The translations under genes and the position numbers were made by a program. Below are positions 1 through 58,038 of a stretch of 58,038 nucleotides of DNA, piece by piece. Numbering within the stretch: the first letter of the stretch is position 1; the number at the start of each line of letters is the position of its first letter. Below the pieces are notes generated by a model. It had not been told where the DNA came from. It saw nothing but the letters and a program-made list of their open reading frames with translations, and did no database searches. The DNA is from a virus (lineage: Duplodnaviria; Caudoviricetes), in the IMG/VR virus record IMGVR_UViG_3300023208_000007, positions 1-58,038 of that record; one strand, written 5' to 3'.

Positions 1-179
1 GAAACTTTTCAAAAGTATTTGATTATTAATTATTTTAATTTTTTCAAAATGAAAAAGCTTAGAAATTATTAAATGTGGGTAAATAGTTGGAAAAATAAGT
101 GTACATACTGATCAAACAGTATATTATATCACCATACTGAATAACATTGAACAGTTACTCTAAATGATTTAGAGTTCTT

Positions 180-364
180 ATGGAAAGATTTCAGTATACA
201 ATTGTTGTGATCAGCTTGATCACGTCAAGGATGTTTTAAGTTAGTCTGATTACTCTTCACGGAAGAAAATGGAAGCAAATAAGTGTGCATAGATGCACAA
301 TGGACGCGCGTAAGTCAGTTCTAATGGACTAACCTTTCATTTACTTTTTTAGGAGACTTACGTC
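180..364 (+). promoter_or_regulatory. Long 5' leader with seven GGA motifs (putative CsrA/RsmA binding sites)
   Basis: ATGGA 180, AAGGA 227, ACGGA 259, ATGGA 269, 300 and 324, and AGGAG Shine-Dalgarno at 351; early-type promoter (TGTACA..TATTAT) at about 100-127. Confidence 0.5.
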
Positions 365-766
365 ATGAAAACTTCAATTATCGCTCTTGCTATCGCTTTG
401 GCTTCTGGTTCTGCTTTCGCTACCAATTATGGTCCTTCTCAGGCCTCCATTGGTTTCGGTGCAGCTGAAGCTTCTTCCAACGTCGCCGTCGGCTCTCTTT
501 CTGCTACTGCAAACATCGGCAACGGTTTTGCTAAGCAGGGTACTGAAGTTGGCGCCTTTAATCAGTCTGGCGCCAGCGTTAAGCTTGGTAACGGCACTGT
601 TGAAACTGGCGCAGTCAGTGAAGGCGCTACTTACAGCAAGTCCTACGGGATCGCTCATCACGCTTTGGGCGTAACTGGTGGTTTTGCTGGCCAGACCGGT
701 TCTGCCGGCGCTGAAGGCGTTAGCTTGGTTGTTTATCCGGCTCCTCGCTCCAATCACGATCGTTAA
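365..766 (+). CDS. Secreted Gly/Ala/Ser-rich protein
   Basis: SD AGGAG; Sec signal peptide ending AFA; low-complexity beta-rich body. Confidence 0.75.
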   Translation: MKTSIIALAIALASGSAFATNYGPSQASIGFGAAEASSNVAVGSLSATANIGNGFAKQGTEVGAFNQSGASVKLGNGTVETGAVSEGATYSKSYGIAHHALGVTGGFAGQTGSAGAEGVSLVVYPAPRSNHDR

Positions 767-869
767 TATTCGCTCGTGATCTTGCTGTAGCAAGAGTCAT
801 GTAAATGTTGAAGACGCAGAGTAAAATTTGCGTCTTCAACATAATCTTTCAAAATTTTGGAGAAAAATT

Positions 870-1412
870 ATGAAGAATTTTATTCTTTCCGCAGTACTTG
901 CTCTTGCAGTTCCTTCAGCTTTTGCTGATATTACGGCTACAGCAAGTCAAAATCAAAACGCAACTGCGTCTTCAGGTTCAAGTTCTGGGAATGCTTTCAA
1001 TCAGAGGTTCGATAGTCACGATTCAGTTCGTGGGTCTGATCTCAGCAGCGCTGTTCCTAACGCCATTGCTCCAAACCTTGCTACCACATTGACTGAAACC
1101 TGTATGGGTTCCACCAGCTTTGGTGCTTCTGGTTCTGGTTTCGGCTTCAGCTTCGGTACCACTTGGCGTGACAGCGCTTGCGTACGTCGTCTTGACGCTC
1201 GCCAGCTTTCTGCTTTTGGCGATCTTCCTACTGCTCGTGAAATGATGTGCGATAGTGACAAAGTTCGTGAAGCCGCTAAGCGTGCAGGTCGTCCTTGCGT
1301 AGCTGATGGCGGACAGCCTTGGGGTATTCCGGTTGCAGCAGCTCCTCAGGAACAAATCGTTCCTACCCCTGAAGCAGCAGCTCCTGTGGTAACTGAACAA
1401 GTTCGCGAATAA
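870..1412 (+). CDS. Secreted Cys-containing hypothetical protein
   Basis: GGAG SD before ATG 870; signal peptide ending AFA; TCMGSTSFG..GFSFGTTWRDSACVRRLDAR motif with 4 Cys. Confidence 0.8.
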   Translation: MKNFILSAVLALAVPSAFADITATASQNQNATASSGSSSGNAFNQRFDSHDSVRGSDLSSAVPNAIAPNLATTLTETCMGSTSFGASGSGFGFSFGTTWRDSACVRRLDARQLSAFGDLPTAREMMCDSDKVREAAKRAGRPCVADGGQPWGIPVAAAPQEQIVPTPEAAAPVVTEQVRE

Positions 1413-1413
1413 T

Positions 1414-1554
1414 ATCACGGACTGATAAATATAGCATAGGACGCTACAGGGACAAGATTGTTATGCTTTAGGAGAGACATGGAGAGTTGGTAAATGGATT
1501 ACGTCACGGATGAATAAGGGTTTAGTAACACGGATTTGTTGCTAAACCCTTTTT
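1414..1554 (+). ncRNA. CsrB/RsmY/RsmZ-like GGA-repeat small RNA (candidate)
   Basis: 8 GGA motifs in about 116 nt, several in hairpin loops, ending in an intrinsic terminator 1516-1554. Confidence 0.6.
1516..1554 (+). terminator. Rho-independent terminator
   Basis: aagggtttagtaaca / tgttgctaaaccctt stem followed by a T tract. Confidence 0.85.
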
Positions 1555-1574
1555 AGTAACTAACTTGGAGATTT

Positions 1575-2132
1575 ATGATGAAAAAGCTTTTTTTGATTCT
1601 ACCTGTTCTTATGACGTTCATTGGTTGTACTCCTAATATCAAAGATCGGGACTTTGAAAAGGAAGAAGCCGAATTTATCAAAACACATGGAGTTGCCGCA
1701 AAAGATCCATTTTACGCGCCACCTACACCTGATCACATTATGGCAGGTGAAAAGGATGATGTTAGGATCACAATTCACAAGGGATCACCAACGCTACATG
1801 ACGCTAATGATGTAGATCACAACAAAATTGAACTACAGAATTGGTATGCAGTATTGACCAATGATGGTAAAAAACCAGTTTGCGTAATGACTGAGTGGAA
1901 ACTCATGGACTTTGAAATGATTTCGGATTATCCTGGTTTCGTTTACATGAGCCCGCATTCGCAAATTATAACCTACGCCCATCTCAGACAGCAAATTTGG
2001 AACATCGATGGTACTAAATTCGCGTTACCTCCATCAGGTTACGTTGAAGATATGGACATTCGAGAACCGAATAAAAAGGCAAAATCTGGTGATGAATGTG
2101 TCTTTGAGGACGATGATATTGAGGAGCAATAA
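1575..2132 (+). CDS. Putative lipoprotein
   Basis: Signal peptide with lipobox-like FIGC; SD GGAG. Confidence 0.75.
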   Translation: MMKKLFLILPVLMTFIGCTPNIKDRDFEKEEAEFIKTHGVAAKDPFYAPPTPDHIMAGEKDDVRITIHKGSPTLHDANDVDHNKIELQNWYAVLTNDGKKPVCVMTEWKLMDFEMISDYPGFVYMSPHSQIITYAHLRQQIWNIDGTKFALPPSGYVEDMDIREPNKKAKSGDECVFEDDDIEEQ

Positions 2133-2714
2133 ATGAATAAATTTGCAAGAAATGTAGCAATTACTTTTGGTTTGATTTCAACGGTGGCAGTAGCTGGTCA
2201 AATTAATAAATTCTTTGACAATTCTGTTAACTATCCACCGTTAAATACTGGTTATCTTTGGACACGTGGTCTTAATACAATTGACCCGCCTGTAGGTTCA
2301 ACTGCCAATGTGCTTGCTTCGGTAATGGAAAATGTTACTAATGGAGCGAAGGGGTTGTTTGCATGGAATATTTATACTCAAACAACTACTGACCAGGACG
2401 GCGGTGATACAGTTGGTTTGTATTCTCGAATGCATATCAATGGAACAAATAATTGGAACGCGGCGTTTCACGCTGAACAATTTCAGCATAATTCTTCTTC
2501 CAATGGAACTTCTATTGGCTTCAACACTGAAGCGTATAATGAAGAAAGCTTTGGTGACACGCCTACTAATACTGTGATTGGTTTTGATGCTCACGCAAAA
2601 ACTGGTGGTTTAGATACAGCGTTTTTAGTGCAGCAAGTTGATGGTGGCGGGCAAGGTGGCGGACAAAATAATGGTTGGAAAACTGGGTTAGCGCTCAACG
2701 GAACAACCATTTGA
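2133..2714 (+). CDS. Secreted beta-rich hypothetical protein, possibly frameshifted near its 3' end (continues in +1 frame to 2820)
   Basis: Signal peptide; Gly/Asn-rich; +1 frame reads DFGNGVTMKYNPVSKRLVIKDSTGKVLWRS. Confidence 0.65.
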   Translation: MNKFARNVAITFGLISTVAVAGQINKFFDNSVNYPPLNTGYLWTRGLNTIDPPVGSTANVLASVMENVTNGAKGLFAWNIYTQTTTDQDGGDTVGLYSRMHINGTNNWNAAFHAEQFQHNSSSNGTSIGFNTEAYNEESFGDTPTNTVIGFDAHAKTGGLDTAFLVQQVDGGGQGGGQNNGWKTGLALNGTTI

Positions 2715-2842
2715 TTTTGGTAATGGAGTCACCATGAAGTATAACCCAGTATCAAAGCGTCTTGTAATTAAAGACTCTACTGGAAAGGTTTTATGGCGCT
2801 CTGCTAAAGCTCGTGGTTAAGTAATATCTGAGGTACTTTTTC

Positions 2843-3442
2843 ATGAAATCATTACTCTTCACTCTACTTCTTTTAGCAAGCCAAATTGCTTCAGCTGTGA
2901 CGTTGTCTTCGATTGTCGATGAAAAAGTACCAACTGTTATTGCTGTTAAAGCTGAAGGTAAGCTAGTTGTTTATAGACCAGAAACTCGGTCAACAATGAT
3001 AAACCCAGCTCTGTTTGGGAAAATGCTTTCTGATGAGTATGATAAAATTGCATATGATATTGGCAAGTCAAAACCAGTTACACCAGCTGGTAACTTTGTA
3101 ATTGAAAAAGCATACAGCACAAAGATGCGTGAACCAATTATTATGTTTATTCACGGTAAAAAACAAGTGGTGGCAATTCACCCTCTTTATCTTGGTAAAC
3201 CTGGTGAACGTAGAGCCGAACGTTTAGCATCTGAACGTGTAGAAGATAGGCGCATAACCAATGGATGCATTAATGTTTCAGCTGATTTTTTTAATATGGC
3301 ACTTATTAGCTTGCCACAAAGAGCTAAAATGGTGGTTCTAAAAGAAGGTGAATCACTAATAAATGATATTGAATTCAATAATATAAAAGTAGTAGGAGAA
3401 TATAATGACGACGACGCAGGGCAACTTTTTCAACCTAGATGA
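2843..3442 (+). CDS. L,D-transpeptidase (YkuD-like) family protein
   Basis: Signal peptide; TPAGNF motif, AIH...ITNGCINV catalytic His/Cys motif. Confidence 0.7.
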   Translation: MKSLLFTLLLLASQIASAVTLSSIVDEKVPTVIAVKAEGKLVVYRPETRSTMINPALFGKMLSDEYDKIAYDIGKSKPVTPAGNFVIEKAYSTKMREPIIMFIHGKKQVVAIHPLYLGKPGERRAERLASERVEDRRITNGCINVSADFFNMALISLPQRAKMVVLKEGESLINDIEFNNIKVVGEYNDDDAGQLFQPR

Positions 3443-3731
3443 AATTCATTTGCTCGGTGATAGAATAGTAGTTGAGCTATTTGACAATGACGATCAATCA
3501 GCCGGTGGTATTTACATAGGATTGAAGTGGGACGAAGGATTTCGCCGCGGCAAGGTTTTAAAAACGGGACCTGGCAAAGTTGCTAAGCTAGGTCAAACAA
3601 TTCCAATTTCAGTTAAACCTGGTGACGTCGTTTTATTTGAGCCAATTGCGGGTCGTCACTTTGATACCTCAAGAACTGAGCGGTACCGGTTAATTAACGA
3701 GGATGAAATTCTATTCGTAATTGAAGAATAA
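3405..3731 (+). CDS. groES: Co-chaperonin GroES
   Basis: LLGDRIVVE..SAGGIY..GKVLKTGPG..VKPGDVVLF..INEDEIL. Confidence 0.9.
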   Translation: MTTTQGNFFNLDEIHLLGDRIVVELFDNDDQSAGGIYIGLKWDEGFRRGKVLKTGPGKVAKLGQTIPISVKPGDVVLFEPIAGRHFDTSRTERYRLINEDEILFVIEE

Positions 3732-3801
3732 GCATTGACCTTCGATAAATAGAGCTGAAAGCAGTAAAAACTGCTTGTAAGCTTTATAATCGGAGGTTTA
3801 A

Positions 3802-4053
3802 ATGAAAGTAGGACCATTTTTAATTCAACAATTTGCGTCATTTCTCTTAGGAAGTGATATTTTTAATCGTTTAAAAGCTGTAGTAGAACGTCAAAATGAT
3901 AAAGCATTAACTGGGCCAGAAAAACGTCATGCAGCTCTTGAAGAAATCAAAGAAATCGGTCTTGATCTTGCTAACTGGGCAGTCAATCTTGGTGTTGAAC
4001 TTGCAGTTGCGTGGTTTCAACATAAAGCAGGAAAGACTATTTCCAGTAAGTAA
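3802..4053 (+). CDS. Hypothetical protein
   Basis: Strong GGAGG SD; GATAAATA late-like promoter upstream. Confidence 0.7.
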   Translation: MKVGPFLIQQFASFLLGSDIFNRLKAVVERQNDKALTGPEKRHAALEEIKEIGLDLANWAVNLGVELAVAWFQHKAGKTISSK

Positions 4054-4216
4054 ATAATGAATAAATGTTATTACATAACACTTAAAATTTAAACTAAATT
4101 CCATAAATACTTTAGCAAGGGATGCCACAAGGAACGTTTTACTGCTGCCCCGCCTGGAGACACCACTGGAAGTTTGATAATCTAGGCGCCCTTTTTTATA
4201 AATCATGAGGAATATT

Positions 4217-4306
4217 ATGGAACACTTACTTTTTATTGCGTTAGTAGTTGGTTGGCCAGGTATATTTTTACTTTTTAAAATGTTCAGAAAAGGAAATAAA
4301 GAATAA
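4217..4306 (+). CDS. Small single-pass membrane peptide (29 aa)
   Basis: GAGGA SD; MEHLLFIALVVGWPGIFLLFKMFRKGNKE. Confidence 0.5.
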   Translation: MEHLLFIALVVGWPGIFLLFKMFRKGNKE

Positions 4307-4437
4307 TGGAAGAAAAAATTGAAAAATTAGAAGAGAAAGTTGAAGCGCTAACTGAATTAGTTGCGCAACTAATTAAGCGTGTTACTGAACTTGAAAGCAA
4401 AGAAGTTGTTACATATTCAGGAAGAGTAGGCGCTTAA
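4306..4437 (+). CDS. Small coiled-coil protein (43 aa)
   Basis: TAATG coupling to the previous ORF; heptad pattern MEEKIEKLEEKVEALTELVAQLIKRVTELE. Confidence 0.55.
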   Translation: MEEKIEKLEEKVEALTELVAQLIKRVTELESKEVVTYSGRVGA

Positions 4438-4454
4438 TTGAAAAGCATTCAGCA

Positions 4455-4664
4455 TTATGGACCTGGATCAACAGGTCCATAACTAAATTGACGTGGCCCG
4501 CAGCGTCATAAAAGGTGGCGAGCCCTAGGGATTTTTAATCCTGGCGAAGTGTAAGCGTGACGAATTGATCACGTAAGGACGTGTGATAAACCTGCTAATA
4601 CGATAAATTAGCGTTGGCTAGGAACCAGCATTTACTCTAAAGGGTCTCATTGAGACCCTTTTTT
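4455..4664 (+). ncRNA. Structured intergenic RNA candidate ending in a terminator
   Basis: Perfect 11-bp hairpin 4455-4482, several further hairpins, terminator aaagggtctc/gagaccctttttt. Confidence 0.4.
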
Positions 4665-4868
4665 AGTTTCTAAATATTTCTTTAATAATTATTTTTATTT
4701 TAATATTGGTTTAATAAAAATAATTTACAATTAGCCATTTTTGTGATATAAATACACTTAGGATGAGACTTCTTTTAAGGATCCAAGCATCTTAGCGTTG
4801 TTACAACTCCTAAAGCCCGGTAAATTCTTACCGAATATTTAAATTTCGAGTTTTAAGGTATTTTAACT

Positions 4869-7100
4869 ATGATTAGATTTAAAAAAATCATATTGGGAAC
4901 CGCTTTGTTCGTTGTTTCTCACTTAACGAGCGCAGCAGTTCTCATTATTCCTACCCCACTAAATACCGCCATTAAACCTCCAATGGAGGTTAAATTTGAT
5001 GGTGTGCTTCAACCTACCGGTATAAATTCAATAGTTGCAAATCAAGCGGCTTTAGTTCGACTTGGTAAAGCGTTATTTTGGGATACTCAAGTTGGATCTG
5101 ATGGAATGGCCTGCGCATCATGTCATTTTCACGCAGGTGCTGATAGCAGAAACGTAAATCAAATTAATCCTGGTTTAAATCATGCTGGCAATACTGTATT
5201 TGATCCATTCCCAACTGGTGCTAAAGGTCCAAATTCAACATTGACAGTGCGTGATTTTCCAATGTGGCAGTTTACTGGTGTTGATCCATTAAATCCACTT
5301 CGTCAAACTGCGCTAGTTATTGATGATGTTATTAGTTCTGCAGGAACATTTAACGGCGTTTTTGTTAATACCAGTGGTACTTCCGGTAATGACGTTTGTA
5401 CGCCAAGAGCGCCTGATTATGCAACAAAAGATAATCTAAACACGCGTTTTGTTGAACCACGTAATACTCCAACTACAATTGGCGCTGGATTCTTAGTTCG
5501 TAATTTCTGGGATGGTAGAGCTAATCGTGTATTTAATGGTGTAAATCCTTTTGGTTTACGTGATCCTAACGCGCGTGTTTTTAGAAACGTTGCTGGTGTT
5601 GTCGCTCCTGTTAAATTAGAAGTGAATAATGCTTCTACTGCATCTCAAGCAGTTGGTCCAGTGCTTTCAAATCTAGAAATGAGCTGTCAAAATAGAGCAT
5701 TTCTTGACGTAGCTGCTAAGATCGTTGCAGCTAAAGCGTTAGCAAATCAGAAGGTTTCTCAATCTGACAGCGTTTTAGCGTCTCTTGTAGCTGGGACCGC
5801 CAATCCAAATTTCCTTCGCGCTAACGTTACCTATCGTTCATTAATTCAAGCTGCATTTAAGCCAGAATTTTACACTGGAACAAATGCCCAAGGAATTCCT
5901 TTAGAACAATCAAACTTTGCAATGTACTTTGGTTTAGCTGTTGCTGCTTATGAGAATACATTAGTTGCTGGTAACAGTAAATTTGATACCATTCCAAGAA
6001 CAATCCAAAATGTTCTACCGGTTGGTGGTGCAATTCCTGTTCAAGCACCTCAGCCAATTCGTCTTCCAAGCGGTGTTTTTCGCGGTTTAACACGTAGCGA
6101 GTCACGTGGTCTTGATTTGTTCATGGGCGTAGTTTCAGCTCTAAATCCACAAGTTGGCGTTGATCCTATAACTGGCGCCCCAATTCCACAGAAAAATGGT
6201 CGCTGCATTCTTTGTCATAATGGTCCAGAATTTACAACTGCAACATTTACTGCTTTAGCTCCTGCTCCTGCCGGTGTAATTGTTCCTCCTGGTGCTATCG
6301 CTCCTGAGTTTATGGCTGAACCAATGCCTTTTGCTCCAGGTCTTGCTGGCGCAATTCCTGTTGATCCAATTGTTCCAGCGTTTGATCCAGCAGCTCAGTT
6401 TGGTACTTATGATCTTGGCTTCTATGATATCGGTGTAACACCGCTTGATTTCGATCATGGTCTAGGTGGAAATGACCCATGGAATAATCCGCTAGCGTTC
6501 GCTAAACAATGGGAAAATGCATTTAATGCAAATACTCCTTGCCCTGTTAGCCCTCTCGGTATCGTTGTAGGCGGAGCAGCTTGTACGCCTCCTACTACGT
6601 CTGATGTGTTCAACGTCAATATCAATTTTGTTGATGCAGTTGGTCTACCAGTTGTTATGACTCCAGCGCTTTCACCGGCAAAGACTGACGGTTCATTTAA
6701 GACACCATCTCTAAGAAACGTTGCTTTAACTGCACCGTATTTCCATAACGGTTCAGCAAAAACCCTTGAAGAAGCTCTTCAAGTTTATAATAATGGCGGG
6801 TTGTTTATTAATCCAAATCATCACCCAGAAATTATACCACTTGCATTTGATACAACAGATATTACTGACGTTGCTAATTTCTTGAGAACTCTTACTGACA
6901 ATCGTGTTACTCTTGAGCGCGCCCCATTTGACCATCCTGAGTTGTTGCTTCCAAACGGCCACAAAACGGATGTTAATGGAATATTAATAGGTGCTATTGG
7001 ACAACTAAATGCGACTGATAACATCGTTAAAATTACTGCAACTGGCAGACTTGGACGTACAAGAGCATTACCTAACTTCGAACAGACGTTAGCTCCGTAA
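4869..7100 (+). CDS. Di-heme cytochrome c peroxidase (bCcP/MauG superfamily), secreted
   Basis: Signal peptide; [48 protein letters not shown] motifs; TATAAATA at 4747. Confidence 0.9.
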
Positions 7101-7216
7101 AGTCCTATTTGGTGACAATAAATAGCAATGAGTGGTTAACAGCTGCTCATTGCTATTCCAATCGTCTTTAATTTGTGGCCTTAGACGATGGCCAGTTTCA
7201 TATCAAGGAGAAATAA

Positions 7217-8005
7217 ATGATGTACAATAACAAGCTAGTGGTCTGCGTAAAAGCAGGCGGTCAAATTCTTCGTGAGAATGGAGATACAATCTTTCTTCCA
7301 TTCAACACGGAATATTCTTTATATTTCAAAAACTTAAATAGCACCCGCGTTCAGTTTTCACTAAACGTCGATGGTCAAAATGCAACTGAAGATTGTTACT
7401 TGGTTATTGAGCCAGGTCGTGAAATGACACTTGAACGTTTTATCAAAAATGGTAACATGAACAGCGGCAATCGCTTCAAGTTTATTGAACGCTCTGCTTC
7501 TGTTGAGCAACACCGTGGTATTGGCGCGGAAGATGGGTTAATTCATATTGAATTTGAATTTGAGCAACCATACGTTCAACCCATTTCATATCGCCCAAAT
7601 CGTACACCTGACTGGATCTATAATCAAAATAATTTCTTAGGCGGCCAACTTAGGTCAAAAGATCTTGGAGCTGTGGCACCTCGAGGAATAGTTGATAATT
7701 CATTCTATAATAGCACGTGTTCATATGATTCAAATGTTCGAGGTGTTGAAATTTCAGCGCAAAATGTTGCAGGTATTACTGTACCTGGGTCTATTTCAAC
7801 TCAGCAATTTCATGAGACGCAGGCTCTTAAAACAGATGGTGTAAAACATTCTATAGTGCTTCGTCTTCTCGGTGAAATTCAAAACAAAATCGTTCAGCGT
7901 CCAGTTACTGTAAAACACAAACCTACTTGTGTTACTTGTGGTCGTCGAAATAAAGCTACAGCTCGATTTTGCACAAATTGTGGTACAAATTTGCAATTAA
8001 TCTGA
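7217..8005 (+). CDS. Hypothetical protein with C-terminal zinc ribbon
   Basis: CVTCG..FCTNCG; strong SD. Confidence 0.75.
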   Translation: MMYNNKLVVCVKAGGQILRENGDTIFLPFNTEYSLYFKNLNSTRVQFSLNVDGQNATEDCYLVIEPGREMTLERFIKNGNMNSGNRFKFIERSASVEQHRGIGAEDGLIHIEFEFEQPYVQPISYRPNRTPDWIYNQNNFLGGQLRSKDLGAVAPRGIVDNSFYNSTCSYDSNVRGVEISAQNVAGITVPGSISTQQFHETQALKTDGVKHSIVLRLLGEIQNKIVQRPVTVKHKPTCVTCGRRNKATARFCTNCGTNLQLI

Positions 8006-8044
8006 TAAATAGAAGTATCACATGTTAATTATGGGAGATACACA

Positions 8045-8386
8045 ATGTCAGATTTTCAAAAATTATTAGACGCAATTAAAGATCAAAAGGTTCGTCTTGA
8101 TTTCAATGTAAAGCAGATTGAAGAACAAGTTGTAACTGGTGCCAAAGCCGCTGGAACAGCTGTCGTGAATGCGGGTTATGAGGTAGGTAATAAAGCTGGT
8201 GAAGTTTACGATCAGGTTAAACCAGTTGTTGTTGAAGCAGCTCAAGCTGTTGCAGCAAAGGTTGAGGAAGTTGTGGCTGAAGTTAAACCAGTTGTTGTTG
8301 AAGTAGTTGAAGATGTTAAGGAAGCCGTAACAAATACTGTTGACGCTGTTGAACAAAAAATTGACGAACTTACTAAAAAAGATTAA
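8045..8386 (+). CDS. Low-complexity Val/Glu/Ala helical protein
   Basis: SD GGAG; repeated VKPVVVE; GATAAATA upstream. Confidence 0.65.
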   Translation: MSDFQKLLDAIKDQKVRLDFNVKQIEEQVVTGAKAAGTAVVNAGYEVGNKAGEVYDQVKPVVVEAAQAVAAKVEEVVAEVKPVVVEVVEDVKEAVTNTVDAVEQKIDELTKKD

Positions 8387-8391
8387 AAATT

Positions 8392-8419
8392 TGTACTTTT
8401 AGGGAACTTGTGTTATAAT
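8392..8419 (+). promoter_or_regulatory. Early/middle-type promoter TGTAC(A/T)-N16/17-TATAAT (representative copy)
   Basis: Same motif at 10469, 18880, 23746, 27694, 31015, 44769, 46647, 55059 and 57188. Confidence 0.75.
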
Positions 8420-8454
8420 AAACTCAAGTTCCCTTTTGTATGAGAGAAACTACG

Positions 8455-9621
8455 ATGAAATTTTACCTTGTTGGCGGCGCGGTCAGAGATATTGCGCTAA
8501 ATAAGGCGCCACGAGATATCGATTTTCTCGTAGTTGGTGCTACTCATCAAGACATGCTGAATATGGATTTTATTCCCATTGAGGCAACATCTTTCCCTGT
8601 TTACCATCACCCTGTATCAAAAGCTGAATTTGCCTTAGCGCGACGGGAGCGCAAGGTAGGGACTGGATACCATGGTTTTGAAGTAGATTTTAGTCCTGAC
8701 GTAACGTTGGAGGAAGATCTTTTTAGACGCGATTTTACCATCAACGCAATGGCTATTGAAGTTTATCAAGTCTATGATGATGGGTCTTACGAGGTCACTT
8801 CTGGTGACATTATTGACCCATTTAATGGACTATATGATTTAGAAACCAAAGTGCTAAGGCATGTCTCTGATCACTTCATGGAGGATCCTGTACGTGTTCT
8901 AAGAGCTGCTAGGTTTTTAGCTAGATGGCCTGAGTTTCACATCGATGCTGGAACGCTTAATCTGATCAGTGAAATGCGTGAAAATGGTGAACTAAACAGT
9001 CTCACACCTGAGCGCATTTATCTTGAACTGACAAAGACACTAATGGAAAAAATGCCAAGTCGCTTTTTTCAATATTTGTATGAGTGGAGGCTCAGCCATC
9101 TTGTTCAACATATTTCAGTGCATTCAACAGTTTTCGATTACCTGCCTGACACCGTGACGTTAACACAACGCTTTGCCATTTTGGCTGCCTCACATTGTTA
9201 TTTGTCAGCAAGTGACATCGTTGAAAAAATGACAGCGCTGAAAACCCCTAGTGAAATTATCAAGGTGATGCTGAAAGCAAAATTTCTTGATTACCAGTTT
9301 ATGCAGCTTACCTCTGATTTTATGACTGATTGCAAGTTAGCGGTATGGGTATTTGAAACTTTGAAAGGATTGAACGCAGTACAAGACCCCCGCATAATGC
9401 GAGAGCTAACGGCTGCTTTGCCGTTCTACATTAGCTTCAAGGATAAGGTTCAAGTATGGATGCTGCTCAATTATGCTGCAGGAATTATTTCAAGAACGCG
9501 CTTTGCCGATCTAACGGAAGACCAGCAAAAAACATTAAAAGGACCTGACGTTGGTCGCGCTCTTGATGAACTAAAAATTAAACAAATTCAAAAACTTATA
9601 GACACAATAAATGGACAGTAA
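8455..9621 (+). CDS. cca: tRNA nucleotidyltransferase (CCA-adding enzyme)
   Basis: YLVGGAVRD, DIDF, EFALARRERK, EDLFRRDFTINAMA, EDPVRVLRAARF. Confidence 0.93.
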   Translation: MKFYLVGGAVRDIALNKAPRDIDFLVVGATHQDMLNMDFIPIEATSFPVYHHPVSKAEFALARRERKVGTGYHGFEVDFSPDVTLEEDLFRRDFTINAMAIEVYQVYDDGSYEVTSGDIIDPFNGLYDLETKVLRHVSDHFMEDPVRVLRAARFLARWPEFHIDAGTLNLISEMRENGELNSLTPERIYLELTKTLMEKMPSRFFQYLYEWRLSHLVQHISVHSTVFDYLPDTVTLTQRFAILAASHCYLSASDIVEKMTALKTPSEIIKVMLKAKFLDYQFMQLTSDFMTDCKLAVWVFETLKGLNAVQDPRIMRELTAALPFYISFKDKVQVWMLLNYAAGIISRTRFADLTEDQQKTLKGPDVGRALDELKIKQIQKLIDTINGQ

Positions 9622-10000
9622 TTATCAAAAATTAGTAATTGTTTTACGCTCAGATCTTAAAAACGCCGAAGGTCAAAAAATCAGAACCGGTAAAATTATT
9701 GGACAAGCTGTTCACGCAGCAGTGGATGTATTGATGACTGATACGCTACGTGAGGTTCGTGATGAAGCATTTGATTGGCTTTCTGACGGTTTATCTCGCG
9801 TAGCTGTATTAAAAGTAGGGTCAGAAGCTGAGTTAACTGATATTTACAACAAAGCAGTTGAGAACGGTTTTAATACAGCGCTAGTAAAAGATCATGGGCT
9901 TACAGAATTTGACGGTGTACACACATTAACAGCATTATCAATTGGCCCTGCAGATGCTGATTTGTTAGATCGCGTAACTGGTCACTTGAGCTTGTTTTAA
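9611..10000 (+). CDS. pth2: Peptidyl-tRNA hydrolase, Pth2 family
   Basis: KLVIVLRSDL..GKIIGQAVHA..DHGLTEF..TALSIGP..VTGHLSLF. Confidence 0.9.
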   Translation: MDSNYQKLVIVLRSDLKNAEGQKIRTGKIIGQAVHAAVDVLMTDTLREVRDEAFDWLSDGLSRVAVLKVGSEAELTDIYNKAVENGFNTALVKDHGLTEFDGVHTLTALSIGPADADLLDRVTGHLSLF

Positions 10001-10467
10001 CCCACATGCGCGTCATCACCATTACGACGTAAAAATTCCTTCACGTCAAATGGTCTCATAACGCGGCTGTTAAAGATTTGAAATTCTACTCTTTGTCCAT
10101 ACTGGAGAAGCTTATCTTCACCATCTTCATCTAAGATTTTAATTGCTACAATGTTTGCTGAAATTTCAGCAAATTGATCTTTTCGCAGACGTTCGCCATC
10201 AACGTAAACGTTTAGGCTTCTACCATCAGTATTATAAGAGTGTCGTAAGAAAAATGTTGCTTGTTCTTGTTGCGCTACGTGTGATTCCCAGATATTATTT
10301 TCTGTTGCGTAAAGTGGAAACCAGCCATCAGGTGTGTAAACGTAAATACCTTGTCGAGGGTAAACATTGAAGAAAATAACCTCTCCAACTTTAGGATAGC
10401 TCGGAAAAAAATCTTTGACAGGTAAAACAAGACGATCTTCAGGAGTTGGATCTGCGAATGTTTTCAT
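9997..10467 (-). CDS. Late hypothetical protein (possibly virion-associated)
   Basis: TATAAATA on the minus strand at 10509-10516; LNVYVDGERL beta motif. Confidence 0.65.
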   Translation of the reverse strand: MKTFADPTPEDRLVLPVKDFFPSYPKVGEVIFFNVYPRQGIYVYTPDGWFPLYATENNIWESHVAQQEQATFFLRHSYNTDGRSLNVYVDGERLRKDQFAEISANIVAIKILDEDGEDKLLQYGQRVEFQIFNSRVMRPFDVKEFLRRNGDDAHVG

Positions 10468-10526
10468 ATGTACTTTACCTTATGAGTTTGATATAATGTG
10501 ACATAATTTATTTATAGGATCTTATT

Positions 10527-10841
10527 ATGGGAACCAAGAACAGTGAAATTCCAGAAATTTCTGCTGAAGCTTCAGAAACATTTGACTTAATTCAGGAAGA
10601 ATGTTCCGAGCTCATTCAAATTATTAGTAAGATTCGACGTTTTGGTTTAAAATCGTCACATCCTTTTCATGATACTGATGTAACTAATTATGCACATCTT
10701 ATTCAAGAGATGGGTGATGTGCTATGTCTCATTGAAATTCTTCAAGATCACCTGAAGATTTCAAATGAAGACATTAATAAAGCAATTGACAAAAAATACA
10801 CGAAGCTTCAACAATGGACTAACGTTATTAAAAAGCATTAA
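10527..10841 (+). CDS. MazG-like NTP pyrophosphohydrolase
   Basis: EECSELIQ..SK..RFG and QEMGDVL acidic motifs. Confidence 0.8.
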   Translation: MGTKNSEIPEISAEASETFDLIQEECSELIQIISKIRRFGLKSSHPFHDTDVTNYAHLIQEMGDVLCLIEILQDHLKISNEDINKAIDKKYTKLQQWTNVIKKH

Positions 10842-10960
10842 TGCTTCGTGATTTGTTTGAATTATTTTTTCACCTGTTTAGAGTTATTTGGCTTTATTTT
10901 GCCTTGTTTTGCGTGTTTATATGTTTGATTTGTTTATCTTTTTTAAGAAGGATTTGGGTT

Positions 10961-11550
10961 CTGGGACTTTTGCTACCTTCTAAAAACAAAAGGACTACAA
11001 GGCATCTCTAGCGTACAAGAACGCCCTTTCACAAGAGAGGTAAAAGTTTAGTTAAGCTTTGAAAGCGACACTCAGGGTGGCGGCAGTTTTCGAAATTAAC
11101 TCCAACACGGAATTAACTGGTTGGTAAGCGGGTGGGATCAAATGCAACTTTATCAAATGGACAAACGCGAGTTGAAGTCGCGGGGTAAAGTCTAGAGGCA
11201 GAGCGTTTAACTAGCACCAGGTTCTCCTGAGGAAAAGCAGGAAAAAACAACTCAACAAGAGTTGCCATACACAGCCGTATTCGTCCATACCGTGAATGCC
11301 TTACAATAGTAGGGTTTTGACGGTATGCGCGGGTACCTCTAGCAAGGTGAAGCATCGCAGTTGCTTCGACCAGGATATGAATAACCGCTTCATATTTGCC
11401 GGCTGATAAACGCGTCTTTTTCTCTAGTACTATAGTAGGGTCTTTAACTCTACTCCCTATACTAGAAATAGCTCCTAATTCATAACTAAACTTTTACAAA
11501 ATCTTTAGTTACGGGTGGACCTATTAGCTATTAGAAGGCGAAAAATCCGG
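10961..11550 (+). ncRNA. Large (~580 nt) highly structured ncRNA candidate
   Basis: Nested long-range stems (10976-10983/11531-11538; perfect 15 bp 11040-11054/11483-11497) enclosing many hairpins; no credible ORF; strand not certain. Confidence 0.7.
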
Positions 11551-11560
11551 AAAAATTAAA

Positions 11561-11821
11561 ATGGCAATTATTGAAAGAATTGAAGAACACTTAAAATCAA
11601 CAGATCGTGACTTACTTAATGAAGCTCTAATTGAGTTAAAGATTTTAGAAGAAGTCGCCTCTGAAAGAGCGGCTTTAATTGCTGCTATTTTTAATCACGA
11701 TGATTTTGAAATTCATGATAAAGCGCTTATTGAAAGAATAAATCGCGCTCTTTTTGCAAAAGATTATTTAGACAAGAGATTAAATCGCTACAAGTTCGAA
11801 TGTAAATTGTATGAAGAGTAA
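11561..11821 (+). CDS. Hypothetical protein
   Basis: Open frame with typical composition. Confidence 0.6.
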   Translation: MAIIERIEEHLKSTDRDLLNEALIELKILEEVASERAALIAAIFNHDDFEIHDKALIERINRALFAKDYLDKRLNRYKFECKLYEE

Positions 11822-11887
11822 GTTATAATTGTACCATGTCCGATTAAGATTGATAAATAAATTTATGATCATGATCGGGGTAATTAA

Positions 11888-12631
11888 ATGAAACTGCATG
11901 AAATAACAAATATTTTTAGAAGCGCTATTCCTATGGCTGAAATAGTTCCTATTTACAATATGACTGAATATTTTTTAGCAGATGAAGAAGCAAAACGTGA
12001 AGCGTTTACTGCTTTTCATCCGCATAAGACGCCAATTGACTTGTTTGCCGAGTTTAATGATCGTCCAAGTATAGACGCAGAAGTAACAATCAATGATGGT
12101 TCAATAAAAAATATAAAGCTTGAATGCGGCCGCTGGGGGATGGTAGTACCTGCCGAGGGTGAATTTGAACGTGAGGTCCTTTATAAAGGAACTCGTTATT
12201 ACATGCTTAATAGCGCAGCAAATCCTAAGGCAAAAACAGCAAAGTATTTTACTGAAGCTCACATAAAAGCGAGCCCTCAATATTCAGAATTTTCTGGACG
12301 CTATAATAATTATTTACAGCAATCAAGAGAAAAATTTCAACAAAAAGTTTTAGAAAAACTTCGTTCTTCACTTTCATTAACTGCTCAAAAAGCATTAAAT
12401 GAAAATTTACATGATCTCGTAAAACAGAACGCTTTTCAAGAGCTTCATGATTGGTTTGTTGCTGAAGGTTTTTCAAACATTCCACCTGCTGAGAATTTCA
12501 AAAAGATGTACAATCTTAGTGGTTGGACTATTCAAACAGAACAAGTATATGGTCACCAACAAGGAACTAATCAAGTAATCGATTGGAAGAACAAACGTTT
12601 TTACGTGCTGGGTTGGTCATCAGACGATTGA
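11888..12631 (+). CDS. Late hypothetical protein with MKLHEI N-terminus
   Basis: GATAAATA upstream; N-terminal motif shared with other late ORFs. Confidence 0.7.
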   Translation: MKLHEITNIFRSAIPMAEIVPIYNMTEYFLADEEAKREAFTAFHPHKTPIDLFAEFNDRPSIDAEVTINDGSIKNIKLECGRWGMVVPAEGEFEREVLYKGTRYYMLNSAANPKAKTAKYFTEAHIKASPQYSEFSGRYNNYLQQSREKFQQKVLEKLRSSLSLTAQKALNENLHDLVKQNAFQELHDWFVAEGFSNIPPAENFKKMYNLSGWTIQTEQVYGHQQGTNQVIDWKNKRFYVLGWSSDD

Positions 12632-12640
12632 GGTGAATAA

Positions 12641-12904
12641 ATGGCATTAGGCCCAGACTATTCAGAAGACATTCTAGATGATTTAGAAGGCATTATAGAT
12701 GAAAAATTGGTTGCTGCAATGGCTACAGATGATGAACCGGCTATTACAATAACTGATTTTCGTTTAACGCCTGACCGCTTTAAAATTTTAAAACAACGTT
12801 ATATTAATGCTGGGTGGGCAGAAATAACAAAAGACGATGTTGTGATAACTTTTTATAGAAAAGCTCAATTTCATTCTAATTCATATTTTCCACCAGATAA
12901 ATAA
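12641..12904 (+). CDS. Hypothetical protein
   Basis: GAGGT SD. Confidence 0.65.
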   Translation: MALGPDYSEDILDDLEGIIDEKLVAAMATDDEPAITITDFRLTPDRFKILKQRYINAGWAEITKDDVVITFYRKAQFHSNSYFPPDK

Positions 12905-12909
12905 TAATC

Positions 12910-13434
12910 ATGAACACTATCCCGAAAATTACAAGCGCAGACGCTGGCATTAATGATGGAACTATGGTTATAAACTGGGAAGCTGAAAACTTTGGTTTTG
13001 GTCAGCTTTATGTCACGTGGGATAACATGCGTGACAAAATTAAAATTGACGCTGAAACGCTTTCTAGAGAAATGGTTGCTGCTATTTTAGCAAAAGTTGC
13101 TGAAAATGCAATACTTGATAGTGATGAAGAAAAATCAATGAATGTCTATGTGGCAACGCCAGAGGAACTTGAAGAAGTTTGTCCCCGTGGCAGCATTGAT
13201 AACGCCTACGTCCAGTATCCATTTTTTTATAATGTTACTCCGCTTACTTCTCCAGATACATTTGAGATTGAATTGCGTTATAACGCTATTGATGATAAAG
13301 TAATTTGTGTAAGATACGAAATTCACTCTCGTGTTGGAATGAATGAAATTTATAATACCCTTACTGATCATATTAATAAAAATGGATTTACCCATCCTCA
13401 CTTTATTAGTGGGCAAATCTGGCAATGGAAATGA
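12910..13434 (+). CDS. Hypothetical protein
   Basis: Operonic ORF. Confidence 0.65.
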   Translation: MNTIPKITSADAGINDGTMVINWEAENFGFGQLYVTWDNMRDKIKIDAETLSREMVAAILAKVAENAILDSDEEKSMNVYVATPEELEEVCPRGSIDNAYVQYPFFYNVTPLTSPDTFEIELRYNAIDDKVICVRYEIHSRVGMNEIYNTLTDHINKNGFTHPHFISGQIWQWK

Positions 13435-13740
13435 ATGATAGTTTGCATCTGCTATAATATCAATGAGCAAGCAATTAAAGATTTAAAACCATCTAAAGTA
13501 AAAGATGTGTTCGACGCCTATTTTACACTTCCACAATGTGGCAAGTGTTGTTCAACTATACATGAAATAATATCGGAGATAAAAAATAATGACAACGGAA
13601 ACGCAACAAGATGCCCACGTGATGTGTTACAAGCTAAGTACTGGAGAAGAAATCCTTGCAAGGACTGTAAAGGTGAACGATACTGTCGTTCTAATTCAGA
13701 AGCCGAGGGCTCTTATAATTGCAAGAGGCCAGGACGGTAA
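13435..13740 (+). CDS. bfd: Bacterioferritin-associated ferredoxin-like [2Fe-2S] protein
   Basis: MIVCICYNI...PQCGKC motif; the 3' half overlaps the next ORF. Confidence 0.7.
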   Translation: MIVCICYNINEQAIKDLKPSKVKDVFDAYFTLPQCGKCCSTIHEIISEIKNNDNGNATRCPRDVLQAKYWRRNPCKDCKGERYCRSNSEAEGSYNCKRPGR

Positions 13741-13912
13741 CGTAGGTCTTGCGCTTGCGCCGCTTATTAAATGTTCACCTGACTCTGATATGTTTTTAAA
13801 CGCAGAGCATATTGTTCTTACTATTCCTGAATCTAATCTTCCGAAAGATGTTATCGATTCATATCTTCAAGAAGTTTCAGGAATACAATTTGCACAAACT
13901 TTAATGGGATAA
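13589..13912 (+). CDS. Conserved T4-like phage protein, Sm-like fold
   Basis: KLSTGEEILA..KPRAL..LAP motif; GGAG SD. Confidence 0.65.
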   Translation: MTTETQQDAHVMCYKLSTGEEILARTVKVNDTVVLIQKPRALIIARGQDGNVGLALAPLIKCSPDSDMFLNAEHIVLTIPESNLPKDVIDSYLQEVSGIQFAQTLMG

Positions 13913-13913
13913 A

Positions 13914-14207
13914 ATGTCACTTTGCCCAATCTGTGATAGAGAGCTCGATGACGATGAAATTGAATTTCATCACTTAATACCTAAAACTTTTAAAGGTACT
14001 GAAGGTATTTACGTTCACAGAATCTGTCACCGCAAAATTCACTCAACGTTCTCAGAACGTGAGCTACTTCATAATTTTCATACAGTGGAAGCTCTTCGTT
14101 CCAACTCTGAAATACAAACTTTCGTTCAATGGGTAGCTAATAAGCCGCCAGCGTTTTACGTTTCTGGAAAGGATTCAAACGAAAGAAAGCGAAAGCGACG
14201 ACGCTAA
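13914..14207 (+). CDS. Small HNH endonuclease-like protein
   Basis: CPICDR..HHLIPK..HRICHRKIH. Confidence 0.8.
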   Translation: MSLCPICDRELDDDEIEFHHLIPKTFKGTEGIYVHRICHRKIHSTFSERELLHNFHTVEALRSNSEIQTFVQWVANKPPAFYVSGKDSNERKRKRRR

Positions 14208-14233
14208 TTTTATTTTAACTTAGAGGTTGACTT

Positions 14234-16036
14234 ATGGCGAAAAAAATATGGGAATGGTTTTTACGTAACTTGCTTTTAATTAGTTTATCAATTTTATTGA
14301 TTGTGGGAGCGTATTCAATCATCAATAGAACACAAACTCATGATGAGCCGACACTGTCTTATTATAACTTTATTCAGGCAGTGCACACCGGCTCTGTATT
14401 TAATGCCATCATTCAGAGTAATGAAATTCATGGAATGTTAAAATCTGGTACTGAGTTTAAAACACTTGCACCAGATAATGACACGCATTTGATTGATGAT
14501 TTATTTAGGTACAATGTTGATTTTCGAGTAATTCCACCTGAAAAACAAAGCATTGGAATGGCAATTTTTATTAGCTGGTTCCCGATGCTTATCTTGATTG
14601 GTGTGTGGATTTACTTTATGCGACGTCAAGCTGGCAGCGGCCCGCTGGGCTTCGGTAAAAATAAAGCAAAGTTAGTTGCTGAGGACAAGGTAAAGATTAC
14701 ATTTGCTGATGTCGCTGGCGTTGAAGATGCTAAAGCGGACGTTAAGGAAATGGTTGATTTTTTACGTGATCCTAAAAAGTTCAACAAGCTTGGTGGTAAA
14801 ATTCCACGTGGAGCTCTGTTAGTTGGGCCACCTGGAACTGGTAAGACAATGCTCGCCCGCGCTGTTGCTGGCGAAGCTGGAGTCCCATTTTTTACTCTTT
14901 CAGGTTCTGACTTTGTAGAAATGTTTGTTGGTGTTGGTGCCTCTCGCGTTCGCGATCTATTCGAGGAAGCAAAAAAGAAGGCACCTTGCATTATTTTCAT
15001 TGACGAAATTGACGCAATTGGTGCCTCTCGTGGACAAGCTATAATGGGAAATGATGAGCGCAATCAAACTTTGAACCAGCTACTTGTTGAAATGGATGGC
15101 TTTGAAGGTACTGAAGGAATTATCGTTTTTGCTGCAACTAATAGAGCTGAAATTCTTGATCAAGCTTTACTACGTCCTGGTCGCTTTGACCGACAAGTAT
15201 TTGTAAATCTACCGGATATTATTGGTCGCGAACAAATTTTGCGGGTTCATACTCAAGCAATTCCGCTAAATGATGATGTTGATTTGCTTGCAATAGCTCG
15301 TGGAACACCTGGTTTTTCTGGCGCTGACCTAGCAAATCTTGTGAATGAAGCTGCTATTCTTGCTTCAAAATGTGATCGTGATGTTATTTCAATGCGTCAC
15401 TTTGAAAAAGCAAAAGACAAAATCATGATGGGCGCCGAGCGTAAATCGCTAATGATGACTGATGATGAAAAGCGTCTTACTGCCTATCATGAAGCTGGTC
15501 ACGCGGTTGTTGGATTTTTTACTCCTGAGCATGATCCACTTTATAAAGTTAGTATCATCCCGCGCGGTAGAGCCTTAGGTATTACTATGTTCCTACCCGA
15601 ACATGATAGAGTTTCAATGTCAAAGCGTAAGGTTGAAGGTCAAATTGCAAGCTTGTATGGTGGTCGAATTGCTGAGGAAATTATTGCTGGGCCAGACGGT
15701 ATTACAACTGGAGCTTCGAATGACATCGAGCGAGCTACAGTTCTCGCAACTAAGATGGTAACTGAGTGGGGCTTTAGTGAAAAGCTTAAGTTGCTTAAGT
15801 ATATTGATCAAGACCATTCATCAATGTCAAATTCAACTCACATTGCCACTGGTCTTGAGGATGATGAAGATCGAAGAATTATCAAGGAAGAAATAGAGTC
15901 AATATCACAGCGCAACTATGATAGAGCACGTAACATTATTGAAAACAACTGGTCTAAAATGGAAGCAATTGCTGAAGCACTGATAAAATTTGAGACAATT
16001 GATATTAAACAAGTCGAAGAAATAATGGCAGCATAA
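14234..16036 (+). CDS. ftsH: ATP-dependent zinc metalloprotease FtsH
   Basis: Two TM segments, [30 protein letters not shown]. Confidence 0.97.
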
Positions 16037-16106
16037 TAAAAAGTGTACTTTTTGACTAAAATTTAATACAATTAAACTACATAATCACTTAAATGAGGTA
16101 TTTTTG

Positions 16107-16466
16107 ATGAAATGCGATGAACTGCGTGGAAAGTATATGGTTGTTACTGGTGTTAAGCCGTGGAGTACCACTCCAGTATGTGACTATCGTGTTATTGGTG
16201 CGTTATATCTGAAACCTGACGTGGAGCTTATTCCTGAAGCGATTAAATATGTTCTTGAACAAGATCCTCGTTGGACACCTCAAGATAAAGTGGATGCGAT
16301 TTATCATAACATGAAGGACATGCGTTTGTTCAATGGAATGAAATGGTCTGACGCTTTGATTGTTGAACATTACCTGTTTCACAATTGGTTTGGATTTATT
16401 CCTGCTGAAAATGTTCTTGCGCTCTTTGAACCTACTGAGCAGTTTAGACTTAACACGGTCACATGA
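16107..16466 (+). CDS. Hypothetical protein
   Basis: GAGGT SD; early promoter upstream. Confidence 0.65.
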   Translation: MKCDELRGKYMVVTGVKPWSTTPVCDYRVIGALYLKPDVELIPEAIKYVLEQDPRWTPQDKVDAIYHNMKDMRLFNGMKWSDALIVEHYLFHNWFGFIPAENVLALFEPTEQFRLNTVT

Positions 16467-16735
16467 TCCCGTCAGACGAAGAGGTAAATGATCAAAACGA
16501 AAGCGTCGATGAAGCTTGTCGGCGCTTTTATGATAGATTGTTTTCGTTTTTAGCTCTCAATGAAATTCTAGTAAAAACATTTTACCCAGTAAAGTTCATT
16601 TGTAAAATGAATGAAAGCGAATACTGGGACTATCTTACTTATCTAACACACCTTGAAATTAAAGGTCGAGTTGTAATTCGCCAAGGTATTTACGACAGAG
16701 TCAAATCTCCAAAAAAGACAGATGGCCAACTATAA
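16463..16735 (+). CDS. Hypothetical protein
   Basis: ATGA overlap with the previous ORF. Confidence 0.55.
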   Translation: MIPSDEEVNDQNESVDEACRRFYDRLFSFLALNEILVKTFYPVKFICKMNESEYWDYLTYLTHLEIKGRVVIRQGIYDRVKSPKKTDGQL

Positions 16736-16739
16736 ATAA

Positions 16740-16829
16740 CATTAGAAAAGATGCGTAATGGTCTTTTCTATGGTGCCGACTATTTTAGTGGCAAATTGAC
16801 ATCTTGCTTGAAAAAGGAGAAATCACATG
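16740..16829 (+). promoter_or_regulatory. ROSE-like RNA thermometer 5' UTR
   Basis: Two upstream hairpins, then TCTTGCTT-GAAA-AAGGAGA (UUGCU paired to the SD with a bulged G) before the Hsp20 ATG. Confidence 0.7.
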
Positions 16830-17282
16830 AATAATATTTCTGTACGTAATACTTGGCCTGCATCTTTTAGCAGCGCTGTCGTTCCCCGCATGATTGGTTT
16901 TGATGATCTGTTCAATACTATTGATCAGCTAATGAGAAGTAATCAACCTCCTGAAAGTTACCCGCCTTTTAATGTCATTCGCGAGACTGATGATTTGTGG
17001 CGCATTGAGATAGCTGTCGCAGGCTTTGAATCCCACATGTTAAAAGTGGTGGTCGATGATGGCTATTTAATCATCATTGGTGACCGTAGCGATGAAACAC
17101 CTGAAGGAACTAATAAGTATATTCATCGTGGTATTTCTTCTCGTAAGTTTGAACGTCGTTTTCGTATTCCAGAATCCGCCGAAGTTCAAACAGCCGTGCT
17201 TAATAACGGAATGTTAATTATCGGAGTGCAAAACGTTGTTCCTGAGAAAGAAGTAAAACGCATAGCTATACAACAAATCTAA
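16827..17282 (+). CDS. ibpA: Small heat shock protein (Hsp20, IbpA-like)
   Basis: IGFDDLF, YPPFNV, IEIAVAGF, YIHRGIS.RKFER.F, NGML. Confidence 0.93.
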   Translation: MNNISVRNTWPASFSSAVVPRMIGFDDLFNTIDQLMRSNQPPESYPPFNVIRETDDLWRIEIAVAGFESHMLKVVVDDGYLIIIGDRSDETPEGTNKYIHRGISSRKFERRFRIPESAEVQTAVLNNGMLIIGVQNVVPEKEVKRIAIQQI

Positions 17283-17289
17283 AACAAAT

Positions 17290-17326
17290 AGGGCAAGCAG
17301 ATTTTAAATCTGCTTGCCCTCTTTTT
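17290..17326 (+). terminator. Intrinsic terminator
   Basis: agggcaagcagattt / aaatctgcttgccct followed by a T tract. Confidence 0.85.
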
Positions 17327-17336
17327 AAAAGTAAAA

Positions 17337-17549
17337 ATGACCTACGGCATAATCGACGTAATAAAAGATGAAATTACTGGTAACGCTGAATATGTAAATG
17401 AACAATTAAAAAAGGAACGTCTTTACATTTGTTCTACGTGCCCTGATTTTAAAAAGCTTTCACGACAGTGTGGCGCTTGTGGTTGCTTTGTTGACGTGAA
17501 AGCTAAGTATGTTTTATCAGAATGCCCTAAAAGCCGCTGGCTTAAGTAG
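17337..17549 (+). CDS. Small Cys-rich protein (DUF6171-like)
   Basis: RL.ICSTCP..CGACGCFV.VKA..CP..W. Confidence 0.7.
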   Translation: MTYGIIDVIKDEITGNAEYVNEQLKKERLYICSTCPDFKKLSRQCGACGCFVDVKAKYVLSECPKSRWLK

Positions 17550-18840
17550 CTCGTGTGTATTTAAATACGACAGTTATTTTTATGTCGTCAGGCGCATTTG
17601 AAGGATAATGTGCTTTTGTGTCATCTTTTTTAGATGAATTATCATTAATTGAAACAATCTTACATTTTTTAAATGTGCGTGAACTTGTTACTTGATCATT
17701 TTTACTTTTGTCGACTTTAATATCAAACATAACTAATGGTGATGAAAGCTTCTTTAGTTCGTCAACTAAATTACCAGTTGAGTCAAAAAATTGAAGCTCC
17801 ATTCTGTTATTTTTATTGCTTCCATTATTAATGTTTAACTCATTATTTGGGCTTTCAATTACTGCGTTTTCAATTGTTAATTTATTAACGGTGTTGTCAC
17901 CTAAAATATTACTTAGTTCAATTGAAATTTCTTTTTCACGCTTGCCTTTAACTGTGTAAATATCAACGACGTTTGAGTTAATTGAAACTGTTTTTGTCTT
18001 ATATGTTAGACGAATAAAGATATGTTGTTCATACCAGCTCAATAAGGGTAACTTTGAGAAACGTTCTCTAAAAATATCGAACACTTTACATTCTGAAAAT
18101 GTAACCGTTTCATTATTTCCAAAGTGAAATGAAATTCCAAAGTTTGCCGGCAATTGAGCAGCAGTTAAAATATTTTGACTTGCGATATCATCAGAAACAA
18201 CTATTGTAAAGCTCTCGTCGCGCTCATTAAACCCTCTAACTTCAACGATATTAAAGCTAGCTGGAACCGTTGTTCCAGAAAATGAAACCGTAAAGTCACT
18301 TCTAAGATGATTTTGCTGGATTGGCAAAGTACTTGTTTGAAGTTGAGAAAGAACAAAATTCGCAAATTCATCAAAGCTTTCACTTGATGCTACTAACGAC
18401 CTAAAATTGAACTTGTATTTAAATGCTGGTCCGGCCCCACTCACAAAAGGACTTGCTGCAGGGTGCGCTTGATCATAAACAGTATCACGAGAAAATTGAA
18501 TACCATAGAATTTTAAAATTGGATTTCCATTTAAAATGCCTGCAAGTGTATCATCCGCTAATGTAACAAAGGTAGGATTTAACGATAAAATGTGTTGATG
18601 CGGCCAAGGATGAGTTGTAATTGTATTTGGATCAGTTGTGCTAGTCGCGGTTGCCCCAGTAATTGTAATCTGGGGGGTAAATGGTGTTCCTGTTACAGTA
18701 TTTGGATCGACTTCAATAGTCATTTGAAGCGCTTGTGCGAGTAAGTCATCAGTTGCAAACTGCTTTCCTACAATAGCTGGTTTAATAACCCAGTAAAACG
18801 CGTGTACAATTTTTTCAAAATCTGAGGCAGTGATTGTCAT
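17542..18840 (-). CDS. Late hypothetical protein (possibly structural)
   Basis: Long ORF; GGAG SD and TATAAATA (18863-18870, minus strand) upstream. Confidence 0.7.
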   Translation of the reverse strand: MTITASDFEKIVHAFYWVIKPAIVGKQFATDDLLAQALQMTIEVDPNTVTGTPFTPQITITGATATSTTDPNTITTHPWPHQHILSLNPTFVTLADDTLAGILNGNPILKFYGIQFSRDTVYDQAHPAASPFVSGAGPAFKYKFNFRSLVASSESFDEFANFVLSQLQTSTLPIQQNHLRSDFTVSFSGTTVPASFNIVEVRGFNERDESFTIVVSDDIASQNILTAAQLPANFGISFHFGNNETVTFSECKVFDIFRERFSKLPLLSWYEQHIFIRLTYKTKTVSINSNVVDIYTVKGKREKEISIELSNILGDNTVNKLTIENAVIESPNNELNINNGSNKNNRMELQFFDSTGNLVDELKKLSSPLVMFDIKVDKSKNDQVTSSRTFKKCKIVSINDNSSKKDDTKAHYPSNAPDDIKITVVFKYTRAT

Positions 18841-18933
18841 ATAAATCTCCAATTGATAATTTTATTTATATCAGAGAAGTGTACTTGTTCTTTTAATTAG
18901 TTTATAATTTCTCTATTAAAAAGGAGAATTTAA

Positions 18934-19737
18934 ATGTCTTTACCTTCAAGAAAAGAGCTGTTGTTCTTAGCCAAAGAACTAGATAAAATAATTCCTGACC
19001 TTATTAAAGAAGCAACTGGAAACGCTCTTTTAAATTATGATGACGTTCATCAGGACCTTTACGATCGTTGGTACGCTTCACTTGATTTGTCAAAAAAAAT
19101 AACTGACCAATCTCCAGATTGGTCGATTTATGCTGATCCTGGTTATTTAACTATGACAGTTTTTTGTTTTTCGAATTGGTCAAAGCGCAATGCGCTAGCT
19201 ACAATCAAATTTTTTAATGATCTTGACATTTGTCCAAAAAGTATTGTTGATGTTTTTGGAGGAAATGGTCAAAGTACTGTTTTGCTTGCAAAAGCTTTTC
19301 CAACGTCAGAAGTTATTTACTTCAATACCGACGCTGAACAACCTGCAATAGTTACTCTTTTAAAGGAGCGATTTAAAGCAGAAAATCTTACAATAACTAA
19401 TCAACTATCAGGAGCTGAGTGCGTTTGTGCGTTTGACGCGATGGAACATTTAGTAGAGCCATGTAATTTTATCCATCCAATTTTAACGGCGCCTGAAACA
19501 AAATTTTACATTGATTCTTCTTCATTTGCATCTCCAGAAATTGGACATTTTCCTGAATATGTCGATTTTGAAGGAAACATTTGGAAAAACGACGTATTCA
19601 AACGTCGTTACTCAAAGTTTTTAAAATCAATTGGCTATCTTAGATGCGATAATAAAGATCGTTTTTTTGCAAAACAACCGTTTAACGGTCGCCCAACAAT
19701 CTACGTTCACAAAACTTTTAGTAAATCTATAAAATGA
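18934..19737 (+). CDS. Class I SAM-dependent methyltransferase-like protein
   Basis: IVDVFGGNGQS motif I; FDAMEHL. Confidence 0.65.
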   Translation: MSLPSRKELLFLAKELDKIIPDLIKEATGNALLNYDDVHQDLYDRWYASLDLSKKITDQSPDWSIYADPGYLTMTVFCFSNWSKRNALATIKFFNDLDICPKSIVDVFGGNGQSTVLLAKAFPTSEVIYFNTDAEQPAIVTLLKERFKAENLTITNQLSGAECVCAFDAMEHLVEPCNFIHPILTAPETKFYIDSSSFASPEIGHFPEYVDFEGNIWKNDVFKRRYSKFLKSIGYLRCDNKDRFFAKQPFNGRPTIYVHKTFSKSIK

Positions 19738-19785
19738 TTTTTAAAATGTGTTATAATTAAATTATCAAAACGTTGAGTTACGCAA

Positions 19786-20130
19786 ATGAAACTTTCTGTA
19801 GCTGAAAAAATTCAAATTGCAGGTCAGGCAGCTTTAGTCGCTGGCCAACAATGGATAAATGAGCGTGAACCAGAACTTGAAATCCTAAAGTCTGGTGTGA
19901 TGTATGATTTATGTGGAAATGCCCACGTTCGCTTTCGCGATAAGCGACGGCGCGATTACAAAGAATTCAAGGCAGCCGGTTACGTTTCTACTTGCGATGT
20001 AATTGAAATTCCGTATCGTTGGAAACATCGTCAAGAACATGGGTTGCAGTTAGTATGCGCTCAAGCTGCAAAGAGCGCTCTTGAGGCACTTAACGTAGAA
20101 GGGTTGAAACTTTGGGATTACATTGATTAA
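19786..20130 (+). CDS. Hypothetical protein
   Basis: Open ORF after a TATAAT element. Confidence 0.65.
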   Translation: MKLSVAEKIQIAGQAALVAGQQWINEREPELEILKSGVMYDLCGNAHVRFRDKRRRDYKEFKAAGYVSTCDVIEIPYRWKHRQEHGLQLVCAQAAKSALEALNVEGLKLWDYID

Positions 20131-20150
20131 AAAGTAAAATTGACGAAAAT

Positions 20151-20555
20151 ATGGGAACAAATTATTATTATCGAACGGATATCTGCAAGTGCTGCAATAG
20201 ATATACTGAACGTCATATAGGAAAAAAATCTTATGGTTGGGAATTTTCATTTCGCGGCTATCAAGAATATGATGGAGTTACTTTAAAATCTTGGATTGAT
20301 TGGAAAAATTATTTTCAAGCTAATTATGGTAAAGTTTTTAATGAATATGGTGATGAAATAACAATTGATAAATTCATTGAAATAGTTGAAAAATCCCGAG
20401 ATTTGTATATTCCATTTTCAGCACCAGAAGAACCTATAAAAGAATCAATAAAACCGCAAAATCACTTTGATTATTGCCAAGAAAAAGGTTATATTTCTCA
20501 TCTTGATTGGAAAGATGACGCCGGCTGGTCATTTTACAATGGGGAGTTCTCATGA
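20151..20555 (+). CDS. Conserved phage hypothetical protein
   Basis: MGTNYY..CxxC..HIGKKSYGWEF.F..EFS. Confidence 0.7.
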   Translation: MGTNYYYRTDICKCCNRYTERHIGKKSYGWEFSFRGYQEYDGVTLKSWIDWKNYFQANYGKVFNEYGDEITIDKFIEIVEKSRDLYIPFSAPEEPIKESIKPQNHFDYCQEKGYISHLDWKDDAGWSFYNGEFS

Positions 20556-21289
20556 CAACAATTGTTGTTTTTACTGGCGCAGGTGTTAGCGCTGAAAGTG
20601 GATTAAAAACGTTTCGTGATCATAACGGGCTCTGGGAAAATCATGATGTTCATGAAGTTGCCTCTTTACATGGCTTCCGCCGAAATCCACAGCTTGTGTG
20701 GCGTTTCTACCGCGAGCGTCACTTTCAACTTGAAACGGTTAAACCGAACGCAGCTCACGTTGCAATAGCGGAATTTGAAAGATATTGTGAAGAAAAGGGA
20801 ATAGAATTTGTTCTAATTACACAGAACGTTGACAGGTTACACCGACGCGCTGGAAGTAAAAATGTTCTCGAGCTTCACGGCAACCTTCATGATCTGAAGT
20901 GTTCGAGTACATTTGATTGTCCAATACTACCAAGTATTGAAGAAGTTTGGGCATCAGAACAAATAGTTAACTGTGAAGTTTGCAACGGTAAGTACCGACC
21001 TGATATTGTTTGGTTTGGTGAAATTCTTCCTGAAAAAACTCTAGCAATGGCAGCTGGAGCTGCCGAGAGAGCGTCACATTTTGTGACTATCGGAACAAGT
21101 GGTGATGTTTATCCTGCTGCAGACTTACCATTTACCGCTCTCTACAATGGTTCATTTGTTTATGAAGTAAACCCTAAGCAAAACTGGAAATTTCAACAGC
21201 TTCGTGATCATCCATTTTATAAGTGGATTCCAAGCAGCGCAGCAACAGCAGTCCCTGCAGTTCTAAATGAAATAAAGCGAATATTATAA
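20552..21289 (+). CDS. cobB: Sir2 family NAD-dependent deacylase (CobB-like)
   Basis: TGAGVSAESG..TFR, TQNVD.LH, HG, RPDIVWFGE, GTSG.VYPAA. Confidence 0.93.
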   Translation: MTTIVVFTGAGVSAESGLKTFRDHNGLWENHDVHEVASLHGFRRNPQLVWRFYRERHFQLETVKPNAAHVAIAEFERYCEEKGIEFVLITQNVDRLHRRAGSKNVLELHGNLHDLKCSSTFDCPILPSIEEVWASEQIVNCEVCNGKYRPDIVWFGEILPEKTLAMAAGAAERASHFVTIGTSGDVYPAADLPFTALYNGSFVYEVNPKQNWKFQQLRDHPFYKWIPSSAATAVPAVLNEIKRIL

Positions 21290-21325
21290 ATACTTTTTTA
21301 TGACAAAATCATAAGGAGGTATTTT

Positions 21326-21757
21326 ATGATTAATTCAAGAAAAATTTCTGACCTTTTACCTTGCGTTCAAGATAAGGTAAACGCTTTTATTCAAAAATGT
21401 GATGAAGCTGGTATCGATTTACTTGTTACTAGCACTTTTCGAGACACTGAAAGTCAGGCAGTGCTTTATGCTCAAGGTCGTACTACCCCCGGTAAAAAGG
21501 TAACAAACGCAAAACCAGGTTTTTCATGGCATAACTGGCAGTGCGCTGTTGACATTGTTCCACTTCGTAATGGCAAACCAGTTTGGAGTACTAAGCCAGG
21601 CCCAGATTTAGACCTTTGGAATAAAGTTGGCGAAATCGGTGAAAGCTGCGGTTTAGAATGGGCTGGTCGCTGGGTTTCCTTCAAGGAATTCGCCCACTTT
21701 CAATTTACTGGTGGTCTCAAGCTTAAGGACCTTCAGGCGGGCAAGCGAATCTGTTAA
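21326..21757 (+). CDS. M15 family L-alanyl-D-glutamate peptidase (endolysin-like)
   Basis: LYAQGRT.PG..VTNAKPG.SWHN..AVD, WAG.W..EFAHFQ; TATAAATA at 21285. Confidence 0.88.
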   Translation: MINSRKISDLLPCVQDKVNAFIQKCDEAGIDLLVTSTFRDTESQAVLYAQGRTTPGKKVTNAKPGFSWHNWQCAVDIVPLRNGKPVWSTKPGPDLDLWNKVGEIGESCGLEWAGRWVSFKEFAHFQFTGGLKLKDLQAGKRIC

Positions 21758-22485
21758 ATTTTTGCAAATGAGTTAAGACCGGCCTCTATAAGTTCGGTCT
21801 TACACTCAAGCAAATCTTTCTCATCAAGATGTTTGTTCACAATTTCTATTGCTGCTTTTAATTTTTTAGAATTTGGATTAATCGGTTTATTTAATGTATA
21901 TGTCCAAGTTAAATCTTTAATCAATAACAAGCTTAACACACATTCTTCTATTGGGTTTGATGTTAAGTCAAATGTTAGTTCTCTTAAAGATTTTACAGAT
22001 TTATGGAAATTATGAAGGGATTTAAATTTAGATGCATGAAAATGCATTTCTCTAACTTTTTCAAGCTGTGCGTCAAAAGTTATACATGATGGAACAACCA
22101 GATTAATTTTTTCAGCTTCAGCTGGTAGATATTTTAAACTTTTAAGAGATGTTGAATCTATTTTGACATGTCGTTCAACTTCTATTGGGCTACCGAATAA
22201 AGTATCAATTAAAATTGATTCAATTGTAAAAATTTCGCATTTACGAATCTTAAATGGTAACCGCGCTCCCTCATTGGTATTTTTAAGCGAGTAACTAAAA
22301 TACATCGACTCTAGAAATGTTAGCTCAGTCCAAGGTCCGTCTTCATTGAAGCTTGCAAATTTAAAGATTTCATTATCTGAATATCCCATCTTTTTAAGAT
22401 AGCCGATTATATCTTCTTTTGTTTTACACATCCAATCACCGTTTTCGATAGAACCTTCTTTCAAAAACTTTTTAAAGTTTTGCAT
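21754..22485 (-). CDS. LRR-like late protein, paralog of 22472-23170
   Basis: MQNFKKFLKE N-terminus; shared C-terminus NKHL.EKD.LECKTELIE.G. Confidence 0.75.
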   Translation of the reverse strand: MQNFKKFLKEGSIENGDWMCKTKEDIIGYLKKMGYSDNEIFKFASFNEDGPWTELTFLESMYFSYSLKNTNEGARLPFKIRKCEIFTIESILIDTLFGSPIEVERHVKIDSTSLKSLKYLPAEAEKINLVVPSCITFDAQLEKVREMHFHASKFKSLHNFHKSVKSLRELTFDLTSNPIEECVLSLLLIKDLTWTYTLNKPINPNSKKLKAAIEIVNKHLDEKDLLECKTELIEAGLNSFAKI

Positions 22486-23170
22486 ACGCGCTAAATCCGT
22501 TTTCAATTAGTTCTGTTTTACATTCAAGAATATCTTTTTCTATAAGATGTTTGTTAATTATTTTGAATGGCTCAGGATATTTTATATGAAATGAAATTGA
22601 CTGTAGCTCTTTAACTAGCAAAAGACTTAAAATTGATTCTGTTATTTTATTTTGCCCAAATCCTAGAGTAAAAACTTTTGGAAACGATCTATGAAAATTA
22701 TGTAGAGATGGAAAAGTAGTCATCAAAAGTTGAAGATTATTAACAAATTCATTTTTACATTCTATTGATTTTACATTTTCAACCCAAAGAAAAGCATTTT
22801 GAGTAATTTCTTTAGGAAAATGCTCTAGTGATATTAAATCAGGCGAGTCGAGACTAAAATCGCCTTCAACAAGTTCAGGAATACCAAGTAACGTTCCTAA
22901 TTTAGAATCTTCAGAAATGGTGAAGTTATAAGAACGCTTCATCATGAATGGCATTCCCTTTTTACCGGCACCAGTGTCAACCAGATAACGATCATAGATT
23001 TCATTTCTTGAATGTATGATTTTACCTTGATTGTTAATAACCCAGGAATTGCTAATAAAAGCATTTGAAAGTCCTAAGCCTTTCAAAAATGCAATTATGT
23101 CATCAGTATTTTTGAACATCCAGCTTCCTGGTTGATCTTGCTCTTCTTTTAAAAAATCTAAAAAACGCAT
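22472..23170 (-). CDS. LRR-like late protein, paralog of 21754-22485
   Basis: MRFLDFLKEE N-terminus; SLEHFPKEI and SLHNFH repeats. Confidence 0.75.
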   Translation of the reverse strand: MRFLDFLKEEQDQPGSWMFKNTDDIIAFLKGLGLSNAFISNSWVINNQGKIIHSRNEIYDRYLVDTGAGKKGMPFMMKRSYNFTISEDSKLGTLLGIPELVEGDFSLDSPDLISLEHFPKEITQNAFLWVENVKSIECKNEFVNNLQLLMTTFPSLHNFHRSFPKVFTLGFGQNKITESILSLLLVKELQSISFHIKYPEPFKIINKHLIEKDILECKTELIENGFSAYAKL

Positions 23171-23230
23171 TGTTTATACCAAAAGAGTATTTTTTTCTTA
23201 TTTATTTGATCGAGTAGAAAGGTCATAAAT

Positions 23231-23740
23231 ATGACATATCAATCAAATAATTTAAAGCAAATTATGAAAGAAAATTTAACAAATGCAGAAACAAGAATTG
23301 CGAATGAAATTTCAAAGCATATTTTTCGTGTTCAAATTTATATGTCGAAAGCTATAAAAGATCTAATGAATAGATTAGTAGTTCATGACAGAACAAAGCT
23401 GTGTAGTGATGAAATTCATGGTTATGCAAAAATTAAAAAAGATATGGATAAAATAGAGTACGGCTCTGAAGAATACTTTAAAAATCTTGAAATCTTAAGA
23501 GAAACACTTAATGCTCACTATCGAATGAATCAGCATCATCCTGAGCACTTCACTAATGGAATTGAAGGAATGACGTTGATCGATTTGTTAGAAATGACGT
23601 GCGACTGGATTGCGTCATCAGAGCTTTCAAAAAATGGAAATCCATACAGGTCACTTGAGTTTCAACAAAAACGATTTAAAATAGATGATCAACTTTACAA
23701 AATCATAGAAAATACGATAAAAACTATAAGTAACGAATAA
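23231..23740 (+). CDS. DUF5662-like (HD-related) protein
   Basis: HDRTK, HYRMN.HHPEH, MTLIDLLEM.CDW. Confidence 0.75.
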   Translation: MTYQSNNLKQIMKENLTNAETRIANEISKHIFRVQIYMSKAIKDLMNRLVVHDRTKLCSDEIHGYAKIKKDMDKIEYGSEEYFKNLEILRETLNAHYRMNQHHPEHFTNGIEGMTLIDLLEMTCDWIASSELSKNGNPYRSLEFQQKRFKIDDQLYKIIENTIKTISNE

Positions 23741-23802
23741 AAACTTGTACATTTTGGATAGTTATGTTATAATATGCTTAGACTAACTAACTGAGAACTC
23801 CA

Positions 23803-24258
23803 ATGAAAAAGGTTTACGCAGTTTCGTCTTCAATCGAATCTCCTTCAACTTTCGCAAATATTTTTGTAGGTACGATGGAGGCATTTTCGCGTCGGGCACA
23901 TTTTCAAGTTACTTCAGAAGAAGAAATGCTAGATGTAGCAAAAGCACTTTTTGGTAACGATGTTTATGTGAATGAAGTAACTGCTGACGTTGACACCATC
24001 GATCTGGCCTTTGATGATACTCAAGGTGAAGAGATAATGTCAAGCGCACCGGTTAGTTCACCTCTTAACATTGAGTTGGATAAAACCATTGATTTTGACA
24101 GCATCATTCAACAGGAAATTGAATCTTTTAATCGCAAAGATGATTTGGGATTTCCGATTAGTGTTGAGCTCTTGAAGAGCGAACCTTTGATGTACACGAT
24201 AATTTGTATGTCAATCCAGAATGATATTTATAATGCAAAGTCTGCTCCTAAGCATTAA
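23803..24258 (+). CDS. Hypothetical acidic protein
   Basis: Early promoter at 23746. Confidence 0.65.
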   Translation: MKKVYAVSSSIESPSTFANIFVGTMEAFSRRAHFQVTSEEEMLDVAKALFGNDVYVNEVTADVDTIDLAFDDTQGEEIMSSAPVSSPLNIELDKTIDFDSIIQQEIESFNRKDDLGFPISVELLKSEPLMYTIICMSIQNDIYNAKSAPKH

Positions 24259-24458
24259 AGCTGGAGGTTACAACGATGAATCTAGGAGACGCTGTTACCA
24301 CTTCATTACGAATTCTCCATGACGCACACGGAGAATTATCTGAACACCAACAAAAAGAGCTTGATTGGATTCATTCGCAGCTTTGTGAAGACGATCAACA
24401 AATGTTAAGTTTAGCAATTTTAACTTCACAACTTATGGCTCGCTCTAATTCATAAACT

Positions 24459-24785
24459 ATGAAAATAAAAAACGTTGATTTTACGCTCCACACAGATGGT
24501 AGCGGTCTCTGGTCAACTCACGCGACATCAATTCAAATTGTTGCGATTGAGCTTGACGATAATAGGTGGTCTCCTGAACTTTTGGTTTATTTTAAACCAA
24601 ATGAGTGGGACGTTAATCAGCACGGATTAATCTACACTGATAAACTTTTCAAGAAAGAGCTTCGTGAAGAACTTGCAAAGCTTGGAATGGCGAGTGAAGA
24701 AATTGAGTACAGTGAACAAGGAATGCAAGGTCTTGAATTTGTAAGTTTGGATGTTGATCAGAAATTTGTAAATAGTTGGATATAA
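24459..24785 (+). CDS. Conserved phage hypothetical protein
   Basis: TDGSGLWS..GLIYTD..YSEQGMQG..VSLDV. Confidence 0.7.
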   Translation: MKIKNVDFTLHTDGSGLWSTHATSIQIVAIELDDNRWSPELLVYFKPNEWDVNQHGLIYTDKLFKKELREELAKLGMASEEIEYSEQGMQGLEFVSLDVDQKFVNSWI

Positions 24786-24787
24786 AA

Positions 24788-25063
24788 ATGAGTGAAATTT
24801 ACGTAACACTTCCTTCTAATTTTATAGCGATGTATTACTCTGGTTATTTTTATAATCTTGACGACTGTAAGCTGTATTCTCTTAAAGTCAAAGGAGTATT
24901 AAAGCCGCTCAAACACCAGAAACCATCAATTCACAATCACATGGAACCTGGTTACCAAGTTTCAGTTCACGGGTATCGACGATACATTAGTGACAAAATG
25001 ATTGATGAAGCAATTGAACGTTCAAAAGTCAAGACAGTCATACCTGTTCAAAAAATGAAATAA
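24788..25063 (+). CDS. Hypothetical protein
   Basis: Operonic ORF. Confidence 0.6.
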   Translation: MSEIYVTLPSNFIAMYYSGYFYNLDDCKLYSLKVKGVLKPLKHQKPSIHNHMEPGYQVSVHGYRRYISDKMIDEAIERSKVKTVIPVQKMK

Positions 25064-25075
25064 AGGAAAAATAAA

Positions 25076-26287
25076 ATGTCAAATTTCGCAGTAAAAATTC
25101 AACGAATTTTTATCAAGCCGCACTCTAACGCTGACGCTCTTGAGCTTGGTAATATTGGTTCGCCCGATGGCTGGCAGGTTGTGGTGAAAAGGGGCCAGTA
25201 CAAAACTGGAGATCTAGTCGCGTACATCGGCGAGAACAGTGTAGTATGTGAAAACACTCTTCGTAAGTATGGTTTTTGGAATGAAGAGAAGAATATTGGA
25301 ATGCTCGCTGGCAGTAAGGGTGACCGCGTAAAGGCCATCCGTCTCCGCGGGGAATTCAGTCTTGGAATTTGTATTCCTGTGAAGGAAAATTTTGGTGGAT
25401 ATTATTCGATTCCGCACTGTGATGACGGTGAGGATAGAATTGTTAATGAAGGTGAGAATGTTGATTTTATTCTCGGTGTATCTAAGTACGAACCGCCAAT
25501 ACCTATTGCTTTGGCTGGGGAAGTTTTCAATCTTGGACAACATCTCACCGTTGATTATGACATTGAAAACATTAAAAATTATCCAGATGTTTTGGTTGAG
25601 GGTGAAGAAGTTCAATGCACCATCAAAATTCACGGCACCAACTTGCAATTGATCTACCTTCCAAATATCAATGACATGGCTCCTCACGTTCACGAAGAGC
25701 TGCTCTTTATTGACAACGTGTTAGCTAACGATGAAGATAATACTTCTGGTTTTGTAGGAGTTGTTTCTAAAGGCTTAGGTGCTCAAGGATTGTGCTTTAA
25801 GTGGAATGAAGCCAATAAAAATAATGTTTATCAGCGTGCGGTTCATAATCAATTATCTCATATTGTTCGCGCGCTAAATCAAGCAGAATTCAAAGAACCG
25901 GTTGTTATAATGGGAGAAGTCTTCGGCGAAGGAATTCAAGATTTGACATACGGCGTGAAAAGGGGAAATATTGGATTTAAAGTATTTGATATCTATGTCG
26001 GTTTTCGAAACGCTGGAAGATTTTTGAATGATGATGAACTTGATCAATTATGTGCACTGCTAGAGCTTCCAAGAGTTGAAGTTGTTTATCGTGGACCATT
26101 CAGCAAAGCAAAAATTGATGAATTGGTTCAAGGCGTTTATGATACTTTTGACGGTAAAAAAGAAGTACGTGAAGGTGTCGTTATTAAACCAGTCATTGAA
26201 CGTCGAGATAGCGGACTTGGCCGAGTTGTTTTGAAATCGATTAACGAGTCATATCTGCTTCGGAAAGGCGGAACAGAATATAACTAA
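25076..26287 (+). CDS. RNA ligase, DRB0094 (Rnl5) family
   Basis: N-terminal HSNADALE..GWQVVVK..RLRGEFS.G; KIHGTN motif I; GEVFGEGIQ, FKVFDI, REGVVIK, LKSI. Confidence 0.9.
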   Translation: MSNFAVKIQRIFIKPHSNADALELGNIGSPDGWQVVVKRGQYKTGDLVAYIGENSVVCENTLRKYGFWNEEKNIGMLAGSKGDRVKAIRLRGEFSLGICIPVKENFGGYYSIPHCDDGEDRIVNEGENVDFILGVSKYEPPIPIALAGEVFNLGQHLTVDYDIENIKNYPDVLVEGEEVQCTIKIHGTNLQLIYLPNINDMAPHVHEELLFIDNVLANDEDNTSGFVGVVSKGLGAQGLCFKWNEANKNNVYQRAVHNQLSHIVRALNQAEFKEPVVIMGEVFGEGIQDLTYGVKRGNIGFKVFDIYVGFRNAGRFLNDDELDQLCALLELPRVEVVYRGPFSKAKIDELVQGVYDTFDGKKEVREGVVIKPVIERRDSGLGRVVLKSINESYLLRKGGTEYN

Positions 26288-26335
26288 AATTTCCGCTATA
26301 AATAGCTCCTGAATAAAAAGGAAAAAAGGAGCAAA

Positions 26336-26929
26336 ATGAAATTATATGAATTACACGAAAGCGTTAATACACCGATTATTGTAGTAGACGTTCAACCAGA
26401 GTACGCGTCGTTTGCCAAAAAAATAGTCAATAGAGGGCTCTTTGACTATTTAAATGAACAACGAGGTCCTATCTTGGCATTTTTTAATGGTGAAGAAACA
26501 ACCAATGATTCAAAGCAAGAGGTTGTTGATTATTGGATTGAAAATGGATTTGATCCAGATGAACTCGATAAAATAGAATGGCATAACAAAACTTACGGGT
26601 ATTTTCGCGATTGGATGGCAGGTCCTGATCATGGAGTTGATATAAGTGATTCTTTGATAATTAAGGTAATTCGTGAAATGTATCAAAAGCGAATTAGTGA
26701 TTCGCAAGATTTTGATGATGAAGAATTACTTTCCTTAGTTGGCGAGGAAATTTTTGACTACTGCAAAAACTACTCAATTTGGTTACCGTCAATTGCAGTT
26801 ACAAAGTTGCGTGACTACACCAACTCATACATTTGTGGCGGAGCTCGTCATGAGTGTTTACGTGAAATCACATTGCTAATGAATGCGTTCAACATCAAAT
26901 ACAAAATGATTGATAAGTTTGTTTATTAA
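26336..26929 (+). CDS. Cysteine hydrolase (isochorismatase-fold)-like late protein
   Basis: IIVVDVQP; ICGG..ECLREI; TATAAATA at 26297; MKLYELHES N-terminus. Confidence 0.6.
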   Translation: MKLYELHESVNTPIIVVDVQPEYASFAKKIVNRGLFDYLNEQRGPILAFFNGEETTNDSKQEVVDYWIENGFDPDELDKIEWHNKTYGYFRDWMAGPDHGVDISDSLIIKVIREMYQKRISDSQDFDDEELLSLVGEEIFDYCKNYSIWLPSIAVTKLRDYTNSYICGGARHECLREITLLMNAFNIKYKMIDKFVY

Positions 26930-26938
26930 TGGTGAAAT

Positions 26939-27337
26939 ATGGAAGCTCCTTCTTTTAAGATTGCGACAGAATTTGAAAATAAAGATTGCATTGTTTATAA
27001 AGCACAGTGCGCGTGCTTTCATCCAAATGATGATCAAACAATTGAAGTAACTTATATTCCTGATATTGATTCGGTGAATATAAGCATTTCAACAAAGGTC
27101 TTTTTTGACGTGAATAATCATTCACTTACTCAAAAAACACCAATTTCTTTCTTTCAAGGAATGAAAGATCGTATGAAGGCTGCTTGGTCAATTATGACGA
27201 CAGGCCGAGCAACCTATGAAACGGAATTTGTATTCGAAAATTCTCGTCATCTTAATGACTATACTCTTGCACTTCTTTACGCGCTTAAAAAAATGAAAAA
27301 CCGTGTAAAAAAAGATGAAGAAGTAGTGTACGATTGA
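26939..27337 (+). CDS. Hypothetical protein
   Basis: Operonic ORF with CACFH. Confidence 0.65.
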   Translation: MEAPSFKIATEFENKDCIVYKAQCACFHPNDDQTIEVTYIPDIDSVNISISTKVFFDVNNHSLTQKTPISFFQGMKDRMKAAWSIMTTGRATYETEFVFENSRHLNDYTLALLYALKKMKNRVKKDEEVVYD

Positions 27338-27750
27338 GCTTTTTGGTTAATAATTAATTTTACGAAAGCGATGTTATAGAATAAATTTTCAATATAAAAT
27401 AGTATATCTATTAAAAATATTGGAGATTTAAATGAAAGATCGTCGCAAAAATGTAAATGCAGGTGTTATCTTAGCAAGCGTAAGTGCGCTAGCTGTTTTG
27501 ATTGTGGTTATAAGTTCAATTGTTTATTTGCAATTTCCAACCTGAGGAAACGACAATGTTTGATGATGAACCTGAAGTTTACGCCAACGAAGTTAATCGC
27601 AGCTTTCTGCCAATTATCGAGAATGAAGATGAAGATTTCAACGAAAATCTTGATGACCTCGGTGTTGACATTGACTTTGATACCGATTACTAATGTACAT
27701 TTTACACTGTCTAATTTATAATGTAGTGTAATTTTAACTTGGAGTCTAAG

Positions 27751-29028
27751 ATGACTGAAAAATTTGTTCCAAAAACTTTTGGGCCTCGACCTGCGCATAT
27801 TGCAACTCCCGCACCAGAAAAAGGAACAGCAATTACGGTAAACGCGCCTCATCGCGAAACTTTTAAGCCTGTTACTCAGCAGCAAATTCGCGCAACTGGA
27901 ACTACAAATCCGAAAGCTGCTGCGTTGTTGTTGGTAATCGATACGCCGACTGGCGTTCTTGATTTTGGTCGTGAAGTAATGGATAAGATCGCGCAGCATT
28001 CTGACACAGCTCTTGAAGCTGTTAAAGACGCTGATGTTACTTTTGTGCATGATCAAATTACAAGTATCATTTCGATGGCAAAGTCTGTTGGAACGTCCGG
28101 TAATGGTGAAAAGAAAAAGAGCTGGTCTCTTGGCTCTTTGATCGACGCTTTCCACGACAAGAGCATTTCATTGAAGGAACAGGTTGAAGCTCAATTCAGC
28201 ACTGTCTCCGCACAAATGGATAAAGTTGTCACACAGGTTGACGCAGCAAATACTCGTATTCTTGACAAGCTAAATAGCTTGCAGCTGCTTTATAAGCAGA
28301 ATTTGGACGAATATACTAATCTTGGTCAGTTGGTTATTGCTGCTGAAGAGGCGTATAAAGTTCGTGAGCAGCAAATTTGTACATTGAAGCAAGAAGCTGG
28401 TACTGACATAGCGAAGCTTGAGGAAATCAAGCGCTGCGAATCAACTCTTTTGCGGCTTGACAAGAAAATCACAAATCTTAAAAAGTTTCAGATGATGGCG
28501 ATTCAAAATGCACCCGACATCAGCCAGATGATGGACGATGCTGTCACCTTGATTGACAAGTTCCATGATATCAAGACAATGACAATCCCGCTTTGGAAGC
28601 GTAACGTACGCAAGTATATTGACTCCATGGAGCTGAAGAAGGCATCTGACCTGGAACGCACCATCAATGACGCCAACAATGCCATGATGATTCACAGCTC
28701 TGATCAGCTTAAGGCAAATGCCATTGCAACTGCAAAAGCCAACAACCGCGATGTAGTTGATGACAGCACGCTTGAGCATATTCACGGCAACCTAATCAAC
28801 ATGTTGGCTGAAGTTGCCGATATCAACGACAAAGGCATTGAACAGCGTCGAAATTCTGTTGAGCGCATGGATGAAATGACACGTATGTATGGCAACATTG
28901 CATCTGGCCGCCAAACTCCGCAAGACGCTAAGAAAGAAAATGACGCACGTCTTCCTGGCGGAGCTGGCTCTATCAATGTTGTTGAAAACAGTGGCGTTAA
29001 AGGTTTCATTTCAAAACTCACGGGGTAA
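27751..29028 (+). CDS. telA: Toxic anion resistance protein (TelA/KlaA family)
   Basis: Long coiled coil; Q.APDI..TIPLWK motif; Ter-cluster context. Confidence 0.75.
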   Translation: MTEKFVPKTFGPRPAHIATPAPEKGTAITVNAPHRETFKPVTQQQIRATGTTNPKAAALLLVIDTPTGVLDFGREVMDKIAQHSDTALEAVKDADVTFVHDQITSIISMAKSVGTSGNGEKKKSWSLGSLIDAFHDKSISLKEQVEAQFSTVSAQMDKVVTQVDAANTRILDKLNSLQLLYKQNLDEYTNLGQLVIAAEEAYKVREQQICTLKQEAGTDIAKLEEIKRCESTLLRLDKKITNLKKFQMMAIQNAPDISQMMDDAVTLIDKFHDIKTMTIPLWKRNVRKYIDSMELKKASDLERTINDANNAMMIHSSDQLKANAIATAKANNRDVVDDSTLEHIHGNLINMLAEVADINDKGIEQRRNSVERMDEMTRMYGNIASGRQTPQDAKKENDARLPGGAGSINVVENSGVKGFISKLTG

Positions 29029-29030
29029 TT

Positions 29031-29474
29031 ATGTTGCTAGAAAAAATACGAGCTGATTCTCTTGTCGCACGTAAACAAAAAGAAGTATCGGCAGCTTTTT
29101 TGGTCACACTTCTGTCTGAAGCACAGAATATCGGTAAGAACAAAGGCAATCGTGAAACAACTGATGAGGAAGTTATTGCGCTTGTTAAGAAATTCAAGCT
29201 TAACAGTCAGGAGTTGTTAAAAGCGCTCGTTGAGCAAGGCCGTGCATTTAGTTATGCATATATTGCAGCAGAACAGGAAATTGAATATTTGGACAGTTTG
29301 CTACCAAAGCAACTTTCTGAGCAGGAACTTACTGCGATTCTTCAAGACATTATCAAAGAAATTGGTAATGACAAGAAGAACATGGGCAAAGTTATGGCAA
29401 AGCTCAAGGAAGAATACTTTGGAAAGTACGACGGTGCTCAAGCTTCTGCTTTGGTGAAAAAGCTTCTAAATTAA
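29031..29474 (+). CDS. GatB/YqeY domain protein
   Basis: TDEEVI..EIEYL..LPKQLS..MGKVM..DG..VK. Confidence 0.88.
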   Translation: MLLEKIRADSLVARKQKEVSAAFLVTLLSEAQNIGKNKGNRETTDEEVIALVKKFKLNSQELLKALVEQGRAFSYAYIAAEQEIEYLDSLLPKQLSEQELTAILQDIIKEIGNDKKNMGKVMAKLKEEYFGKYDGAQASALVKKLLN

Positions 29475-29494
29475 TTTTTCGTTGAGAATCTTTG

Positions 29495-30199
29495 ATGACT
29501 ATCAAGCATATTAGCTTTGATTTCTACAATACGTTTGCAACTCCAAATCCAACATTTGCAAAAGAGCGAAATGATTTACTAGCAAATCTTTTCGGTCTTA
29601 CTGATGATGAAATTAAAAAAATCTACAAAACGCTCAAGGATTTTTATGATTCTTGTGCGGCACAAGATGGAGTTGCTGGAACTCCAATCCTGGCATGGTC
29701 TAGTTTTCTCGACGTGTTAAATGAAAATTTTGACAGCATGGACGCATGGCAAATTACATCTCCCGTTGCCATTTATAATGATGTTGCTGAATTGTTTGTT
29801 CAGTATCCACCCTCACTTGCGCCAAATATTGAAACACTGCTTGATCGTCTGTCTCAAGATAACATCACGTTTAGCATTACGAGCAATACTAATTTTGTCG
29901 GTGGATATGTTTTAGATCAAGTTATTTATGACATGTTAATAAATGTTAGTCCAGACCAGTGGTTTACTCTGTATTCAGACGATGTTGGAGTTTCAAAACC
30001 GCATCGAATAATTTTTGAAACCATGTTTTCAACTCTCAATCTCGCACGTAGAGACGTTCAGAAATCTGAAGTTCTCCATGTTGGCGATATGCAAGAAACT
30101 GATATTGTTGGTGCTGAGCAATTCGGCATTAATGCGCTTTTGATTTCTAACCCTGATGAACTCGTTGAAAAAGTAGGAGCTTACCTTAATGATGCATAA
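29495..30199 (+). CDS. HAD family hydrolase
   Basis: SFDFYNT, SNT, SKP, HVGD..TDI.GA. Confidence 0.85.
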   Translation: MTIKHISFDFYNTFATPNPTFAKERNDLLANLFGLTDDEIKKIYKTLKDFYDSCAAQDGVAGTPILAWSSFLDVLNENFDSMDAWQITSPVAIYNDVAELFVQYPPSLAPNIETLLDRLSQDNITFSITSNTNFVGGYVLDQVIYDMLINVSPDQWFTLYSDDVGVSKPHRIIFETMFSTLNLARRDVQKSEVLHVGDMQETDIVGAEQFGINALLISNPDELVEKVGAYLNDA

Positions 30200-31013
30200 T
30201 CCTAAAAGAGAACGTTTTTTCGCGCACCGCTTTGTTGATCTTGAAACTGCTCCATTTGATATCAAAGAATACTCGCATTTGAAATTTGGATGCGTACATG
30301 CGGCTGAAAAAATGGGACGAGAGCTTGCCATTGGGTTTTTCAATGAACATTCGGCAGCTTTGATTGCAAATCGCTGTTTGGTAATACCGTCACCCTATAA
30401 CTACGTAGCCAACGCGGCTACGTTAATGACTAAATATTTTGTCGCGAAGCTTAATGAGCTGCTAGTGAATGCGCAAGGAGCTCATGTTGATTACTCAATC
30501 ATTCATCGAAAGGTAAGTTATGTCAATGATTATGGCTTTTTGCAGAAAGAACAACGACGAGCTTTAATTGATAATGATGATTTTTTCTTCAATGACGCTT
30601 TTGTAAAAGATAAGCTTTTGATTTTTGTTGATGATGTTTGTATTACAGGCACACATGAGGACAAACTTATTGAAATCCTTGAGCGTCATAATTTACCGAA
30701 TGACGCGTTCTTTCTATATTTCGCAAAATACAGCGGAGCAAAAGCGGAAATTGAAGCGGAAATCAATTTTGCTGGAATGTGCGGGCTTGTTGATTTAGTT
30801 AGAATTATCAACATTCCACAAAATCAAGTAATTGTGCGAACAATCAAATATGTGTTAGCGCTGTCTGAAAACGATCTTGAAACTTTCTTAGATAATTGCT
30901 CTACCGCTAAAATAAGAGAACTTTTAGCAGGCGCGTACGGTGAAGGTTATTATACAATTCCTAAATATCAGCGAAATTTTGCCAGGATAAATGAAGAAAT
31001 AACAGCACTTTAA
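30189..31013 (+). CDS. Phosphoribosyltransferase-like protein (Ter-associated)
   Basis: YSHLKFG; IFVDDVCITGTHE PRPP-binding loop. Confidence 0.75.
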   Translation: MMHNPKRERFFAHRFVDLETAPFDIKEYSHLKFGCVHAAEKMGRELAIGFFNEHSAALIANRCLVIPSPYNYVANAATLMTKYFVAKLNELLVNAQGAHVDYSIIHRKVSYVNDYGFLQKEQRRALIDNDDFFFNDAFVKDKLLIFVDDVCITGTHEDKLIEILERHNLPNDAFFLYFAKYSGAKAEIEAEINFAGMCGLVDLVRIINIPQNQVIVRTIKYVLALSENDLETFLDNCSTAKIRELLAGAYGEGYYTIPKYQRNFARINEEITAL

Positions 31014-31091
31014 TTGTACATTTAAACTTTGTTGATTATAATGTACAAGTTAATTTTAATTAATAATTTCAACAATTTGAGGATTTAAAAG

Positions 31092-31799
31092 ATGAGTATT
31101 GATTTAGAAAAACAGGTAAAAAAAGCAAGTATCGTTCTTGAAAAACGTGGAATTGCAAAAATCCCGTGTCAAGTGAAACTAGCCATCGACAAGTCAGGCT
31201 CCATGGACTCGCTGTACCGAGCTAATGTTGTTCAAAAAGTTGTTGAGCGTGTTCTCGCAATTTCCATGAACGTTGATATGGACGGTACTGTCGATATTTG
31301 GGCTTTCCATAACGATTCATTACCGGCTAAAGCAGTTACTGCTGATAAGATTGATGGATACGTCAATCGCGAAATTATGAACAAGTTCAATTGGGGCGGT
31401 ACCTCATACGCACCGGTTATGGAAGACATTTTGCAGGAATCTTGCGGCAGTAATATGCAAAAAGCCAAGAGTTTCCTCGGTGGTCTTTTTGGTAAACCTT
31501 CAACTACAGCGGTCAATGTTGCTGGAGCCGATCCAATTTTGGCAATTTTGATCACTGACGGTGAAAATGATGACAAAAGCTCTACTGAAGATGTCATCAA
31601 AAATTCTCAAGGTCAGAACATTTACTGGCAGCTGATTGGTATCGGCGGTAGTCGCTTCCCGTTTCTTGACAGCATGGGTGAAAAATATCCAAACTGCGGT
31701 TTTGTCGGTATCGGCAACATTGACCGTATAGATGATGAAGATTTATATTCTGCTATAATAAACGAAGAGTTCGCAAGCTGGATTAAAAAGTTTGCATAG
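31092..31799 (+). CDS. vWA domain protein (TerF C-terminal-like)
   Basis: DKSGSM MIDAS, GGTSYAP, ITDGEN, YWQLIGIG. Confidence 0.88.
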   Translation: MSIDLEKQVKKASIVLEKRGIAKIPCQVKLAIDKSGSMDSLYRANVVQKVVERVLAISMNVDMDGTVDIWAFHNDSLPAKAVTADKIDGYVNREIMNKFNWGGTSYAPVMEDILQESCGSNMQKAKSFLGGLFGKPSTTAVNVAGADPILAILITDGENDDKSSTEDVIKNSQGQNIYWQLIGIGGSRFPFLDSMGEKYPNCGFVGIGNIDRIDDEDLYSAIINEEFASWIKKFA

Positions 31800-32613
31800 T
31801 TTTATTTCTATGATACATTGTAGAAATTGTTGAATAAGCAACTTTTAATGCAAAATGTTCCTCAAAATATTTTTGAATTTCTTTATGAGGAACATTTTGC
31901 TCTTTTAATGTTATTAAAATTGAAATTTTTTCTGAATTAAATTTTCTTAAAGAACATTTTTCAAAATGAAAACGTTTCATATTGTTACTTGAACCAATCT
32001 TCTTACAATAAGGACATTGTGAACTAGTTTTAGGACCTTTCATGTTTTCAGTTGAATTTTTTGGTTTTCTCATTTTTTGTTTTATTTCTTCTGTTCGATG
32101 CCAAGATTTTAATTTTATTTTGGTTTCATCTGAATGATGTTTGCCGTAAAATGGATTTTCTTTACCATGTCTTGATATTCCGTACATTGGGTTGTTTTTA
32201 CCTGACACGTCTGCATGATTTTTTGATAAATTTGCGCAGTGTTTCTTAGATTTTGATTTACCCTTTTGTGAGTTTGAAATCGCCTTTTTATGTTTTTCTG
32301 TTAATTTTTTGTTGATAAAAACAAATTTTTTATTGACAAATTTATTTAAACATAAAGGATCTTTAATATGCTCTTGAATTATATTTTGTTCAAAAATAAA
32401 CGCGTCTTTCGCATCAAAAAATTCAGCTAAGATGATCCAATCATATTCATCAAAATTTGGTTTAACTGTCTTAGATGATGTTTTGTATTTAGGTAAATCT
32501 AAATGTGAAGGTTGTTTATTTGAGCCACGATATCCAATGTAAAAATGAGTTGAAATTTTGTGTGTGCACAAATAAACATAAGGTAAAACTTTTTCAGAGG
32601 TGAATAAATTCAT
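31783..32613 (-). mobile_element. Free-standing homing endonuclease (GIY-YIG-like with NUMOD3)
   Basis: PYVY..FYIGYR..YKTSS; NPMYG, NPFYGKHHSDETK; convergent insertion with a duplicated vWA gene end at 32639-32698. Confidence 0.85.
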
Positions 32614-32638
32614 GATTATATTTAAAATAAAATTTTAT

Positions 32639-32698
32639 TTATATGAGGGGATCATCAATGAAGAATTTGCTACTTGGGTAAGTAAGTTCAAAAAATAA
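32639..32698 (+). pseudogene. Displaced original 3' end of the vWA gene 31092
   Basis: Encodes LYEGIINEEFATWVSKFKK* versus the current LYSAIINEEFASWIKKFA*. Confidence 0.8.
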
Positions 32699-32961
32699 CA
32701 TTGTACAAATATGAGAGGCCAATTTACAATATCACTTCTTAACTAATGCTGATTAGAGATACTTAGATGAAAAATTGGAACTGGCCTCTCATTGCAATTC
32801 TTGCTCTCACTGTTTTCTTTTGGATTGGGTTTATCAACTTTTGGGGGTTAACTGCGGCAATAATAACTGCGTTAGTTGGTGGTTGTATCACAATTCTTAT
32901 TTTTAAATACTCTGTTGATTACTAAGCATTTTGCTAAAATGCAAATAACGTTGGAGAAATT

Positions 32962-34008
32962 ATGTTGATAAAATATTTTAAATCAAGTTTCATTTTTACT
33001 GCGCTAGCCATCTGCCTTGGTTTTTTCATTGCAGGTTGGAAAGGAGCTCTTATCTGTCTCATCTTGGGTATTCTTGAAGTTTCACTTTCGTTTGACAACG
33101 CAGTCGTCAACGCGAAGGTTCTTGATACCATGACAGCTGAGTGGCGTCATCGCTTCATTACTTGGGGTATCGCGATAGCAGTATTTGGTATGCGATTGAT
33201 ATTTCCTCTTTTGATTGTTGGTGTAACCGCGAGTTTGTCACCTGTTGAAGTAATTCAGCTTGCTGTTGCAAAGCCTCAGGAATATCAACATCACCTTGAA
33301 GGAGCTCATGTTGAAATTATGGGTTTTGGCGGAACGTTCCTCTTCATGGTTTTTTGGAAGTATTTTGTTGATGAAACCAAGGATGTTCACTGGCTTGCTT
33401 TCATTGAACGACCACTTACAAAGCTTGGTAAAATTGAGGCGGTCCAAGTTGCCTTGACCTTGCTAGCTGTTTACATTACTACTAAGTTCTTGCCAGTTGA
33501 AAGCGTTATCTCATTCTGGGTAGCTTCAGTATTTGGCTTGATTACATACATCGCAGCAGATGGTGTCGGTGCAATTCTTGGCGGTGAAGAAGATGAGGAT
33601 AACGTGGTAGGCAAAACTATTCAGCGTGCCGGTCTTGCATCTTTCTTGTATCTTGAACTTCTGGACGCAAGTTTCTCATTTGACGGTGTGGTCGGCGCAT
33701 TTGCGCTAAGTGATAATATCTTTATCATTGCGATTGGACTTGGTATTGGCGCAATGTTTGTACGATCATTAACGTTGATGTTGGTTGATCTTGGTACGCT
33801 CTCTGAGTATCGCTATCTTGAACACGGGGCCTTCTGGGCTATCGGAACACTAGCAGTAATTATGTATTATAATACTGTGTCTGAAATACCTGAGGTAGTC
33901 ACTGGGTTGATTGGCGCGGCTCTTATTATACTTGCCTTGATATCATCAATCATTGTCAACAAATTTGAAACTAAAGATGAAGAGGAAGAAGAATTTCACA
34001 CAATTTAA
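32962..34008 (+). CDS. TerC-like integral membrane protein (DUF475)
   Basis: LEVSLSFDNAVVNA, GMRL.FP, YLELLDASFSFDGVVGAFA, YLEHGA. Confidence 0.9.
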   Translation: MLIKYFKSSFIFTALAICLGFFIAGWKGALICLILGILEVSLSFDNAVVNAKVLDTMTAEWRHRFITWGIAIAVFGMRLIFPLLIVGVTASLSPVEVIQLAVAKPQEYQHHLEGAHVEIMGFGGTFLFMVFWKYFVDETKDVHWLAFIERPLTKLGKIEAVQVALTLLAVYITTKFLPVESVISFWVASVFGLITYIAADGVGAILGGEEDEDNVVGKTIQRAGLASFLYLELLDASFSFDGVVGAFALSDNIFIIAIGLGIGAMFVRSLTLMLVDLGTLSEYRYLEHGAFWAIGTLAVIMYYNTVSEIPEVVTGLIGAALIILALISSIIVNKFETKDEEEEEFHTI

Positions 34009-34093
34009 CTAACTGATTTCAAAGACAAAAATATTTACAACGTAATGTATTTAGATTAGAATTTTCTTTCAACAACCAAATAGGTGATTTAAC

Positions 34094-34663
34094 ATGGCAA
34101 TTAATCTCGAAAAAATGACGACTGGTTCTTCTATCAACTTGACCAAGAAGGACGATTCCTTGACTAAGGTTCGCGCAACCTTGTATTGGAAAGCTCCCAA
34201 CCACTTCCCTGCATTCGACCTCGACGTTTCTGCTTTTATCTGTCGCAACACTCCTAATGGCCCGAAGTTGATCGCTGAAGAATGGTTCGTCTTCTACAAC
34301 AACGAAAAGTCGCCTGCAAACGCAGTTGTTAAATCTCCTGATGAGCGCGAAGGCGGCACCGAAACGTTGGAAATCGACATCGCTGCACTGCCAGCTGAAG
34401 CCGAAGAAATTTCTATCATCGTTACCATTCACAAGGCCGATGAACGTGCCCAGAGCTTTGGTCAGATTGAAGAAGCCGGCATTGAAATTTCGAATGCTGT
34501 AACTGGTGACAAGATCTGCTTCTACGATCTCGATGCTGAGTTCAAGGCAGAAACTGCTGTTCAGGTCGGTTCTTTCTTCAAGGACGCAACTGGCTTTAGC
34601 TTCCAGGCAGTTGGTGCCGGTTATAGCTTGGGTCTTGGTGATTTTGTAGCTGGTTATCAGTAA
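34094..34663 (+). CDS. terD: TerD family protein
   Basis: INL.K, FDLDVSAF, VFYNN..S, IVTIH.A..R.QSFGQ. Confidence 0.9.
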   Translation: MAINLEKMTTGSSINLTKKDDSLTKVRATLYWKAPNHFPAFDLDVSAFICRNTPNGPKLIAEEWFVFYNNEKSPANAVVKSPDEREGGTETLEIDIAALPAEAEEISIIVTIHKADERAQSFGQIEEAGIEISNAVTGDKICFYDLDAEFKAETAVQVGSFFKDATGFSFQAVGAGYSLGLGDFVAGYQ

Positions 34664-34792
34664 AAATAATCATCATGAGTTGATCTTGCAATAAATAGAA
34701 GAGTAGAGTTTATTTTAAACTCTACTCTTTATTTTAAAAGCATATTCTATAGTGATAATAAATATTATTTAAATTTATTAACAATATGGAGT

Positions 34793-35263
34793 ATGATAAT
34801 GACAGATCACAAATGCCCATACGATAACGAAGAACATGAATGGGATGGTGTTGAACGAAGAATAGCTCAATGGGACGGACTTGAACGACGTCTTGAAAGC
34901 TTGTTACAGACTCGTTATCGAAATCTAATAGGTTCTTCGACAGCTCAGCCTTCTATAGCCCCTATACAAAATGGTAGATTATCATTAGAACTTAAGGATA
35001 TTTTTACTATTCTTCTTGTTTTAGGTGGTTTGGTTGGTACTTGGGTTACGTTAAATAATGATTTAACAACTGAAAAGTTAAAAGTTCAACAGGTAGAAAA
35101 AGAAATAGCCGAAGTTAAACAAGATTACACCTCTGTTGAGAAGCTTTTACAAGATCAAGATAAAAGAAATCAAGAATCCATACAAGATTTAAAAAATCAA
35201 ATAAGAGATTTAGAGGTTAGCGTAAACAATGTTTATCAAAAGGTTTCTTCTTGGAAAAAGTAA
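34793..35263 (+). CDS. Membrane-anchored coiled-coil protein
   Basis: WDGVERR/WDGLERR repeat, one TM segment, C-terminal coiled coil. Confidence 0.7.
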   Translation: MIMTDHKCPYDNEEHEWDGVERRIAQWDGLERRLESLLQTRYRNLIGSSTAQPSIAPIQNGRLSLELKDIFTILLVLGGLVGTWVTLNNDLTTEKLKVQQVEKEIAEVKQDYTSVEKLLQDQDKRNQESIQDLKNQIRDLEVSVNNVYQKVSSWKK

Positions 35264-35681
35264 GGCGCTTCTTAGTTTACTTTGTTTAACAATTTCGTTT
35301 GTCTCAAGCGCTGATCCTAAGGTAGTATTGAAACCTGAGTATTACTCAGGTTTGCTTGATCGTCAAACAATCACAGATATTTTTACGCGCAAAAAAACTC
35401 ATTGGCGTGATGGTACAGCTATTCGCGTATACATCAAACCTATAGATTCAATTGAAAATCGTGAATTTGTCATGGATGTTTTATTCATGACACTTTATAG
35501 ATTTAAAACATCATTAGAAGAGCAAACTTATTCTGGTCGCGCTACAGGGTTGATTGAAGTATTCGATGATAATACCATGATTGCTAAAATAATACAAACT
35601 CCTTCAGCAATCGGTTATGTAAATAATAAGGTGATAGTAAATGGCAAAGAAATTAAGATTATTGATTCTTCTAGTCTGTAG
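35229..35681 (+). CDS. Periplasmic binding protein-like (phosphate-binding type) protein
   Basis: Signal peptide; IF..K..W.DG..I.V, IIQTPSAIGYV. Confidence 0.7.
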   Translation: MFIKRFLLGKSKALLSLLCLTISFVSSADPKVVLKPEYYSGLLDRQTITDIFTRKKTHWRDGTAIRVYIKPIDSIENREFVMDVLFMTLYRFKTSLEEQTYSGRATGLIEVFDDNTMIAKIIQTPSAIGYVNNKVIVNGKEIKIIDSSSL

Positions 35682-36804
35682 TTTTTGTTCAACAATAAAT
35701 GCAAGAACTTTTGAATTAGGAGGAGACTCAACGCTTGATGTTTCTGGCTATGTTGGGTGGACTCAAGTCTGGCAAAGTCCAGGCACACACGCTTATAATT
35801 GGCAACCGCATGAAAAAGGTGACATCCTTTCAGGTCCAGAAATTGGAATTTTAACTAATTATAAATTTAATGATCGCTTAACAATCTTCAATCAAATAAA
35901 AATGGGAACATCACTTAACGATGTTCTTGTTTATAGTTTCGCAGATATTAATTTATTTTCATCTACTGATTGGGATGTTTCTATTGCTGGCGGTCGCTTA
36001 CGATATGATCTTGGTTTGTATTCTCAAACACGTGTAAATCCACGGACTCGTCCAGGGATAGTTCCACCACAAGCAATCTATTGGAATTCATTACGCGAGT
36101 TATTAACGTCTGGAACAGGTGTTTCAGGAAAAATTCGTTTTAAAGATGTTTCAGTTGAATACTCAGTAACTGATCCAAGCATTATTAACGATAAACGTGA
36201 AGCTGAAAATTGGAGTGGTGGCATAATTGATAAATTCAACACGCACTTTGGTTCAACTAGAATATTAACGGTAAATTATGATCCTGGAAATGGATTTAGA
36301 GCAAAATACAATTGGATGACGTTTAATACAGGTGGAAAACCATCTAATCTTGGGAATTTACTATATGGTCCTTCTTTTAAAGAAATTGATGAGCTAATGA
36401 TAGCAGGAATTGAATATCGAAAGGACAAGTGGAAATTTTCTGGAGAAGCAGTTTGGTTTAAAGCTTTTGATCAAAATTGGACTGGAGGTGGTCACCCAAT
36501 TTCTGGAGATAATTCTCGTGGATTTTCATTAACAGCTGAATATGATTTAAATGATCACGTAACTACTCGCGTAAATTACAATGAATATTCTGCTGGATAT
36601 GTTCCGCCAGCAACTCCTTGGTTACATTATGCTAAGGATTTCAATGTAGGCATTATTTATCATAGACCTAATTGGCAAGTTAGTCTTGAAGGTCATCATA
36701 TTAATGGCGGCCGCTGGGTTTCACCTGATGAAAAATTTTCAAACCCTGAAGATTATAAAAGCTGGTATATGATTGGCGCACAAGCAGTTTACTTTTTTGA
36801 CTAA
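35641..36804 (+). CDS. Outer-membrane beta-barrel (porin-like) protein
   Basis: Signal peptide; alternating beta strands; GLYSQTR..TRPGI..PQAIY; C-terminal VYFF. Confidence 0.75.
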   Translation: MAKKLRLLILLVCSFCSTINARTFELGGDSTLDVSGYVGWTQVWQSPGTHAYNWQPHEKGDILSGPEIGILTNYKFNDRLTIFNQIKMGTSLNDVLVYSFADINLFSSTDWDVSIAGGRLRYDLGLYSQTRVNPRTRPGIVPPQAIYWNSLRELLTSGTGVSGKIRFKDVSVEYSVTDPSIINDKREAENWSGGIIDKFNTHFGSTRILTVNYDPGNGFRAKYNWMTFNTGGKPSNLGNLLYGPSFKEIDELMIAGIEYRKDKWKFSGEAVWFKAFDQNWTGGGHPISGDNSRGFSLTAEYDLNDHVTTRVNYNEYSAGYVPPATPWLHYAKDFNVGIIYHRPNWQVSLEGHHINGGRWVSPDEKFSNPEDYKSWYMIGAQAVYFFD

Positions 36805-36843
36805 ATAGCTTATAATTAACAAATAAGATATTTGGAGCAAAAA

Positions 36844-36996
36844 ATGAAAACTAAGATGAAGCCAGCTAATGGCAACGCTAAAAAAATAAACGATATTCTT
36901 CTCTCTAAACGTGGTGGAGCTCATGAGGCTGAGTTTTTTAGCCGTGCAAAAGAGAAGCAAAAACTACGTAGGGAACAATTTAGTTTACAATATTGA
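36844..36996 (+). CDS. Small basic protein (50 aa)
   Basis: GGAG SD; KRGGAH..RAKEKQKL. Confidence 0.55.
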   Translation: MKTKMKPANGNAKKINDILLSKRGGAHEAEFFSRAKEKQKLRREQFSLQY

Positions 36997-37037
36997 TTTT
37001 TTGTAATACAATTAACCCACGATAAATAAAAGGTGAG

Positions 37038-37214
37038 ATGATGGCAACTTATACAGCTTCAATTGGTATGGAAGAATATGACTTCACGGATCGTGAAGAC
37101 CTTCTAAAAGCAAAAGAAGCATTTGAAACGTTTGAAGGTGATCAACAAGAGTTTGAAACGTGGATGGAGAATGAGAACATTGACTTTTCATTGTCCATTT
37201 GGACAAATTACTAA
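37038..37214 (+). CDS. Small acidic hypothetical protein
   Basis: AGGT SD; open 58-aa frame. Confidence 0.55.
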   Translation: MMATYTASIGMEEYDFTDREDLLKAKEAFETFEGDQQEFETWMENENIDFSLSIWTNY

Positions 37215-37258
37215 ATCGAGTGACGATTTAGTTTAACATAATTTTGGAGGATTTCCAA

Positions 37259-38335
37259 ATGTCAACTGGTACTACTTATGAGTACGATTACATTATTTAC
37301 ATTGGTCGTATGGAACCGCCAACTAAGGCACACTGTGGTAATGTTATCCGCGCCTTAGAGCTTGCAAAAAAAGTTATCGTTCTTTTTGGTTCATCTTATC
37401 AACCTCGCACGTTTAAGAATCCGTGGAAATCAATTGAGCGCGCAACTATGTTGTTTAATCAACTGCCGCCTGAAGTTCACCCGCGCGTTCTAACTGGTTC
37501 GCTCCGTGATTATCGCTACAATGACGAAAAGTGGATTCTACAAGTACAAAGTATTGTGCGTCGTCTTTCAATGGAAGTAGAAAATCCAAAAATTGGAATT
37601 ATTGGTTGCAAGAAGGATCACACTAGCTACTACTTGGAATTGTTTCCTCAGTGGCAGTATATTGATGTTCCTGAAATTGCAGATCTTAGCGCAACTGACA
37701 TTCGTCAACGTTACTTTGAAGGAACACTTTTTTCCTGGTCTGACAAAGAATTTATAAGTGACGGGTTGAAAGAGTATCTTCGCAAGTGGTCTTTTACTGA
37801 TGAGTACAGAGCGCTTAAAGAAGAATATGAACAAAATCTTGAATACAAGCAACAATGGGCGAGTGCGCCATACCCGGTAACGTTTGTTACAACTGACGCG
37901 GTTGTTATTCAAGGCGGCCACATTCTTCTTGTACAGCGGCGTTTTTCTCCTGGTAAAGGTCTTTGGGCTCTTCCTGGTGGTTTCATCAATCAATATGAAT
38001 TCATCTTTAAAAGCTGTTTGCGAGAGCTTCGTGAAGAGACTGGACTGAAGATACCTGAACCAATTCTTCAAGGTTCAGTTATCGGTGAACGCGTTTTTGA
38101 CAATCCTGGTCGCTCACTTCGCGGTCGCACTATCACGCACGCTTTTGCGTTCAAGCTTCAACAACCTGAACTTTCTAAAGTGAAAGGTGGTGACGATGCT
38201 GCAAAAGCTAAATGGTTTCCAATTGACGAGGTACTTGAAAACATGGAAGAGTACCTGTTCGAGGATCATAGAGATATCCTAGAATGGGCCATTGATCAAA
38301 TGCGGCGCCAAACTAATTATGGTTCTAGTATTTAA
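37259..38335 (+). CDS. nadM: Bifunctional NMN adenylyltransferase / Nudix ADP-ribose pyrophosphatase
   Basis: YIGRMEP..AH, KNPW..ER, LSATDIR; Nudix box GG..E..LRELREETG. Confidence 0.92.
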   Translation: MSTGTTYEYDYIIYIGRMEPPTKAHCGNVIRALELAKKVIVLFGSSYQPRTFKNPWKSIERATMLFNQLPPEVHPRVLTGSLRDYRYNDEKWILQVQSIVRRLSMEVENPKIGIIGCKKDHTSYYLELFPQWQYIDVPEIADLSATDIRQRYFEGTLFSWSDKEFISDGLKEYLRKWSFTDEYRALKEEYEQNLEYKQQWASAPYPVTFVTTDAVVIQGGHILLVQRRFSPGKGLWALPGGFINQYEFIFKSCLRELREETGLKIPEPILQGSVIGERVFDNPGRSLRGRTITHAFAFKLQQPELSKVKGGDDAAKAKWFPIDEVLENMEEYLFEDHRDILEWAIDQMRRQTNYGSSI

Positions 38336-38378
38336 GACTGAACGACAGTCTTAATTTTAACATTCGGAGGATTTCCAA

Positions 38379-39857
38379 ATGAAAAACAGTAACATCACAA
38401 AATCTGACTCGTACAAGTTTTCACACTATTTGCAACTTCCTCCTGGTATGGAGCAGGCGACAGCATATATTGAAACACGAGGTGGTTTATATTCTGATTA
38501 CAACGTAATTCACGGTTACCAGCGCTGGTTGCTACAACATCTAAGTAAAAAATTCAATCAGAATGATATTGATGTTGCTGAAAAGATTGCTTTCTTGAAT
38601 GGTGAACCGTTTAATCGTGAAGGCTGGGAAACTATTCTTGATGTTTACGGTGGTAGAATTCCAGCGTTAATTCGCGCGGTGCCTGAAGGAACTGTAATGC
38701 CGTCAGGTTTGCCAATTATGACGATTTACAGTGTTGACGACATGTGGTGGATACCTCAGTACATCGAGACTCAATCTGTACGAGCTAATTGGTACCCTAT
38801 TACAGTTGCCTCGCTAGTCTTTGACATTAAACGAGTGATCCAGGAATATGCTATTGCTACTACTGGTTCAAAAGATCCACTTATTGATCTTCGGTTGCAG
38901 AATTTTGGCTCACGTGGAGTGTCATCAGCTGAAAGTTGCGAAATTGGTGCGACAGCAGCAGCAACTTCATTTTCTGGTAGCGATTCAGTAGAAGCAATTT
39001 TGCCAATTTTGGAATACTACAATCCGTCCAAGCTTACGTTAGATGACTTTCTTGCAGATCGTGTTGATCATGGTTTCTACATTTTGAGCATTCCTGCTGC
39101 CGAGCATTTTACAATTACGACTTGGGGGCGTGACAATGAAGCGTTGGCTTATGAAAATATGCTTACCCAGTTTCTACGACCTGGTTCAATTGTTGCCGTA
39201 GTATCAGATTCATATGATATTTACAGCGCTGTTCGTAATATTTGGGGTGAACAGTTACGTGAGCGCATTATTAACTCAGGTGGTACCGTAGTTATTCGTC
39301 CAGACAGCGGTATTCCGCATGAAGTTGTTTGTGACGTTCTTGACATTCTAGGTGAAAAATTTGGTTATGTAACCAATCACTTAGGATTTAAAGTTCTGCC
39401 TAGCTACGTTCGAGTAATTCAGGGAGATGGAATTAATCGCGGCTCCATTGAAGAAATTCTTTGGCACATGAAGCGCCGCGGCTGGGCATCAGTTAACTTA
39501 TTCTTTGGTATGGGTGGAGCGCTCATGCAAGCTCCACAACGTGATGACATGAAATTCGCGCAGAAAGTTTGTCACGCGCGAGTTGCCGGTGAATGGCGTG
39601 ACGTTTACAAGGAGCCAAAAACTGACTCAGGTAAAACATCAAAGAAAGGGCCCGTTGAAACGTTTTACAATAGTCTAACGAAGCAATACGTTGCGAGAAG
39701 GACAGATCAGGTTACAGACGCTGAAACGGAATTTTTAAAACCAGTGATGAAAACAGTGTATCACAATGGTGTGATACCACAAGCTCTAGATGATTTTTCA
39801 ACCATCAAAACTAGAATTAAGAATAGCTTTGATGAAATTTTTCAAATATATGACTGA
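38379..39857 (+). CDS. nadV: Nicotinamide phosphoribosyltransferase
   Basis: SDSYKFSH, FGSRG, SIPAAEH, VSDSYD, IRPDSG, IQGDG, GMGG. Confidence 0.93.
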   Translation: MKNSNITKSDSYKFSHYLQLPPGMEQATAYIETRGGLYSDYNVIHGYQRWLLQHLSKKFNQNDIDVAEKIAFLNGEPFNREGWETILDVYGGRIPALIRAVPEGTVMPSGLPIMTIYSVDDMWWIPQYIETQSVRANWYPITVASLVFDIKRVIQEYAIATTGSKDPLIDLRLQNFGSRGVSSAESCEIGATAAATSFSGSDSVEAILPILEYYNPSKLTLDDFLADRVDHGFYILSIPAAEHFTITTWGRDNEALAYENMLTQFLRPGSIVAVVSDSYDIYSAVRNIWGEQLRERIINSGGTVVIRPDSGIPHEVVCDVLDILGEKFGYVTNHLGFKVLPSYVRVIQGDGINRGSIEEILWHMKRRGWASVNLFFGMGGALMQAPQRDDMKFAQKVCHARVAGEWRDVYKEPKTDSGKTSKKGPVETFYNSLTKQYVARRTDQVTDAETEFLKPVMKTVYHNGVIPQALDDFSTIKTRIKNSFDEIFQIYD

Positions 39858-39866
39858 GGAAAATAA

Positions 39867-40109
39867 ATGTCAGAAAGCATAAAAGAAAAAGTAAAAGGAC
39901 CTAAAACTTTTCCGCGCAGGCGCGTTAAGGTGAACATCCCTGGTGCAATAAAGATAATGTCAATGATGGCTGATATCCACCTTCGCAACGGCAAAACTGA
40001 TCGCAGTTGGTTAAGGTCAATTGGATGCGCAATTCATGACGCTGAAATGAATAAGCGCAAAGCGATGCATGAAATAAATCGTCAAAACGCTGGAGATGAC
40101 AGTGAGTAA
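39867..40109 (+). CDS. Hypothetical basic protein
   Basis: GAGG SD. Confidence 0.6.
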   Translation: MSESIKEKVKGPKTFPRRRVKVNIPGAIKIMSMMADIHLRNGKTDRSWLRSIGCAIHDAEMNKRKAMHEINRQNAGDDSE

Positions 40110-40575
40110 TCTAACTGATACTGCTCTGGTCGGCGCAATTTCAAAGCTTGCTGAAAAGCTCAGAAAAACAAAAGGAGTTACTAACGTTCAGCTTGATCTT
40201 TCACGTCCTGCAAAATACGTGAGCATTTTTTATGCTGCGAAATCATCGCACGACGCACAAAACATGCTGTTTGATTTGATTCGACCTGACTTTGACTTTT
40301 ATCTGGTTAGTACTATTCTTCCGTATAATAAGCCAGCAGCCGCAAATGCGGTAACGCGTATTCGAATTATTCGACAAAAAGTTAAAGTCGATGTTGCTGC
40401 TGAACAAGAAACAATCATTAATCAACAGAAGCTTCGAATTATCGATCTTGAAAAAAAGATTGAAATTCTTGAATTAAAGCTTTCGGCCGCCGAATTGTTG
40501 TTGATTGATTATTTTGATGAACAGAAAACACTGTCACAAAAATATCGCGATCGCGTAAAAGTAGCTTTTAGCTAA
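40096..40575 (+). CDS. Hypothetical protein with C-terminal coiled coil
   Basis: Overlapping operonic ORF. Confidence 0.6.
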   Translation: MTVSNLTDTALVGAISKLAEKLRKTKGVTNVQLDLSRPAKYVSIFYAAKSSHDAQNMLFDLIRPDFDFYLVSTILPYNKPAAANAVTRIRIIRQKVKVDVAAEQETIINQQKLRIIDLEKKIEILELKLSAAELLLIDYFDEQKTLSQKYRDRVKVAFS

Positions 40576-40627
40576 AAATAAGCTTTCATAAATATGGATA
40601 TCATTAACAACAAATGGAGTCATAAAA

Positions 40628-40891
40628 ATGAAAAAAATAATTTTATTAGTTTGTGCACTTTTATCAGGTTGCGCAGTATATCCAGCTGGTGGTTATATTG
40701 GTGTACGTCATGGAGGGGTTCCAAGTTATTGGTATGATTATCCTAATTATGGATATCCAGGATACAATAGTACAGTAATCATTCCTGGTTGGGGCTACAG
40801 AGGTTACGGCGGCCATCGTAATTGGGGCGGTCATGGTGGTTGGCACGGCGGCCATCGTAATTGGGGCGGTCATCGCCGAGGTAGAGATTAA
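40628..40891 (+). CDS. Gly/Tyr-rich lipoprotein
   Basis: LSGC lipobox; GGHRNWGGH repeat. Confidence 0.75.
   Translation: MKKIILLVCALLSGCAVYPAGGYIGVRHGGVPSYWYDYPNYGYPGYNSTVIIPGWGYRGYGGHRNWGGHGGWHGGHRNWGGHRRGRD
40806..40873 (+). repeat. 29-nt direct repeat, two copies
   Basis: acggcggccatcgtaattggggcggtcat at 40806 and 40845. Confidence 0.9.
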
Positions 40892-40902
40892 GAGAAAAAT
40901 AA

Positions 40903-41946
40903 ATGATAAACGCGCTAGTTCTTACAGCAGAACAAATTTTAAACATTTCAGTAAGTGAGCCTGAAAAACTGTTTAATGTTAATGACTTAAAAAGTCAAAA
41001 ACGCTCGCTTGTAAGTAGATGGCATCCAGATAGAATTAACCACCCTAAAGCAGATGAAGTTGTCGCTCATATAAATGTGTTGTTTGACGCCGCAGAAAAG
41101 AAGCTGCATGACAACACATGGAAGGGACCTAATGAGCTTTTGTTTACTGCGTTGAAAAAAACTGGTGTATTTCGATTTAAATATCGCACAATGGTTGAGT
41201 TTGAGCTAGGTAAAATTTACACTGGAAAAGAATCCGGCGCGTATATCTTGTCAAAAGATTATGCTGATTTACAAGATAACGCAGCGAAATTTAGAGGTAC
41301 GCTGCGTTACGCTTCTGATAAAATGAAAGATTCATTTTCAAAGATTTTACCAGAAGTTGTTTTTAATGAAATAACCGATATTGGCGCTGTTCAAATATTT
41401 AAGAAAACTGAAAATGTTATCTTACTCAGCGACTTATTAAAATTAACAAACAGAGTTATTGAGCCTGTTCACGTTGCATGGATTGGAAATTGTTTGTTAA
41501 ATCTTGCATGCTTTTTTGAGTATAACGGAATTGTTTTTAATGGGTACACTGCTGAAAATCTCTGGATTTCACCAAAAAATCACGCAGTGTTTCCTGTGGG
41601 TTGGTGGTACGCTAGAAAAGAAAATGAAAAATTGCTTGCTTTACCTGGTACCATAATAAAACAGTTACCTGCGAGCATAATTAGTGATAGAATAGCTACA
41701 TCAAGTATGGATAGATACGCCATTAAAGCCCTTCTCATTCAACTTCTTGGAGATGAAACAGGAAACGGAGTTAAGCTTCTTAAATCCTCCGTTCCTGAAA
41801 AAATGGTAAGGTGGTTACGTCAACCGCCAGCAGATAAGGCTGTCAAAGATTATTCTGCGTGGAAAGCTGTGCTTGAAACTACTTTTGGCCCACGTAAATT
41901 TGTGGAACTTAAGATAAATTTAGATAAAATTTACGGAAATAATTAA
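40903..41946 (+). CDS. J-domain plus protein-kinase-like fold protein
   Basis: WHPD J-domain motif; HVAWI..L..GIV.NG..ENLWI degenerate kinase-like segment. Confidence 0.65.
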   Translation: MINALVLTAEQILNISVSEPEKLFNVNDLKSQKRSLVSRWHPDRINHPKADEVVAHINVLFDAAEKKLHDNTWKGPNELLFTALKKTGVFRFKYRTMVEFELGKIYTGKESGAYILSKDYADLQDNAAKFRGTLRYASDKMKDSFSKILPEVVFNEITDIGAVQIFKKTENVILLSDLLKLTNRVIEPVHVAWIGNCLLNLACFFEYNGIVFNGYTAENLWISPKNHAVFPVGWWYARKENEKLLALPGTIIKQLPASIISDRIATSSMDRYAIKALLIQLLGDETGNGVKLLKSSVPEKMVRWLRQPPADKAVKDYSAWKAVLETTFGPRKFVELKINLDKIYGNN

Positions 41947-42437
41947 TGACAGCTCTTATTGGTATTGTTCTTGCAGTTATTTGTGCTGCATTTGCTTTTT
42001 TTACTACAAGTTCAGATGAACGAGGAAATACACGTCTTTCTGCTGGTGGTACAATTGCAATATTTTTTGGTATTATTTTAGCAATTGTTGGCATCATTTT
42101 AAATCCAATAGTTAATGTTTGGGTTTCAGAAATGAACGGAAAGGCGGAGTACGCTCAAGCAGAGTACAACCGTCAAATTAAGGTGCTTGAGGCGCAAGCA
42201 GCTCTCGAGTCAGCCAAGTCATACGCAGCTGCAGAAGTAGAGCGAGCTAAAGGTGTTGCTCAAGCTAATGACATTGTTAAACAAGGTCTTGGTGGCAGTG
42301 AGGGATACCTTCGGTATCTTTATATTCAGGCAATTGAAAAATCGTCTGAACACGGCAATTCACAATTTATTTACTTGCCTACTGAGGCAGGTCTACCAAT
42401 TTTGGAGGCACAACGTTTCCAAAAAGCAAACCCCTGA
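41946..42437 (+). CDS. Membrane protein, SPFH/band-7-related
   Basis: Two TM segments; EVERAKGVAQAN, YLRYL.I, IYLPTEAGLPILEA. Confidence 0.7.
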   Translation: MTALIGIVLAVICAAFAFFTTSSDERGNTRLSAGGTIAIFFGIILAIVGIILNPIVNVWVSEMNGKAEYAQAEYNRQIKVLEAQAALESAKSYAAAEVERAKGVAQANDIVKQGLGGSEGYLRYLYIQAIEKSSEHGNSQFIYLPTEAGLPILEAQRFQKANP

Positions 42438-42485
42438 GCGAAAGACGCACAGGGTCTTTTAACCTCGGATTGAGGAGATACGAAA

Positions 42486-43400
42486 ATGGGATACTCAAGA
42501 TGGTCTGATGACGACTGGAAGTCATACTCTACAACTACTTCGACAAAATCTGCGTCAGCGGTTTTTACAAGTCATAGCATAACAAGTGAACTCGACCCCA
42601 AAGGGGTGATTCGTGAGTCACGAGACTCCGATTTGAATCCTAACTCTACACCAGTTATTATTGGTGGTGACGTAACCGGTTCAATGGGTTCAATTGCTTA
42701 CTACCTCGTCACCAAAGGTTTAGGAACAGTTTTCCAGGAAATCCTGGATCGAAAGCCTGTAACTGATCCTCACATGGCGTTTTACGCTATCGGTGACTGT
42801 CACTATGATCGCTCGCCTTTACAAGTGTCGCAGTTTGAAGCTGATTTGACTATTGCAAAATGGTTGGAAAAGGTTCACGTCGAACAAGGTGGTGGCGGTA
42901 ACGCCTTTGAGAGTTACGATCTACCTTATTACTTTGCCGGCTATCACACGTCTCACGACGCGTTTGAGAAGCGCGGTAAAAAGGGCTATATTTTCACCTA
43001 TGGCGATGAAGGACCGCCTCCTGGCACACCGAGATCGTGGATTAACGACAAGATTGGTGACTCGTTGGAGGTAGATCCGACGTTTGCTAGTAGTCTCGCC
43101 GCCGCTCAAAAAATGTACTATTGCTATCACATTATCATCGCCGAAGGCTCACATGCAGCTTCTTACGGCCCTGAACGTGTTCGTAAACAGTGGGTACCAC
43201 TGTTTGGGCAAAATGTAGTGATTCTCGATGACCACAAAAATCTTGCGGAAACAATTATTTCCATCATGGAGATCAATGAAGGTAAGGACGCCGCTTCCGT
43301 AATTTCATCATGGTCTGGTGATACTTCACTGGTAGTTGCCAGTGCGGTTAAGAACTTAAAAGCGACATCTGTTGCTGCTGGCGCAGTAGTTCGCTTTTAA
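42486..43400 (+). CDS. vWA-like domain protein
   Basis: DVTGSM, GD..D..PLQVSQFE, GGGGN..ESY, GDE. Confidence 0.8.
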   Translation: MGYSRWSDDDWKSYSTTTSTKSASAVFTSHSITSELDPKGVIRESRDSDLNPNSTPVIIGGDVTGSMGSIAYYLVTKGLGTVFQEILDRKPVTDPHMAFYAIGDCHYDRSPLQVSQFEADLTIAKWLEKVHVEQGGGGNAFESYDLPYYFAGYHTSHDAFEKRGKKGYIFTYGDEGPPPGTPRSWINDKIGDSLEVDPTFASSLAAAQKMYYCYHIIIAEGSHAASYGPERVRKQWVPLFGQNVVILDDHKNLAETIISIMEINEGKDAASVISSWSGDTSLVVASAVKNLKATSVAAGAVVRF

Positions 43401-43456
43401 CCTTTGATTTATAGGGAAGGTGGGTAACTGCCTTCCCTTCTTTTTAGAGAATTATA

Positions 43457-44662
43457 ATGTCAAAAGAAATTATAGCTATAATAGGAGCAAACTACGGAGA
43501 CGAAGGAAAAGGTCTTTTTACTGATTACTTTGCAAATGTGCGACATGATGGTATTGTTGTACGACATTCAGGCGGCGCGCAAGCTGGTCACACAGTTGTC
43601 TTAGAAGATGGGCGCCGACACATTTTTTCTCACTTTGGCTCTGGCAGCTTTATTGGTTTACCAACATTTTTAGGTAAAGAATTCGTTATTCACCCACCAG
43701 TTTTCAAACGTGAGCTTATAGAACTTTGGAAAAAGCAAGTTGATCCAAAAGTTGTATCTGACCCACGTGCAATAATCACCACTCATCTGGATGTGATTAT
43801 AAATCAAGCGCTTGAGCGCAAACGCACTGAGCGACACGGTTCAGTAGGGCTTGGATTTTGTGAAACAATTGAGCGAAATACTCGCAGTGCGTTTGGCTTT
43901 AACTTGTTAGACTTGTTTACTGTAGATCAATCTCATTTGATTGATTTTATTGTTAACAAAATGAAATTCTTAAGAAATGAATGGTTAAATACACGCCTTG
44001 AAGAGCTTGAACTAACAGAAGGCGATCTCCCTGAGTATTTTTTTGTTGACTCACATAACATGGATAAAGGTTACGCTGAGATGTGCATGTGGATTCGTCA
44101 GAATATTAAGATGGCACCCCCTGAAACACTTGATCTTTACGGCACTGTTATTTTTGAAGGATCACAGGGACTTTTGTTAGATCAAAACAGCTCTAACTTT
44201 CCTCACGTTACACGTGCAAATACTGGCGTTAAAAACGCAGTTGAAATGATCGAAGAAAGTCAGATTGATGTAAGTCAATTTAATTCAATTTACGTTAGCA
44301 GAACCTATATGACAAAGCACGGTAATGGGCCACTACCTTATGAGGATGATTCTTTTAAGTGGCCCATTGAAGATGAAACAAACATTGAGCACGAGTTTCA
44401 AGGTAAATTTCGCTCTGCCCCAATTGGCATGGATGACTTAGGCGAGCGAATAATCGCTGACTTTGATTTAATTCCAAAAAAATTTAATCCAGTTAGAAAG
44501 TTGGCAATGACTCACTTTGATAAAATAAGTGAAACCGCGGTTTTTTACATAAACACTGACGAACGCATTGAAGTATCTGGAAAAGATTACGCTGAAATGA
44601 TGATGAATGCAGCAGATTTTATGTCAAACGGTCCTACTCGTTACGATATCACAGTTTGCTGA
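43457..44662 (+). CDS. Adenylosuccinate synthetase-like protein (divergent PurA family)
   Basis: GANYGDEGKG, GGAQAGHTV, FEGSQGLLLD, PHVT, RTY.TKHG.GP. Confidence 0.85.
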   Translation: MSKEIIAIIGANYGDEGKGLFTDYFANVRHDGIVVRHSGGAQAGHTVVLEDGRRHIFSHFGSGSFIGLPTFLGKEFVIHPPVFKRELIELWKKQVDPKVVSDPRAIITTHLDVIINQALERKRTERHGSVGLGFCETIERNTRSAFGFNLLDLFTVDQSHLIDFIVNKMKFLRNEWLNTRLEELELTEGDLPEYFFVDSHNMDKGYAEMCMWIRQNIKMAPPETLDLYGTVIFEGSQGLLLDQNSSNFPHVTRANTGVKNAVEMIEESQIDVSQFNSIYVSRTYMTKHGNGPLPYEDDSFKWPIEDETNIEHEFQGKFRSAPIGMDDLGERIIADFDLIPKKFNPVRKLAMTHFDKISETAVFYINTDERIEVSGKDYAEMMMNAADFMSNGPTRYDITVC

Positions 44663-44768
44663 CTATAAATAGAATTACTATAAGAAAAACAAACAAGAAT
44701 AAGAAGAAGTAAATTTCTACTTTTTGTTGAATTTCTATAAATAATTATAGAATTTGTGAACAAAAGTA

Positions 44769-44796
44769 TGTACATTCCTGGTAGAATGTGTATAAT
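44769..44796 (+). promoter_or_regulatory. Promoter of the tRNA array leader
   Basis: TGTACA-N16-TATAAT; late TATAAATA boxes also at 44664 and 44736. Confidence 0.75.
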
Positions 44797-44835
44797 ATTA
44801 CCATACGTTAACCAAAAACAAACTTAAACACAACA

Positions 44836-44967
44836 ATGATTAAGAACATACAACGCAAACAATTTAGAGAATGGCAGCAAGATTGCCAGGATCAGTTCTG
44901 CGCTGTGATTTGGCATCGTGACGATATTAAACGCGGCTCTCCCCTTAGAGGAGGCTCTACCAGTTAA
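44836..44967 (+). CDS. Putative attenuator leader peptide (43 aa)
   Basis: MIKNIQRKQFREWQQDCQDQFCAVIWHRDDIKRGSPLRGGSTS*; A-rich 5' region without a clear SD; its 3' end carries the antiterminator strand. Confidence 0.65.
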   Translation: MIKNIQRKQFREWQQDCQDQFCAVIWHRDDIKRGSPLRGGSTS

Positions 44968-45024
44968 GTAGAAAGGTAGAAAATTAGTCTAAGGGGAATT
45001 TCCGAAAGGATTTTCCCCTTTTTT
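44940..45024 (+). terminator. Antiterminator/terminator switch (attenuator)
   Basis: tccccttaga 44940-44949 is exactly complementary to tctaagggga 44988-44997, which overlaps the left arm of terminator aaggggaatttcc-gaaa-ggattttcccctt-tttt (44991-45024). Confidence 0.75.
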
Positions 45025-45052
45025 ATTGCTCTTTAAAAATTTGGAATACATT

Positions 45053-45122
45053 CTCCCAGCCGGTGGATTCCGGACCTGACGCTTCGAACGTTGGAGGTGT
45101 GGTTCGATTCCGCATTGGGAGG
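45053..45122 (+). tRNA. tRNA-Arg(UCG), atypical D arm
   Basis: Acceptor ctcccag/ttgggag; loop cttcgaa; TTCGA T loop; no U8-A9 linker. Confidence 0.7.
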
Positions 45123-45130
45123 CAGATATT

Positions 45131-45202
45131 CTCCTTGTGGCAGATTGGATATGCAACGCGGTCCTAACGCGTAGTAAGTAGGTTCGACTCCTACCAAGGG
45201 GG
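45131..45202 (+). tRNA. tRNA-Arg(CCU)
   Basis: acgcg-gtcctaa-cgcgt anticodon arm; canonical T arm. Confidence 0.88.
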
Positions 45203-45211
45203 CAAAATGAT

Positions 45212-45282
45212 GGGCTTGAAGCTTTAAAGTGAAGCATCGGTCTTTTAAACCGAAGAAGAGGGGCCGGTACCCTCCAGGCCTA
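45212..45282 (+). tRNA. tRNA-Lys(UUU), non-canonical T loop
   Basis: tcggt-cttttaa-accga; T arm gaggg-gccggta-ccctc. Confidence 0.75.
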
Positions 45283-45291
45283 CAAATGCTA

Positions 45292-45436
45292 GCTAACGGT
45301 GGAGTGGACGCAACGCCAATGAGCGCGGTCAATGTTCTGGACCAGCAGCACTGGAAGGGAACATAGGCGAAGTCAGGAACCAAGAGTAAAGTTCGAACAT
45401 AACTTTTGGGAATTGATTATCTGTAGCCCCGTTAGC
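45292..45436 (+). ncRNA. 145-nt structured RNA inside the tRNA array
   Basis: Closing stem gctaacgg/ccgttagc; internal stems atgttc/gaacat, ccag/ctgg, ccaagagt/acttttgg. Confidence 0.6.
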
Positions 45437-45446
45437 GACTTATATT

Positions 45447-45537
45447 GGAAGCGTAGTGTAGTGGCCGCACAGCAGTTTTATACACTGCATAGCCCCAGAT
45501 TAGGGCGTAGAGATGGGTTCGATTCCCTCCGCTTCTA
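45447..45537 (+). tRNA. tRNA with UAU (Ile) anticodon and long variable arm
   Basis: gcagt-tttatac-actgc; variable hairpin gccc..gggc; acceptor ggaagcg/cgcttct. Confidence 0.7.
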
Positions 45538-45545
45538 CAAATTAT

Positions 45546-45618
45546 GCAGCTTTGGCGTAGCTGGTGCGCGCGCCCGGTTGAAGCCCGTGAGGACCAGGTT
45601 CGATTCCTGGAGGCTGCA
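45546..45618 (+). tRNA. tRNA-Phe(GAA)
   Basis: Loop ttgaagc; canonical cloverleaf. Confidence 0.85.
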
Positions 45619-45627
45619 CAAAACTTT

Positions 45628-45700
45628 GGCCGAGTAGTTCTCTGGTGAGAACACCTGTCTGTCTAACAGGTTTAGGTGGGTTCGATCCCCATCTCGGTCG
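45628..45700 (+). tRNA. tRNA-Asp(GUC)
   Basis: cctgt-ctgtcta-acagg; G73. Confidence 0.88.
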
Positions 45701-45711
45701 CATATTATAAT

Positions 45712-45786
45712 GGCGTTCGTAGCTTAAAAGTAGAGCTCCTGTCTGTGAAACAGGAAGGTACCAGTGCAAGACTGGCCGATCGCCCA
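45712..45786 (+). tRNA. tRNA-His(GUG)
   Basis: cctgt-ctgtgaa-acagg; G-1:C73; T loop tgcaaga. Confidence 0.8.
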
Positions 45787-45838
45787 CTCAACAAAAGTGC
45801 TTCTATAAATATCTAAAGCATATTTAAGAGTGTTAAAA

Positions 45839-46369
45839 ATGAAATTACGTGATATTTTAGAAGCAATTATTGATCATCCAAAACTTTCATTTAAATGGAT
45901 TGATGATCAACGATGTACATTTGAATTTAATGAAAGAATTTTTGGAATTTATATTGATTATCAAACATTATTTGAAAAATACTCAGTTGCAAATGTTTCA
46001 TTTGGAGTTTTAAAACAAAAAAGTAGATTTTTTTCTGATGAAGAAATTGATACTAAGTTAACAGGAGATGGTAAACCAAAGTTAATCTTTAGCACAGTGG
46101 CACACGCTTGTTTGGCCAATAAAAATTTAACAGGCTGTGATATGATTGCGCTTGCAGGAGCTGATGAAAAAAAGGAAAAACGAGTTATTTTATATGATGT
46201 TTTGATTTGGGAAATTCAAACGCGATTTAGTGAATTTAAAAGTAGAAATATTTTTTACATCAAAACTCCGTTTGGTATTGCAACAATTTTATCTAAATTT
46301 ATGTTAACACCAGATGAACAAAAGTTGGTTCAAGATGAATTAAAAATTTCGAAAATTGAAAAGTTATAA
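45839..46369 (+). CDS. Late hypothetical protein (MKLRDILEA N-terminus)
   Basis: TATAAATA at 45804. Confidence 0.7.
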   Translation: MKLRDILEAIIDHPKLSFKWIDDQRCTFEFNERIFGIYIDYQTLFEKYSVANVSFGVLKQKSRFFSDEEIDTKLTGDGKPKLIFSTVAHACLANKNLTGCDMIALAGADEKKEKRVILYDVLIWEIQTRFSEFKSRNIFYIKTPFGIATILSKFMLTPDEQKLVQDELKISKIEKL

Positions 46370-46374
46370 ATTAT

Positions 46375-46449
46375 GAACCCGTAGTGTAATTGGTTAACAT
46401 GCCGTCCTTTCACGTCGGAGATTTGCGAGATCATACCTCGTCGGGTTCT
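46375..46449 (+). tRNA. tRNA-Glu(UUC)
   Basis: Loop ctttcac; acceptor gaacccg/cgggttc; T loop atcatac. Confidence 0.75.
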
Positions 46450-46460
46450 CAAAAAATTAT

Positions 46461-46534
46461 TCACCCGTCTTTGCTAAAAGTAGGCGGCTTGTCTTTGAAA
46501 CAAGAGAATGTAGGTGCAAGACCTACCGGGTGAT
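46461..46534 (+). tRNA. tRNA-Gln(UUG)
   Basis: cttgt-ctttgaa-acaag; U1:A72; T loop tgcaaga. Confidence 0.75.
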
Positions 46535-46550
46535 CTGTTTATGATATAAT

Positions 46551-46636
46551 ATACCAGTATGCAAAATAGGACAAAAGCGGTCGGTCTTTCAAACCGATGT
46601 CGAAAGACGTTGCGGGTTCGAGCCCCGTCTGGTATA
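46551..46636 (+). tRNA. Type II (Leu-like body) tRNA with UUC anticodon
   Basis: tcggt-ctttcaa-accga; variable arm gtc-gaaa-gac; A73. Confidence 0.7.
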
Positions 46637-46702
46637 CAAAATAAATTGTACTTTTGCAGAAACTGTGTTATAATTATTTCTGTAGAGTACTGGAGAACTT
46701 TG

Positions 46703-47017
46703 ATGGCTAAATTGATTATTGAGTATAATAAAGATTTTGGTGATGTTGTACCTGATGGTCAAGTTCAATCATATACGTCTTATCATATTCGCCTTGCTAT
46801 TGAAGATGGTGAAAAAATCATTGTTGGTTCTGTAATTTTAATTGACTCTTTTCGTCTAGCTGTAAAGCAAGGTGAAATTTCCAACGAAGATGTTGAAATC
46901 TGGTTTAATGATGGAACTACTAGCTACACAATAACTTTAGATAAGGATGGTCGCTGCAACGTTTATCCTTTTGGATTTTGCGATGCTTATGATAATATTT
47001 TGAGAAAACTTTTGTAA
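46703..47017 (+). CDS. Stand-alone DUF3696-like domain (C-terminus of ABC/AAA_21 ATPases)
   Basis: LIDSFRLAVKQGEIS.EDV.IWF..ITLDKDG..YPFGFCD..L; early promoter at 46647. Confidence 0.6.
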   Translation: MAKLIIEYNKDFGDVVPDGQVQSYTSYHIRLAIEDGEKIIVGSVILIDSFRLAVKQGEISNEDVEIWFNDGTTSYTITLDKDGRCNVYPFGFCDAYDNILRKLL

Positions 47018-47018
47018 T

Positions 47019-47092
47019 TCACCTGTCGTCTAGAGGTAGGACCAGAGACTTTGACTCTCTTAACGCACGTTCGACCCGTGCCGGGTGATCCA
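47019..47092 (+). tRNA. tRNA-Gln(UUG)
   Basis: agaga-ctttgac-tctct; encoded CCA. Confidence 0.88.
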
Positions 47093-47118
47093 AATTTATA
47101 AAACATAGGTGAACAAAG

Positions 47119-47307
47119 ATGTCTAGAAAGATTGTTGAATTTGTTACGGTGTCTGATTGGTCTTTATCAGATTTTGATCGTGAGGTTAACTCTTATCTCA
47201 AAAATGGTTGGGAGATTCGAGGACGAGTTCAGTATGTTGTGGTAAACACAAATATTCGTTATCATCTTGAGATGGTTCGTTATGAAGATGTCGATAAGGT
47301 CGCATAA
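47119..47307 (+). CDS. DUF1737-like small protein
   Basis: F..EVN.YL.NGWEI.G. Confidence 0.6.
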   Translation: MSRKIVEFVTVSDWSLSDFDREVNSYLKNGWEIRGRVQYVVVNTNIRYHLEMVRYEDVDKVA

Positions 47308-47444
47308 TTATAAGTCAACGTTTTACTTGTTTCCGTACGTTTCATTTTCATTAGGAATACAAGGTGGTTGGTTTATAACGATAGGTTGGATGTTTAGCTT
47401 CGTGCAGCTAACCTATATTTCAACTGATGGTTTAGAAGCATAAT

Positions 47445-47516
47445 TCACGGATCTTCTAAAAGCAGGAAGCCAGTCTCTGAAACTGGAGAATGTAGGTGCA
47501 AGACCTACTCCGTGAG
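47445..47516 (+). tRNA. tRNA-Gln(CUG)
   Basis: ccagt-ctctgaa-actgg; T loop tgcaaga. Confidence 0.8.
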
Positions 47517-47521
47517 CAACT

Positions 47522-47594
47522 GGGAATATAGCTCAATTGGCAGAGCAACTGTCTCTTAAACAGTAGGTTGAGGGTTCGACTCCCTCTGTTCCCA
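47522..47594 (+). tRNA. tRNA-Lys(CUU)
   Basis: actgt-ctcttaa-acagt; canonical. Confidence 0.92.
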
Positions 47595-47602
47595 CGAAAA
47601 AT

Positions 47603-47673
47603 GGGTTATTGGTGTAATGGTAGCACAGGAATCTCCAAAATTTCTAGTCGGGGTTCAAATCCCCGGTAGCCCG
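47603..47673 (+). tRNA. tRNA-Trp(CCA)
   Basis: Loop ctccaaa; G73. Confidence 0.88.
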
Positions 47674-47705
47674 CAAAATTTACCCTCGCCCTGGGATAGG
47701 GACTT

Positions 47706-47781
47706 GTGTTTGTATACCCTCAGCCTACGAAGCTGTTGAAAGGTTAATGGAATCATGAGAGTTCGAGTCTCTCCAAGCACG
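47706..47781 (+). tRNA. Non-canonical tRNA-like RNA with ACG (Arg) anticodon
   Basis: Acceptor gtgtttg/caagcac and a normal T arm; anticodon arm cagc-ctacgaa-gctg precedes a D-loop-like AATGG segment. Confidence 0.55.
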
Positions 47782-47905
47782 CAATAATTTTATTTTTATC
47801 TCCATATAAAATTGGAATAAGTTTTTCAATTGCTAACATTTTTTCGTTTACTTTTTAGCCGTTTTGATTATAATTAAATCAAATCCATTCATAAGGTAAA
47901 CGAAG

Positions 47906-48517
47906 ATGACTGATTTCACTAAATTCAACATAGCGCTGAAATACTACTTAGTCGGCAAACAATATCACGTAGCGTTGGAAGCTCTTGGTTTTTTGAAGCG
48001 ATACAGCACAGGTCTTCGGAAGGATGGTAAAACTCCTGAAGCTCAGCACGCAATTGAAGTTGCATTGAATGTGATTCTACTAAGAGATGTGCGTGATGAA
48101 GAGCTCACGATTGTGGTTGCACTTCTCCATGACCTCATTGAGGACTACTGTTCGTATGAGGAAATTTTCAATGAATTTGGGGTAGTCGTAGCAGACAAGG
48201 TTTGGCTTCTCTCAAAAAAGGAGAAAATAACAGGTGCAAAGAAGGACCTTGATGAATATTTCGATGGAATCGCAGCTGACTATGTATGTTCGATTGTCAA
48301 AGGATGTGATAGAATAAACAACATTCGAACAATGGTAGGTGTCTTCACGGAGCAGAAGCAGCGTGACTACATGATTGAAACTCACCGGTACTTTTTGCCG
48401 ATGTTAAAGATTGCCGCTGATGACCACCCTCTTCAGCTACTTGCCTATATGGCAATACGAAGAGAGCTGAAGAATCAGATGGTGCTGATTTCAGCAATTT
48501 TGGATGCAAAGAATTAA
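47906..48517 (+). CDS. HD-domain hydrolase, RelA/SpoT hydrolase (Mesh1)-like
   Basis: RKDG.TP..H..EVA, ALLHDLIED, VK.CDRINN. Confidence 0.8.
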   Translation: MTDFTKFNIALKYYLVGKQYHVALEALGFLKRYSTGLRKDGKTPEAQHAIEVALNVILLRDVRDEELTIVVALLHDLIEDYCSYEEIFNEFGVVVADKVWLLSKKEKITGAKKDLDEYFDGIAADYVCSIVKGCDRINNIRTMVGVFTEQKQRDYMIETHRYFLPMLKIAADDHPLQLLAYMAIRRELKNQMVLISAILDAKN

Positions 48518-48518
48518 T

Positions 48519-48592
48519 GTTCGTGTCGGCTAACTGGTTAGGCGGCTAGTTTCTCAGACTGGAAAATGCGGGTTCGACTCCCGTCACGAACT
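48519..48592 (+). tRNA. tRNA-Glu(CUC)
   Basis: ctagt-ttctcag-actgg; acceptor gttcgtg/cacgaac. Confidence 0.82.
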
Positions 48593-48611
48593 CAAATTTT
48601 GGAGATAAGCG

Positions 48612-48806
48612 ATGACTGATCAAAACATAGTTGAAAAATCATATTCTGAAACGCTGATGGATAGAGTTGATCAGTTCGTAGAATTGCAGTTGCAAATTGC
48701 TGAAGCAAAGTAGAGAGTTTTGGAACAAACAGGATTTTACACTGACCGCGAAATTGATAAGCGATCAAGTAGAGATGCTAAGCTCTACAGAATGTTAGAA
48801 GGATAA
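48612..48806 (+). pseudogene. Small ORF with an in-frame TAG (pseudogene or amber read-through)
   Basis: GGAG SD; 33 codons, TAG at 48711, then 30 further sense codons to TAA. Confidence 0.45.
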
Positions 48807-48810
48807 TTTT

Positions 48811-48883
48811 AGCCGCATAGCTCAGTTGGTAGAGCAAACGACCGATAATCGTTAGGTCACAGGTTCAAGTCCTGTTGTGGCTA
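48811..48883 (+). tRNA. tRNA-Ile(GAU)
   Basis: aacga-ccgataa-tcgtt; canonical body. Confidence 0.88.
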
Positions 48884-48889
48884 CATTTT

Positions 48890-48964
48890 AGCCCATTAAC
48901 TCAAAAGTAGAGTACTCCGCTGATAACGGAGAAGTAGTAGGAGCGTTACCTACATGGGCTACCA
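48890..48964 (+). tRNA. tRNA-Ile(GAU), non-canonical T loop
   Basis: ctccg-ctgataa-cggag; T loop agcgtta; encoded CCA. Confidence 0.78.
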
Positions 48965-49006
48965 ATTACCGGAGAATAAAGATGACACGTAATATCAAAA
49001 ATAATT

Positions 49007-49077
49007 ACCCTCGCCGGCGGATTCCGGCCGCAGGCCTTCTAAACCAGCAGGTGGTGGTTCGACTCCACTCGAGGGTG
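49007..49077 (+). tRNA. tRNA-Arg(UCU), atypical
   Basis: accctcg/cgagggt; D arm ccgg-cggatt-ccgg with no linker; loop cttctaa; mismatched anticodon stem. Confidence 0.6.
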
Positions 49078-49096
49078 CAAAAATGAGGAACATTAA

Positions 49097-49555
49097 GTGG
49101 AATACACAACGATAAATGATTGGTTGAAAGAAAACCAGCGCTTAAAGCTTCTTGTTAAGACGCGCCCAAACCTTCGTACTAATGAAATGACGATTTACGT
49201 TGGTTTTGGTTTTCTTCAAAACTTGTATGATACTGAAAAGGATCTTACAGAGACAGACCGCATTTTGCTTGAGTACCCTGAACGCTGGTTAAATATCATT
49301 GAACAGCGTGCTTTGTATAATATGATTTTTGAACGTTGCCCAAATGTCGAAGAAATTATGATCCTCACGCACAGTGTTTACATTATTCAGTGTACACCGG
49401 CTCAATGTTGTTTTATAATAGATGTAGATGAAAGAGACAAGTACAAGGAGAACTATCCATTTGACAAGACAAACAGAATGTCTCCTGAAAATGACGTAAT
49501 GAACTTGCTAGGCTATCAGCACGGTAAGTTGAATGTATTCCAAATGAAATCATAG
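49097..49555 (+). CDS. ABC-ATPase C-terminal-half-like protein (no Walker A)
   Basis: ILLEYPERWL..EQ and IMILTHSVYII resemble Walker B/D-loop and H-loop. Confidence 0.5.
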   Translation: MEYTTINDWLKENQRLKLLVKTRPNLRTNEMTIYVGFGFLQNLYDTEKDLTETDRILLEYPERWLNIIEQRALYNMIFERCPNVEEIMILTHSVYIIQCTPAQCCFIIDVDERDKYKENYPFDKTNRMSPENDVMNLLGYQHGKLNVFQMKS

Positions 49556-49629
49556 TACCGCGACCTAGCTGGCGTTAGGACTAGTCTGCAAAACTATGGA
49601 GCGGGGTTCGATTCCCCGGCGGTACTCCA
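49555..49629 (+). tRNA. tRNA-Cys(GCA)
   Basis: Loop ctgcaaa; U73; encoded CCA. Confidence 0.85.
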
Positions 49630-49653
49630 ATTTAAGAGGTAATCCCATAAAAA

Positions 49654-49854
49654 ATGGAAGAACTTGAACTTCAATCAGAAGATCAGATTGATCTTCAAAA
49701 ACACTGGCAATGGCTCTATAAAACACGTAATTCTCCTCTTTGGGAAATAACTTCCTTTTATGCGACTAAAGAAGAATTTTTAACAATAATGGAAAAAACG
49801 TTAATTGATGTTGAACATTTTTGTAAAGCAAAAATTACGAAAATTAAAGTTTAA
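49654..49854 (+). CDS. Hypothetical protein
   Basis: Open ORF. Confidence 0.5.
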   Translation: MEELELQSEDQIDLQKHWQWLYKTRNSPLWEITSFYATKEEFLTIMEKTLIDVEHFCKAKITKIKV

Positions 49855-49902
49855 ATTTTCACTATAAATAAAAAATAAATCACAAATAATTTGGAGTGAA
49901 AA

Positions 49903-50283
49903 ATGAAGAAACTTGCAATTTTACCTATTTTCTTTTTAAGCGGTTGTGCAACATATGGTAGGTATGAACCTACTGTCGATGTAGCAGCTGATCGTAATCC
50001 TCAATTTCTTCAACAAGATACTGCTGATTGTCGTGAGTTAGCAAAAAATGCTTCAAGCACTGGTAAAAATACTGCAATGGGAGTTGGAGCTGGCGCTCTT
50101 CTTGGCGGGGCGGCCGGGGCAGCAATTGGTGCGGTAGTTGGTAATCCTGCAACTGGAGCTGCGTTAGGTGCTGCTGCAGGTGGTATCGGCGGCGGAGCTA
50201 ACGCTGGAATGGATGCTGATAATCAGTTCAAGCGCGCCTACATCAATTGCATGCGTGGTCGCGGGCATAACGTAATTGATTAA
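49903..50283 (+). CDS. Glycine-zipper lipoprotein
   Basis: LSGC lipobox; GA..GAA.GAA.GA zipper; CMRGRGH; TATAAATA at 49863. Confidence 0.85.
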   Translation: MKKLAILPIFFLSGCATYGRYEPTVDVAADRNPQFLQQDTADCRELAKNASSTGKNTAMGVGAGALLGGAAGAAIGAVVGNPATGAALGAAAGGIGGGANAGMDADNQFKRAYINCMRGRGHNVID

Positions 50284-50291
50284 TAAAAATT

Positions 50292-50525
50292 ATGATGATA
50301 AATATTTTTGATGAACTTTCTAAAGAGACTCTGCAATTAACAGTATTTGAGTTGTTAACATGTGCTGATGAAGTAAAAAATTTGCCTTATCGAGAAGCCC
50401 GTGAAATTGTAAGAGCGAAGGCTGTAAATCTTAATATTTCAGCGGAGATATATGAAGACCTTATTATGGGCATTTTGTTTCAGCGTAATTTTTTTGATGC
50501 AACCAGAGGTGACAGCAATGGCTAA
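50292..50525 (+). CDS. Hypothetical protein
   Basis: Operonic ORF. Confidence 0.55.
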   Translation: MMINIFDELSKETLQLTVFELLTCADEVKNLPYREAREIVRAKAVNLNISAEIYEDLIMGILFQRNFFDATRGDSNG

Positions 50526-50688
50526 TAAAGCGTACAAAGTCGAACTTTCAATTAAACCAGGTCAACCTAACTCTATGAGACAGCACTTGTCAGTTATAAT
50601 TGAAGCCCCCTCGCAGCCAGCTGCTCGCTCGATGGCTGAAGCTCAGTATGGGTCTCACTACCGAATCCTTTCAGTATTCCAGCGGTAA
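50518..50688 (+). CDS. Small hypothetical protein
   Basis: GAGGT SD; IEA....AR.MAEAQYG. Confidence 0.6.
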   Translation: MANKAYKVELSIKPGQPNSMRQHLSVIIEAPSQPAARSMAEAQYGSHYRILSVFQR

Positions 50689-50697
50689 TGGTTGACT

Positions 50698-50770
50698 GAG
50701 TCTATAGTTTAAAAGTAAAACACCGAACTCATAATTCGGCAGATGCAGGTGCAAGACTCTGCTGGACTCA
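50698..50770 (+). tRNA. tRNA with CAU anticodon (Met or Ile2)
   Basis: ccgaa-ctcataa-ttcgg; irregular T arm. Confidence 0.72.
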
Positions 50771-50777
50771 CTTTAAG

Positions 50778-51407
50778 ATGAATTATCATTTCATTTATAA
50801 AATTACTTGTTTACTAACAGACCAATATTATATTGGAATGCATTCTACAAATAATTTAAACGATGGATATTTTGGAAGTGGAAAAAGATTAAAAACATCA
50901 ATAAAGCGTTTTGGTAAAGAAAACCATAAATTTGAAATAATTGAATTTCTTAAAAATAGAAAAGAATTATCAAAACGTGAAAAAGAAATTGTTAATGAAA
51001 AATTAATTGGTGACATTTTATGTTTAAATGTTGCAAATGGCGGAGAAGGTGGTTTTATAAGTAAATATGGTGCAAGTAAAGGCGGGTTAAGTTGGCAAAA
51101 AAATATAACAAAAAATGAATTTTCAAGAAGAGCAAAAAAAGCAAATAACACAACAAAAGAACGCCATAACGTTGTTTTATCATTTAAAAACAGAAAACAT
51201 AATGAAGAAACTAAGCAGAAAATTGGTTTAGCTAATTCAGCTCATCAAAAAGGAGAAGGTAATTCTCAATTTGGTAAGATGTGGATTTATAATTGTGACA
51301 CCTTAGAAAGTGTTAGAATTATGAAAACAGAACCTATTCCAGAAGGCTGGGTTAAAGGAAGAAAAATAAAGAATGCCAAAAGCAGAAGAAGTAAAATATC
51401 TCCGTGA
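50778..51407 (+). mobile_element. Seg-like GIY-YIG/NUMOD3 homing endonuclease next to a tRNA
   Basis: IYKIT..YYIGMHST..GYFGSG; KHNEETKQKI; GEGNSQFG.MWI; GWVKGR. Confidence 0.85.
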
Positions 51408-51564
51408 AACTCTTGGAATTAGTCTGCAGGAGGAGGCGGCAATTCTTCGAAAAAACGAAGTAAAAGAATCTTTAAATTGGTTAGTGGATAATGCAAAAAG
51501 TCTTGATGATATAAAATCAATTCTAAAAAGATTAGGAAATGATATTTTCAAAATAGAAGAATAA
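51373..51564 (+). CDS. Hypothetical protein
   Basis: AAGGA SD. Confidence 0.5.
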   Translation: MPKAEEVKYLRETLGISLQEEAAILRKNEVKESLNWLVDNAKSLDDIKSILKRLGNDIFKIEE

Positions 51565-51715
51565 ATATGAGATGGTACATTATAGCTATAGGCGTCCTAA
51601 TAATTCTGTATGGGTTATTTCGGCTAATCAAAAACCATAAAACACGAGAAGGAACACTTGAGGTTATTCTCGGCATTTTTGAAATCATAGGCGAAATCTT
51701 AGGAGCACTAGTTTA

Positions 51716-52246
51716 ATGCTAAAAACAGATACACATTTATTCTTTTGGAAGGAAAAATTTTCAAATTGGTTCTTCTCTCCAATTGTTTTTACTGATCCAT
51801 TTTCTGGCGCATCAATTAATTTCACTTGCACTGAACAGTCGTTTATGTATTTCAAGGCTATCACATTTGATGACTATGAAACTGCCAACAAAATTATAGC
51901 TGCTCAAACTCCAAAAGAACAGAAAGAACTTGGACGACAAGTGAAAAATTTTAATCAAGGCGTTTGGGATGACGAAAAGTTTGCCTGTATGTACTGGGCA
52001 AACGCAATGAAATACACACAGCATGAAAACCTTAAAGCTGAATTAATTGCAACAACACCACTAAAATTAGTTGAAGCAAGTCCAGTTGATAAGATTTGGG
52101 GAATAGGATTAGCTGAAGATAATCCTCTTGCGCTCGATGAAGCTACTTGGCAAGGACAAAATTTATTAGGAGAGTGTTTAACACAATTGCGTAATGACAT
52201 TATTGCCGGAAACGTCGTTGACATTAAGACTGGACTTTTATTTTAA
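51716..52246 (+). CDS. NADAR family protein (YbiA/T4 gp30.3-like)
   Basis: FSNW, EQ.FMY.KA..F.D, K.LGR.V, VEASP.DKIWGIG, GQNLLG..L..R. Confidence 0.92.
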   Translation: MLKTDTHLFFWKEKFSNWFFSPIVFTDPFSGASINFTCTEQSFMYFKAITFDDYETANKIIAAQTPKEQKELGRQVKNFNQGVWDDEKFACMYWANAMKYTQHENLKAELIATTPLKLVEASPVDKIWGIGLAEDNPLALDEATWQGQNLLGECLTQLRNDIIAGNVVDIKTGLLF

Positions 52247-52310
52247 AGATTGTATTTTTAAGCAGCCGCGATTTATAATAGCCACGTTCAATTAAGACGT
52301 GGAGGTTGTT

Positions 52311-52898
52311 ATGTACGATTATGATGAAAAGGTTTATGTTCCAAACTTAGTCGAAACTTTTTCAAAAGCTAAAGAACGCAATGGTGCTTTTGGAAATATG
52401 ACGGGTGGTTTCCCATTGATTGTGGGAAATGTTAGGGCAAATTGTTCTGAAAGTTTGTACCAGTCACTTCGCTTCACATCATATCCTAATTTACAACGGG
52501 AAATTTTACCTCTTGGTGGAATGGGTTGTAAAATGTCTTCCAAAAAGTACAGAAAGGATTTCACGCGTTCAGATTGGGATGATGTCAGAGTTGATTTTAT
52601 GGAATGGGTAATCAGAGTTAAACTTGCTTGTCATCCAATCAATTTTGGTCTCTTACTTCTCGCAACTCAAGGACGTCAAATTGTAGAATTTTCAAAAAAG
52701 GATAGTTTTTGGGGTGCAAAGCCTCAAGTTGATGGAACTTTGAAAGGTCAGAATGTTTTAGGTCAGATTCTTATGAAAGTAAGAGATGATTATAGAAGTG
52801 ATAGAGCCAATGGAGTTGAAATCTATAAGACTGTTAGACCTGTCGATGTTGAAAACTTTTCGTTGTACGGGAATCCCATAGGAGTTCTGACTTTCTAA
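52311..52898 (+). CDS. Second NADAR family protein
   Basis: GNM, SESLYQ..RF, DWD..M, IVE.S.KD.FWG, GQNVLG..LM.VR. Confidence 0.85.
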   Translation: MYDYDEKVYVPNLVETFSKAKERNGAFGNMTGGFPLIVGNVRANCSESLYQSLRFTSYPNLQREILPLGGMGCKMSSKKYRKDFTRSDWDDVRVDFMEWVIRVKLACHPINFGLLLLATQGRQIVEFSKKDSFWGAKPQVDGTLKGQNVLGQILMKVRDDYRSDRANGVEIYKTVRPVDVENFSLYGNPIGVLTF

Positions 52899-53001
52899 AA
52901 TCATTTTCAGTCTGATATCTATAAATAAATTCAGTCAGAATAAAATCTGACTGAATGTTTAATTGTTTAATTGTTTATTTTAATTTGTTTGGAGAAAGTT
53001 T

Positions 53002-54066
53002 ATGAAAAACTATATTGGCATTTCTCGAGATCACTCGGGCTCAATGAGCCATCTTCGTCGTCCTGCAGCTGCAGATTACAACGCCAACATCGAAGTTATT
53101 AAGGAAAACGCGCTTTCCAGCGGTCAAGACACCATCGTTTCCGTTGCTGAATGTGGCGTCAATGATGGAAACTACAGAGCAGTTTCACGCATTGTAGTTA
53201 CAAATTCAAGCGTTCAGGCTCTTCAGCCAATGTCAACGGCTGATTATCACGCCGATGGTCGTGCAACTCCGCTTTTCGATAGCGTTGGTCAATTAATCGA
53301 GCTTTTCGAAAGTGTACCTGATTACAACGATCCTGAAGTTTCCTTCCTCGTAATGGCAATTACTGACGGTGAGCACAACCAAGACGGCGCCTGGAACGCG
53401 GCAAAGTTATCTGCTAAAATCAAGCAACTTCAAGCAACTGATCGTTGGTCATTTGTTTTTCGCGTTCCGCGTGGTTACGCGCAACGTCTCTCTCGTATGC
53501 TTGGAATCCCAATGGGTAATATCCTTGAATGGGAACAGAGTGAACGTGGTGTTGAAGCGGCTTCGCAGTCTACCCGCGCTGCCTTCAACTCATACTACCA
53601 GAGTCGTTCAGCCGGTTCTACCTCAACCACGAAGTTCTTTACTGATCTCAGTAGTGTTTCAACAGATGATTTGGCAGAAGCTGCAATTGACGTTTCAGGA
53701 CAGATTACACTTTGGACTGTTAACAGTGGTGAGCAAGACACTGGTATTCGTGAGCTTGTTGAAGCTCGTCTAGGTGGAAATCAGAAAATGAAGAAAGGAG
53801 CGGCTTTCTATCAGCTTACAAAAACTGAATCAAACGTTCAGTCTTACAAGCAAATCATTGTTCGTGACAAGAATACTGGCATTATTTACGCTGGCGGAAC
53901 CCGGGGGCTGCTTGGTCTTCCCAACAACCAGAATATTCGTCTAGCACCTGGAAATCATGATCATTACGATATTTTCATTCAGTCAACGTCAGTAAACCGT
54001 AAATGTCCAGCTGGTTCAACGGTTCTTTACTGGCCTAATGTTGGAGTTCCATTTAAAAATTCTTAA
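53002..54066 (+). CDS. vWA domain protein
   Basis: DHSGSM, TPLFDSVG, ITDGE; TATAAATA at 52920. Confidence 0.85.
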   Translation: MKNYIGISRDHSGSMSHLRRPAAADYNANIEVIKENALSSGQDTIVSVAECGVNDGNYRAVSRIVVTNSSVQALQPMSTADYHADGRATPLFDSVGQLIELFESVPDYNDPEVSFLVMAITDGEHNQDGAWNAAKLSAKIKQLQATDRWSFVFRVPRGYAQRLSRMLGIPMGNILEWEQSERGVEAASQSTRAAFNSYYQSRSAGSTSTTKFFTDLSSVSTDDLAEAAIDVSGQITLWTVNSGEQDTGIRELVEARLGGNQKMKKGAAFYQLTKTESNVQSYKQIIVRDKNTGIIYAGGTRGLLGLPNNQNIRLAPGNHDHYDIFIQSTSVNRKCPAGSTVLYWPNVGVPFKNS

Positions 54067-54875
54067 AGATTTAAAAGCTTTTTTAATAAACGGCGATTAA
54101 TTCCAAGAGTAATCATAGCTTCTTTTTTACAGTCATATTGAATTCCATTTATAATGACTGGGATTGCTCTTGGATTCCCACCATTTTTAAAATTTTTAGT
54201 TCGGTTAATTATTGCTTCTTTACTTTGTTTCTTACCTTTTTTGGTCAGTGACATTTTTAATTTGGCTTCCAATGAATGTTTTTTGCCTTTATTATTTTCT
54301 GAAATTTTTTGACGTGTATCAAAGTTGTGATGTTTATCTTTAAAAGAAGCAAATTTTGCTTTTCTTTCTTCAGAAGACATATTTGCTATGGTTATTTGTG
54401 CTTTTTTACCGCCAAAACCAAATTTTGCTTTTCTTTCTTCAGAAGACATATTTGCTATGGTTTTATTTCTTGTTAATTTTTGTTTTTCAATTGACCATAA
54501 AGGTTTAGACTTACCTTTTAGCGCTTTCGATATATTATTGCGATGTTCTAAAGTAGTAAATTTTCTTGAAGGATATAAAGTGCCTTTTAAAGCTTTGTTT
54601 AAGTTTAATTTATCATCAATATTATCTTGAATAAGTTGAAATTCAAACTCAAAAGCATCGTGTTTTGTAAAAAATTCAGCTAAAATAGTGATTTCAAAAT
54701 TTTCAAATCCTAATTCTTTTATTGTTTTTGATGATGTAAAATATTTTTTACCTAAATCAGACGTTGATGGAACCTTGTTTGCGCTACGATATCCAAAATA
54801 ATATTGTTTAGTAGTTTTATGCGTTAGTAAATAAACATATGGTAAAATACGTTCGGATACAAATTGACAGTTCAT
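54063..54875 (-). mobile_element. Free-standing homing endonuclease (GIY-YIG-like with NUMOD3), paralog of 31783-32613
   Basis: PYVY..YYFGYR..YFTSS..ILAEFF; KHSLEAK; duplicated vWA gene end at 54909-54956. Confidence 0.85.
54350..54462. repeat. ~44-nt direct repeat inside the endonuclease gene
   Basis: caaattttgcttttctttcttcagaagacatatttgctatggtt at 54350 and 54419 (TIANMSSEERKAKF twice). Confidence 0.9.
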
Positions 54876-54908
54876 ATAAATATTTCTTTAAAAAAAGATA
54901 TTTATACT

Positions 54909-54956
54909 TGGCCTAATGTTGGTGTAAGTTTTAAGGAAGGTAAATCAGCTTTCTAA
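54909..54956 (+). pseudogene. Displaced original 3' end of the vWA gene 53002
   Basis: WPNVGVSFKEGKSAF* versus the current WPNVGVPFKNS*; 14 identical nt tggcctaatgttgg. Confidence 0.8.
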
Positions 54957-54963
54957 ATTGACA

Positions 54964-55038
54964 AGTGTCATCATCTAAATGGTAAAAGACCTCCTCTCTT
55001 TAAGTGGAGAAATGTAGGTTCGAGTCCTACTGACACTT
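54964..55038 (+). tRNA. Atypical tRNA, loop UCUUUAA (UUU anticodon with C33); identity uncertain
   Basis: agtgtca/tgacact acceptor; canonical T arm; U73. Confidence 0.6.
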
Positions 55039-55131
55039 CTTTTATTTTCAACCAGATATGTACATTTTATAGTTTCAAATTATAATTAAACCAATGCCAA
55101 TCTATTAGCAATGATGCTATGAAAGGACACG

Positions 55132-56025
55132 ATGTTACAAACTGCTAAATTTCAAAAGTGTATTTTAGATTCATTAGATGAACAAATCGCAATAATTTTG
55201 AAATCTGGACAAATTGTATATGTTAATTCTGCCTGGGTTCAATTTGGGCGCAATAATGGTGCGCCTCCAGATTATGATTGGATTGGCAAAAATTATCTTC
55301 AAGCGTGTAAAGAAGCTACCCCATTAATTTCAGACGGGTTAAAACGTTTCATAGCTGGTAAGATTGATTGGTTTGAACATGAATACCCTTGCGAAGTAAG
55401 CGGTAAAAGTCGCTGGTTTATGATGAAAATTACTCGTTTAAATGATGAGTACACTGATCATTTTTGCATAATGCACCTTGATATTACGCAGCGAAAGTTA
55501 AATGAACTAAAAATTGAGCAGCTTTCAAGAATTGATCATTTAACTGGGCTTGCAAATCGTCGAGCATTTGATGAAGTTTTGAGTTCTGAGTGGAAAAGAG
55601 CTGTTCGCTTTAAGCATAATTTAACGCTTATAATGCTAGATGTAGATCACTTTAAGTTGTATAATGATACTTTTGGTCATGCTCGAGGTGATAAAGTACT
55701 GGCAAAAATTGGAGAAACTTTAAAAGAATTTGCAAAGCGACCTGGTGATTTATCTGCTCGTTATGGTGGTGAAGAATTTGCACTAATTTTAGCAGCAACA
55801 AGTAAAACATCATCACTTTGTATAGCGACGCAGATTAGAAAAACAATTGAAAAGTTAAATATTGCGCATGTAAAAAACTGCGTTACAGTAAGTGTTGGAG
55901 TTGCAACAATAAAACCAAGACGCGAAGAACATTTTTCAATGTTAATTGAAGCAGCGGATGAAGCACTTTATGAAGCAAAACACGCAGGCAGAAACTGTGT
56001 GAAGTGTTCTTGTAAGTGTAAGTAG
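55132..56025 (+). CDS. PAS-GGDEF diguanylate cyclase
   Basis: PAS segment; DHLTGLANRR, DVDHFK.YND.FGH..GD, RPGD I-site, RYGGEEF, AD.ALY.AK..GRN. Confidence 0.93.
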   Translation: MLQTAKFQKCILDSLDEQIAIILKSGQIVYVNSAWVQFGRNNGAPPDYDWIGKNYLQACKEATPLISDGLKRFIAGKIDWFEHEYPCEVSGKSRWFMMKITRLNDEYTDHFCIMHLDITQRKLNELKIEQLSRIDHLTGLANRRAFDEVLSSEWKRAVRFKHNLTLIMLDVDHFKLYNDTFGHARGDKVLAKIGETLKEFAKRPGDLSARYGGEEFALILAATSKTSSLCIATQIRKTIEKLNIAHVKNCVTVSVGVATIKPRREEHFSMLIEAADEALYEAKHAGRNCVKCSCKCK

Positions 56026-56045
56026 ATTTTTATAAATAAAATAAA

Positions 56046-56118
56046 CGTGGTATGGCCGAAAAGTGAAGCGCCAGATTCATAACCTGGTTTTAAGTGGGAG
56101 CGTTACCCACTACCACGA
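56046..56118 (+). tRNA. tRNA with CAU anticodon (Met), non-canonical T loop
   Basis: Loop ttcataa; T loop agcgtta; TATAAATA at 56031. Confidence 0.72.
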
Positions 56119-56182
56119 CATCTTAACTTTTAAAGGAGAATGACAATGCGAACGTGAACTTAACAACAAAGGAGCACTTAGC

Positions 56183-56497
56183 ATGTCAAGAACCATTCGC
56201 CGCAAAACTAATTTTTCTCTTTGGCAGGAAGATTGGTATACTTGTGAATCTCGTTACGATAAACTTGTTGGTCGTGGCTGGATTTATAATAGACGTGTCT
56301 TTAAAAAAGGTAAGGAATTTAAAAAAGGATGGTGGAAATTTCATGGCGACGGTAAAGAATGGCGCCATTGTAAAACTTTCAATCTATCTTGGAGCGCTGT
56401 TCGCGCTGGTAATCGCGTAAATATTGCCAAATTTTTTCGTGACGATGAATATGATTTGATACCGTTTGATTTAAAAAGGAAACGTGATTGGGATTAA
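56183..56497 (+). CDS. Basic Trp-rich hypothetical protein (MSRTIRRK)
   Basis: AAGGAG SD. Confidence 0.65.
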   Translation: MSRTIRRKTNFSLWQEDWYTCESRYDKLVGRGWIYNRRVFKKGKEFKKGWWKFHGDGKEWRHCKTFNLSWSAVRAGNRVNIAKFFRDDEYDLIPFDLKRKRDWD

Positions 56498-56501
56498 TGG
56501 G

Positions 56502-56759
56502 ATGCATTTTTCTATAAAGCATGATTTTTGTAAAATTTTAATATGCATTGAGCATATCGGGAAAGAAATATCTGAAAATATTGATTTAGATGTTTTAGGT
56601 TATGTAAAGGACAATTCAGGGATTGATCTTCATAAAATTTTAAATTCATGTGTTTTTAATCTTTTCAAAGAAAATGAAATTAAAATTTCATATGATGAAG
56701 AAAAGTCTATTAGAAATAAAATAAAGCATTTTTGTGAAACGGATTTAAAGCTGATGTAG
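56502..56759 (+). CDS. Hypothetical protein
   Basis: Open ORF whose TAG stop overlaps tRNA-Thr; start uncertain. Confidence 0.4.
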   Translation: MHFSIKHDFCKILICIEHIGKEISENIDLDVLGYVKDNSGIDLHKILNSCVFNLFKENEIKISYDEEKSIRNKIKHFCETDLKLM

Positions 56760-56822
56760 CTCAGTCGGTAGAGCACTTCATTGGTAATGAAGAGGTCACG
56801 GGTTCGATTCCCGTCATCAGCT
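56750..56822 (+). tRNA. tRNA-Thr(GGU)
   Basis: cttca-ttggtaa-tgaag; canonical. Confidence 0.93.
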
Positions 56823-56828
56823 CAAGTT

Positions 56829-56900
56829 GCCTCCATAGTTTAGATGGCAAAACAGGAAATTCGTAATTTTCAGTCCTCAGTTCGAGACTGAGTGGAGGCT
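56829..56900 (+). tRNA. tRNA-Thr(CGU)
   Basis: Loop ttcgtaa; gcctcca/tggaggc. Confidence 0.85.
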
Positions 56901-56902
56901 CA

Positions 56903-57184
56903 ATGAAAGCGTTAACATTCGGTCATTATAAAAATCAAGATTTTAAAACGATTCCTAATGATTATCTTTCTTGGTTAAGATCAAGAATAGATGATCGAAC
57001 CGCTCTATGTAGAGCTATTACAAAAGAACTTGATTATCGTAAGAAAACAGGTTTTCACGTGCCATCTGATACAACTTTATGTGCAAAAAATCGCAATCGT
57101 TTTTATGATAGCATTGGTATGTATGGAGAAGGTCTTGATGATGAATTGATGCAAATCGAATATGATTGGGGGCTCGTACAATAA
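56903..57184 (+). CDS. DUF3820/exonuclease-X C-terminal-like small protein
   Basis: LTFG.YK....IP.DYL.WL. Confidence 0.6.
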   Translation: MKALTFGHYKNQDFKTIPNDYLSWLRSRIDDRTALCRAITKELDYRKKTGFHVPSDTTLCAKNRNRFYDSIGMYGEGLDDELMQIEYDWGLVQ

Positions 57185-57249
57185 TATTGTACTTTTTTGT
57201 TCATCTTGTTATAATTTTACCATACGCTAATTGATGCTGGAGATTTAAG

Positions 57250-57561
57250 ATGTTTGGTTCTGGTACTCTCATTTTCATTACTTTTCTAGTTGAAACTGGG
57301 TTATTTGCTTGGTACATTATGGACAAGACTACCCCAAGACAAAAAGATGATGTTTCCTTAAAACGACGAAGAGCTCGTCGTTTTAAGCGCGCACACGCTC
57401 AACTGGCAATTAAACGGCCAGAAGATACTCCTGTTTCACTTCGTCTTGACACGCTGAAAATTAAGCTTAAGGCTAAACAAAACCAAATTAACTCTGGGAT
57501 TCAAGTTTCTTTTGACGATGGAGATGAAGATGTTAATCGCTCAGCAGAATACACTCTTTGA
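57250..57561 (+). CDS. Membrane-anchored basic protein
   Basis: N-terminal TM segment; early promoter at 57188. Confidence 0.6.
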   Translation: MFGSGTLIFITFLVETGLFAWYIMDKTTPRQKDDVSLKRRRARRFKRAHAQLAIKRPEDTPVSLRLDTLKIKLKAKQNQINSGIQVSFDDGDEDVNRSAEYTL

Positions 57562-57853
57562 TAAAATTAAAAATGATTGTTTGCGTGTAATCTCTGCAAA
57601 TTTTCAAAGGGTTTCAACTCAAATTGAATTAATTTGGGGAACTCCTGAGTGTGAAAATTATTTACGGTCTCTGATGATAAATGATCGGACGGATTCTCGT
57701 CAAGGTTTTCCATTTGAAGTATTAGACTCGATAATGTCGCTTGCTAATTTACACGCTGAAAAATATGGGTCAAATTTGATGATCGTTTTTGGCAAAGTCG
57801 AAGAAATAAAATCAACTGATATTTGGAAAAGTCAATTTATTCAAGATAAATAA
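57530..57853 (+). CDS. Conserved proteobacterial-type hypothetical protein
   Basis: IELIWGTPE...YL..L..DR..RQGFP.EV; start uncertain. Confidence 0.65.
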   Translation: MLIAQQNTLFDKIKNDCLRVISANFQRVSTQIELIWGTPECENYLRSLMINDRTDSRQGFPFEVLDSIMSLANLHAEKYGSNLMIVFGKVEEIKSTDIWKSQFIQDK

Positions 57854-57859
57854 CTTAAA

Positions 57860-57936
57860 GCCTCATTAGCTCAGTGGTTAGAGCGGGTGACTCTAAATCT
57901 CCGTCAGCACAGGTTCGAATCCTGTATGAGGCACCA
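57860..57936 (+). tRNA. Amber suppressor tRNA (CUA anticodon)
   Basis: gcctcat/atgaggc; ggtga-ctctaaa-tctcc; canonical D and T arms; A73 and encoded CCA. Confidence 0.85.
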
Positions 57937-58038
57937 ATTTTAAAATTATGAAAACAGAAGCTGTTTTTTCAGGGTTTATTACGTTTGTTGAATGTGCTCC
58001 ATACAAAAAGGAACACCCAACAGCAATTTGTATTTGTG

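Follow-up and report, generated by a model that had tools for sequence, protein, structure and literature searches.

A GGA-rich spacer ahead of a terminator in a lake phage is a tentative candidate for a CsrA/RsmA-type decoy RNA

In many bacteria, CsrA/RsmA regulates processes that include carbon storage, motility, biofilm formation, and virulence, and cells tune CsrA/RsmA by decoy RNAs. RsmX, RsmY, and RsmZ fall in a size class of ca. 110–130 nt, with 5–8 GGA/ANGGA motifs and a terminal terminator. The activating palindrome of the Gac/BarA-UvrY systems upstream of Csr/Rsm sRNA genes is TGTAAG-N6-CTTACA. In addition to these sRNAs, mRNA leaders of the pgaA and glgC type contain several CsrA sites, and the Salmonella fim leaders double as CsrA decoys. 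Csr/Rsm sRNAs expose ANGGA in short hairpins, as stated in passages of PMC7366521 and PMC8545117. The CsrA SELEX consensus given in a passage of PMC4347634 is RUACARGGAUGU, in which ACA and UGU form a stem and GGA lies in the loop. According to a passage of PMC7366521, csrA alleles occur in 30 of 2517 phage genomes, and plasmids carry csrA too. Anti-sRNAs of enterohaemorrhagic E. coli prophages sponge host sRNAs, as described in a section of PMC13501541. No report of a phage-encoded RNA decoy for CsrA was found in the literature searched; one may still be in print.

Here we analyzed the whole IMG/VR record IMGVR_UViG_3300023208_000007 (58,038 bases; hereafter, the window), which represents ca. 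25% of the estimated genome of the phage. The window has a GC content of 38% and is 88% coding, and a crude gene call placed 82 of its 93 genes on the + strand. Rfam at gathering score detected 20 tRNA genes and no family other than tRNA in the whole window. The encoded proteins include an FtsH-like protease, GroES, a CCA-adding enzyme, RNA ligase, TelA, TerC/DUF475, a cytidylyltransferase-NUDIX protein, nicotinamide phosphoribosyltransferase, and adenylosuccinate synthetase, and we read the window as the accessory part of the genome of a large phage with a lytic lifestyle. No DNA-level similarity to any phage of the reference collection was found, and no CsrA-family gene was found in the 58-kb window. 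The first 3.5 kb of the window was present in nine sequencing runs, all of DNA from lake water. Contigs of four lake runs showed zero differences over positions 1–2400; thus, selection was unreadable from variation.

The locus of interest is a spacer of 162 nt (1413–1574) that separates two + strand genes, referred to below by their start positions as gene 870 and gene 1575. The protein of gene 870 had no Pfam or NCBIfam match, and its nearest Atlas clusters were viral hypothetical proteins. The protein of gene 1575 had no Pfam, NCBIfam, or PHROG match, and the Atlas gave an informative name for neither protein. No open reading frame (ORF) of at least 30 amino acids was found on the + strand of the spacer. 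The features of the region are listed in Table 1.

Table 1 Predicted features of the GGA-rich spacer and its surroundings.
Feature	Coordinates	Strand	Description
Leader of gene 365, possibly related, 231 nt	134–364	+	Early-type promoter motif TGTACAT (100–106), TATTAT (122–127)
Upstream gene (gene 870), predicted secreted protein, phrog_20531	870–1412	+	PHROG E=8e-24; signal-peptide-like N-terminus; stop codon TAA at 1410–1412
GGA-rich, C-poor, weakly structured body	1413–1515	+	7 GGA; 4 CANGGA (1416, 1447, 1478, 1505)
Late-promoter-like motif GATAAATA	1424–1431	+	Spacer-enriched motif class of this genome
Two abutting putative mini-ORFs	1479–1517	+	MESW-stop (1479–1493) and MDYVTDE-stop (1494–1517), conceptual translations
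Predicted intrinsic terminator	1516–1556	+	15-bp stem; loop CGGATT (1531–1536); T run
Shine-Dalgarno sequence TTGGAGA of gene 1575	1565–1571	+	Contains the ninth GGA, 35 nt past the terminator-loop GGA
Downstream gene (gene 1575), predicted lipoprotein	1575–2132	+	Signal peptide ending in Cys lipobox

An earlier note on this DNA had listed eight GGA motifs in the spacer, and we recovered all of them (1419, 1439, 1450, 1471, 1481, 1496, 1508, and 1532). Its count of six ANGGA among the eight was likewise correct (starts at 1417, 1448, 1479, 1494, 1506, and 1530). A ninth GGA, at 1567, lies within the Shine-Dalgarno sequence of gene 1575. TCC does not occur in 1413–1574, so that the strand bias is complete, and there are only 10 C in the 84 nt of 1432–1515. 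The + strand of the window contains 706 GGA, or 1.7 per 141 nt, and 8 GGA per 141 nt were reached at two + strand places, the spacer and a coding stretch near 36.4 kb. With spacers delimited by the crude gene call, the GGA density of this spacer (5.6 per 100 nt) was the highest among the window spacers (mean, 1.45). In 5000 shuffles of 1414–1554, the P value for eight GGA was 0.022 with dinucleotide composition preserved and 0.002 with base counts alone preserved, and that for six ANGGA was 0.001.

The bases flanking the motifs were also examined. The window contains 60 copies of CANGGA on the + strand and 24 on the - strand, and the five copies within 1416–1534 form the sole cluster of at least three per 150 nt on either strand. 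The leader of gene 365 contains 7 GGA, six of which are ANGGA and one of which lies in the Shine-Dalgarno sequence of that gene (shuffle P=0.0002 or less). Of the 16 GGA in the spacer and this leader together, 8 are preceded by C at -3 and A at -2, compared with ca. 7% expected from the 706 GGA of the + strand. The flanks of the GGA motifs are more informative than the GGA count. The CANGGA cluster is real and unusual; on statistics alone chance is still possible, because the element was drawn from a very large scan, in which a chance cluster of such strength is expected somewhere.

Two classes of promoter-like motif recur in this genome. The first class consists of TGTAC(A/T)T followed after ca. 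15 nt by a TATAAT-like hexamer, and 9 of its 15 + strand matches end 22–49 nt before the next start codon preceded by a Shine-Dalgarno sequence. The second class is NATAAATA. For ATAAATA, the window has 26 copies on the + strand and 9 on the - strand; 17 of the 26 + strand copies fall in spacers, which make up 11% of the window (6-fold enrichment), and seven copies lie 28–33 nt upstream of start codons. The late-like motif that had been noted at 1424 proved to be GATAAATA, a member of the motif class recurring in the genome, and this same variant is also located upstream of the genes at 8045, 11888, 12910, and 37038. Following the T4 late-promoter rule, transcription is predicted to start near 1437.

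The predicted terminator has stems at 1516–1530 and 1537–1551 with a folding energy of -20 kcal/mol (z=-3.95), and none of 200 shuffles was as good. Five other copies of the motif that follow stop codons (3745, 7118, 16732, 34691, and 52921) have a hairpin of -14.9 to -21.3 kcal/mol 1–2 nt downstream. At 1424, 84 nt lie between GATAAATA and the terminator; a late transcript would therefore include the whole terminator and is predicted to end there. No promoter-like motif was found between the terminator and gene 1575.

Outside the terminator, the spacer showed little structure. The body folded like its shuffles, both over 1413–1515 (z=-0.20; 74 of 200 shuffles at least as stable) and over 1437–1515 (z=-0.13; 91 of 200). 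The earlier note had placed GGA motifs in three small hairpins, which can be drawn but are worth only 0 to -2.4 kcal/mol each when folded alone. In sampled ensembles of 1413–1558, the hairpin-loop probability agreed with this placement at 1439 (0.70) but not at 1419 (0.04) or 1508 (0.00). The eighth GGA, which had been assigned to the terminator loop, was in a hairpin loop with a probability of 1.00 in the same ensembles.

CsrB and CsrC of E. coli were used as positive controls with identical ensemble sampling. GGA per 100 nt was 6.0 in CsrB, 5.7 in CsrC, and 5.5–5.7 in the candidate. The probability of all three bases of a GGA being unpaired was 0.69, 0.42, and 0.36–0.37, and that of lying in a hairpin loop was 0.46, 0.24, and 0.22–0.31, respectively. 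GGA motifs with a hairpin-loop probability above 0.5 numbered 1 of 7 in a transcript of 1437–1558 and 2 of 8 in 1413–1558, compared with 11 of 22 in CsrB. By these measures, the candidate is close to CsrC and does not attain the values of CsrB. When compared with the 12-mer SELEX consensus, the eight sites scored 5, 6, 8, 5, 7, 8, 7, and 8 of 12, and none reached 9. A score of 8 was reached by three of the eight sites compared with 11.6% of the 706 window GGA (window mean, 6.0). The terminator-loop site has the form described for SELEX ligands, i.e., ACA-CGGAUU-UGU with ACA and UGU paired and GGA in the loop. In the leader of gene 365, the site at 229 scored 9 of 12 against the consensus, and the GGA motifs were mostly paired in folds.

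These features place the candidate beside the Csr/Rsm decoy RNAs in some respects and apart from them in others. Like CsrB and CsrC, it combines a high GGA density with few or no TCC and a 3' terminator. However, it would be much shorter (122–146 nt) than CsrB and CsrC (369 and 246 nt, respectively), and it differs from both in having no Rfam match, few GGA in stable hairpin loops, and no nearby UvrY/GacA-type box, as well as in being phage-borne and lying behind a phage late-type promoter motif. With RsmX, RsmY, and RsmZ of Pseudomonas and relatives, it shares the size class, the number of GGA/ANGGA, and the terminal terminator. These RNAs present GGA on stable stem-loops, whereas the body of the candidate is essentially unstructured and has neither sequence nor structure homology to them. 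Judged by its sequence, the candidate looks like Csr/Rsm decoy RNAs, but it belongs to none of their families. Leaders of the pgaA/glgC/fim type likewise have several GGA motifs, with one, as at 1567 here, in the Shine-Dalgarno sequence of the next gene; unlike them, the candidate has a strong terminator between the sites and the gene. Phages and plasmids that bear csrA supply the protein, whereas the candidate would supply an RNA antagonist; both would have a stake in the CsrA network. The sponge sRNAs of prophages are also phage-borne titrators of a host post-transcriptional regulator, but they act by base-pairing with host sRNAs, and the ligand proposed for the candidate is a protein.

We tentatively propose that the spacer gives rise to a lineage-specific RNA of ca. 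120 nt, or to a 3' untranslated region (UTR), that would bind a CsrA/RsmA-type protein and act as a decoy, and we hold this possibility at well below even confidence. The late-type promoter GATAAATA and the terminator would enclose an unstructured, C-poor body of ca. 85 nt, and the product would be an RNA of ca. 120 nt with 7 GGA, many of them CANGGA, at the density of CsrB/CsrC. Transcripts of the upstream early operon would carry the same sequence as a 145-nt 3' UTR with 8 GGA. A 3' UTR-derived element of this operon is as compatible with the data as a discrete sRNA. In either form, a CsrA-family regulator of the host would bind the RNA, which would serve as a decoy late in infection. We infer promoter firing, accumulation of a discrete RNA, the presence of CsrA in the host, CsrA binding, and titration. 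The decoy is ranked first among the explanations because it alone accounts together for the CANGGA bias, the CsrB/CsrC density, the strand bias, and the ORF-free unit between promoter motif and terminator.

The sponge reading in the earlier note is partly supported. In its favor are the CsrB/CsrC-like density, the CA-N-GGA flanks, the C-poor strand with zero TCC, the promoter-like motif and strong terminator around an ORF-free stretch, and the occurrence of csrA in 4 of 5 FtsH-related genomes (see below). Against it, Rfam homology is missing, the GGA hairpins are weak, SELEX scores are at most 8 of 12, and the element is absent after the orthologous gene in the relatives examined. The Rfam Csr/Rsm models (CsrB, CsrC, RsmX, RsmY, PrrB/RsmZ, and relatives), recommended in that note as a check, gave no match at E up to 10 in 1300–1700, where five matches to other families were at chance level. 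A UvrY/GacA-type box was sought near 1424, and none was found between 636 and 11013; the window contained 27 matches with at most three mismatches compared with 31.7 expected.

Related loci were collected through the ortholog of the upstream gene. A GGA-rich spacer after this gene was found in none of 57 informative loci (28 viral and 29 metagenome). For the metagenome set, 33 of the 80 loci returned were examined, and four with less than 40 nt past the stop codon were set aside, leaving the 29. The 57 loci had 0–5 GGA in the 170–200 nt after the orthologous gene, and CANGGA, counted in the metagenome set only, was absent from all 29 loci. Usually a terminator alone was present, and in several loci a lipoprotein-like gene came next. 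In the closest syntenic relative, the spacer is 53 nt long and contains only a terminator, and the flanking proteins share 58% and 39% identity with their counterparts in the window. Since identity in the flanking protein is just 58–68% even for the best relatives, the element may be young. When the downstream lipoprotein was used as the query, one viral locus and no metagenome locus were found. An exact 23-nt piece of the element had no match in viral contigs. On these comparisons, the element is an apparent orphan of one phage lineage, for which neither comparative support nor covariation is obtainable.

CANGGA clusters were also sought elsewhere. No cluster of three CANGGA was present on either strand of 43 distinct AT-rich related loci (135 kb), a set that excludes the locus of the window, 50 pattern-selected loci, loci from bacteria and from E. 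coli, any locus with a GC content above 45%, and duplicates. A pattern of three CANGGA with gaps of 3–30 nt had three matches in the window, all overlapping within 1416–1534. Six related viral records (563 kb) contained one match to this pattern, in a coding-looking stretch. Five named large phages (1.18 Mb) contained six matches compared with three for the reversed control, and the one match checked was in a coding sequence. A search of viral contigs with a two-motif pattern returned 50 stretches, which is about the number expected by chance from a rough estimate of the collection size; most read as coding T-D-E repeats, and this set was rejected. One of these stretches, which follows a primase-like ORF, consists of repeats present in both orientations and was set aside as an unrelated DNA-level element. 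The possibility of a captured host sRNA was also rejected, because the 162-nt spacer gave only chance-level matches in 400 genomes sampled from the class to which one FtsH-bearing genome belongs (best match, 22 identical bases; 41 bits; E=1.5e-4 per genome).

With neither conservation nor structure, it is just as probable as a decoy that the spacer is incidental. The terminator alone would then be functional, ending the early operon, and the purine-rich 100 nt would be drifting non-coding DNA, perhaps with vestigial ribosome-binding sites and start codons from small genes since lost; GATAAATA would be a chance or unused copy. This explanation agrees with the lack of conservation in the 57 informative loci and in the syntenic relative, with a body that folds like shuffles, and with a GGA excess of just P=0.022 when dinucleotides are kept. 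Two of the GGA motifs belong to Shine-Dalgarno-like GGAGAG followed by ATG, 9 of the 26 + strand copies of ATAAATA lie outside the counted spacers, and the scan that yielded the element was very large. On the other hand, five CANGGA in 120 nt are unique in the window and absent from the 135 kb of related loci, and few three-motif clusters turned up in 1.7 Mb of DNA from other phages. The strand bias is without exception (no TCC), and, relatives having a short spacer, the ca. 100 extra bases need explaining in a genome that is 88% coding.

A decoy for CsrA presupposes a host with CsrA. The phage FtsH is 57–62% identical to its best 80 genomic matches, and the titles of these 80 loci name Gammaproteobacteria except for one Salibacteraceae metagenome-assembled genome and two 'Proteobacteria'. 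csrA was found in 4 of the 5 gammaproteobacterial FtsH-bearing genomes searched. For other window proteins, the closest counterparts come from phages of Caulobacter (53%), Xanthomonas (39–43%), Aeromonas (34%), and Ralstonia (42–52%). Overall, the matches of window proteins to named phages (24–53% identity) extended over phages of Alpha-, Beta-, and Gammaproteobacteria, cyanobacteria, and Actinobacteria. A 743-amino acid cytochrome c peroxidase-like protein had no relative in genome contigs. The FtsH matches may point to a gammaproteobacterial host with CsrA, whereas the mixture of nearest phages makes a host without csrA possible.

The premise of CsrA binding is shared by another explanation, in which the RNA would be a target and not a decoy. 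CsrA or a similar protein would bind the terminator-loop GGA (1532) and the Shine-Dalgarno GGA (1567) with help from the upstream sites, thereby repressing translation of lipoprotein gene 1575 or altering read-through of the terminator. Since no promoter-like motif lies between the terminator and gene 1575, this gene would have to be reached through the terminator, and its Shine-Dalgarno sequence is itself a GGA site 35 nt from the loop GGA. Nearby, the 231-nt leader of gene 365 contains 7 GGA, including one within the Shine-Dalgarno sequence. CsrA is also reported to repress a lysis-lipoprotein gene of an extrachromosomal element, ColE7 cel (PMC2896534). However, a terminator of -20 kcal/mol inside the leader would abort most transcripts, and the arrangement is not conserved. 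Eight sites at CsrB-like density also exceed the needs of the repressed leaders known in general. We regard a cis-acting leader as unlikely.

Equally unlikely, in our estimation, is that the spacer is a platform for a different factor, either as an Hfq-dependent base-pairing sRNA or as a carrier of GGAG/GGAU cleavage sites for a RegB-like endoribonuclease. The purine-rich, single-stranded body would suit an Hfq-class sRNA in general, as would the terminator and its U tail, and phage and prophage sRNAs have been documented (in a section of PMC13501541). The spacer offers three GGAG and three GGAT, and the genome has T4-like traits, namely TATAAATA-type motifs, a CCA-adding enzyme, and NAD-salvage genes. 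Yet no gene of the RegB (PF10715) or RegA families was found in the window, which covers ca. 25% of the genome. Pairing of the RNA to the start regions of the window was no better than that of shuffles, 93% of 60 being as good or better in this crude comparison limited to targets in the window. Moreover, CA-N-GGA flanks are not generally known for RegB or Hfq sites.

The least probable explanation, a pyrBI-like attenuator in which ribosomes on the mini-ORFs block the terminator hairpin and allow read-through into gene 1575, draws on GGAG 4 and 9 nt before the mini-ORFs (within the range of Shine-Dalgarno spacing of genes 365, 870, and 1575), on their TAA-ATG junction, on a second stop codon that extends over the initial two stem bases of the terminator, and on the lack of a promoter-like motif for gene 1575 itself, but the ORFs, with 4 and 7 codons, lack any regulatory codon pattern, ATGGA is simply one ANGGA form (6 of the 16 GGA in the spacer and the gene-365 leader), folds without the 3' arm show no anti-terminator pairing, and the arrangement is not conserved.

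Returning to the decoy, a fuller scenario can be drawn for the infection cycle, which we consider rather doubtful. In a lytic, T4-like lake phage, CsrA would repress an early operon with the 231-nt leader, and the decoy of ca. 120 nt transcribed from the late promoter would soak up CsrA/RsmA and later release this operon from repression.

Either outcome for CsrA binding would be informative. If the RNA does not bind CsrA, GGA counting alone yields convincing look-alikes in purine-rich spacers. If the decoy reading is true, no viral RNA sponge directed at an RNA-binding protein of bacteria would have preceded this one, and the combination of late promoter, CANGGA cluster, and terminator would provide a search image for viral metagenomes. 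An RNA of this kind that binds CsrA would mean that a virus can reprogramme translation in its host by using the antagonist mechanism native to that host.

Two recurrent classes of promoter-like motifs were found upstream of genes across the whole window. The early-type class consists of TGTAC(A/T)T, a gap of ca. 15 nt, and TATAAT, and is present in at least 12 copies. The late-type class, NATAAATA, occurs 26 times on the + strand, and seven of these copies are positioned 28–33 nt 5′ of start codons. Together, these two classes suggest that transcription is divided into early and late phases, as in T4-type phages.

Of the 14 early-type matches on the + strand other than that of gene 365, nine end 22–49 nt short of the next start codon preceded by a Shine–Dalgarno (SD) sequence. 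The leader of gene 365, counted from its predicted early-type promoter, is 231 nt long. This leader contains seven GGA motifs, six of which are ANGGA (P ≤ 0.0002 against shuffled sequence), and the site at 229 matches the CsrA SELEX consensus (PMC4347634) at 9 of 12 positions. One of the GGA motifs is within the SD sequence of gene 365, and the GGA motifs of the leader are mostly paired in predicted folds. A second early-type promoter precedes the leader of the TerC/DUF475 gene, which matched no family in Rfam.

Table. Positions of features in the window.
Feature	Position	Strand	Remarks
Early-type promoter-like site	TGTACAT, 100–106; TATTAT, 122–127	+	5′ of gene 365
Early-type promoter and leader	32702–32962		5′ of TerC/DUF475 membrane-protein gene; leader ca. 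231 nt
NATAAATA and hairpin spacers	3745, 7118, 16732, 34691, 52921		After stop codons
Di-haem cytochrome c peroxidase/MauG-like protein	4869–7100		743 aa
FtsH	14234–16036		Full-length
tRNA, anticodon CTA (amber suppressor)	57860–57936		ARAGORN label, tRNA-Pyl

The two genes at 365–1412, located 5′ of the GGA-rich non-coding spacer (1413–1574), have a GC content of 53% compared with 38% for the genome, and GCT, GGT, and TCT codons appeared abundant by eye. Both genes encode predicted signal-peptide proteins, and family searches gave no family name for either.

In the unrelated viral contig L069, CACGGATG repeats are present in both orientations at 500–730, directly 3′ of a primase-like ORF. 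They are probably not an RNA element but repeats that act as DNA and bind protein, for example iterons or operators.

The window carries 20 phage tRNAs, including the one with the CTA anticodon. Among the 93 genes of a crude gene call, 8 still end in TAG, and the coding share of the window under the standard code is 88%. The MauG-like protein and FtsH are uncommon cargo for a phage. FtsH shows 57–62% identity with FtsH of Gammaproteobacteria, and no relative of the MauG-like protein was found in the genome contigs searched.

In five spacers following stop codons, NATAAATA is located immediately 5′ of a stable predicted hairpin (−14.9 to −21.3 kcal/mol). If late transcription began ca. 6 nt 3′ of the motif, its start point would lie within the 5′ arm of the hairpin; therefore, late transcripts could evade the termination that ends earlier ones at these sites.

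What the first reader, a model, noticed from the sequence alone, without database searches (positions are those of the whole stretch)
10961..11550. ~580-nt ornate non-coding RNA
Seen: the largest gap without a credible ORF in the window, closed by nested long-range stems (ccttctaa/ttagaagg; perfect 15-bp gtaaaagtttagtta/taactaaacttttac). Internal stems include ctagagg/cctctag, cataccgt/acggtatg, caactc/gagttg, gaagca/tgcttc, atatgaa/ttcatat, tctagta/tactaga, cgcga/tcgcg and ccaac/gttgg, with a possible aagcgg/ccgctt pseudoknot. Established: ROOL and GOLLD are large ornate RNAs of similar scale found in phages. I cannot assign it to either, so it may be a new class.
Basis: partly seen in the sequence, partly recalled or inferred. 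Interest (0 to 1): 0.8.

Follow-up and report, generated by a model that had tools for sequence, protein, structure and literature searches.

The report
Orphan structured RNA candidate in phage
A 719-base stretch with no gene in a large lake-water phage most likely makes a folded non-coding RNA that matches no known RNA family, but it has no relatives in the databases searched and no expression data, so it remains a candidate.

Summary
Window 10842-11560 is ORF-free under three genetic codes. It is GC-enriched (0.46-0.47 against 0.30-0.33 in the flanks).

The folding signal is uneven. It sits in a 3' core. 11203-11413 gives z -5.99 on the + strand and -3.07 on the - strand. An overlapping window ranks 3 of 386 across the record. 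The 5' half (z -1.26) is ordinary. The long-range stems (-19 kcal/mol) are ordinary by duplex energy.

It is no known family. Rfam 15 gave nothing at gathering or at E<=10, the ROOL and GOLLD models gave nothing, and ARAGORN found no tmRNA.

No homologue was found in phage isolates, plasmids, IMG/VR, JGI metagenomes or GTDB genomes, within the limits of pattern scans. Covariation therefore cannot be tested. No RNA run holds the sequence.

The element lies in a + strand unit: promoter 10469-10497, MazG-like gene, U-rich spacer, the element, then an 86-aa ORF. A CCA-adding enzyme and PTH2 lie just upstream.

Best reading (0.5): an orphan structured ncRNA, possibly cut out at its terminal helix. 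The robust core is about 270 nt, not 580.

The parts
10469..10497 (+). Phage promoter of the class TGTAYWT-N14-18-TATAAT. It is the likely start of the transcript that carries the element.
   Evidence: The pattern has 12 matches in the window against 0.11 expected from 100 shuffles. One match is here and none lies in 10842-11560. Sequence read.
10527..10841 (+). MazG-like nucleoside triphosphate pyrophosphohydrolase gene (104 aa), immediately upstream
   Evidence: PF03819 E 1.2e-05; phrog_4856 E 8.6e-18
10842..10958 (+). U-rich (T/G-rich) spacer with no folding signal
   Evidence: z +1.07, with 176 of 200 shuffles folding as well. AT skew is -0.26. The 56-aa ORF that runs through it (10841-11011) has flat codon scores in all three frames, no SD, no family and no entry in the protein collection.
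10959..10983 (+). 5' strand of the terminal closing helix P1, in three segments (7+6+7 bp)
   Evidence: Pair probabilities 0.92, 0.81 and 0.93. Duplex energy -19.2 kcal/mol, which is ordinary against background.
10984..11202 (+). 5' domain with small hairpins (11011-11024, 11025-11040, 11058-11094, 11102-11124, 11166-11182). The structure is not significant on its own.
   Evidence: z -1.26. The 211-nt windows 10951-11161 and 11101-11311 give z -0.13 and -0.39.
11040..11054 (+). 5' arm of the perfect 15-bp long-range helix P2
   Evidence: 100% complementary to 11483-11497 (I3). Joint longest perfect inverted repeat within 700 nt in the window.
11203..11413 (+). Core domain. It is closed by the 7-bp helix 11203-11209/11407-11413. 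It contains hairpins 11225-11242 and 11248-11264, and a sub-junction 11272-11276/11401-11405. That sub-junction carries the long hairpin 11277-11336 and hairpins 11346-11371 and 11373-11397.
   Evidence: MFE -76.9 against shuffles -51.99 +/- 4.16, z -5.99, 0 of 200 as good, and the MFE is nearly identical to the centroid. The minus strand gives only z -3.07. Pair probabilities are 0.76-1.00.
11423..11466 (+). Hairpin 3' of the core. It carries a second copy of the 10-nt word ATAGTAGGGT, also present at 11306.
   Evidence: Inner stem p 0.93. Repeat D3. The word occurs exactly twice in the window.
11483..11497 (+). 3' arm of P2
   Evidence: I3
11498..11511 (+). Competitor that can pair locally with the 3' arm of P2 (13 nt, 85% complementary)
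   Evidence: I12. The ensemble is split 0.53 long-range against 0.46 local.
11531..11552 (+). 3' strand of the terminal helix P1. It covers the GGA at -12 of the next ORF.
11561..11821 (+). 86-aa helical ORF of unknown function, 8 nt after the terminal helix
   Evidence: Codon score 0.34 in frame, as for real genes. It is in the protein collection on 5 contigs but has no other homologue. No Pfam or PHROG match. The Atlas gave only weak leads.
11113..11355 (-). 80-aa antisense ORF, judged spurious
   Evidence: No family. No homologue, and not itself in the 5.8-billion-protein collection. No relative in three contig collections. Against this, its codon score of 0.108 is weakly frame-specific.

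Best explanation
The gap encodes an orphan structured non-coding RNA read from the + strand.

Proposed path:
- It is transcribed as part of the unit that starts at the promoter 10469-10497. That unit runs through the MazG-like gene, a 117-nt U-rich spacer, the element (10959-11552) and the 86-aa ORF.
- Its robust part is a compact multi-hairpin core of about 270 nt (11194-11467).
- Around the core, a perfect 15-bp helix and a ~20-bp interrupted terminal helix can bring the two ends together. This resembles the processing stems that flank ribosomal RNAs.
- I infer that a double-strand-specific RNase (RNase III type) cuts the terminal helix and releases a stable RNA that acts in trans, as is supposed for ROOL and GOLLD. 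Given the CCA-adding enzyme and PTH2 next door, it may act on the translation or tRNA machinery.

Shown: there is no coding capacity. There is a strand-specific folding signal in the core. There is a promoter upstream and none inside. The element is absent from all Rfam families.

Inferred: transcription, processing, stability, action in trans and any target.
For: - Non-coding: 9-22 stops per frame and no ORF under three codes. None of the 10 stop-to-stop fragments of 31 aa or more that were scanned (of 11 fragments of 30 aa or more) matches Pfam or PHROGs at E<=0.1.
- GC is 0.46-0.47 against 0.30-0.33 in the flanks.
- The whole element folds with z -5.30.
- The core gives z -5.99 on the + strand and -3.07 on the - strand. 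A purely DNA-level palindrome would be symmetric between strands.
- The + strand MFE is -181.7 against -174.1 for the - strand. 88 of 206 unpaired bases are A.
- Window 11251-11461 ranks 3 of 386 in a scan of the whole record.
- The promoter class has 12 matches against 0.11 expected, with one at 10469-10497.
- All flanking genes are on the + strand and concern tRNA or nucleotides.
- Sequence from other lake-water runs was laid on the stretch with no differing letter, so the gap is not an assembly error.
Against: - No homologue was found anywhere, so there is no covariation.
- The 5' half has no folding signal.
- The long-range stems are ordinary by duplex energy.
- MFE regressed on GC is not an outlier.
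- Strong negative z-scores also occur at ordinary terminators and inside genes of this phage: 16 of 386 windows have z <= -4.
- P2 has an equally likely local competitor.
- None of the predicted hairpin loops is a GNRA or UNCG tetraloop (my reading of the helices).
- No terminator or dedicated promoter brackets the element.
Confidence: 0.5

Rival explanations
1. It is evolutionary debris. Either a decayed gene or recently acquired foreign DNA sits between two genes, and its hairpins are chance or leftover features with no function of their own.
For: - It is an orphan with no relative in any collection.
- Its GC differs from the phage's, as acquired DNA would.
- The 5' half folds no better than shuffles.
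- GC-regressed MFE is ordinary.
- A 126-codon open run on the minus strand has a weakly frame-specific codon score.
Against: - The core gives z -5.99, with MFE and centroid nearly identical, and shows strand asymmetry.
- No fragment matches any protein family.
- The phage is otherwise densely packed. Its other long gaps hold tRNAs or small ORFs.
Confidence: 0.2
2. It is a cis-acting structured intercistronic element of the MazG-ORF86 mRNA. It stabilises the message or gates translation of the 86-aa ORF, because the terminal helix buries the GGA at -12 of that ORF.
For: - There is no promoter or terminator of its own.
- The helix strand 11546-11552 lies 9-15 nt before the ATG at 11561. This phage uses SD motifs at -13 to -8.
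- P2 has a mutually exclusive local alternative, as switches do.
Against: - About 590 nt, and a 270-nt multi-hairpin core, is far more than occlusion of a ribosome site needs.
- No known riboswitch or leader family matches.
Confidence: 0.15
3. It is a DNA-level element. One option is a non-autonomous mobile element bounded by the perfect 15-bp terminal inverted repeats. The other is a replication origin next to an AT-rich unwinding tract.
For: - The perfect 15-bp inverted repeats are 428 nt apart.
- The interior is richer in GC than the phage.
- An AT-rich, strand-skewed tract lies at 10842-10958.
Against: - There is no second copy of the repeat or of the interior in the window.
- There is no target-site duplication at the ends (read).
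- No copies were found in phages, plasmids, IMG/VR, metagenomes or genomes.
- The folding signal is strand-asymmetric.
- There are no iterons.
Confidence: 0.08
4. The gap holds small unannotated protein genes. Candidates are the hydrophobic 56-aa ORF 10841-11011, whose ATG overlaps the MazG stop codon, and the 80-aa antisense ORF.
For: - There is a TAATG stop-start overlap, and residues 12-30 have a hydrophobicity above 2.
- The 80-aa ORF has a frame-specific codon score of 0.108.
Against: - The 56-aa ORF scores -0.16, -0.21 and -0.15 in the three frames, so it has no coding signal. T is enriched at all three codon positions. It has no SD.
- Neither ORF is in the protein collection, although ORF86 is.
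- Neither has a family.
- Together they would still leave most of the core unexplained.
Confidence: 0.05

Closest known systems
ROOL RNA (Rfam RF03087)
   Same: Similar overall size if the full 590 nt is real: ROOL averages 581 nt (PMC5737381, passages read). Both are phage-borne, have multistem junctions and possible pseudoknots, and have no known protein partner or function.
   Different: No match to the ROOL covariance model at E<=10. It is not next to the tRNA island, which starts about 34 kb away. Only a core of about 270 nt is statistically supported. ROOL is a conserved family, whereas this is a singleton.
GOLLD RNA (Rfam RF02032)
   Same: It is found in lake metagenomes and phages, and is large and structured. 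GOLLD and ROOL are described as phage or prophage RNAs near tRNA genes (bioRxiv 10.1101/2024.12.08.627333, passages read).
   Different: No match to the GOLLD model: 11 candidates were scored and none reached E<=10. GOLLD members often exceed 800 nt. No tRNA is embedded in or adjacent to this element.
RNase III processing stems that flank rRNA and phage early RNAs (recalled knowledge)
   Same: The two ends of the element pair in an interrupted helix of about 20 bp that encloses the whole structured part.
   Different: Cleavage is untested. The helix is A/U-rich and ordinary in energy.
T4-type RNA structures that occlude ribosome sites of downstream genes (recalled knowledge)
   Same: A T4-like late promoter word (TATAAATA) is used by this phage. 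The helix covers the GGA before ORF86.
   Different: Those structures are short hairpins, not elements of hundreds of nucleotides.

Membership tests
ROOL (RF03087) | Scores against the family covariance model (gathering score 99.1 bits) | tested here: not met
   No hit at gathering, at E<=10 on 10700-11700, or in the model-specific search of the record (3 candidates scored). That search had no positive control: nothing rang in the 14 control genomes.
ROOL (RF03087) | [quoted passage not shown] | tested here: inconclusive
   The length of 594 nt fits. The predicted fold has several junctions and two possible pseudoknots: 11126-11131/11385-11390 and 11194-11200/11338-11344. This is single-sequence prediction only.
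ROOL / GOLLD | Located in phages or prophages, often beside tRNA genes | tested here: inconclusive
   It is phage-borne. The nearest tRNA gene is at 45053. The neighbours are tRNA-related enzymes, not tRNAs.
GOLLD (RF02032) | Conserved 3' region scoring against the family model (gathering score 150 bits) | tested here: not met
   (11 candidates scored, none at E<=10)
tmRNA, RNase P RNA, group I and II introns, known ribozymes and riboswitches | Match to the Rfam model; for tmRNA also detection by ARAGORN | tested here: not met
   At E<=10, Rfam returned only eukaryotic snoRNA and miRNA models at 14-18.5 bits. ARAGORN lists 20 tRNAs and no tmRNA.
Miniature inverted-repeat mobile element | Terminal inverted repeats, a target-site duplication and multiple copies | tested here: not met
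   Inverted repeats are present. There is no duplication at the ends. There are no other copies in the window or the collections. Only about 25% of the genome is available.

The most novel reading that the evidence does not exclude
This is the first seen member of a new class of large, self-contained structured RNAs of T4-like freshwater jumbo phages. It would be functionally analogous to ROOL and GOLLD, perhaps a multimeric scaffold or a decoy acting on tRNA or ribosome metabolism, but unrelated to them in sequence and fold. It would be released from an early operon by cleavage of its terminal helix.
Probability: 0.2. Interest if true: 0.75.

Novelty: new variant of a known kind. Interest (0 to 1): 0.42.

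Why it matters
Large protein-free structured RNAs of phages (ROOL, GOLLD) were recently shown to build nanocages, and their function is still unknown. A third, unrelated example would widen that category. This one sits in an early operon beside tRNA-repair genes of an uncultured lake phage, which would give a new context for asking what such RNAs do. As it stands the element is a singleton without comparative or expression support. Its value is as a flagged candidate to revisit when relatives or metatranscriptomes appear.

Tried and rejected
Homologue searches, all negative:
- blastn and megablast against 50,697 phage records, and blastn against plasmids.
- Synteny through the CCA enzyme gave 3 loci at 48% identity. 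They have no ORF-free gap and no blastn, nhmmer or Rfam match.
- Synteny through the 247-aa protein and MazG found nothing. FtsH gave 1 locus.
- Whole records of those four relatives gave no match.
- Codon-degenerate patterns over the core were run in IMG/VR, JGI metagenomes and GTDB genomes. They matched 7, 493 and 246 stretches, and none was confirmed.
- A three-part GGGTGG pattern gave 23 hits. All lie in DNA of 55-73% GC, and in every one a frame stays open for 131-210 of about 200 codons. None resembles the query.
- Four mixed plain/RY patterns gave 0, 0, 0 and 1 hit. The one hit is a chance match of 15 nt in a haloarchaeon of 71% GC.
- A covariance model of the core finds itself at 267.7 bits. 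It finds nothing in four related IMG/VR records or in Xanthomonas phage X1.
- These scans need exact short patterns, so relatives below roughly 85-90% identity could be missed.

Expression and population variation:
- No RNA holder is listed among the 9 lake-water runs.
- Four runs were laid. All 13 contig pieces are identical to the window, so there is no population variation to read.

Other leads that went nowhere:
- The distant isolates Xanthomonas phage X1 and Aeromonas phage phiAS5 have no large gap beside their CCA enzyme.
- Shine-Dalgarno mimicry by the three GGGTGG words: the best site, at 11125, ranks only 26th in the window for pairing to the 16S tail.
- Recoding by the CUA-anticodon tRNA: no ORF appears under TAG=Q.
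- The top GC-regressed folding outlier (401-1000) is coding DNA for secreted proteins.
- The Atlas search of ORF86 gave only leads below the bar.

Literature and tools:
- Literature searches showed no described family that fits. Only listings and abstracts were seen for most papers. Passages were read for PMC5737381 and 10.1101/2024.12.08.627333. Supplements, including the ROOL alignments, were not seen.
Relatives cannot be drawn for a virus record.

Full report
Setting

The window is a complete IMG/VR virus record of 58,038 bases, and CheckV rates it 25% complete. It is therefore a fragment of a phage of roughly 200 kb or more. DNA runs that hold it are all labelled lake-water metagenomes.

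The gene content includes:
- 20 tRNA genes at 45-58 kb;
- a CCA-adding tRNA nucleotidyltransferase (8440-9621);
- a PTH2 peptidyl-tRNA hydrolase (9611-10000);
- an RNA ligase, a NAMPT, an FtsH-like protease and a PurZ-like adenylosuccinate synthetase.

The nearest isolates by the CCA enzyme are jumbo phages of Xanthomonas, Aeromonas (Straboviridae) and Vibrio, at under 43% identity. The T4 late-promoter word TATAAATA occurs 11 times on the + strand. The lineage is poorly sampled. The 86-aa protein next to the element has no homologue except itself among 5.8 billion proteins.

Noticed in passing
window 57860-57936: A tRNA with anticodon CUA, which would read amber codons. ARAGORN labels it tRNA-Pyl, and the Rfam tRNA model scores 62.3 bits. 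The ORFs of the window look intact under table 11, so it may act only on late genes or on host messages.
   Followed up: partly
window 43457-44662 and 10527-10841: A PurZ-like adenylosuccinate synthetase (phrog_1211, E 1.6e-46; about 33% identity to Vibrio phage genes annotated as 2-aminooxy adenylosuccinate synthetase) occurs in the same record as a MazG-like pyrophosphohydrolase. This raises the possibility of a 2-aminoadenine (Z) genome.
   Followed up: no
window, 12 sites (e.g. 8392-8419, 10469-10497, 23746-23773, 57188-57215): A well-defined phage promoter class, TGTAYWT-N14-18-TATAAT, has 12 matches against 0.11 expected, 11 of them on the + strand. The T4 late-promoter word TATAAATA occurs 11 times on the + strand and 6 times on the - strand.
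   Followed up: partly
window 4060-4868: A second long gap. It holds two very small ORFs (starting about 4218 and 4307). A hairpin-rich stretch 4440-4665 follows and ends in a strong terminator (4640-4665). The window 4136-4725 gave z -5.70 and 4801-5011 gave z -6.66. It could be a small RNA or a structured 3' UTR. It has no Rfam hit at gathering.
   Followed up: partly
window 4869-7100: A 743-aa protein with di-haem cytochrome c peroxidase/MauG and cytochrome c domains (PF03150, E 1.2e-20). This is an unusual gene for a phage. It has no tblastn match in 50,697 phage records.
   Followed up: no
window 14234-16036: An FtsH-like AAA metalloprotease (600 aa), 51-59% identical to bacterial-type FtsH sequences and 51% to that of Microcystis phage MaAM05.
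   Followed up: no
window 365-766 and 871-1412: Two Gly/Ala/Ser-rich proteins with signal-peptide-like N-termini, in DNA of 47-48% GC. They are separated by a 14-bp perfect terminator hairpin (805-842). This region is the top folding-energy outlier of the record, although it is coding.
   Followed up: partly
window 45447-45538 and 46551-46637: Two unusually long tRNA calls: Ile-UAU at 92 nt and Glu-UUC at 87 nt. They may carry insertions or introns. The second only just reaches the Rfam threshold (29.1 bits).
   Followed up: no
window 11075, 11130, 11513: The word GGGTGG occurs three times inside the element, out of 7 on the + strand of the whole window. Its complement is absent from the element. 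No explanation was found, and pairing to the 16S tail is not exceptional.
   Followed up: partly

What the first reader, a model, noticed from the sequence alone, without database searches (positions are those of the whole stretch)
44769..45122. Multi-amino-acid translational attenuator gating the phage tRNA array (candidate tRNA-depletion sensor)
Seen: promoter (44769), a 43-codon ORF (44836-44967), an intrinsic terminator (44991-45024), then the first tRNA (45053). Bases 44940-44949 inside the ORF are a perfect 10-bp complement of 44988-44997, the terminator's left arm. An inner stem 44956-44961/44975-44980 extends this, so antiterminator and terminator are mutually exclusive. Of the first 33 codons, 30 encode M, I, K, Q, R, F, E, W, D, C or H, exactly the amino acids of the tRNAs at 45053-50770. 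The usually common L, S, G, P, T and Y are absent from that stretch. Codons ATA, AGA, AAG and CAG match the array's UAU, UCU, CUU and CUG anticodons. Established: trp/his-type attenuators use this geometry, and host defences such as PrrC, PARIS AriB and retron/TA anticodon nucleases destroy tRNAs. Inference: a ribosome reaching the stop codon masks the antiterminator and transcription ends; stalling at any depleted tRNA allows read-through and supplies replacement tRNAs. Caveats: no clear SD, and internal promoters (45804, 46647, about 47850) may also drive distal tRNAs.
Basis: partly seen in the sequence, partly recalled or inferred. Interest (0 to 1): 0.95.

Follow-up and report, generated by a model that had tools for sequence, protein, structure and literature searches.

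The report
Codon-matched leader attenuator before phage tRNAs
In front of a lake phage's tRNA genes sits a tiny reading frame spelled almost only in the amino acids those tRNAs carry, wired to a switchable transcription stop, so the phage may make these tRNAs mainly when ribosomes struggle to decode, but translation of the frame is unproven.

Summary
The 43-codon ORF is 44836-44967. A 10-bp plus 6-bp antiterminator (44940-44997) overlaps the left arm of a strong terminator (44991-45020). tRNA genes start at 45053.

- **Pairing:** it arises in 6 of 20,000 shuffles.
- **Composition:** 30 of the first 33 codons encode the 11 amino acids of the tRNAs between this terminator and the next strong one. 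The other frames give 9, 13 and 11. None of 20,000 shuffles, and none of 13,279 windows in the phage's own proteins, reach 30.
- **Boundary:** the bias ends where the antiterminator arm begins.

My best reading, at about 0.5, is a trp/his-type leader-peptide attenuator applied to tRNA genes.

- **No ribosome-binding site:** the ORF has none at all, the weakest of 49 genes compared.
- **No relatives:** the peptide and DNA are orphans, so conservation could not be tested.
- **Equilibrium folding:** it favours the terminator, so the switch would have to be kinetic.
- **Distant phages:** four with arrays next to a related gene lack such a leader. phiCbK gave partial support.

The defence-sensing idea is untested. 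This scan noted the same idea before on other phages. Five literature searches found no published account.

The parts
44664..44671 (+). TATAAATA motif (T4-late-promoter-like), first of two upstream of the leader
   Evidence: 17 copies in the window against 4.2 expected; 0 of 100 shuffles reach 17. That this motif is a late promoter is recalled from T4 biology and was not tested here.
44736..44743 (+). Second TATAAATA motif, inside an 8-bp inverted repeat (44733-44740 / 44745-44752)
   Evidence: for the motif. I read the inverted repeat from the sequence. Function not tested.
44769..44796 (+). Sigma-70-like promoter (TGTACA, 16 nt, TATAAT). The expected start near 44803 is inferred.
   Evidence: 10 of 12 matches. 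Such sites are not enriched in the region (25 found, 22.8 expected), so this is plausible, not shown.
44803..44835 (+). G-poor, unstructured 5' leader without a Shine-Dalgarno sequence
   Evidence: 44803-44870 folds at only -1.9 kcal/mol; anti-SD duplex +1.7 kcal/mol; 0 of 49 genes are weaker (gene median -6.3).
44836..44967 (+). Leader ORF, 43 codons plus TAA. Codons 1-33 (44836-44934) are the proposed sensor part; codons 34-43 are encoded by the antiterminator's 5' arm.
   Evidence: for the ORF. for composition: 30 of 33 residues in the block's amino-acid set; 27 of 33 codons decodable by the block's anticodons against 1 of the last 10; 0 of 8,395 gene windows reach 27.
44902..44937 (+). Hairpin inside the ORF, just before the antiterminator. 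A role as an RNA polymerase pause hairpin is inference.
   Evidence: -12.5 kcal/mol, z -1.7 (16 of 200 shuffles as stable), so it is not significant on its own.
44940..44997 (+). Antiterminator: outer stem 44940-44949/44988-44997, inner stem 44956-44961/44975-44980. The stop codon 44965-44967 lies in its apical loop.
   Evidence: -23.9 kcal/mol, z -3.8. It is the only fold of the nascent RNA up to 45014 (P 0.999).
44991..45027 (+). Intrinsic terminator: stem 44991-44998/45013-45020, inner stem 45001-45003/45008-45010, then TTTTATT
   Evidence: -18.0 kcal/mol, z -3.8. It is one of three strong terminators between 43 and 58 kb.
45053..50771 (+). Regulated tRNA block: Arg, Arg, Lys, Ile, Phe, Asp, His, Glu, Glu, Gln, Gln, Lys, Trp, Glu, Ile, Ile, (Arg-TCT), Cys, Met, with interspersed ORFs that include an HD_4 hydrolase (47906-48517)
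   Evidence: for the tRNAs; for the HD_4 protein. The first + strand promoter-like sites after the terminator are TATAAATA at 45804 and sigma-70-like sites at 46700 and 47847.
52922..52961 (+). Next strong terminator; likely end of the transcription unit that defines the amino-acid set (inference)
   Evidence: -14.9 kcal/mol. No terminator of -12 or stronger lies between 45020 and 52922.

Best explanation
A ribosome-mediated (leader-peptide) transcription attenuator that gates a phage tRNA transcription unit.

Transcripts from the promoter(s) at 44664-44796 carry a 43-codon ORF. Its first 33 codons are written almost only in the amino acids, and mostly in the codons, of the tRNAs that lie behind the terminator.

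- Smooth decoding: the ribosome runs into codons 35-43 and the stop codon. It unwinds or covers the 5' arm of the antiterminator (44940-44961) while RNA polymerase makes 44998-45028. The terminator hairpin then forms and transcription ends 25-30 nt before the first tRNA.
- Stalling or no loading: if the ribosome stalls anywhere in codons 2-31, or never loads, the antiterminator forms first. It sequesters 7 of the 8 bases of the terminator's left arm, and polymerase reads on into the tRNA genes.

The logic is negative feedback on decoding capacity for exactly those codon families.

Shown: the sequence features, their statistics and the folding order. Inferred: translation of the ORF, coupling to polymerase, and the outcome of stalling.
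For: 1. The alternative pairing is real and rare: 6 of 20,000 shuffles. The antiterminator and terminator each have z -3.8. Four other terminators of the window lack such a partner.

2. Folding order: up to 45014 the nascent RNA holds the antiterminator at P 0.999. The terminator wins only once its last bases are out. The two states differ by about 2 kcal/mol (-29.9 against -32.2), so the switch is bistable.

3. The composition match is specific to the reading frame.
- 30 of 33 residues in frame, against 9, 13 and 11 in the other frames, and 0 of 20,000 shuffles.
- 0 of 13,279 windows of the phage's own proteins reach 30.
- At codon level 27 of 33 against a background of 0.43, P 5.6e-6, with 0 of 8,395 windows reaching 27.
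- Only translation reads a frame.

4. The bias ends at codon 33, and the antiterminator arm starts at codon 35. Only 1 of the last 10 codons is decodable by the block.

5. The amino-acid set is bounded by two strong terminators, 44991 and 52922. It was not drawn by an arbitrary cut.

6. No promoter-like site lies between the terminator and tRNAs 45053-45785. At least seven tRNAs therefore need read-through.

7. The start region is unstructured (-1.9 kcal/mol).

8. Spot check in an unrelated phage, phiCbK.
- Annotated terminators sit directly before tRNA blocks.
- The 45-aa gp083 before the Pro/Lys/Leu/Ala/Ser block has 31 of 45 residues in that set; 4 of 10,000 shuffles reach this.
- The ORF stays in frame in 5 of 5 phiCbK-like phages compared, including across a 9-nt insertion.
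Against: 1. No Shine-Dalgarno sequence. Anti-SD duplex energy is +1.7 kcal/mol; 0 of 49 genes are weaker (median -6.3) and only 3.5% of random positions are as poor. By a crude motif test, 36 of 60 ORFs have an SD.

2. No conservation test was possible.
- The peptide matches only itself among 5.8 billion protein clusters.
- Among 1.84 billion representatives it matches itself plus one spurious repeat protein.
- There is no related DNA in phage records or viral contigs.
- The four metagenome runs laid hold only identical pieces.

3. At equilibrium the terminator wins (P 0.73-0.96) for every upstream stall position tested. Read-through on stalling therefore rests on unshown kinetic trapping.

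4. Distant phages with tRNA arrays beside a related PurA-like gene lack a matched leader.
- In G001 the terminator simply follows a 496-aa gene.
- In the L032 family a 49-aa ORF with a good SD has 14 of 49 residues in its array's set, by my estimate about background.
- My screen found no such leader in TM30, Va1 or Tonenili.

5. Three Arg codons (CGC, CGT, CGC) have no canonical cognate in the block. Anticodons TCG, CCT and CTC are not sampled.

6. In phiCbK the other two candidate leaders are not significant: 12 of 32 (1,054 of 10,000 shuffles) and 3 of 20.

7. Internal promoter-like sites (45804, 46700, 47847) could feed the distal tRNAs independently.

8. The stop codon is only 23 nt from the terminator stem. 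A paper whose abstract start I saw in a listing (PMC4824070) reports that a ribosome close to a terminator suppresses it.
Confidence: 0.5

Rival explanations
1. A transcription attenuator that is real but not read by ribosomes. The antiterminator/terminator switch is set by a protein, a small molecule, a tRNA or polymerase speed, and the ORF is not translated.
For: The pairing statistics and bistability hold without any ORF. The leader lacks an SD. The leader as a whole is more structured than shuffles (z -2.74).
Against: No Rfam family matches 44660-45130 at E<=10 apart from noise, so there is no T-box and no known riboswitch. This rival leaves the frame-specific match to the tRNA block unexplained (0 of 20,000 shuffles; other frames 9-13 of 33).
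Confidence: 0.2
2. No regulation by the leader. A leaky or temporally gated terminator, read through later in infection as with delayed-early genes of T4-like phages (recalled), lies after a chance ORF. The upstream complement only weakens it constitutively.
For: Another strong terminator (43413-43438) also sits 19 nt before a gene, the PurA-like gene at 43457, with no room for a promoter. Read-through of terminators may therefore be general in this phage. A 43-codon ORF alone is unremarkable in 38% GC DNA. There is no conservation evidence.
Against: Two independent improbable features coincide: the 10-bp complement (P 0.0003) and the composition match (fewer than 1 in 20,000). The boundary between biased and unbiased codons also falls at the antiterminator arm.
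Confidence: 0.2
3. A free-standing gene for a 43-aa protein with its own promoter and terminator. The tRNAs are expressed by basal read-through.
For: The promoter-ORF-terminator layout is that of a mini-gene. In the L032 family a 49-aa ORF with a good SD and a terminator precedes a tRNA array without any codon match.
Against: There is no SD, no homologue anywhere and no Pfam family. This rival explains neither the composition match nor the stop codon lying inside a structure that competes with the terminator.
Confidence: 0.1

Closest known systems
Leader-peptide attenuators of amino-acid operons (trpL, hisL, leuL, pheL; multivalent thr and ilvGMEDA) and of pheST (pheM). Textbook knowledge, recalled. 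The abstracts of PMC3082878 and PMC6614838 were seen in listings.
   Same: - Short promoter-proximal ORF.
- Intrinsic terminator before the first regulated gene.
- Mutually exclusive antiterminator whose 5' arm lies at the ORF's end.
- Leader enriched in the codons whose decoding is being sensed.
- About 60 nt from the stop codon to the termination point, much as I recall for trp.
   Different: - The regulated genes are tRNAs, not biosynthetic enzymes or a synthetase.
- 11 amino acids are sampled once to six times each, instead of runs of one to three.
- There is no Shine-Dalgarno sequence.
- There is no strong 1:2 'protector' hairpin, so absence of translation would favour read-through rather than super-attenuation.
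Drug-induced leader-peptide attenuators of translation-rescue and resistance genes (vmlR, mef/mel, yxjB). Abstract starts seen in listings: PMC9226507, PMC6851288 and PMC4335068.
   Same: A stalled ribosome on a leader ORF switches a terminator off, so that a factor which repairs translation is made.
   Different: Those sense an antibiotic bound to the ribosome at specific peptide contexts. Here the stall would come from a shortage of decoding tRNAs, and the product is the tRNAs themselves.
Inducible long tRNA array (trn operon) of Anabaena sp. PCC 7120 (abstracts read: PMC8421152; PMC10272220)
   Same: A supernumerary tRNA array that is silent by default and induced when translation is impaired.
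   Different: Control there is by the ribbon-helix-helix repressor TrcR at the promoter, not by a leader peptide and terminator. It is cellular, not phage.
T-box riboswitches (recalled)
   Same: Terminator/antiterminator leaders that sense the state of a tRNA.
   Different: They bind uncharged tRNA directly and regulate synthetase or amino-acid genes. No T-box match was found here, and the signal here is frame-specific.
Candidate leaders before tRNA blocks of phiCbK-like Caulobacter phages
   Same: A small ORF enriched in the block's amino acids, then a terminator, then a tRNA block (gp083: 31 of 45; 4 of 10,000 shuffles).
   Different: There is no sequence similarity. Each phiCbK block has its own leader, and the match there is weaker. 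Two of three candidates were not significant in my check.

Membership tests
Leader-peptide (ribosome-mediated) transcription attenuators | Short ORF between the promoter and the first regulated gene | tested here: met
   43 codons, 44836-44967.
Leader-peptide (ribosome-mediated) transcription attenuators | Intrinsic terminator between the leader ORF and the regulated genes | tested here: met
   44991-45027, -18.0 kcal/mol, z -3.8. The first tRNA is at 45053.
Leader-peptide (ribosome-mediated) transcription attenuators | Mutually exclusive antiterminator that a ribosome at the ORF's end would block | tested here: met
   44940-44997 shares 44991-44997 with the terminator, and the stop codon lies in its loop. 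P 0.0003 by shuffles. A mask at codons 36-40 abolishes it in silico.
Leader-peptide (ribosome-mediated) transcription attenuators | Leader enriched in codons tied to the regulated function | tested here: met
   30 of 33 residues and 27 of 33 codons match the downstream tRNA block; 0 of 20,000 shuffles.
Leader-peptide (ribosome-mediated) transcription attenuators | Efficient translation initiation (SD plus start codon) | tested here: not met
   An ATG is present, but anti-SD pairing is +1.7 kcal/mol, the weakest of 49 genes. The region is unstructured, so SD-independent initiation is not excluded.
Leader-peptide (ribosome-mediated) transcription attenuators | The leader is translated, and stalling changes read-through | not testable with these tools
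   No RNA run holds the stretch. This needs reporters, Ribo-seq or Term-seq.
Leader-peptide (ribosome-mediated) transcription attenuators | Upstream protector (1:2) pairing that gives termination when the leader is not translated | tested here: not met
   The hairpin 44902-44937 does not overlap the antiterminator. Only a small local hairpin within the 5' arm competes with it.
Leader-peptide (ribosome-mediated) transcription attenuators | ORF and alternative pairing conserved in relatives | tested here: inconclusive
T-box riboswitch and other Rfam cis-regulatory leaders | Match to a curated covariance model | tested here: not met
   Nothing but noise at E<=10 in 44660-45130, and nothing in the leader at E<=1 in 43500-58038.

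The most novel reading that the evidence does not exclude
The element is a general decoding-failure sensor used as counter-defence. When host tRNAs of these 11 families are cut or blocked by defence nucleases or tRNA-modifying toxins, or when ribosomes stop loading at all, the antiterminator wins. The phage then switches on a unit with about 19 replacement tRNAs and an HD_4 phosphohydrolase. An RNA ligase and a CCA-adding enzyme are encoded elsewhere in the window. Together with the similar leaders this scan noted in unrelated phages, this would mean phages have repeatedly evolved trp-style attenuation to control tRNA supply.
Probability: 0.2. Interest if true: 0.9.

Novelty: new variant of a known kind. 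Interest (0 to 1): 0.7.

Why it matters
Why phages carry tRNA genes, and how they regulate them, is an old open question. Current ideas are codon compensation and escape from tRNA-cleaving defences (abstracts seen for PMC10264068, PMC11464382 and PMC11555353).

A leader ORF that tests decoding of exactly the codon families served by the array would show that the phage measures tRNA sufficiency and supplies tRNAs on demand. It would extend classical attenuation to tRNA genes. It would also give a compact, easily testable sensor: reporter fusions, start-codon and stem mutants, tRNA depletion.

In five full-text searches I found no paper describing leader-peptide control of tRNA genes.

Tried and rejected
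**Relatives.**
- blastn of 44700-45130 against phage records gave no match.
- tblastn of the peptide gave only two chance hits at E 5.
- The PurA-like neighbour gave at best 43% identity in viral contigs (80 loci kept) and in metagenome contigs (80 loci kept).
- The HD_4 protein found no relative.
- A gapped pattern of the antiterminator arms found 0 stretches, and a 20-mer of the first tRNA found 0.
- The peptide matched itself only in 5.8 billion clusters.
- In 1.84 billion representatives it matched itself plus P0002, a 1,507-aa repeat protein whose score is the sum of 17 weak 18-residue matches and is spurious.
- The search of earlier findings by sequence and by relatives gave no look-alike.

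**Sequencing runs.**
- 10 lake-water runs hold the stretch, and no RNA holder is listed.
- I laid 4 of the 10 (X6, X8, X9, X10). They gave only short contig pieces identical to the window, with no differences, so there is no variation to use. The parts of the stretch without cover mean nothing.

**Other tRNA arrays.**
- Of 162 sequences scanned, 20 have 3 or more tRNAs.
- Terminators within 110 nt upstream of a tRNA were found in the L032 family, L145, L147, L154 and the window.
- Only the window has a codon-matched ORF.
- In G001, TM30, Va1 and Tonenili my screen found none. The screen needs a hairpin of -10.5 kcal/mol or stronger within 130 nt of a tRNA, so weaker designs would be missed.

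**Readings considered and rejected.**
- A known riboswitch or T-box: no Rfam match.
- An alternative start codon with an SD: the frame opens at 44812 and ATG 44836 is the first start (and the sequence).
- GGAGG at 44950-44954 as an SD for a downstream gene: no start codon follows (sequence).
- Minus-strand function of the terminator: the neighbouring genes are on the + strand.
- TAG recoding affecting the ORF: its stop is TAA. TAG ends 3 of 49 genes.
Full report
**What the window is.** It is a 58,038-bp IMG/VR virus record, estimated at about 25% of a genome, with 37.8% GC. Ten lake-water metagenome runs hold the stretch. Genes are overwhelmingly on the + strand, and most carry GGAG-type ribosome-binding sites: 36 of 60 ORFs by a crude motif test. 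TATAAATA, the T4 late-promoter motif as I recall it, occurs 17 times against 4.2 expected. The window encodes a tRNA nucleotidyltransferase (8440-9621), an RNA ligase (25076-26287), FtsH, NAMPT, a NUDIX/NMNAT protein, TelA and TerC. It also holds a long tRNA region from 45053 to the contig end.

**The observation.**
- The ORF 44836-44967 has 43 codons and ends in TAA.
- 44940-44949 is the exact reverse complement of 44988-44997, and 44956-44961 of 44975-44980.
- Together these form a 58-nt antiterminator of -23.9 kcal/mol (z -3.8; 0 of 200 shuffles as stable).
- It shares 44991-44997 with the left arm of a terminator (44991-45020 plus a T run; -18.0 kcal/mol, z -3.8).
- This terminator is one of only three strong terminators between 43 and 58 kb.
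- A 10-bp perfect complement to the terminator's left arm region arises in the shuffled upstream 182 nt in 6 of 20,000 trials.
- Four other terminators of the window have complements of 5, 7, 5 and 9 nt.

**The composition claim.** The tRNAs between this terminator and the next strong one (52922-52961) are Arg, Arg, Lys, Ile, Phe, Asp, His, Glu, Glu, Gln, Gln, Lys, Trp, Glu, Ile, Ile, a weak Arg-TCT, Cys and Met. That is 11 amino acids, which make up 46.3% of the phage's proteins.
- Of the first 33 codons, 30 encode these amino acids, and none encodes L, S, G, P, T or Y.
- The binomial probability is 8.5e-8.
- None of 13,279 33-residue windows in 65 long ORFs exceeds 26.
- The runner-up among 386 small ORFs has 24.
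- The other two frames and the reverse complement give 9, 13 and 11.
- 20,000 dinucleotide-preserving shuffles give 17.6 +/- 2.6 with a maximum of 27.
- At codon level, with strict wobble, 27 of 33 codons are read by the block's anticodons, against 43% in genes (P 5.6e-6; 0 of 8,395 windows reach 27). Only 1 of the last 10 codons is.

The bias stops at codon 33 and the antiterminator arm begins in codon 35. Without that cut the score is 31 of 43, P 5.5e-4.

**Geometry.** I assumed a footprint of about 15 nt behind and 12 nt ahead of the A-site codon; this figure is recalled.
- A stall with the A site at codons 2-31 leaves 44940 onward free.
- A ribosome at codons 36-43, or at the stop codon, covers or has just unwound the 5' arm and the inner stem.
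- The stop codon lies about 60 nt before the termination point, similar to what I recall for trp.
- The nascent RNA holds the antiterminator at P 0.999 until position 45014 has emerged. Once 45020 is out, the equilibrium flips to the terminator (P 0.95), whatever upstream stall mask is applied.
- The two states differ by about 2 kcal/mol.

The element is thus a bistable, kinetically decided switch. This is the regime in which a ribosome holding the 5' arm would decide the outcome. It also means that read-through on stalling is not predicted by thermodynamics alone.

**Need for read-through.** No sigma-70-like site and no TATAAATA lies between 45027 and 45804. The seven tRNAs at 45053-45785 can therefore only be transcribed through this terminator. 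Distal tRNAs may also be fed from 45804, 46700 and 47847.

**The main weakness.**
- The 33-nt leader before the ATG has no purine-rich tract. Its best pairing with a generic anti-SD is +1.7 kcal/mol, weaker than all 49 genes compared (median -6.3) and matched by only 3.5% of random positions.
- About five of the 49 genes also lack an SD, and the start region is unstructured. SD-independent initiation is therefore possible but unshown.
- No known RNA family matches the leader.

**Comparative evidence for this element could not be obtained.** No related DNA or peptide exists in any collection I could reach. The metagenome runs I laid hold only identical sequence.

**Is the design general?** I checked other arrays.
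- Among distant phages that also place a tRNA array beside a PurA-like gene, none has a matched leader. The 209-kb G001 has 43 tRNAs, but its only tRNA-adjacent strong terminator follows a 496-aa gene.
- The L032 family has a promoter, an SD, a 49-aa ORF, a terminator and then tRNA-His, but only 14 of 49 residues are in the array's set.
- Following a lead from earlier notes of this scan, I looked at phiCbK, where annotated terminators directly precede three tRNA blocks.
- The 45-aa gp083 before the Pro/Lys/Leu/Ala/Ser block has 31 of 45 residues in that set (4 of 10,000 shuffles; other frames 19 and 20).
- That ORF keeps its frame in 5 of 5 phiCbK-like phages, including across a 9-nt insertion.
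- The two other candidate leaders are not significant: 12 of 32 (1,054 of 10,000 shuffles) and 3 of 20.

This is partial, independent support that such leaders exist elsewhere. It is not proof.

**Verdict.** The features are real, and jointly they are very unlikely by chance. The frame-specific codon match is hard to explain without translation. I therefore favour a leader-peptide attenuator of a tRNA unit (0.5) over:
- an RNA- or protein-set attenuator (0.2);
- an unregulated leaky terminator with a chance ORF (0.2);
- a free-standing mini-gene (0.1).

The proposal that it senses tRNA destruction by host defences is an attractive inference. An RNA ligase, a CCA-adding enzyme and an HD_4 hydrolase are in the same contig, but the proposal is untested.

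Five full-text searches found no published leader-peptide control of tRNA genes. The nearest case in print is the Anabaena trn array, induced by translational stress through the repressor TrcR (abstracts). This scan has noted the same idea before on other phages. Those notes are leads, not evidence.

Noticed in passing
window 47706-47781: tRNA-like element below the Rfam threshold (26.5 bits). It has a good acceptor stem, a T arm and an anticodon loop reading ACG (Arg), but no normal D arm and a long extra region. If functional it would read the leader's CGC and CGT codons, giving 30 of 33 decodable.
   Followed up: partly
window 45053-45123 and 49007-49078: Two atypical tRNA-Arg genes (TCG, TCT) share an unusual D-arm sequence. 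ARAGORN calls them (the second only at a relaxed threshold), but Rfam scores them poorly (14.9 bits for the first).
   Followed up: partly
window 47906-48517: An HD_4 (RelA/SpoT-type hydrolase domain) protein is encoded inside the tRNA unit (Pfam 8.2e-11; PHROG 15275). It could hydrolyse alarmones or pyrophosphorylated tRNA ends; that function is recalled, not tested.
   Followed up: partly
window 57860-57936: tRNA with anticodon CTA (amber suppressor type). TAG ends only 3 of 49 genes (TAA 33, TGA 13). Several distant PurA-linked phage loci (L010, L012, L025, the L032 family) also carry CTA tRNAs. Possible TAG reassignment was not tested.
   Followed up: partly
window 43457-44662: A PurA-like / PurZ-like adenylosuccinate synthetase (PHROG 1211, '2-aminooxy adenylosuccinate synthetase'). 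At most 43% identical to anything found. A strong terminator (43413-43438) lies directly before it with no room for a promoter.
   Followed up: partly
window 8440-9621 and 25076-26287: A tRNA nucleotidyltransferase (CCA-adding type) and an RNA ligase, a possible tRNA repair pair.
   Followed up: no
window 44733-44752: An 8-bp perfect inverted repeat with a 4-nt spacer overlaps the TATAAATA at 44736. It could be an operator or chance in AT-rich DNA.
   Followed up: no
window 48430-48495: The terminator at the end of the HD_4 gene (48466-48495), 24 nt before tRNA-Glu(CTC), has a 9-nt upstream complement at 48430 (duplex -15.9 kcal/mol). It may be a second, weaker alternative pairing.
   Followed up: no
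window 51716-52246 and 55132-56025: A NADAR domain protein and a PAS-GGDEF diguanylate cyclase, encoded next to the tRNA region.
   Followed up: no
L173 (Caulobacter phage CcrBL10) 576-596: In CcrBL10 a tRNA-Thr follows the two tRNA-Pro genes behind the gp083-like leader, which is rich in Thr. phiCbK's annotation shows a gap at that place.
   Followed up: no
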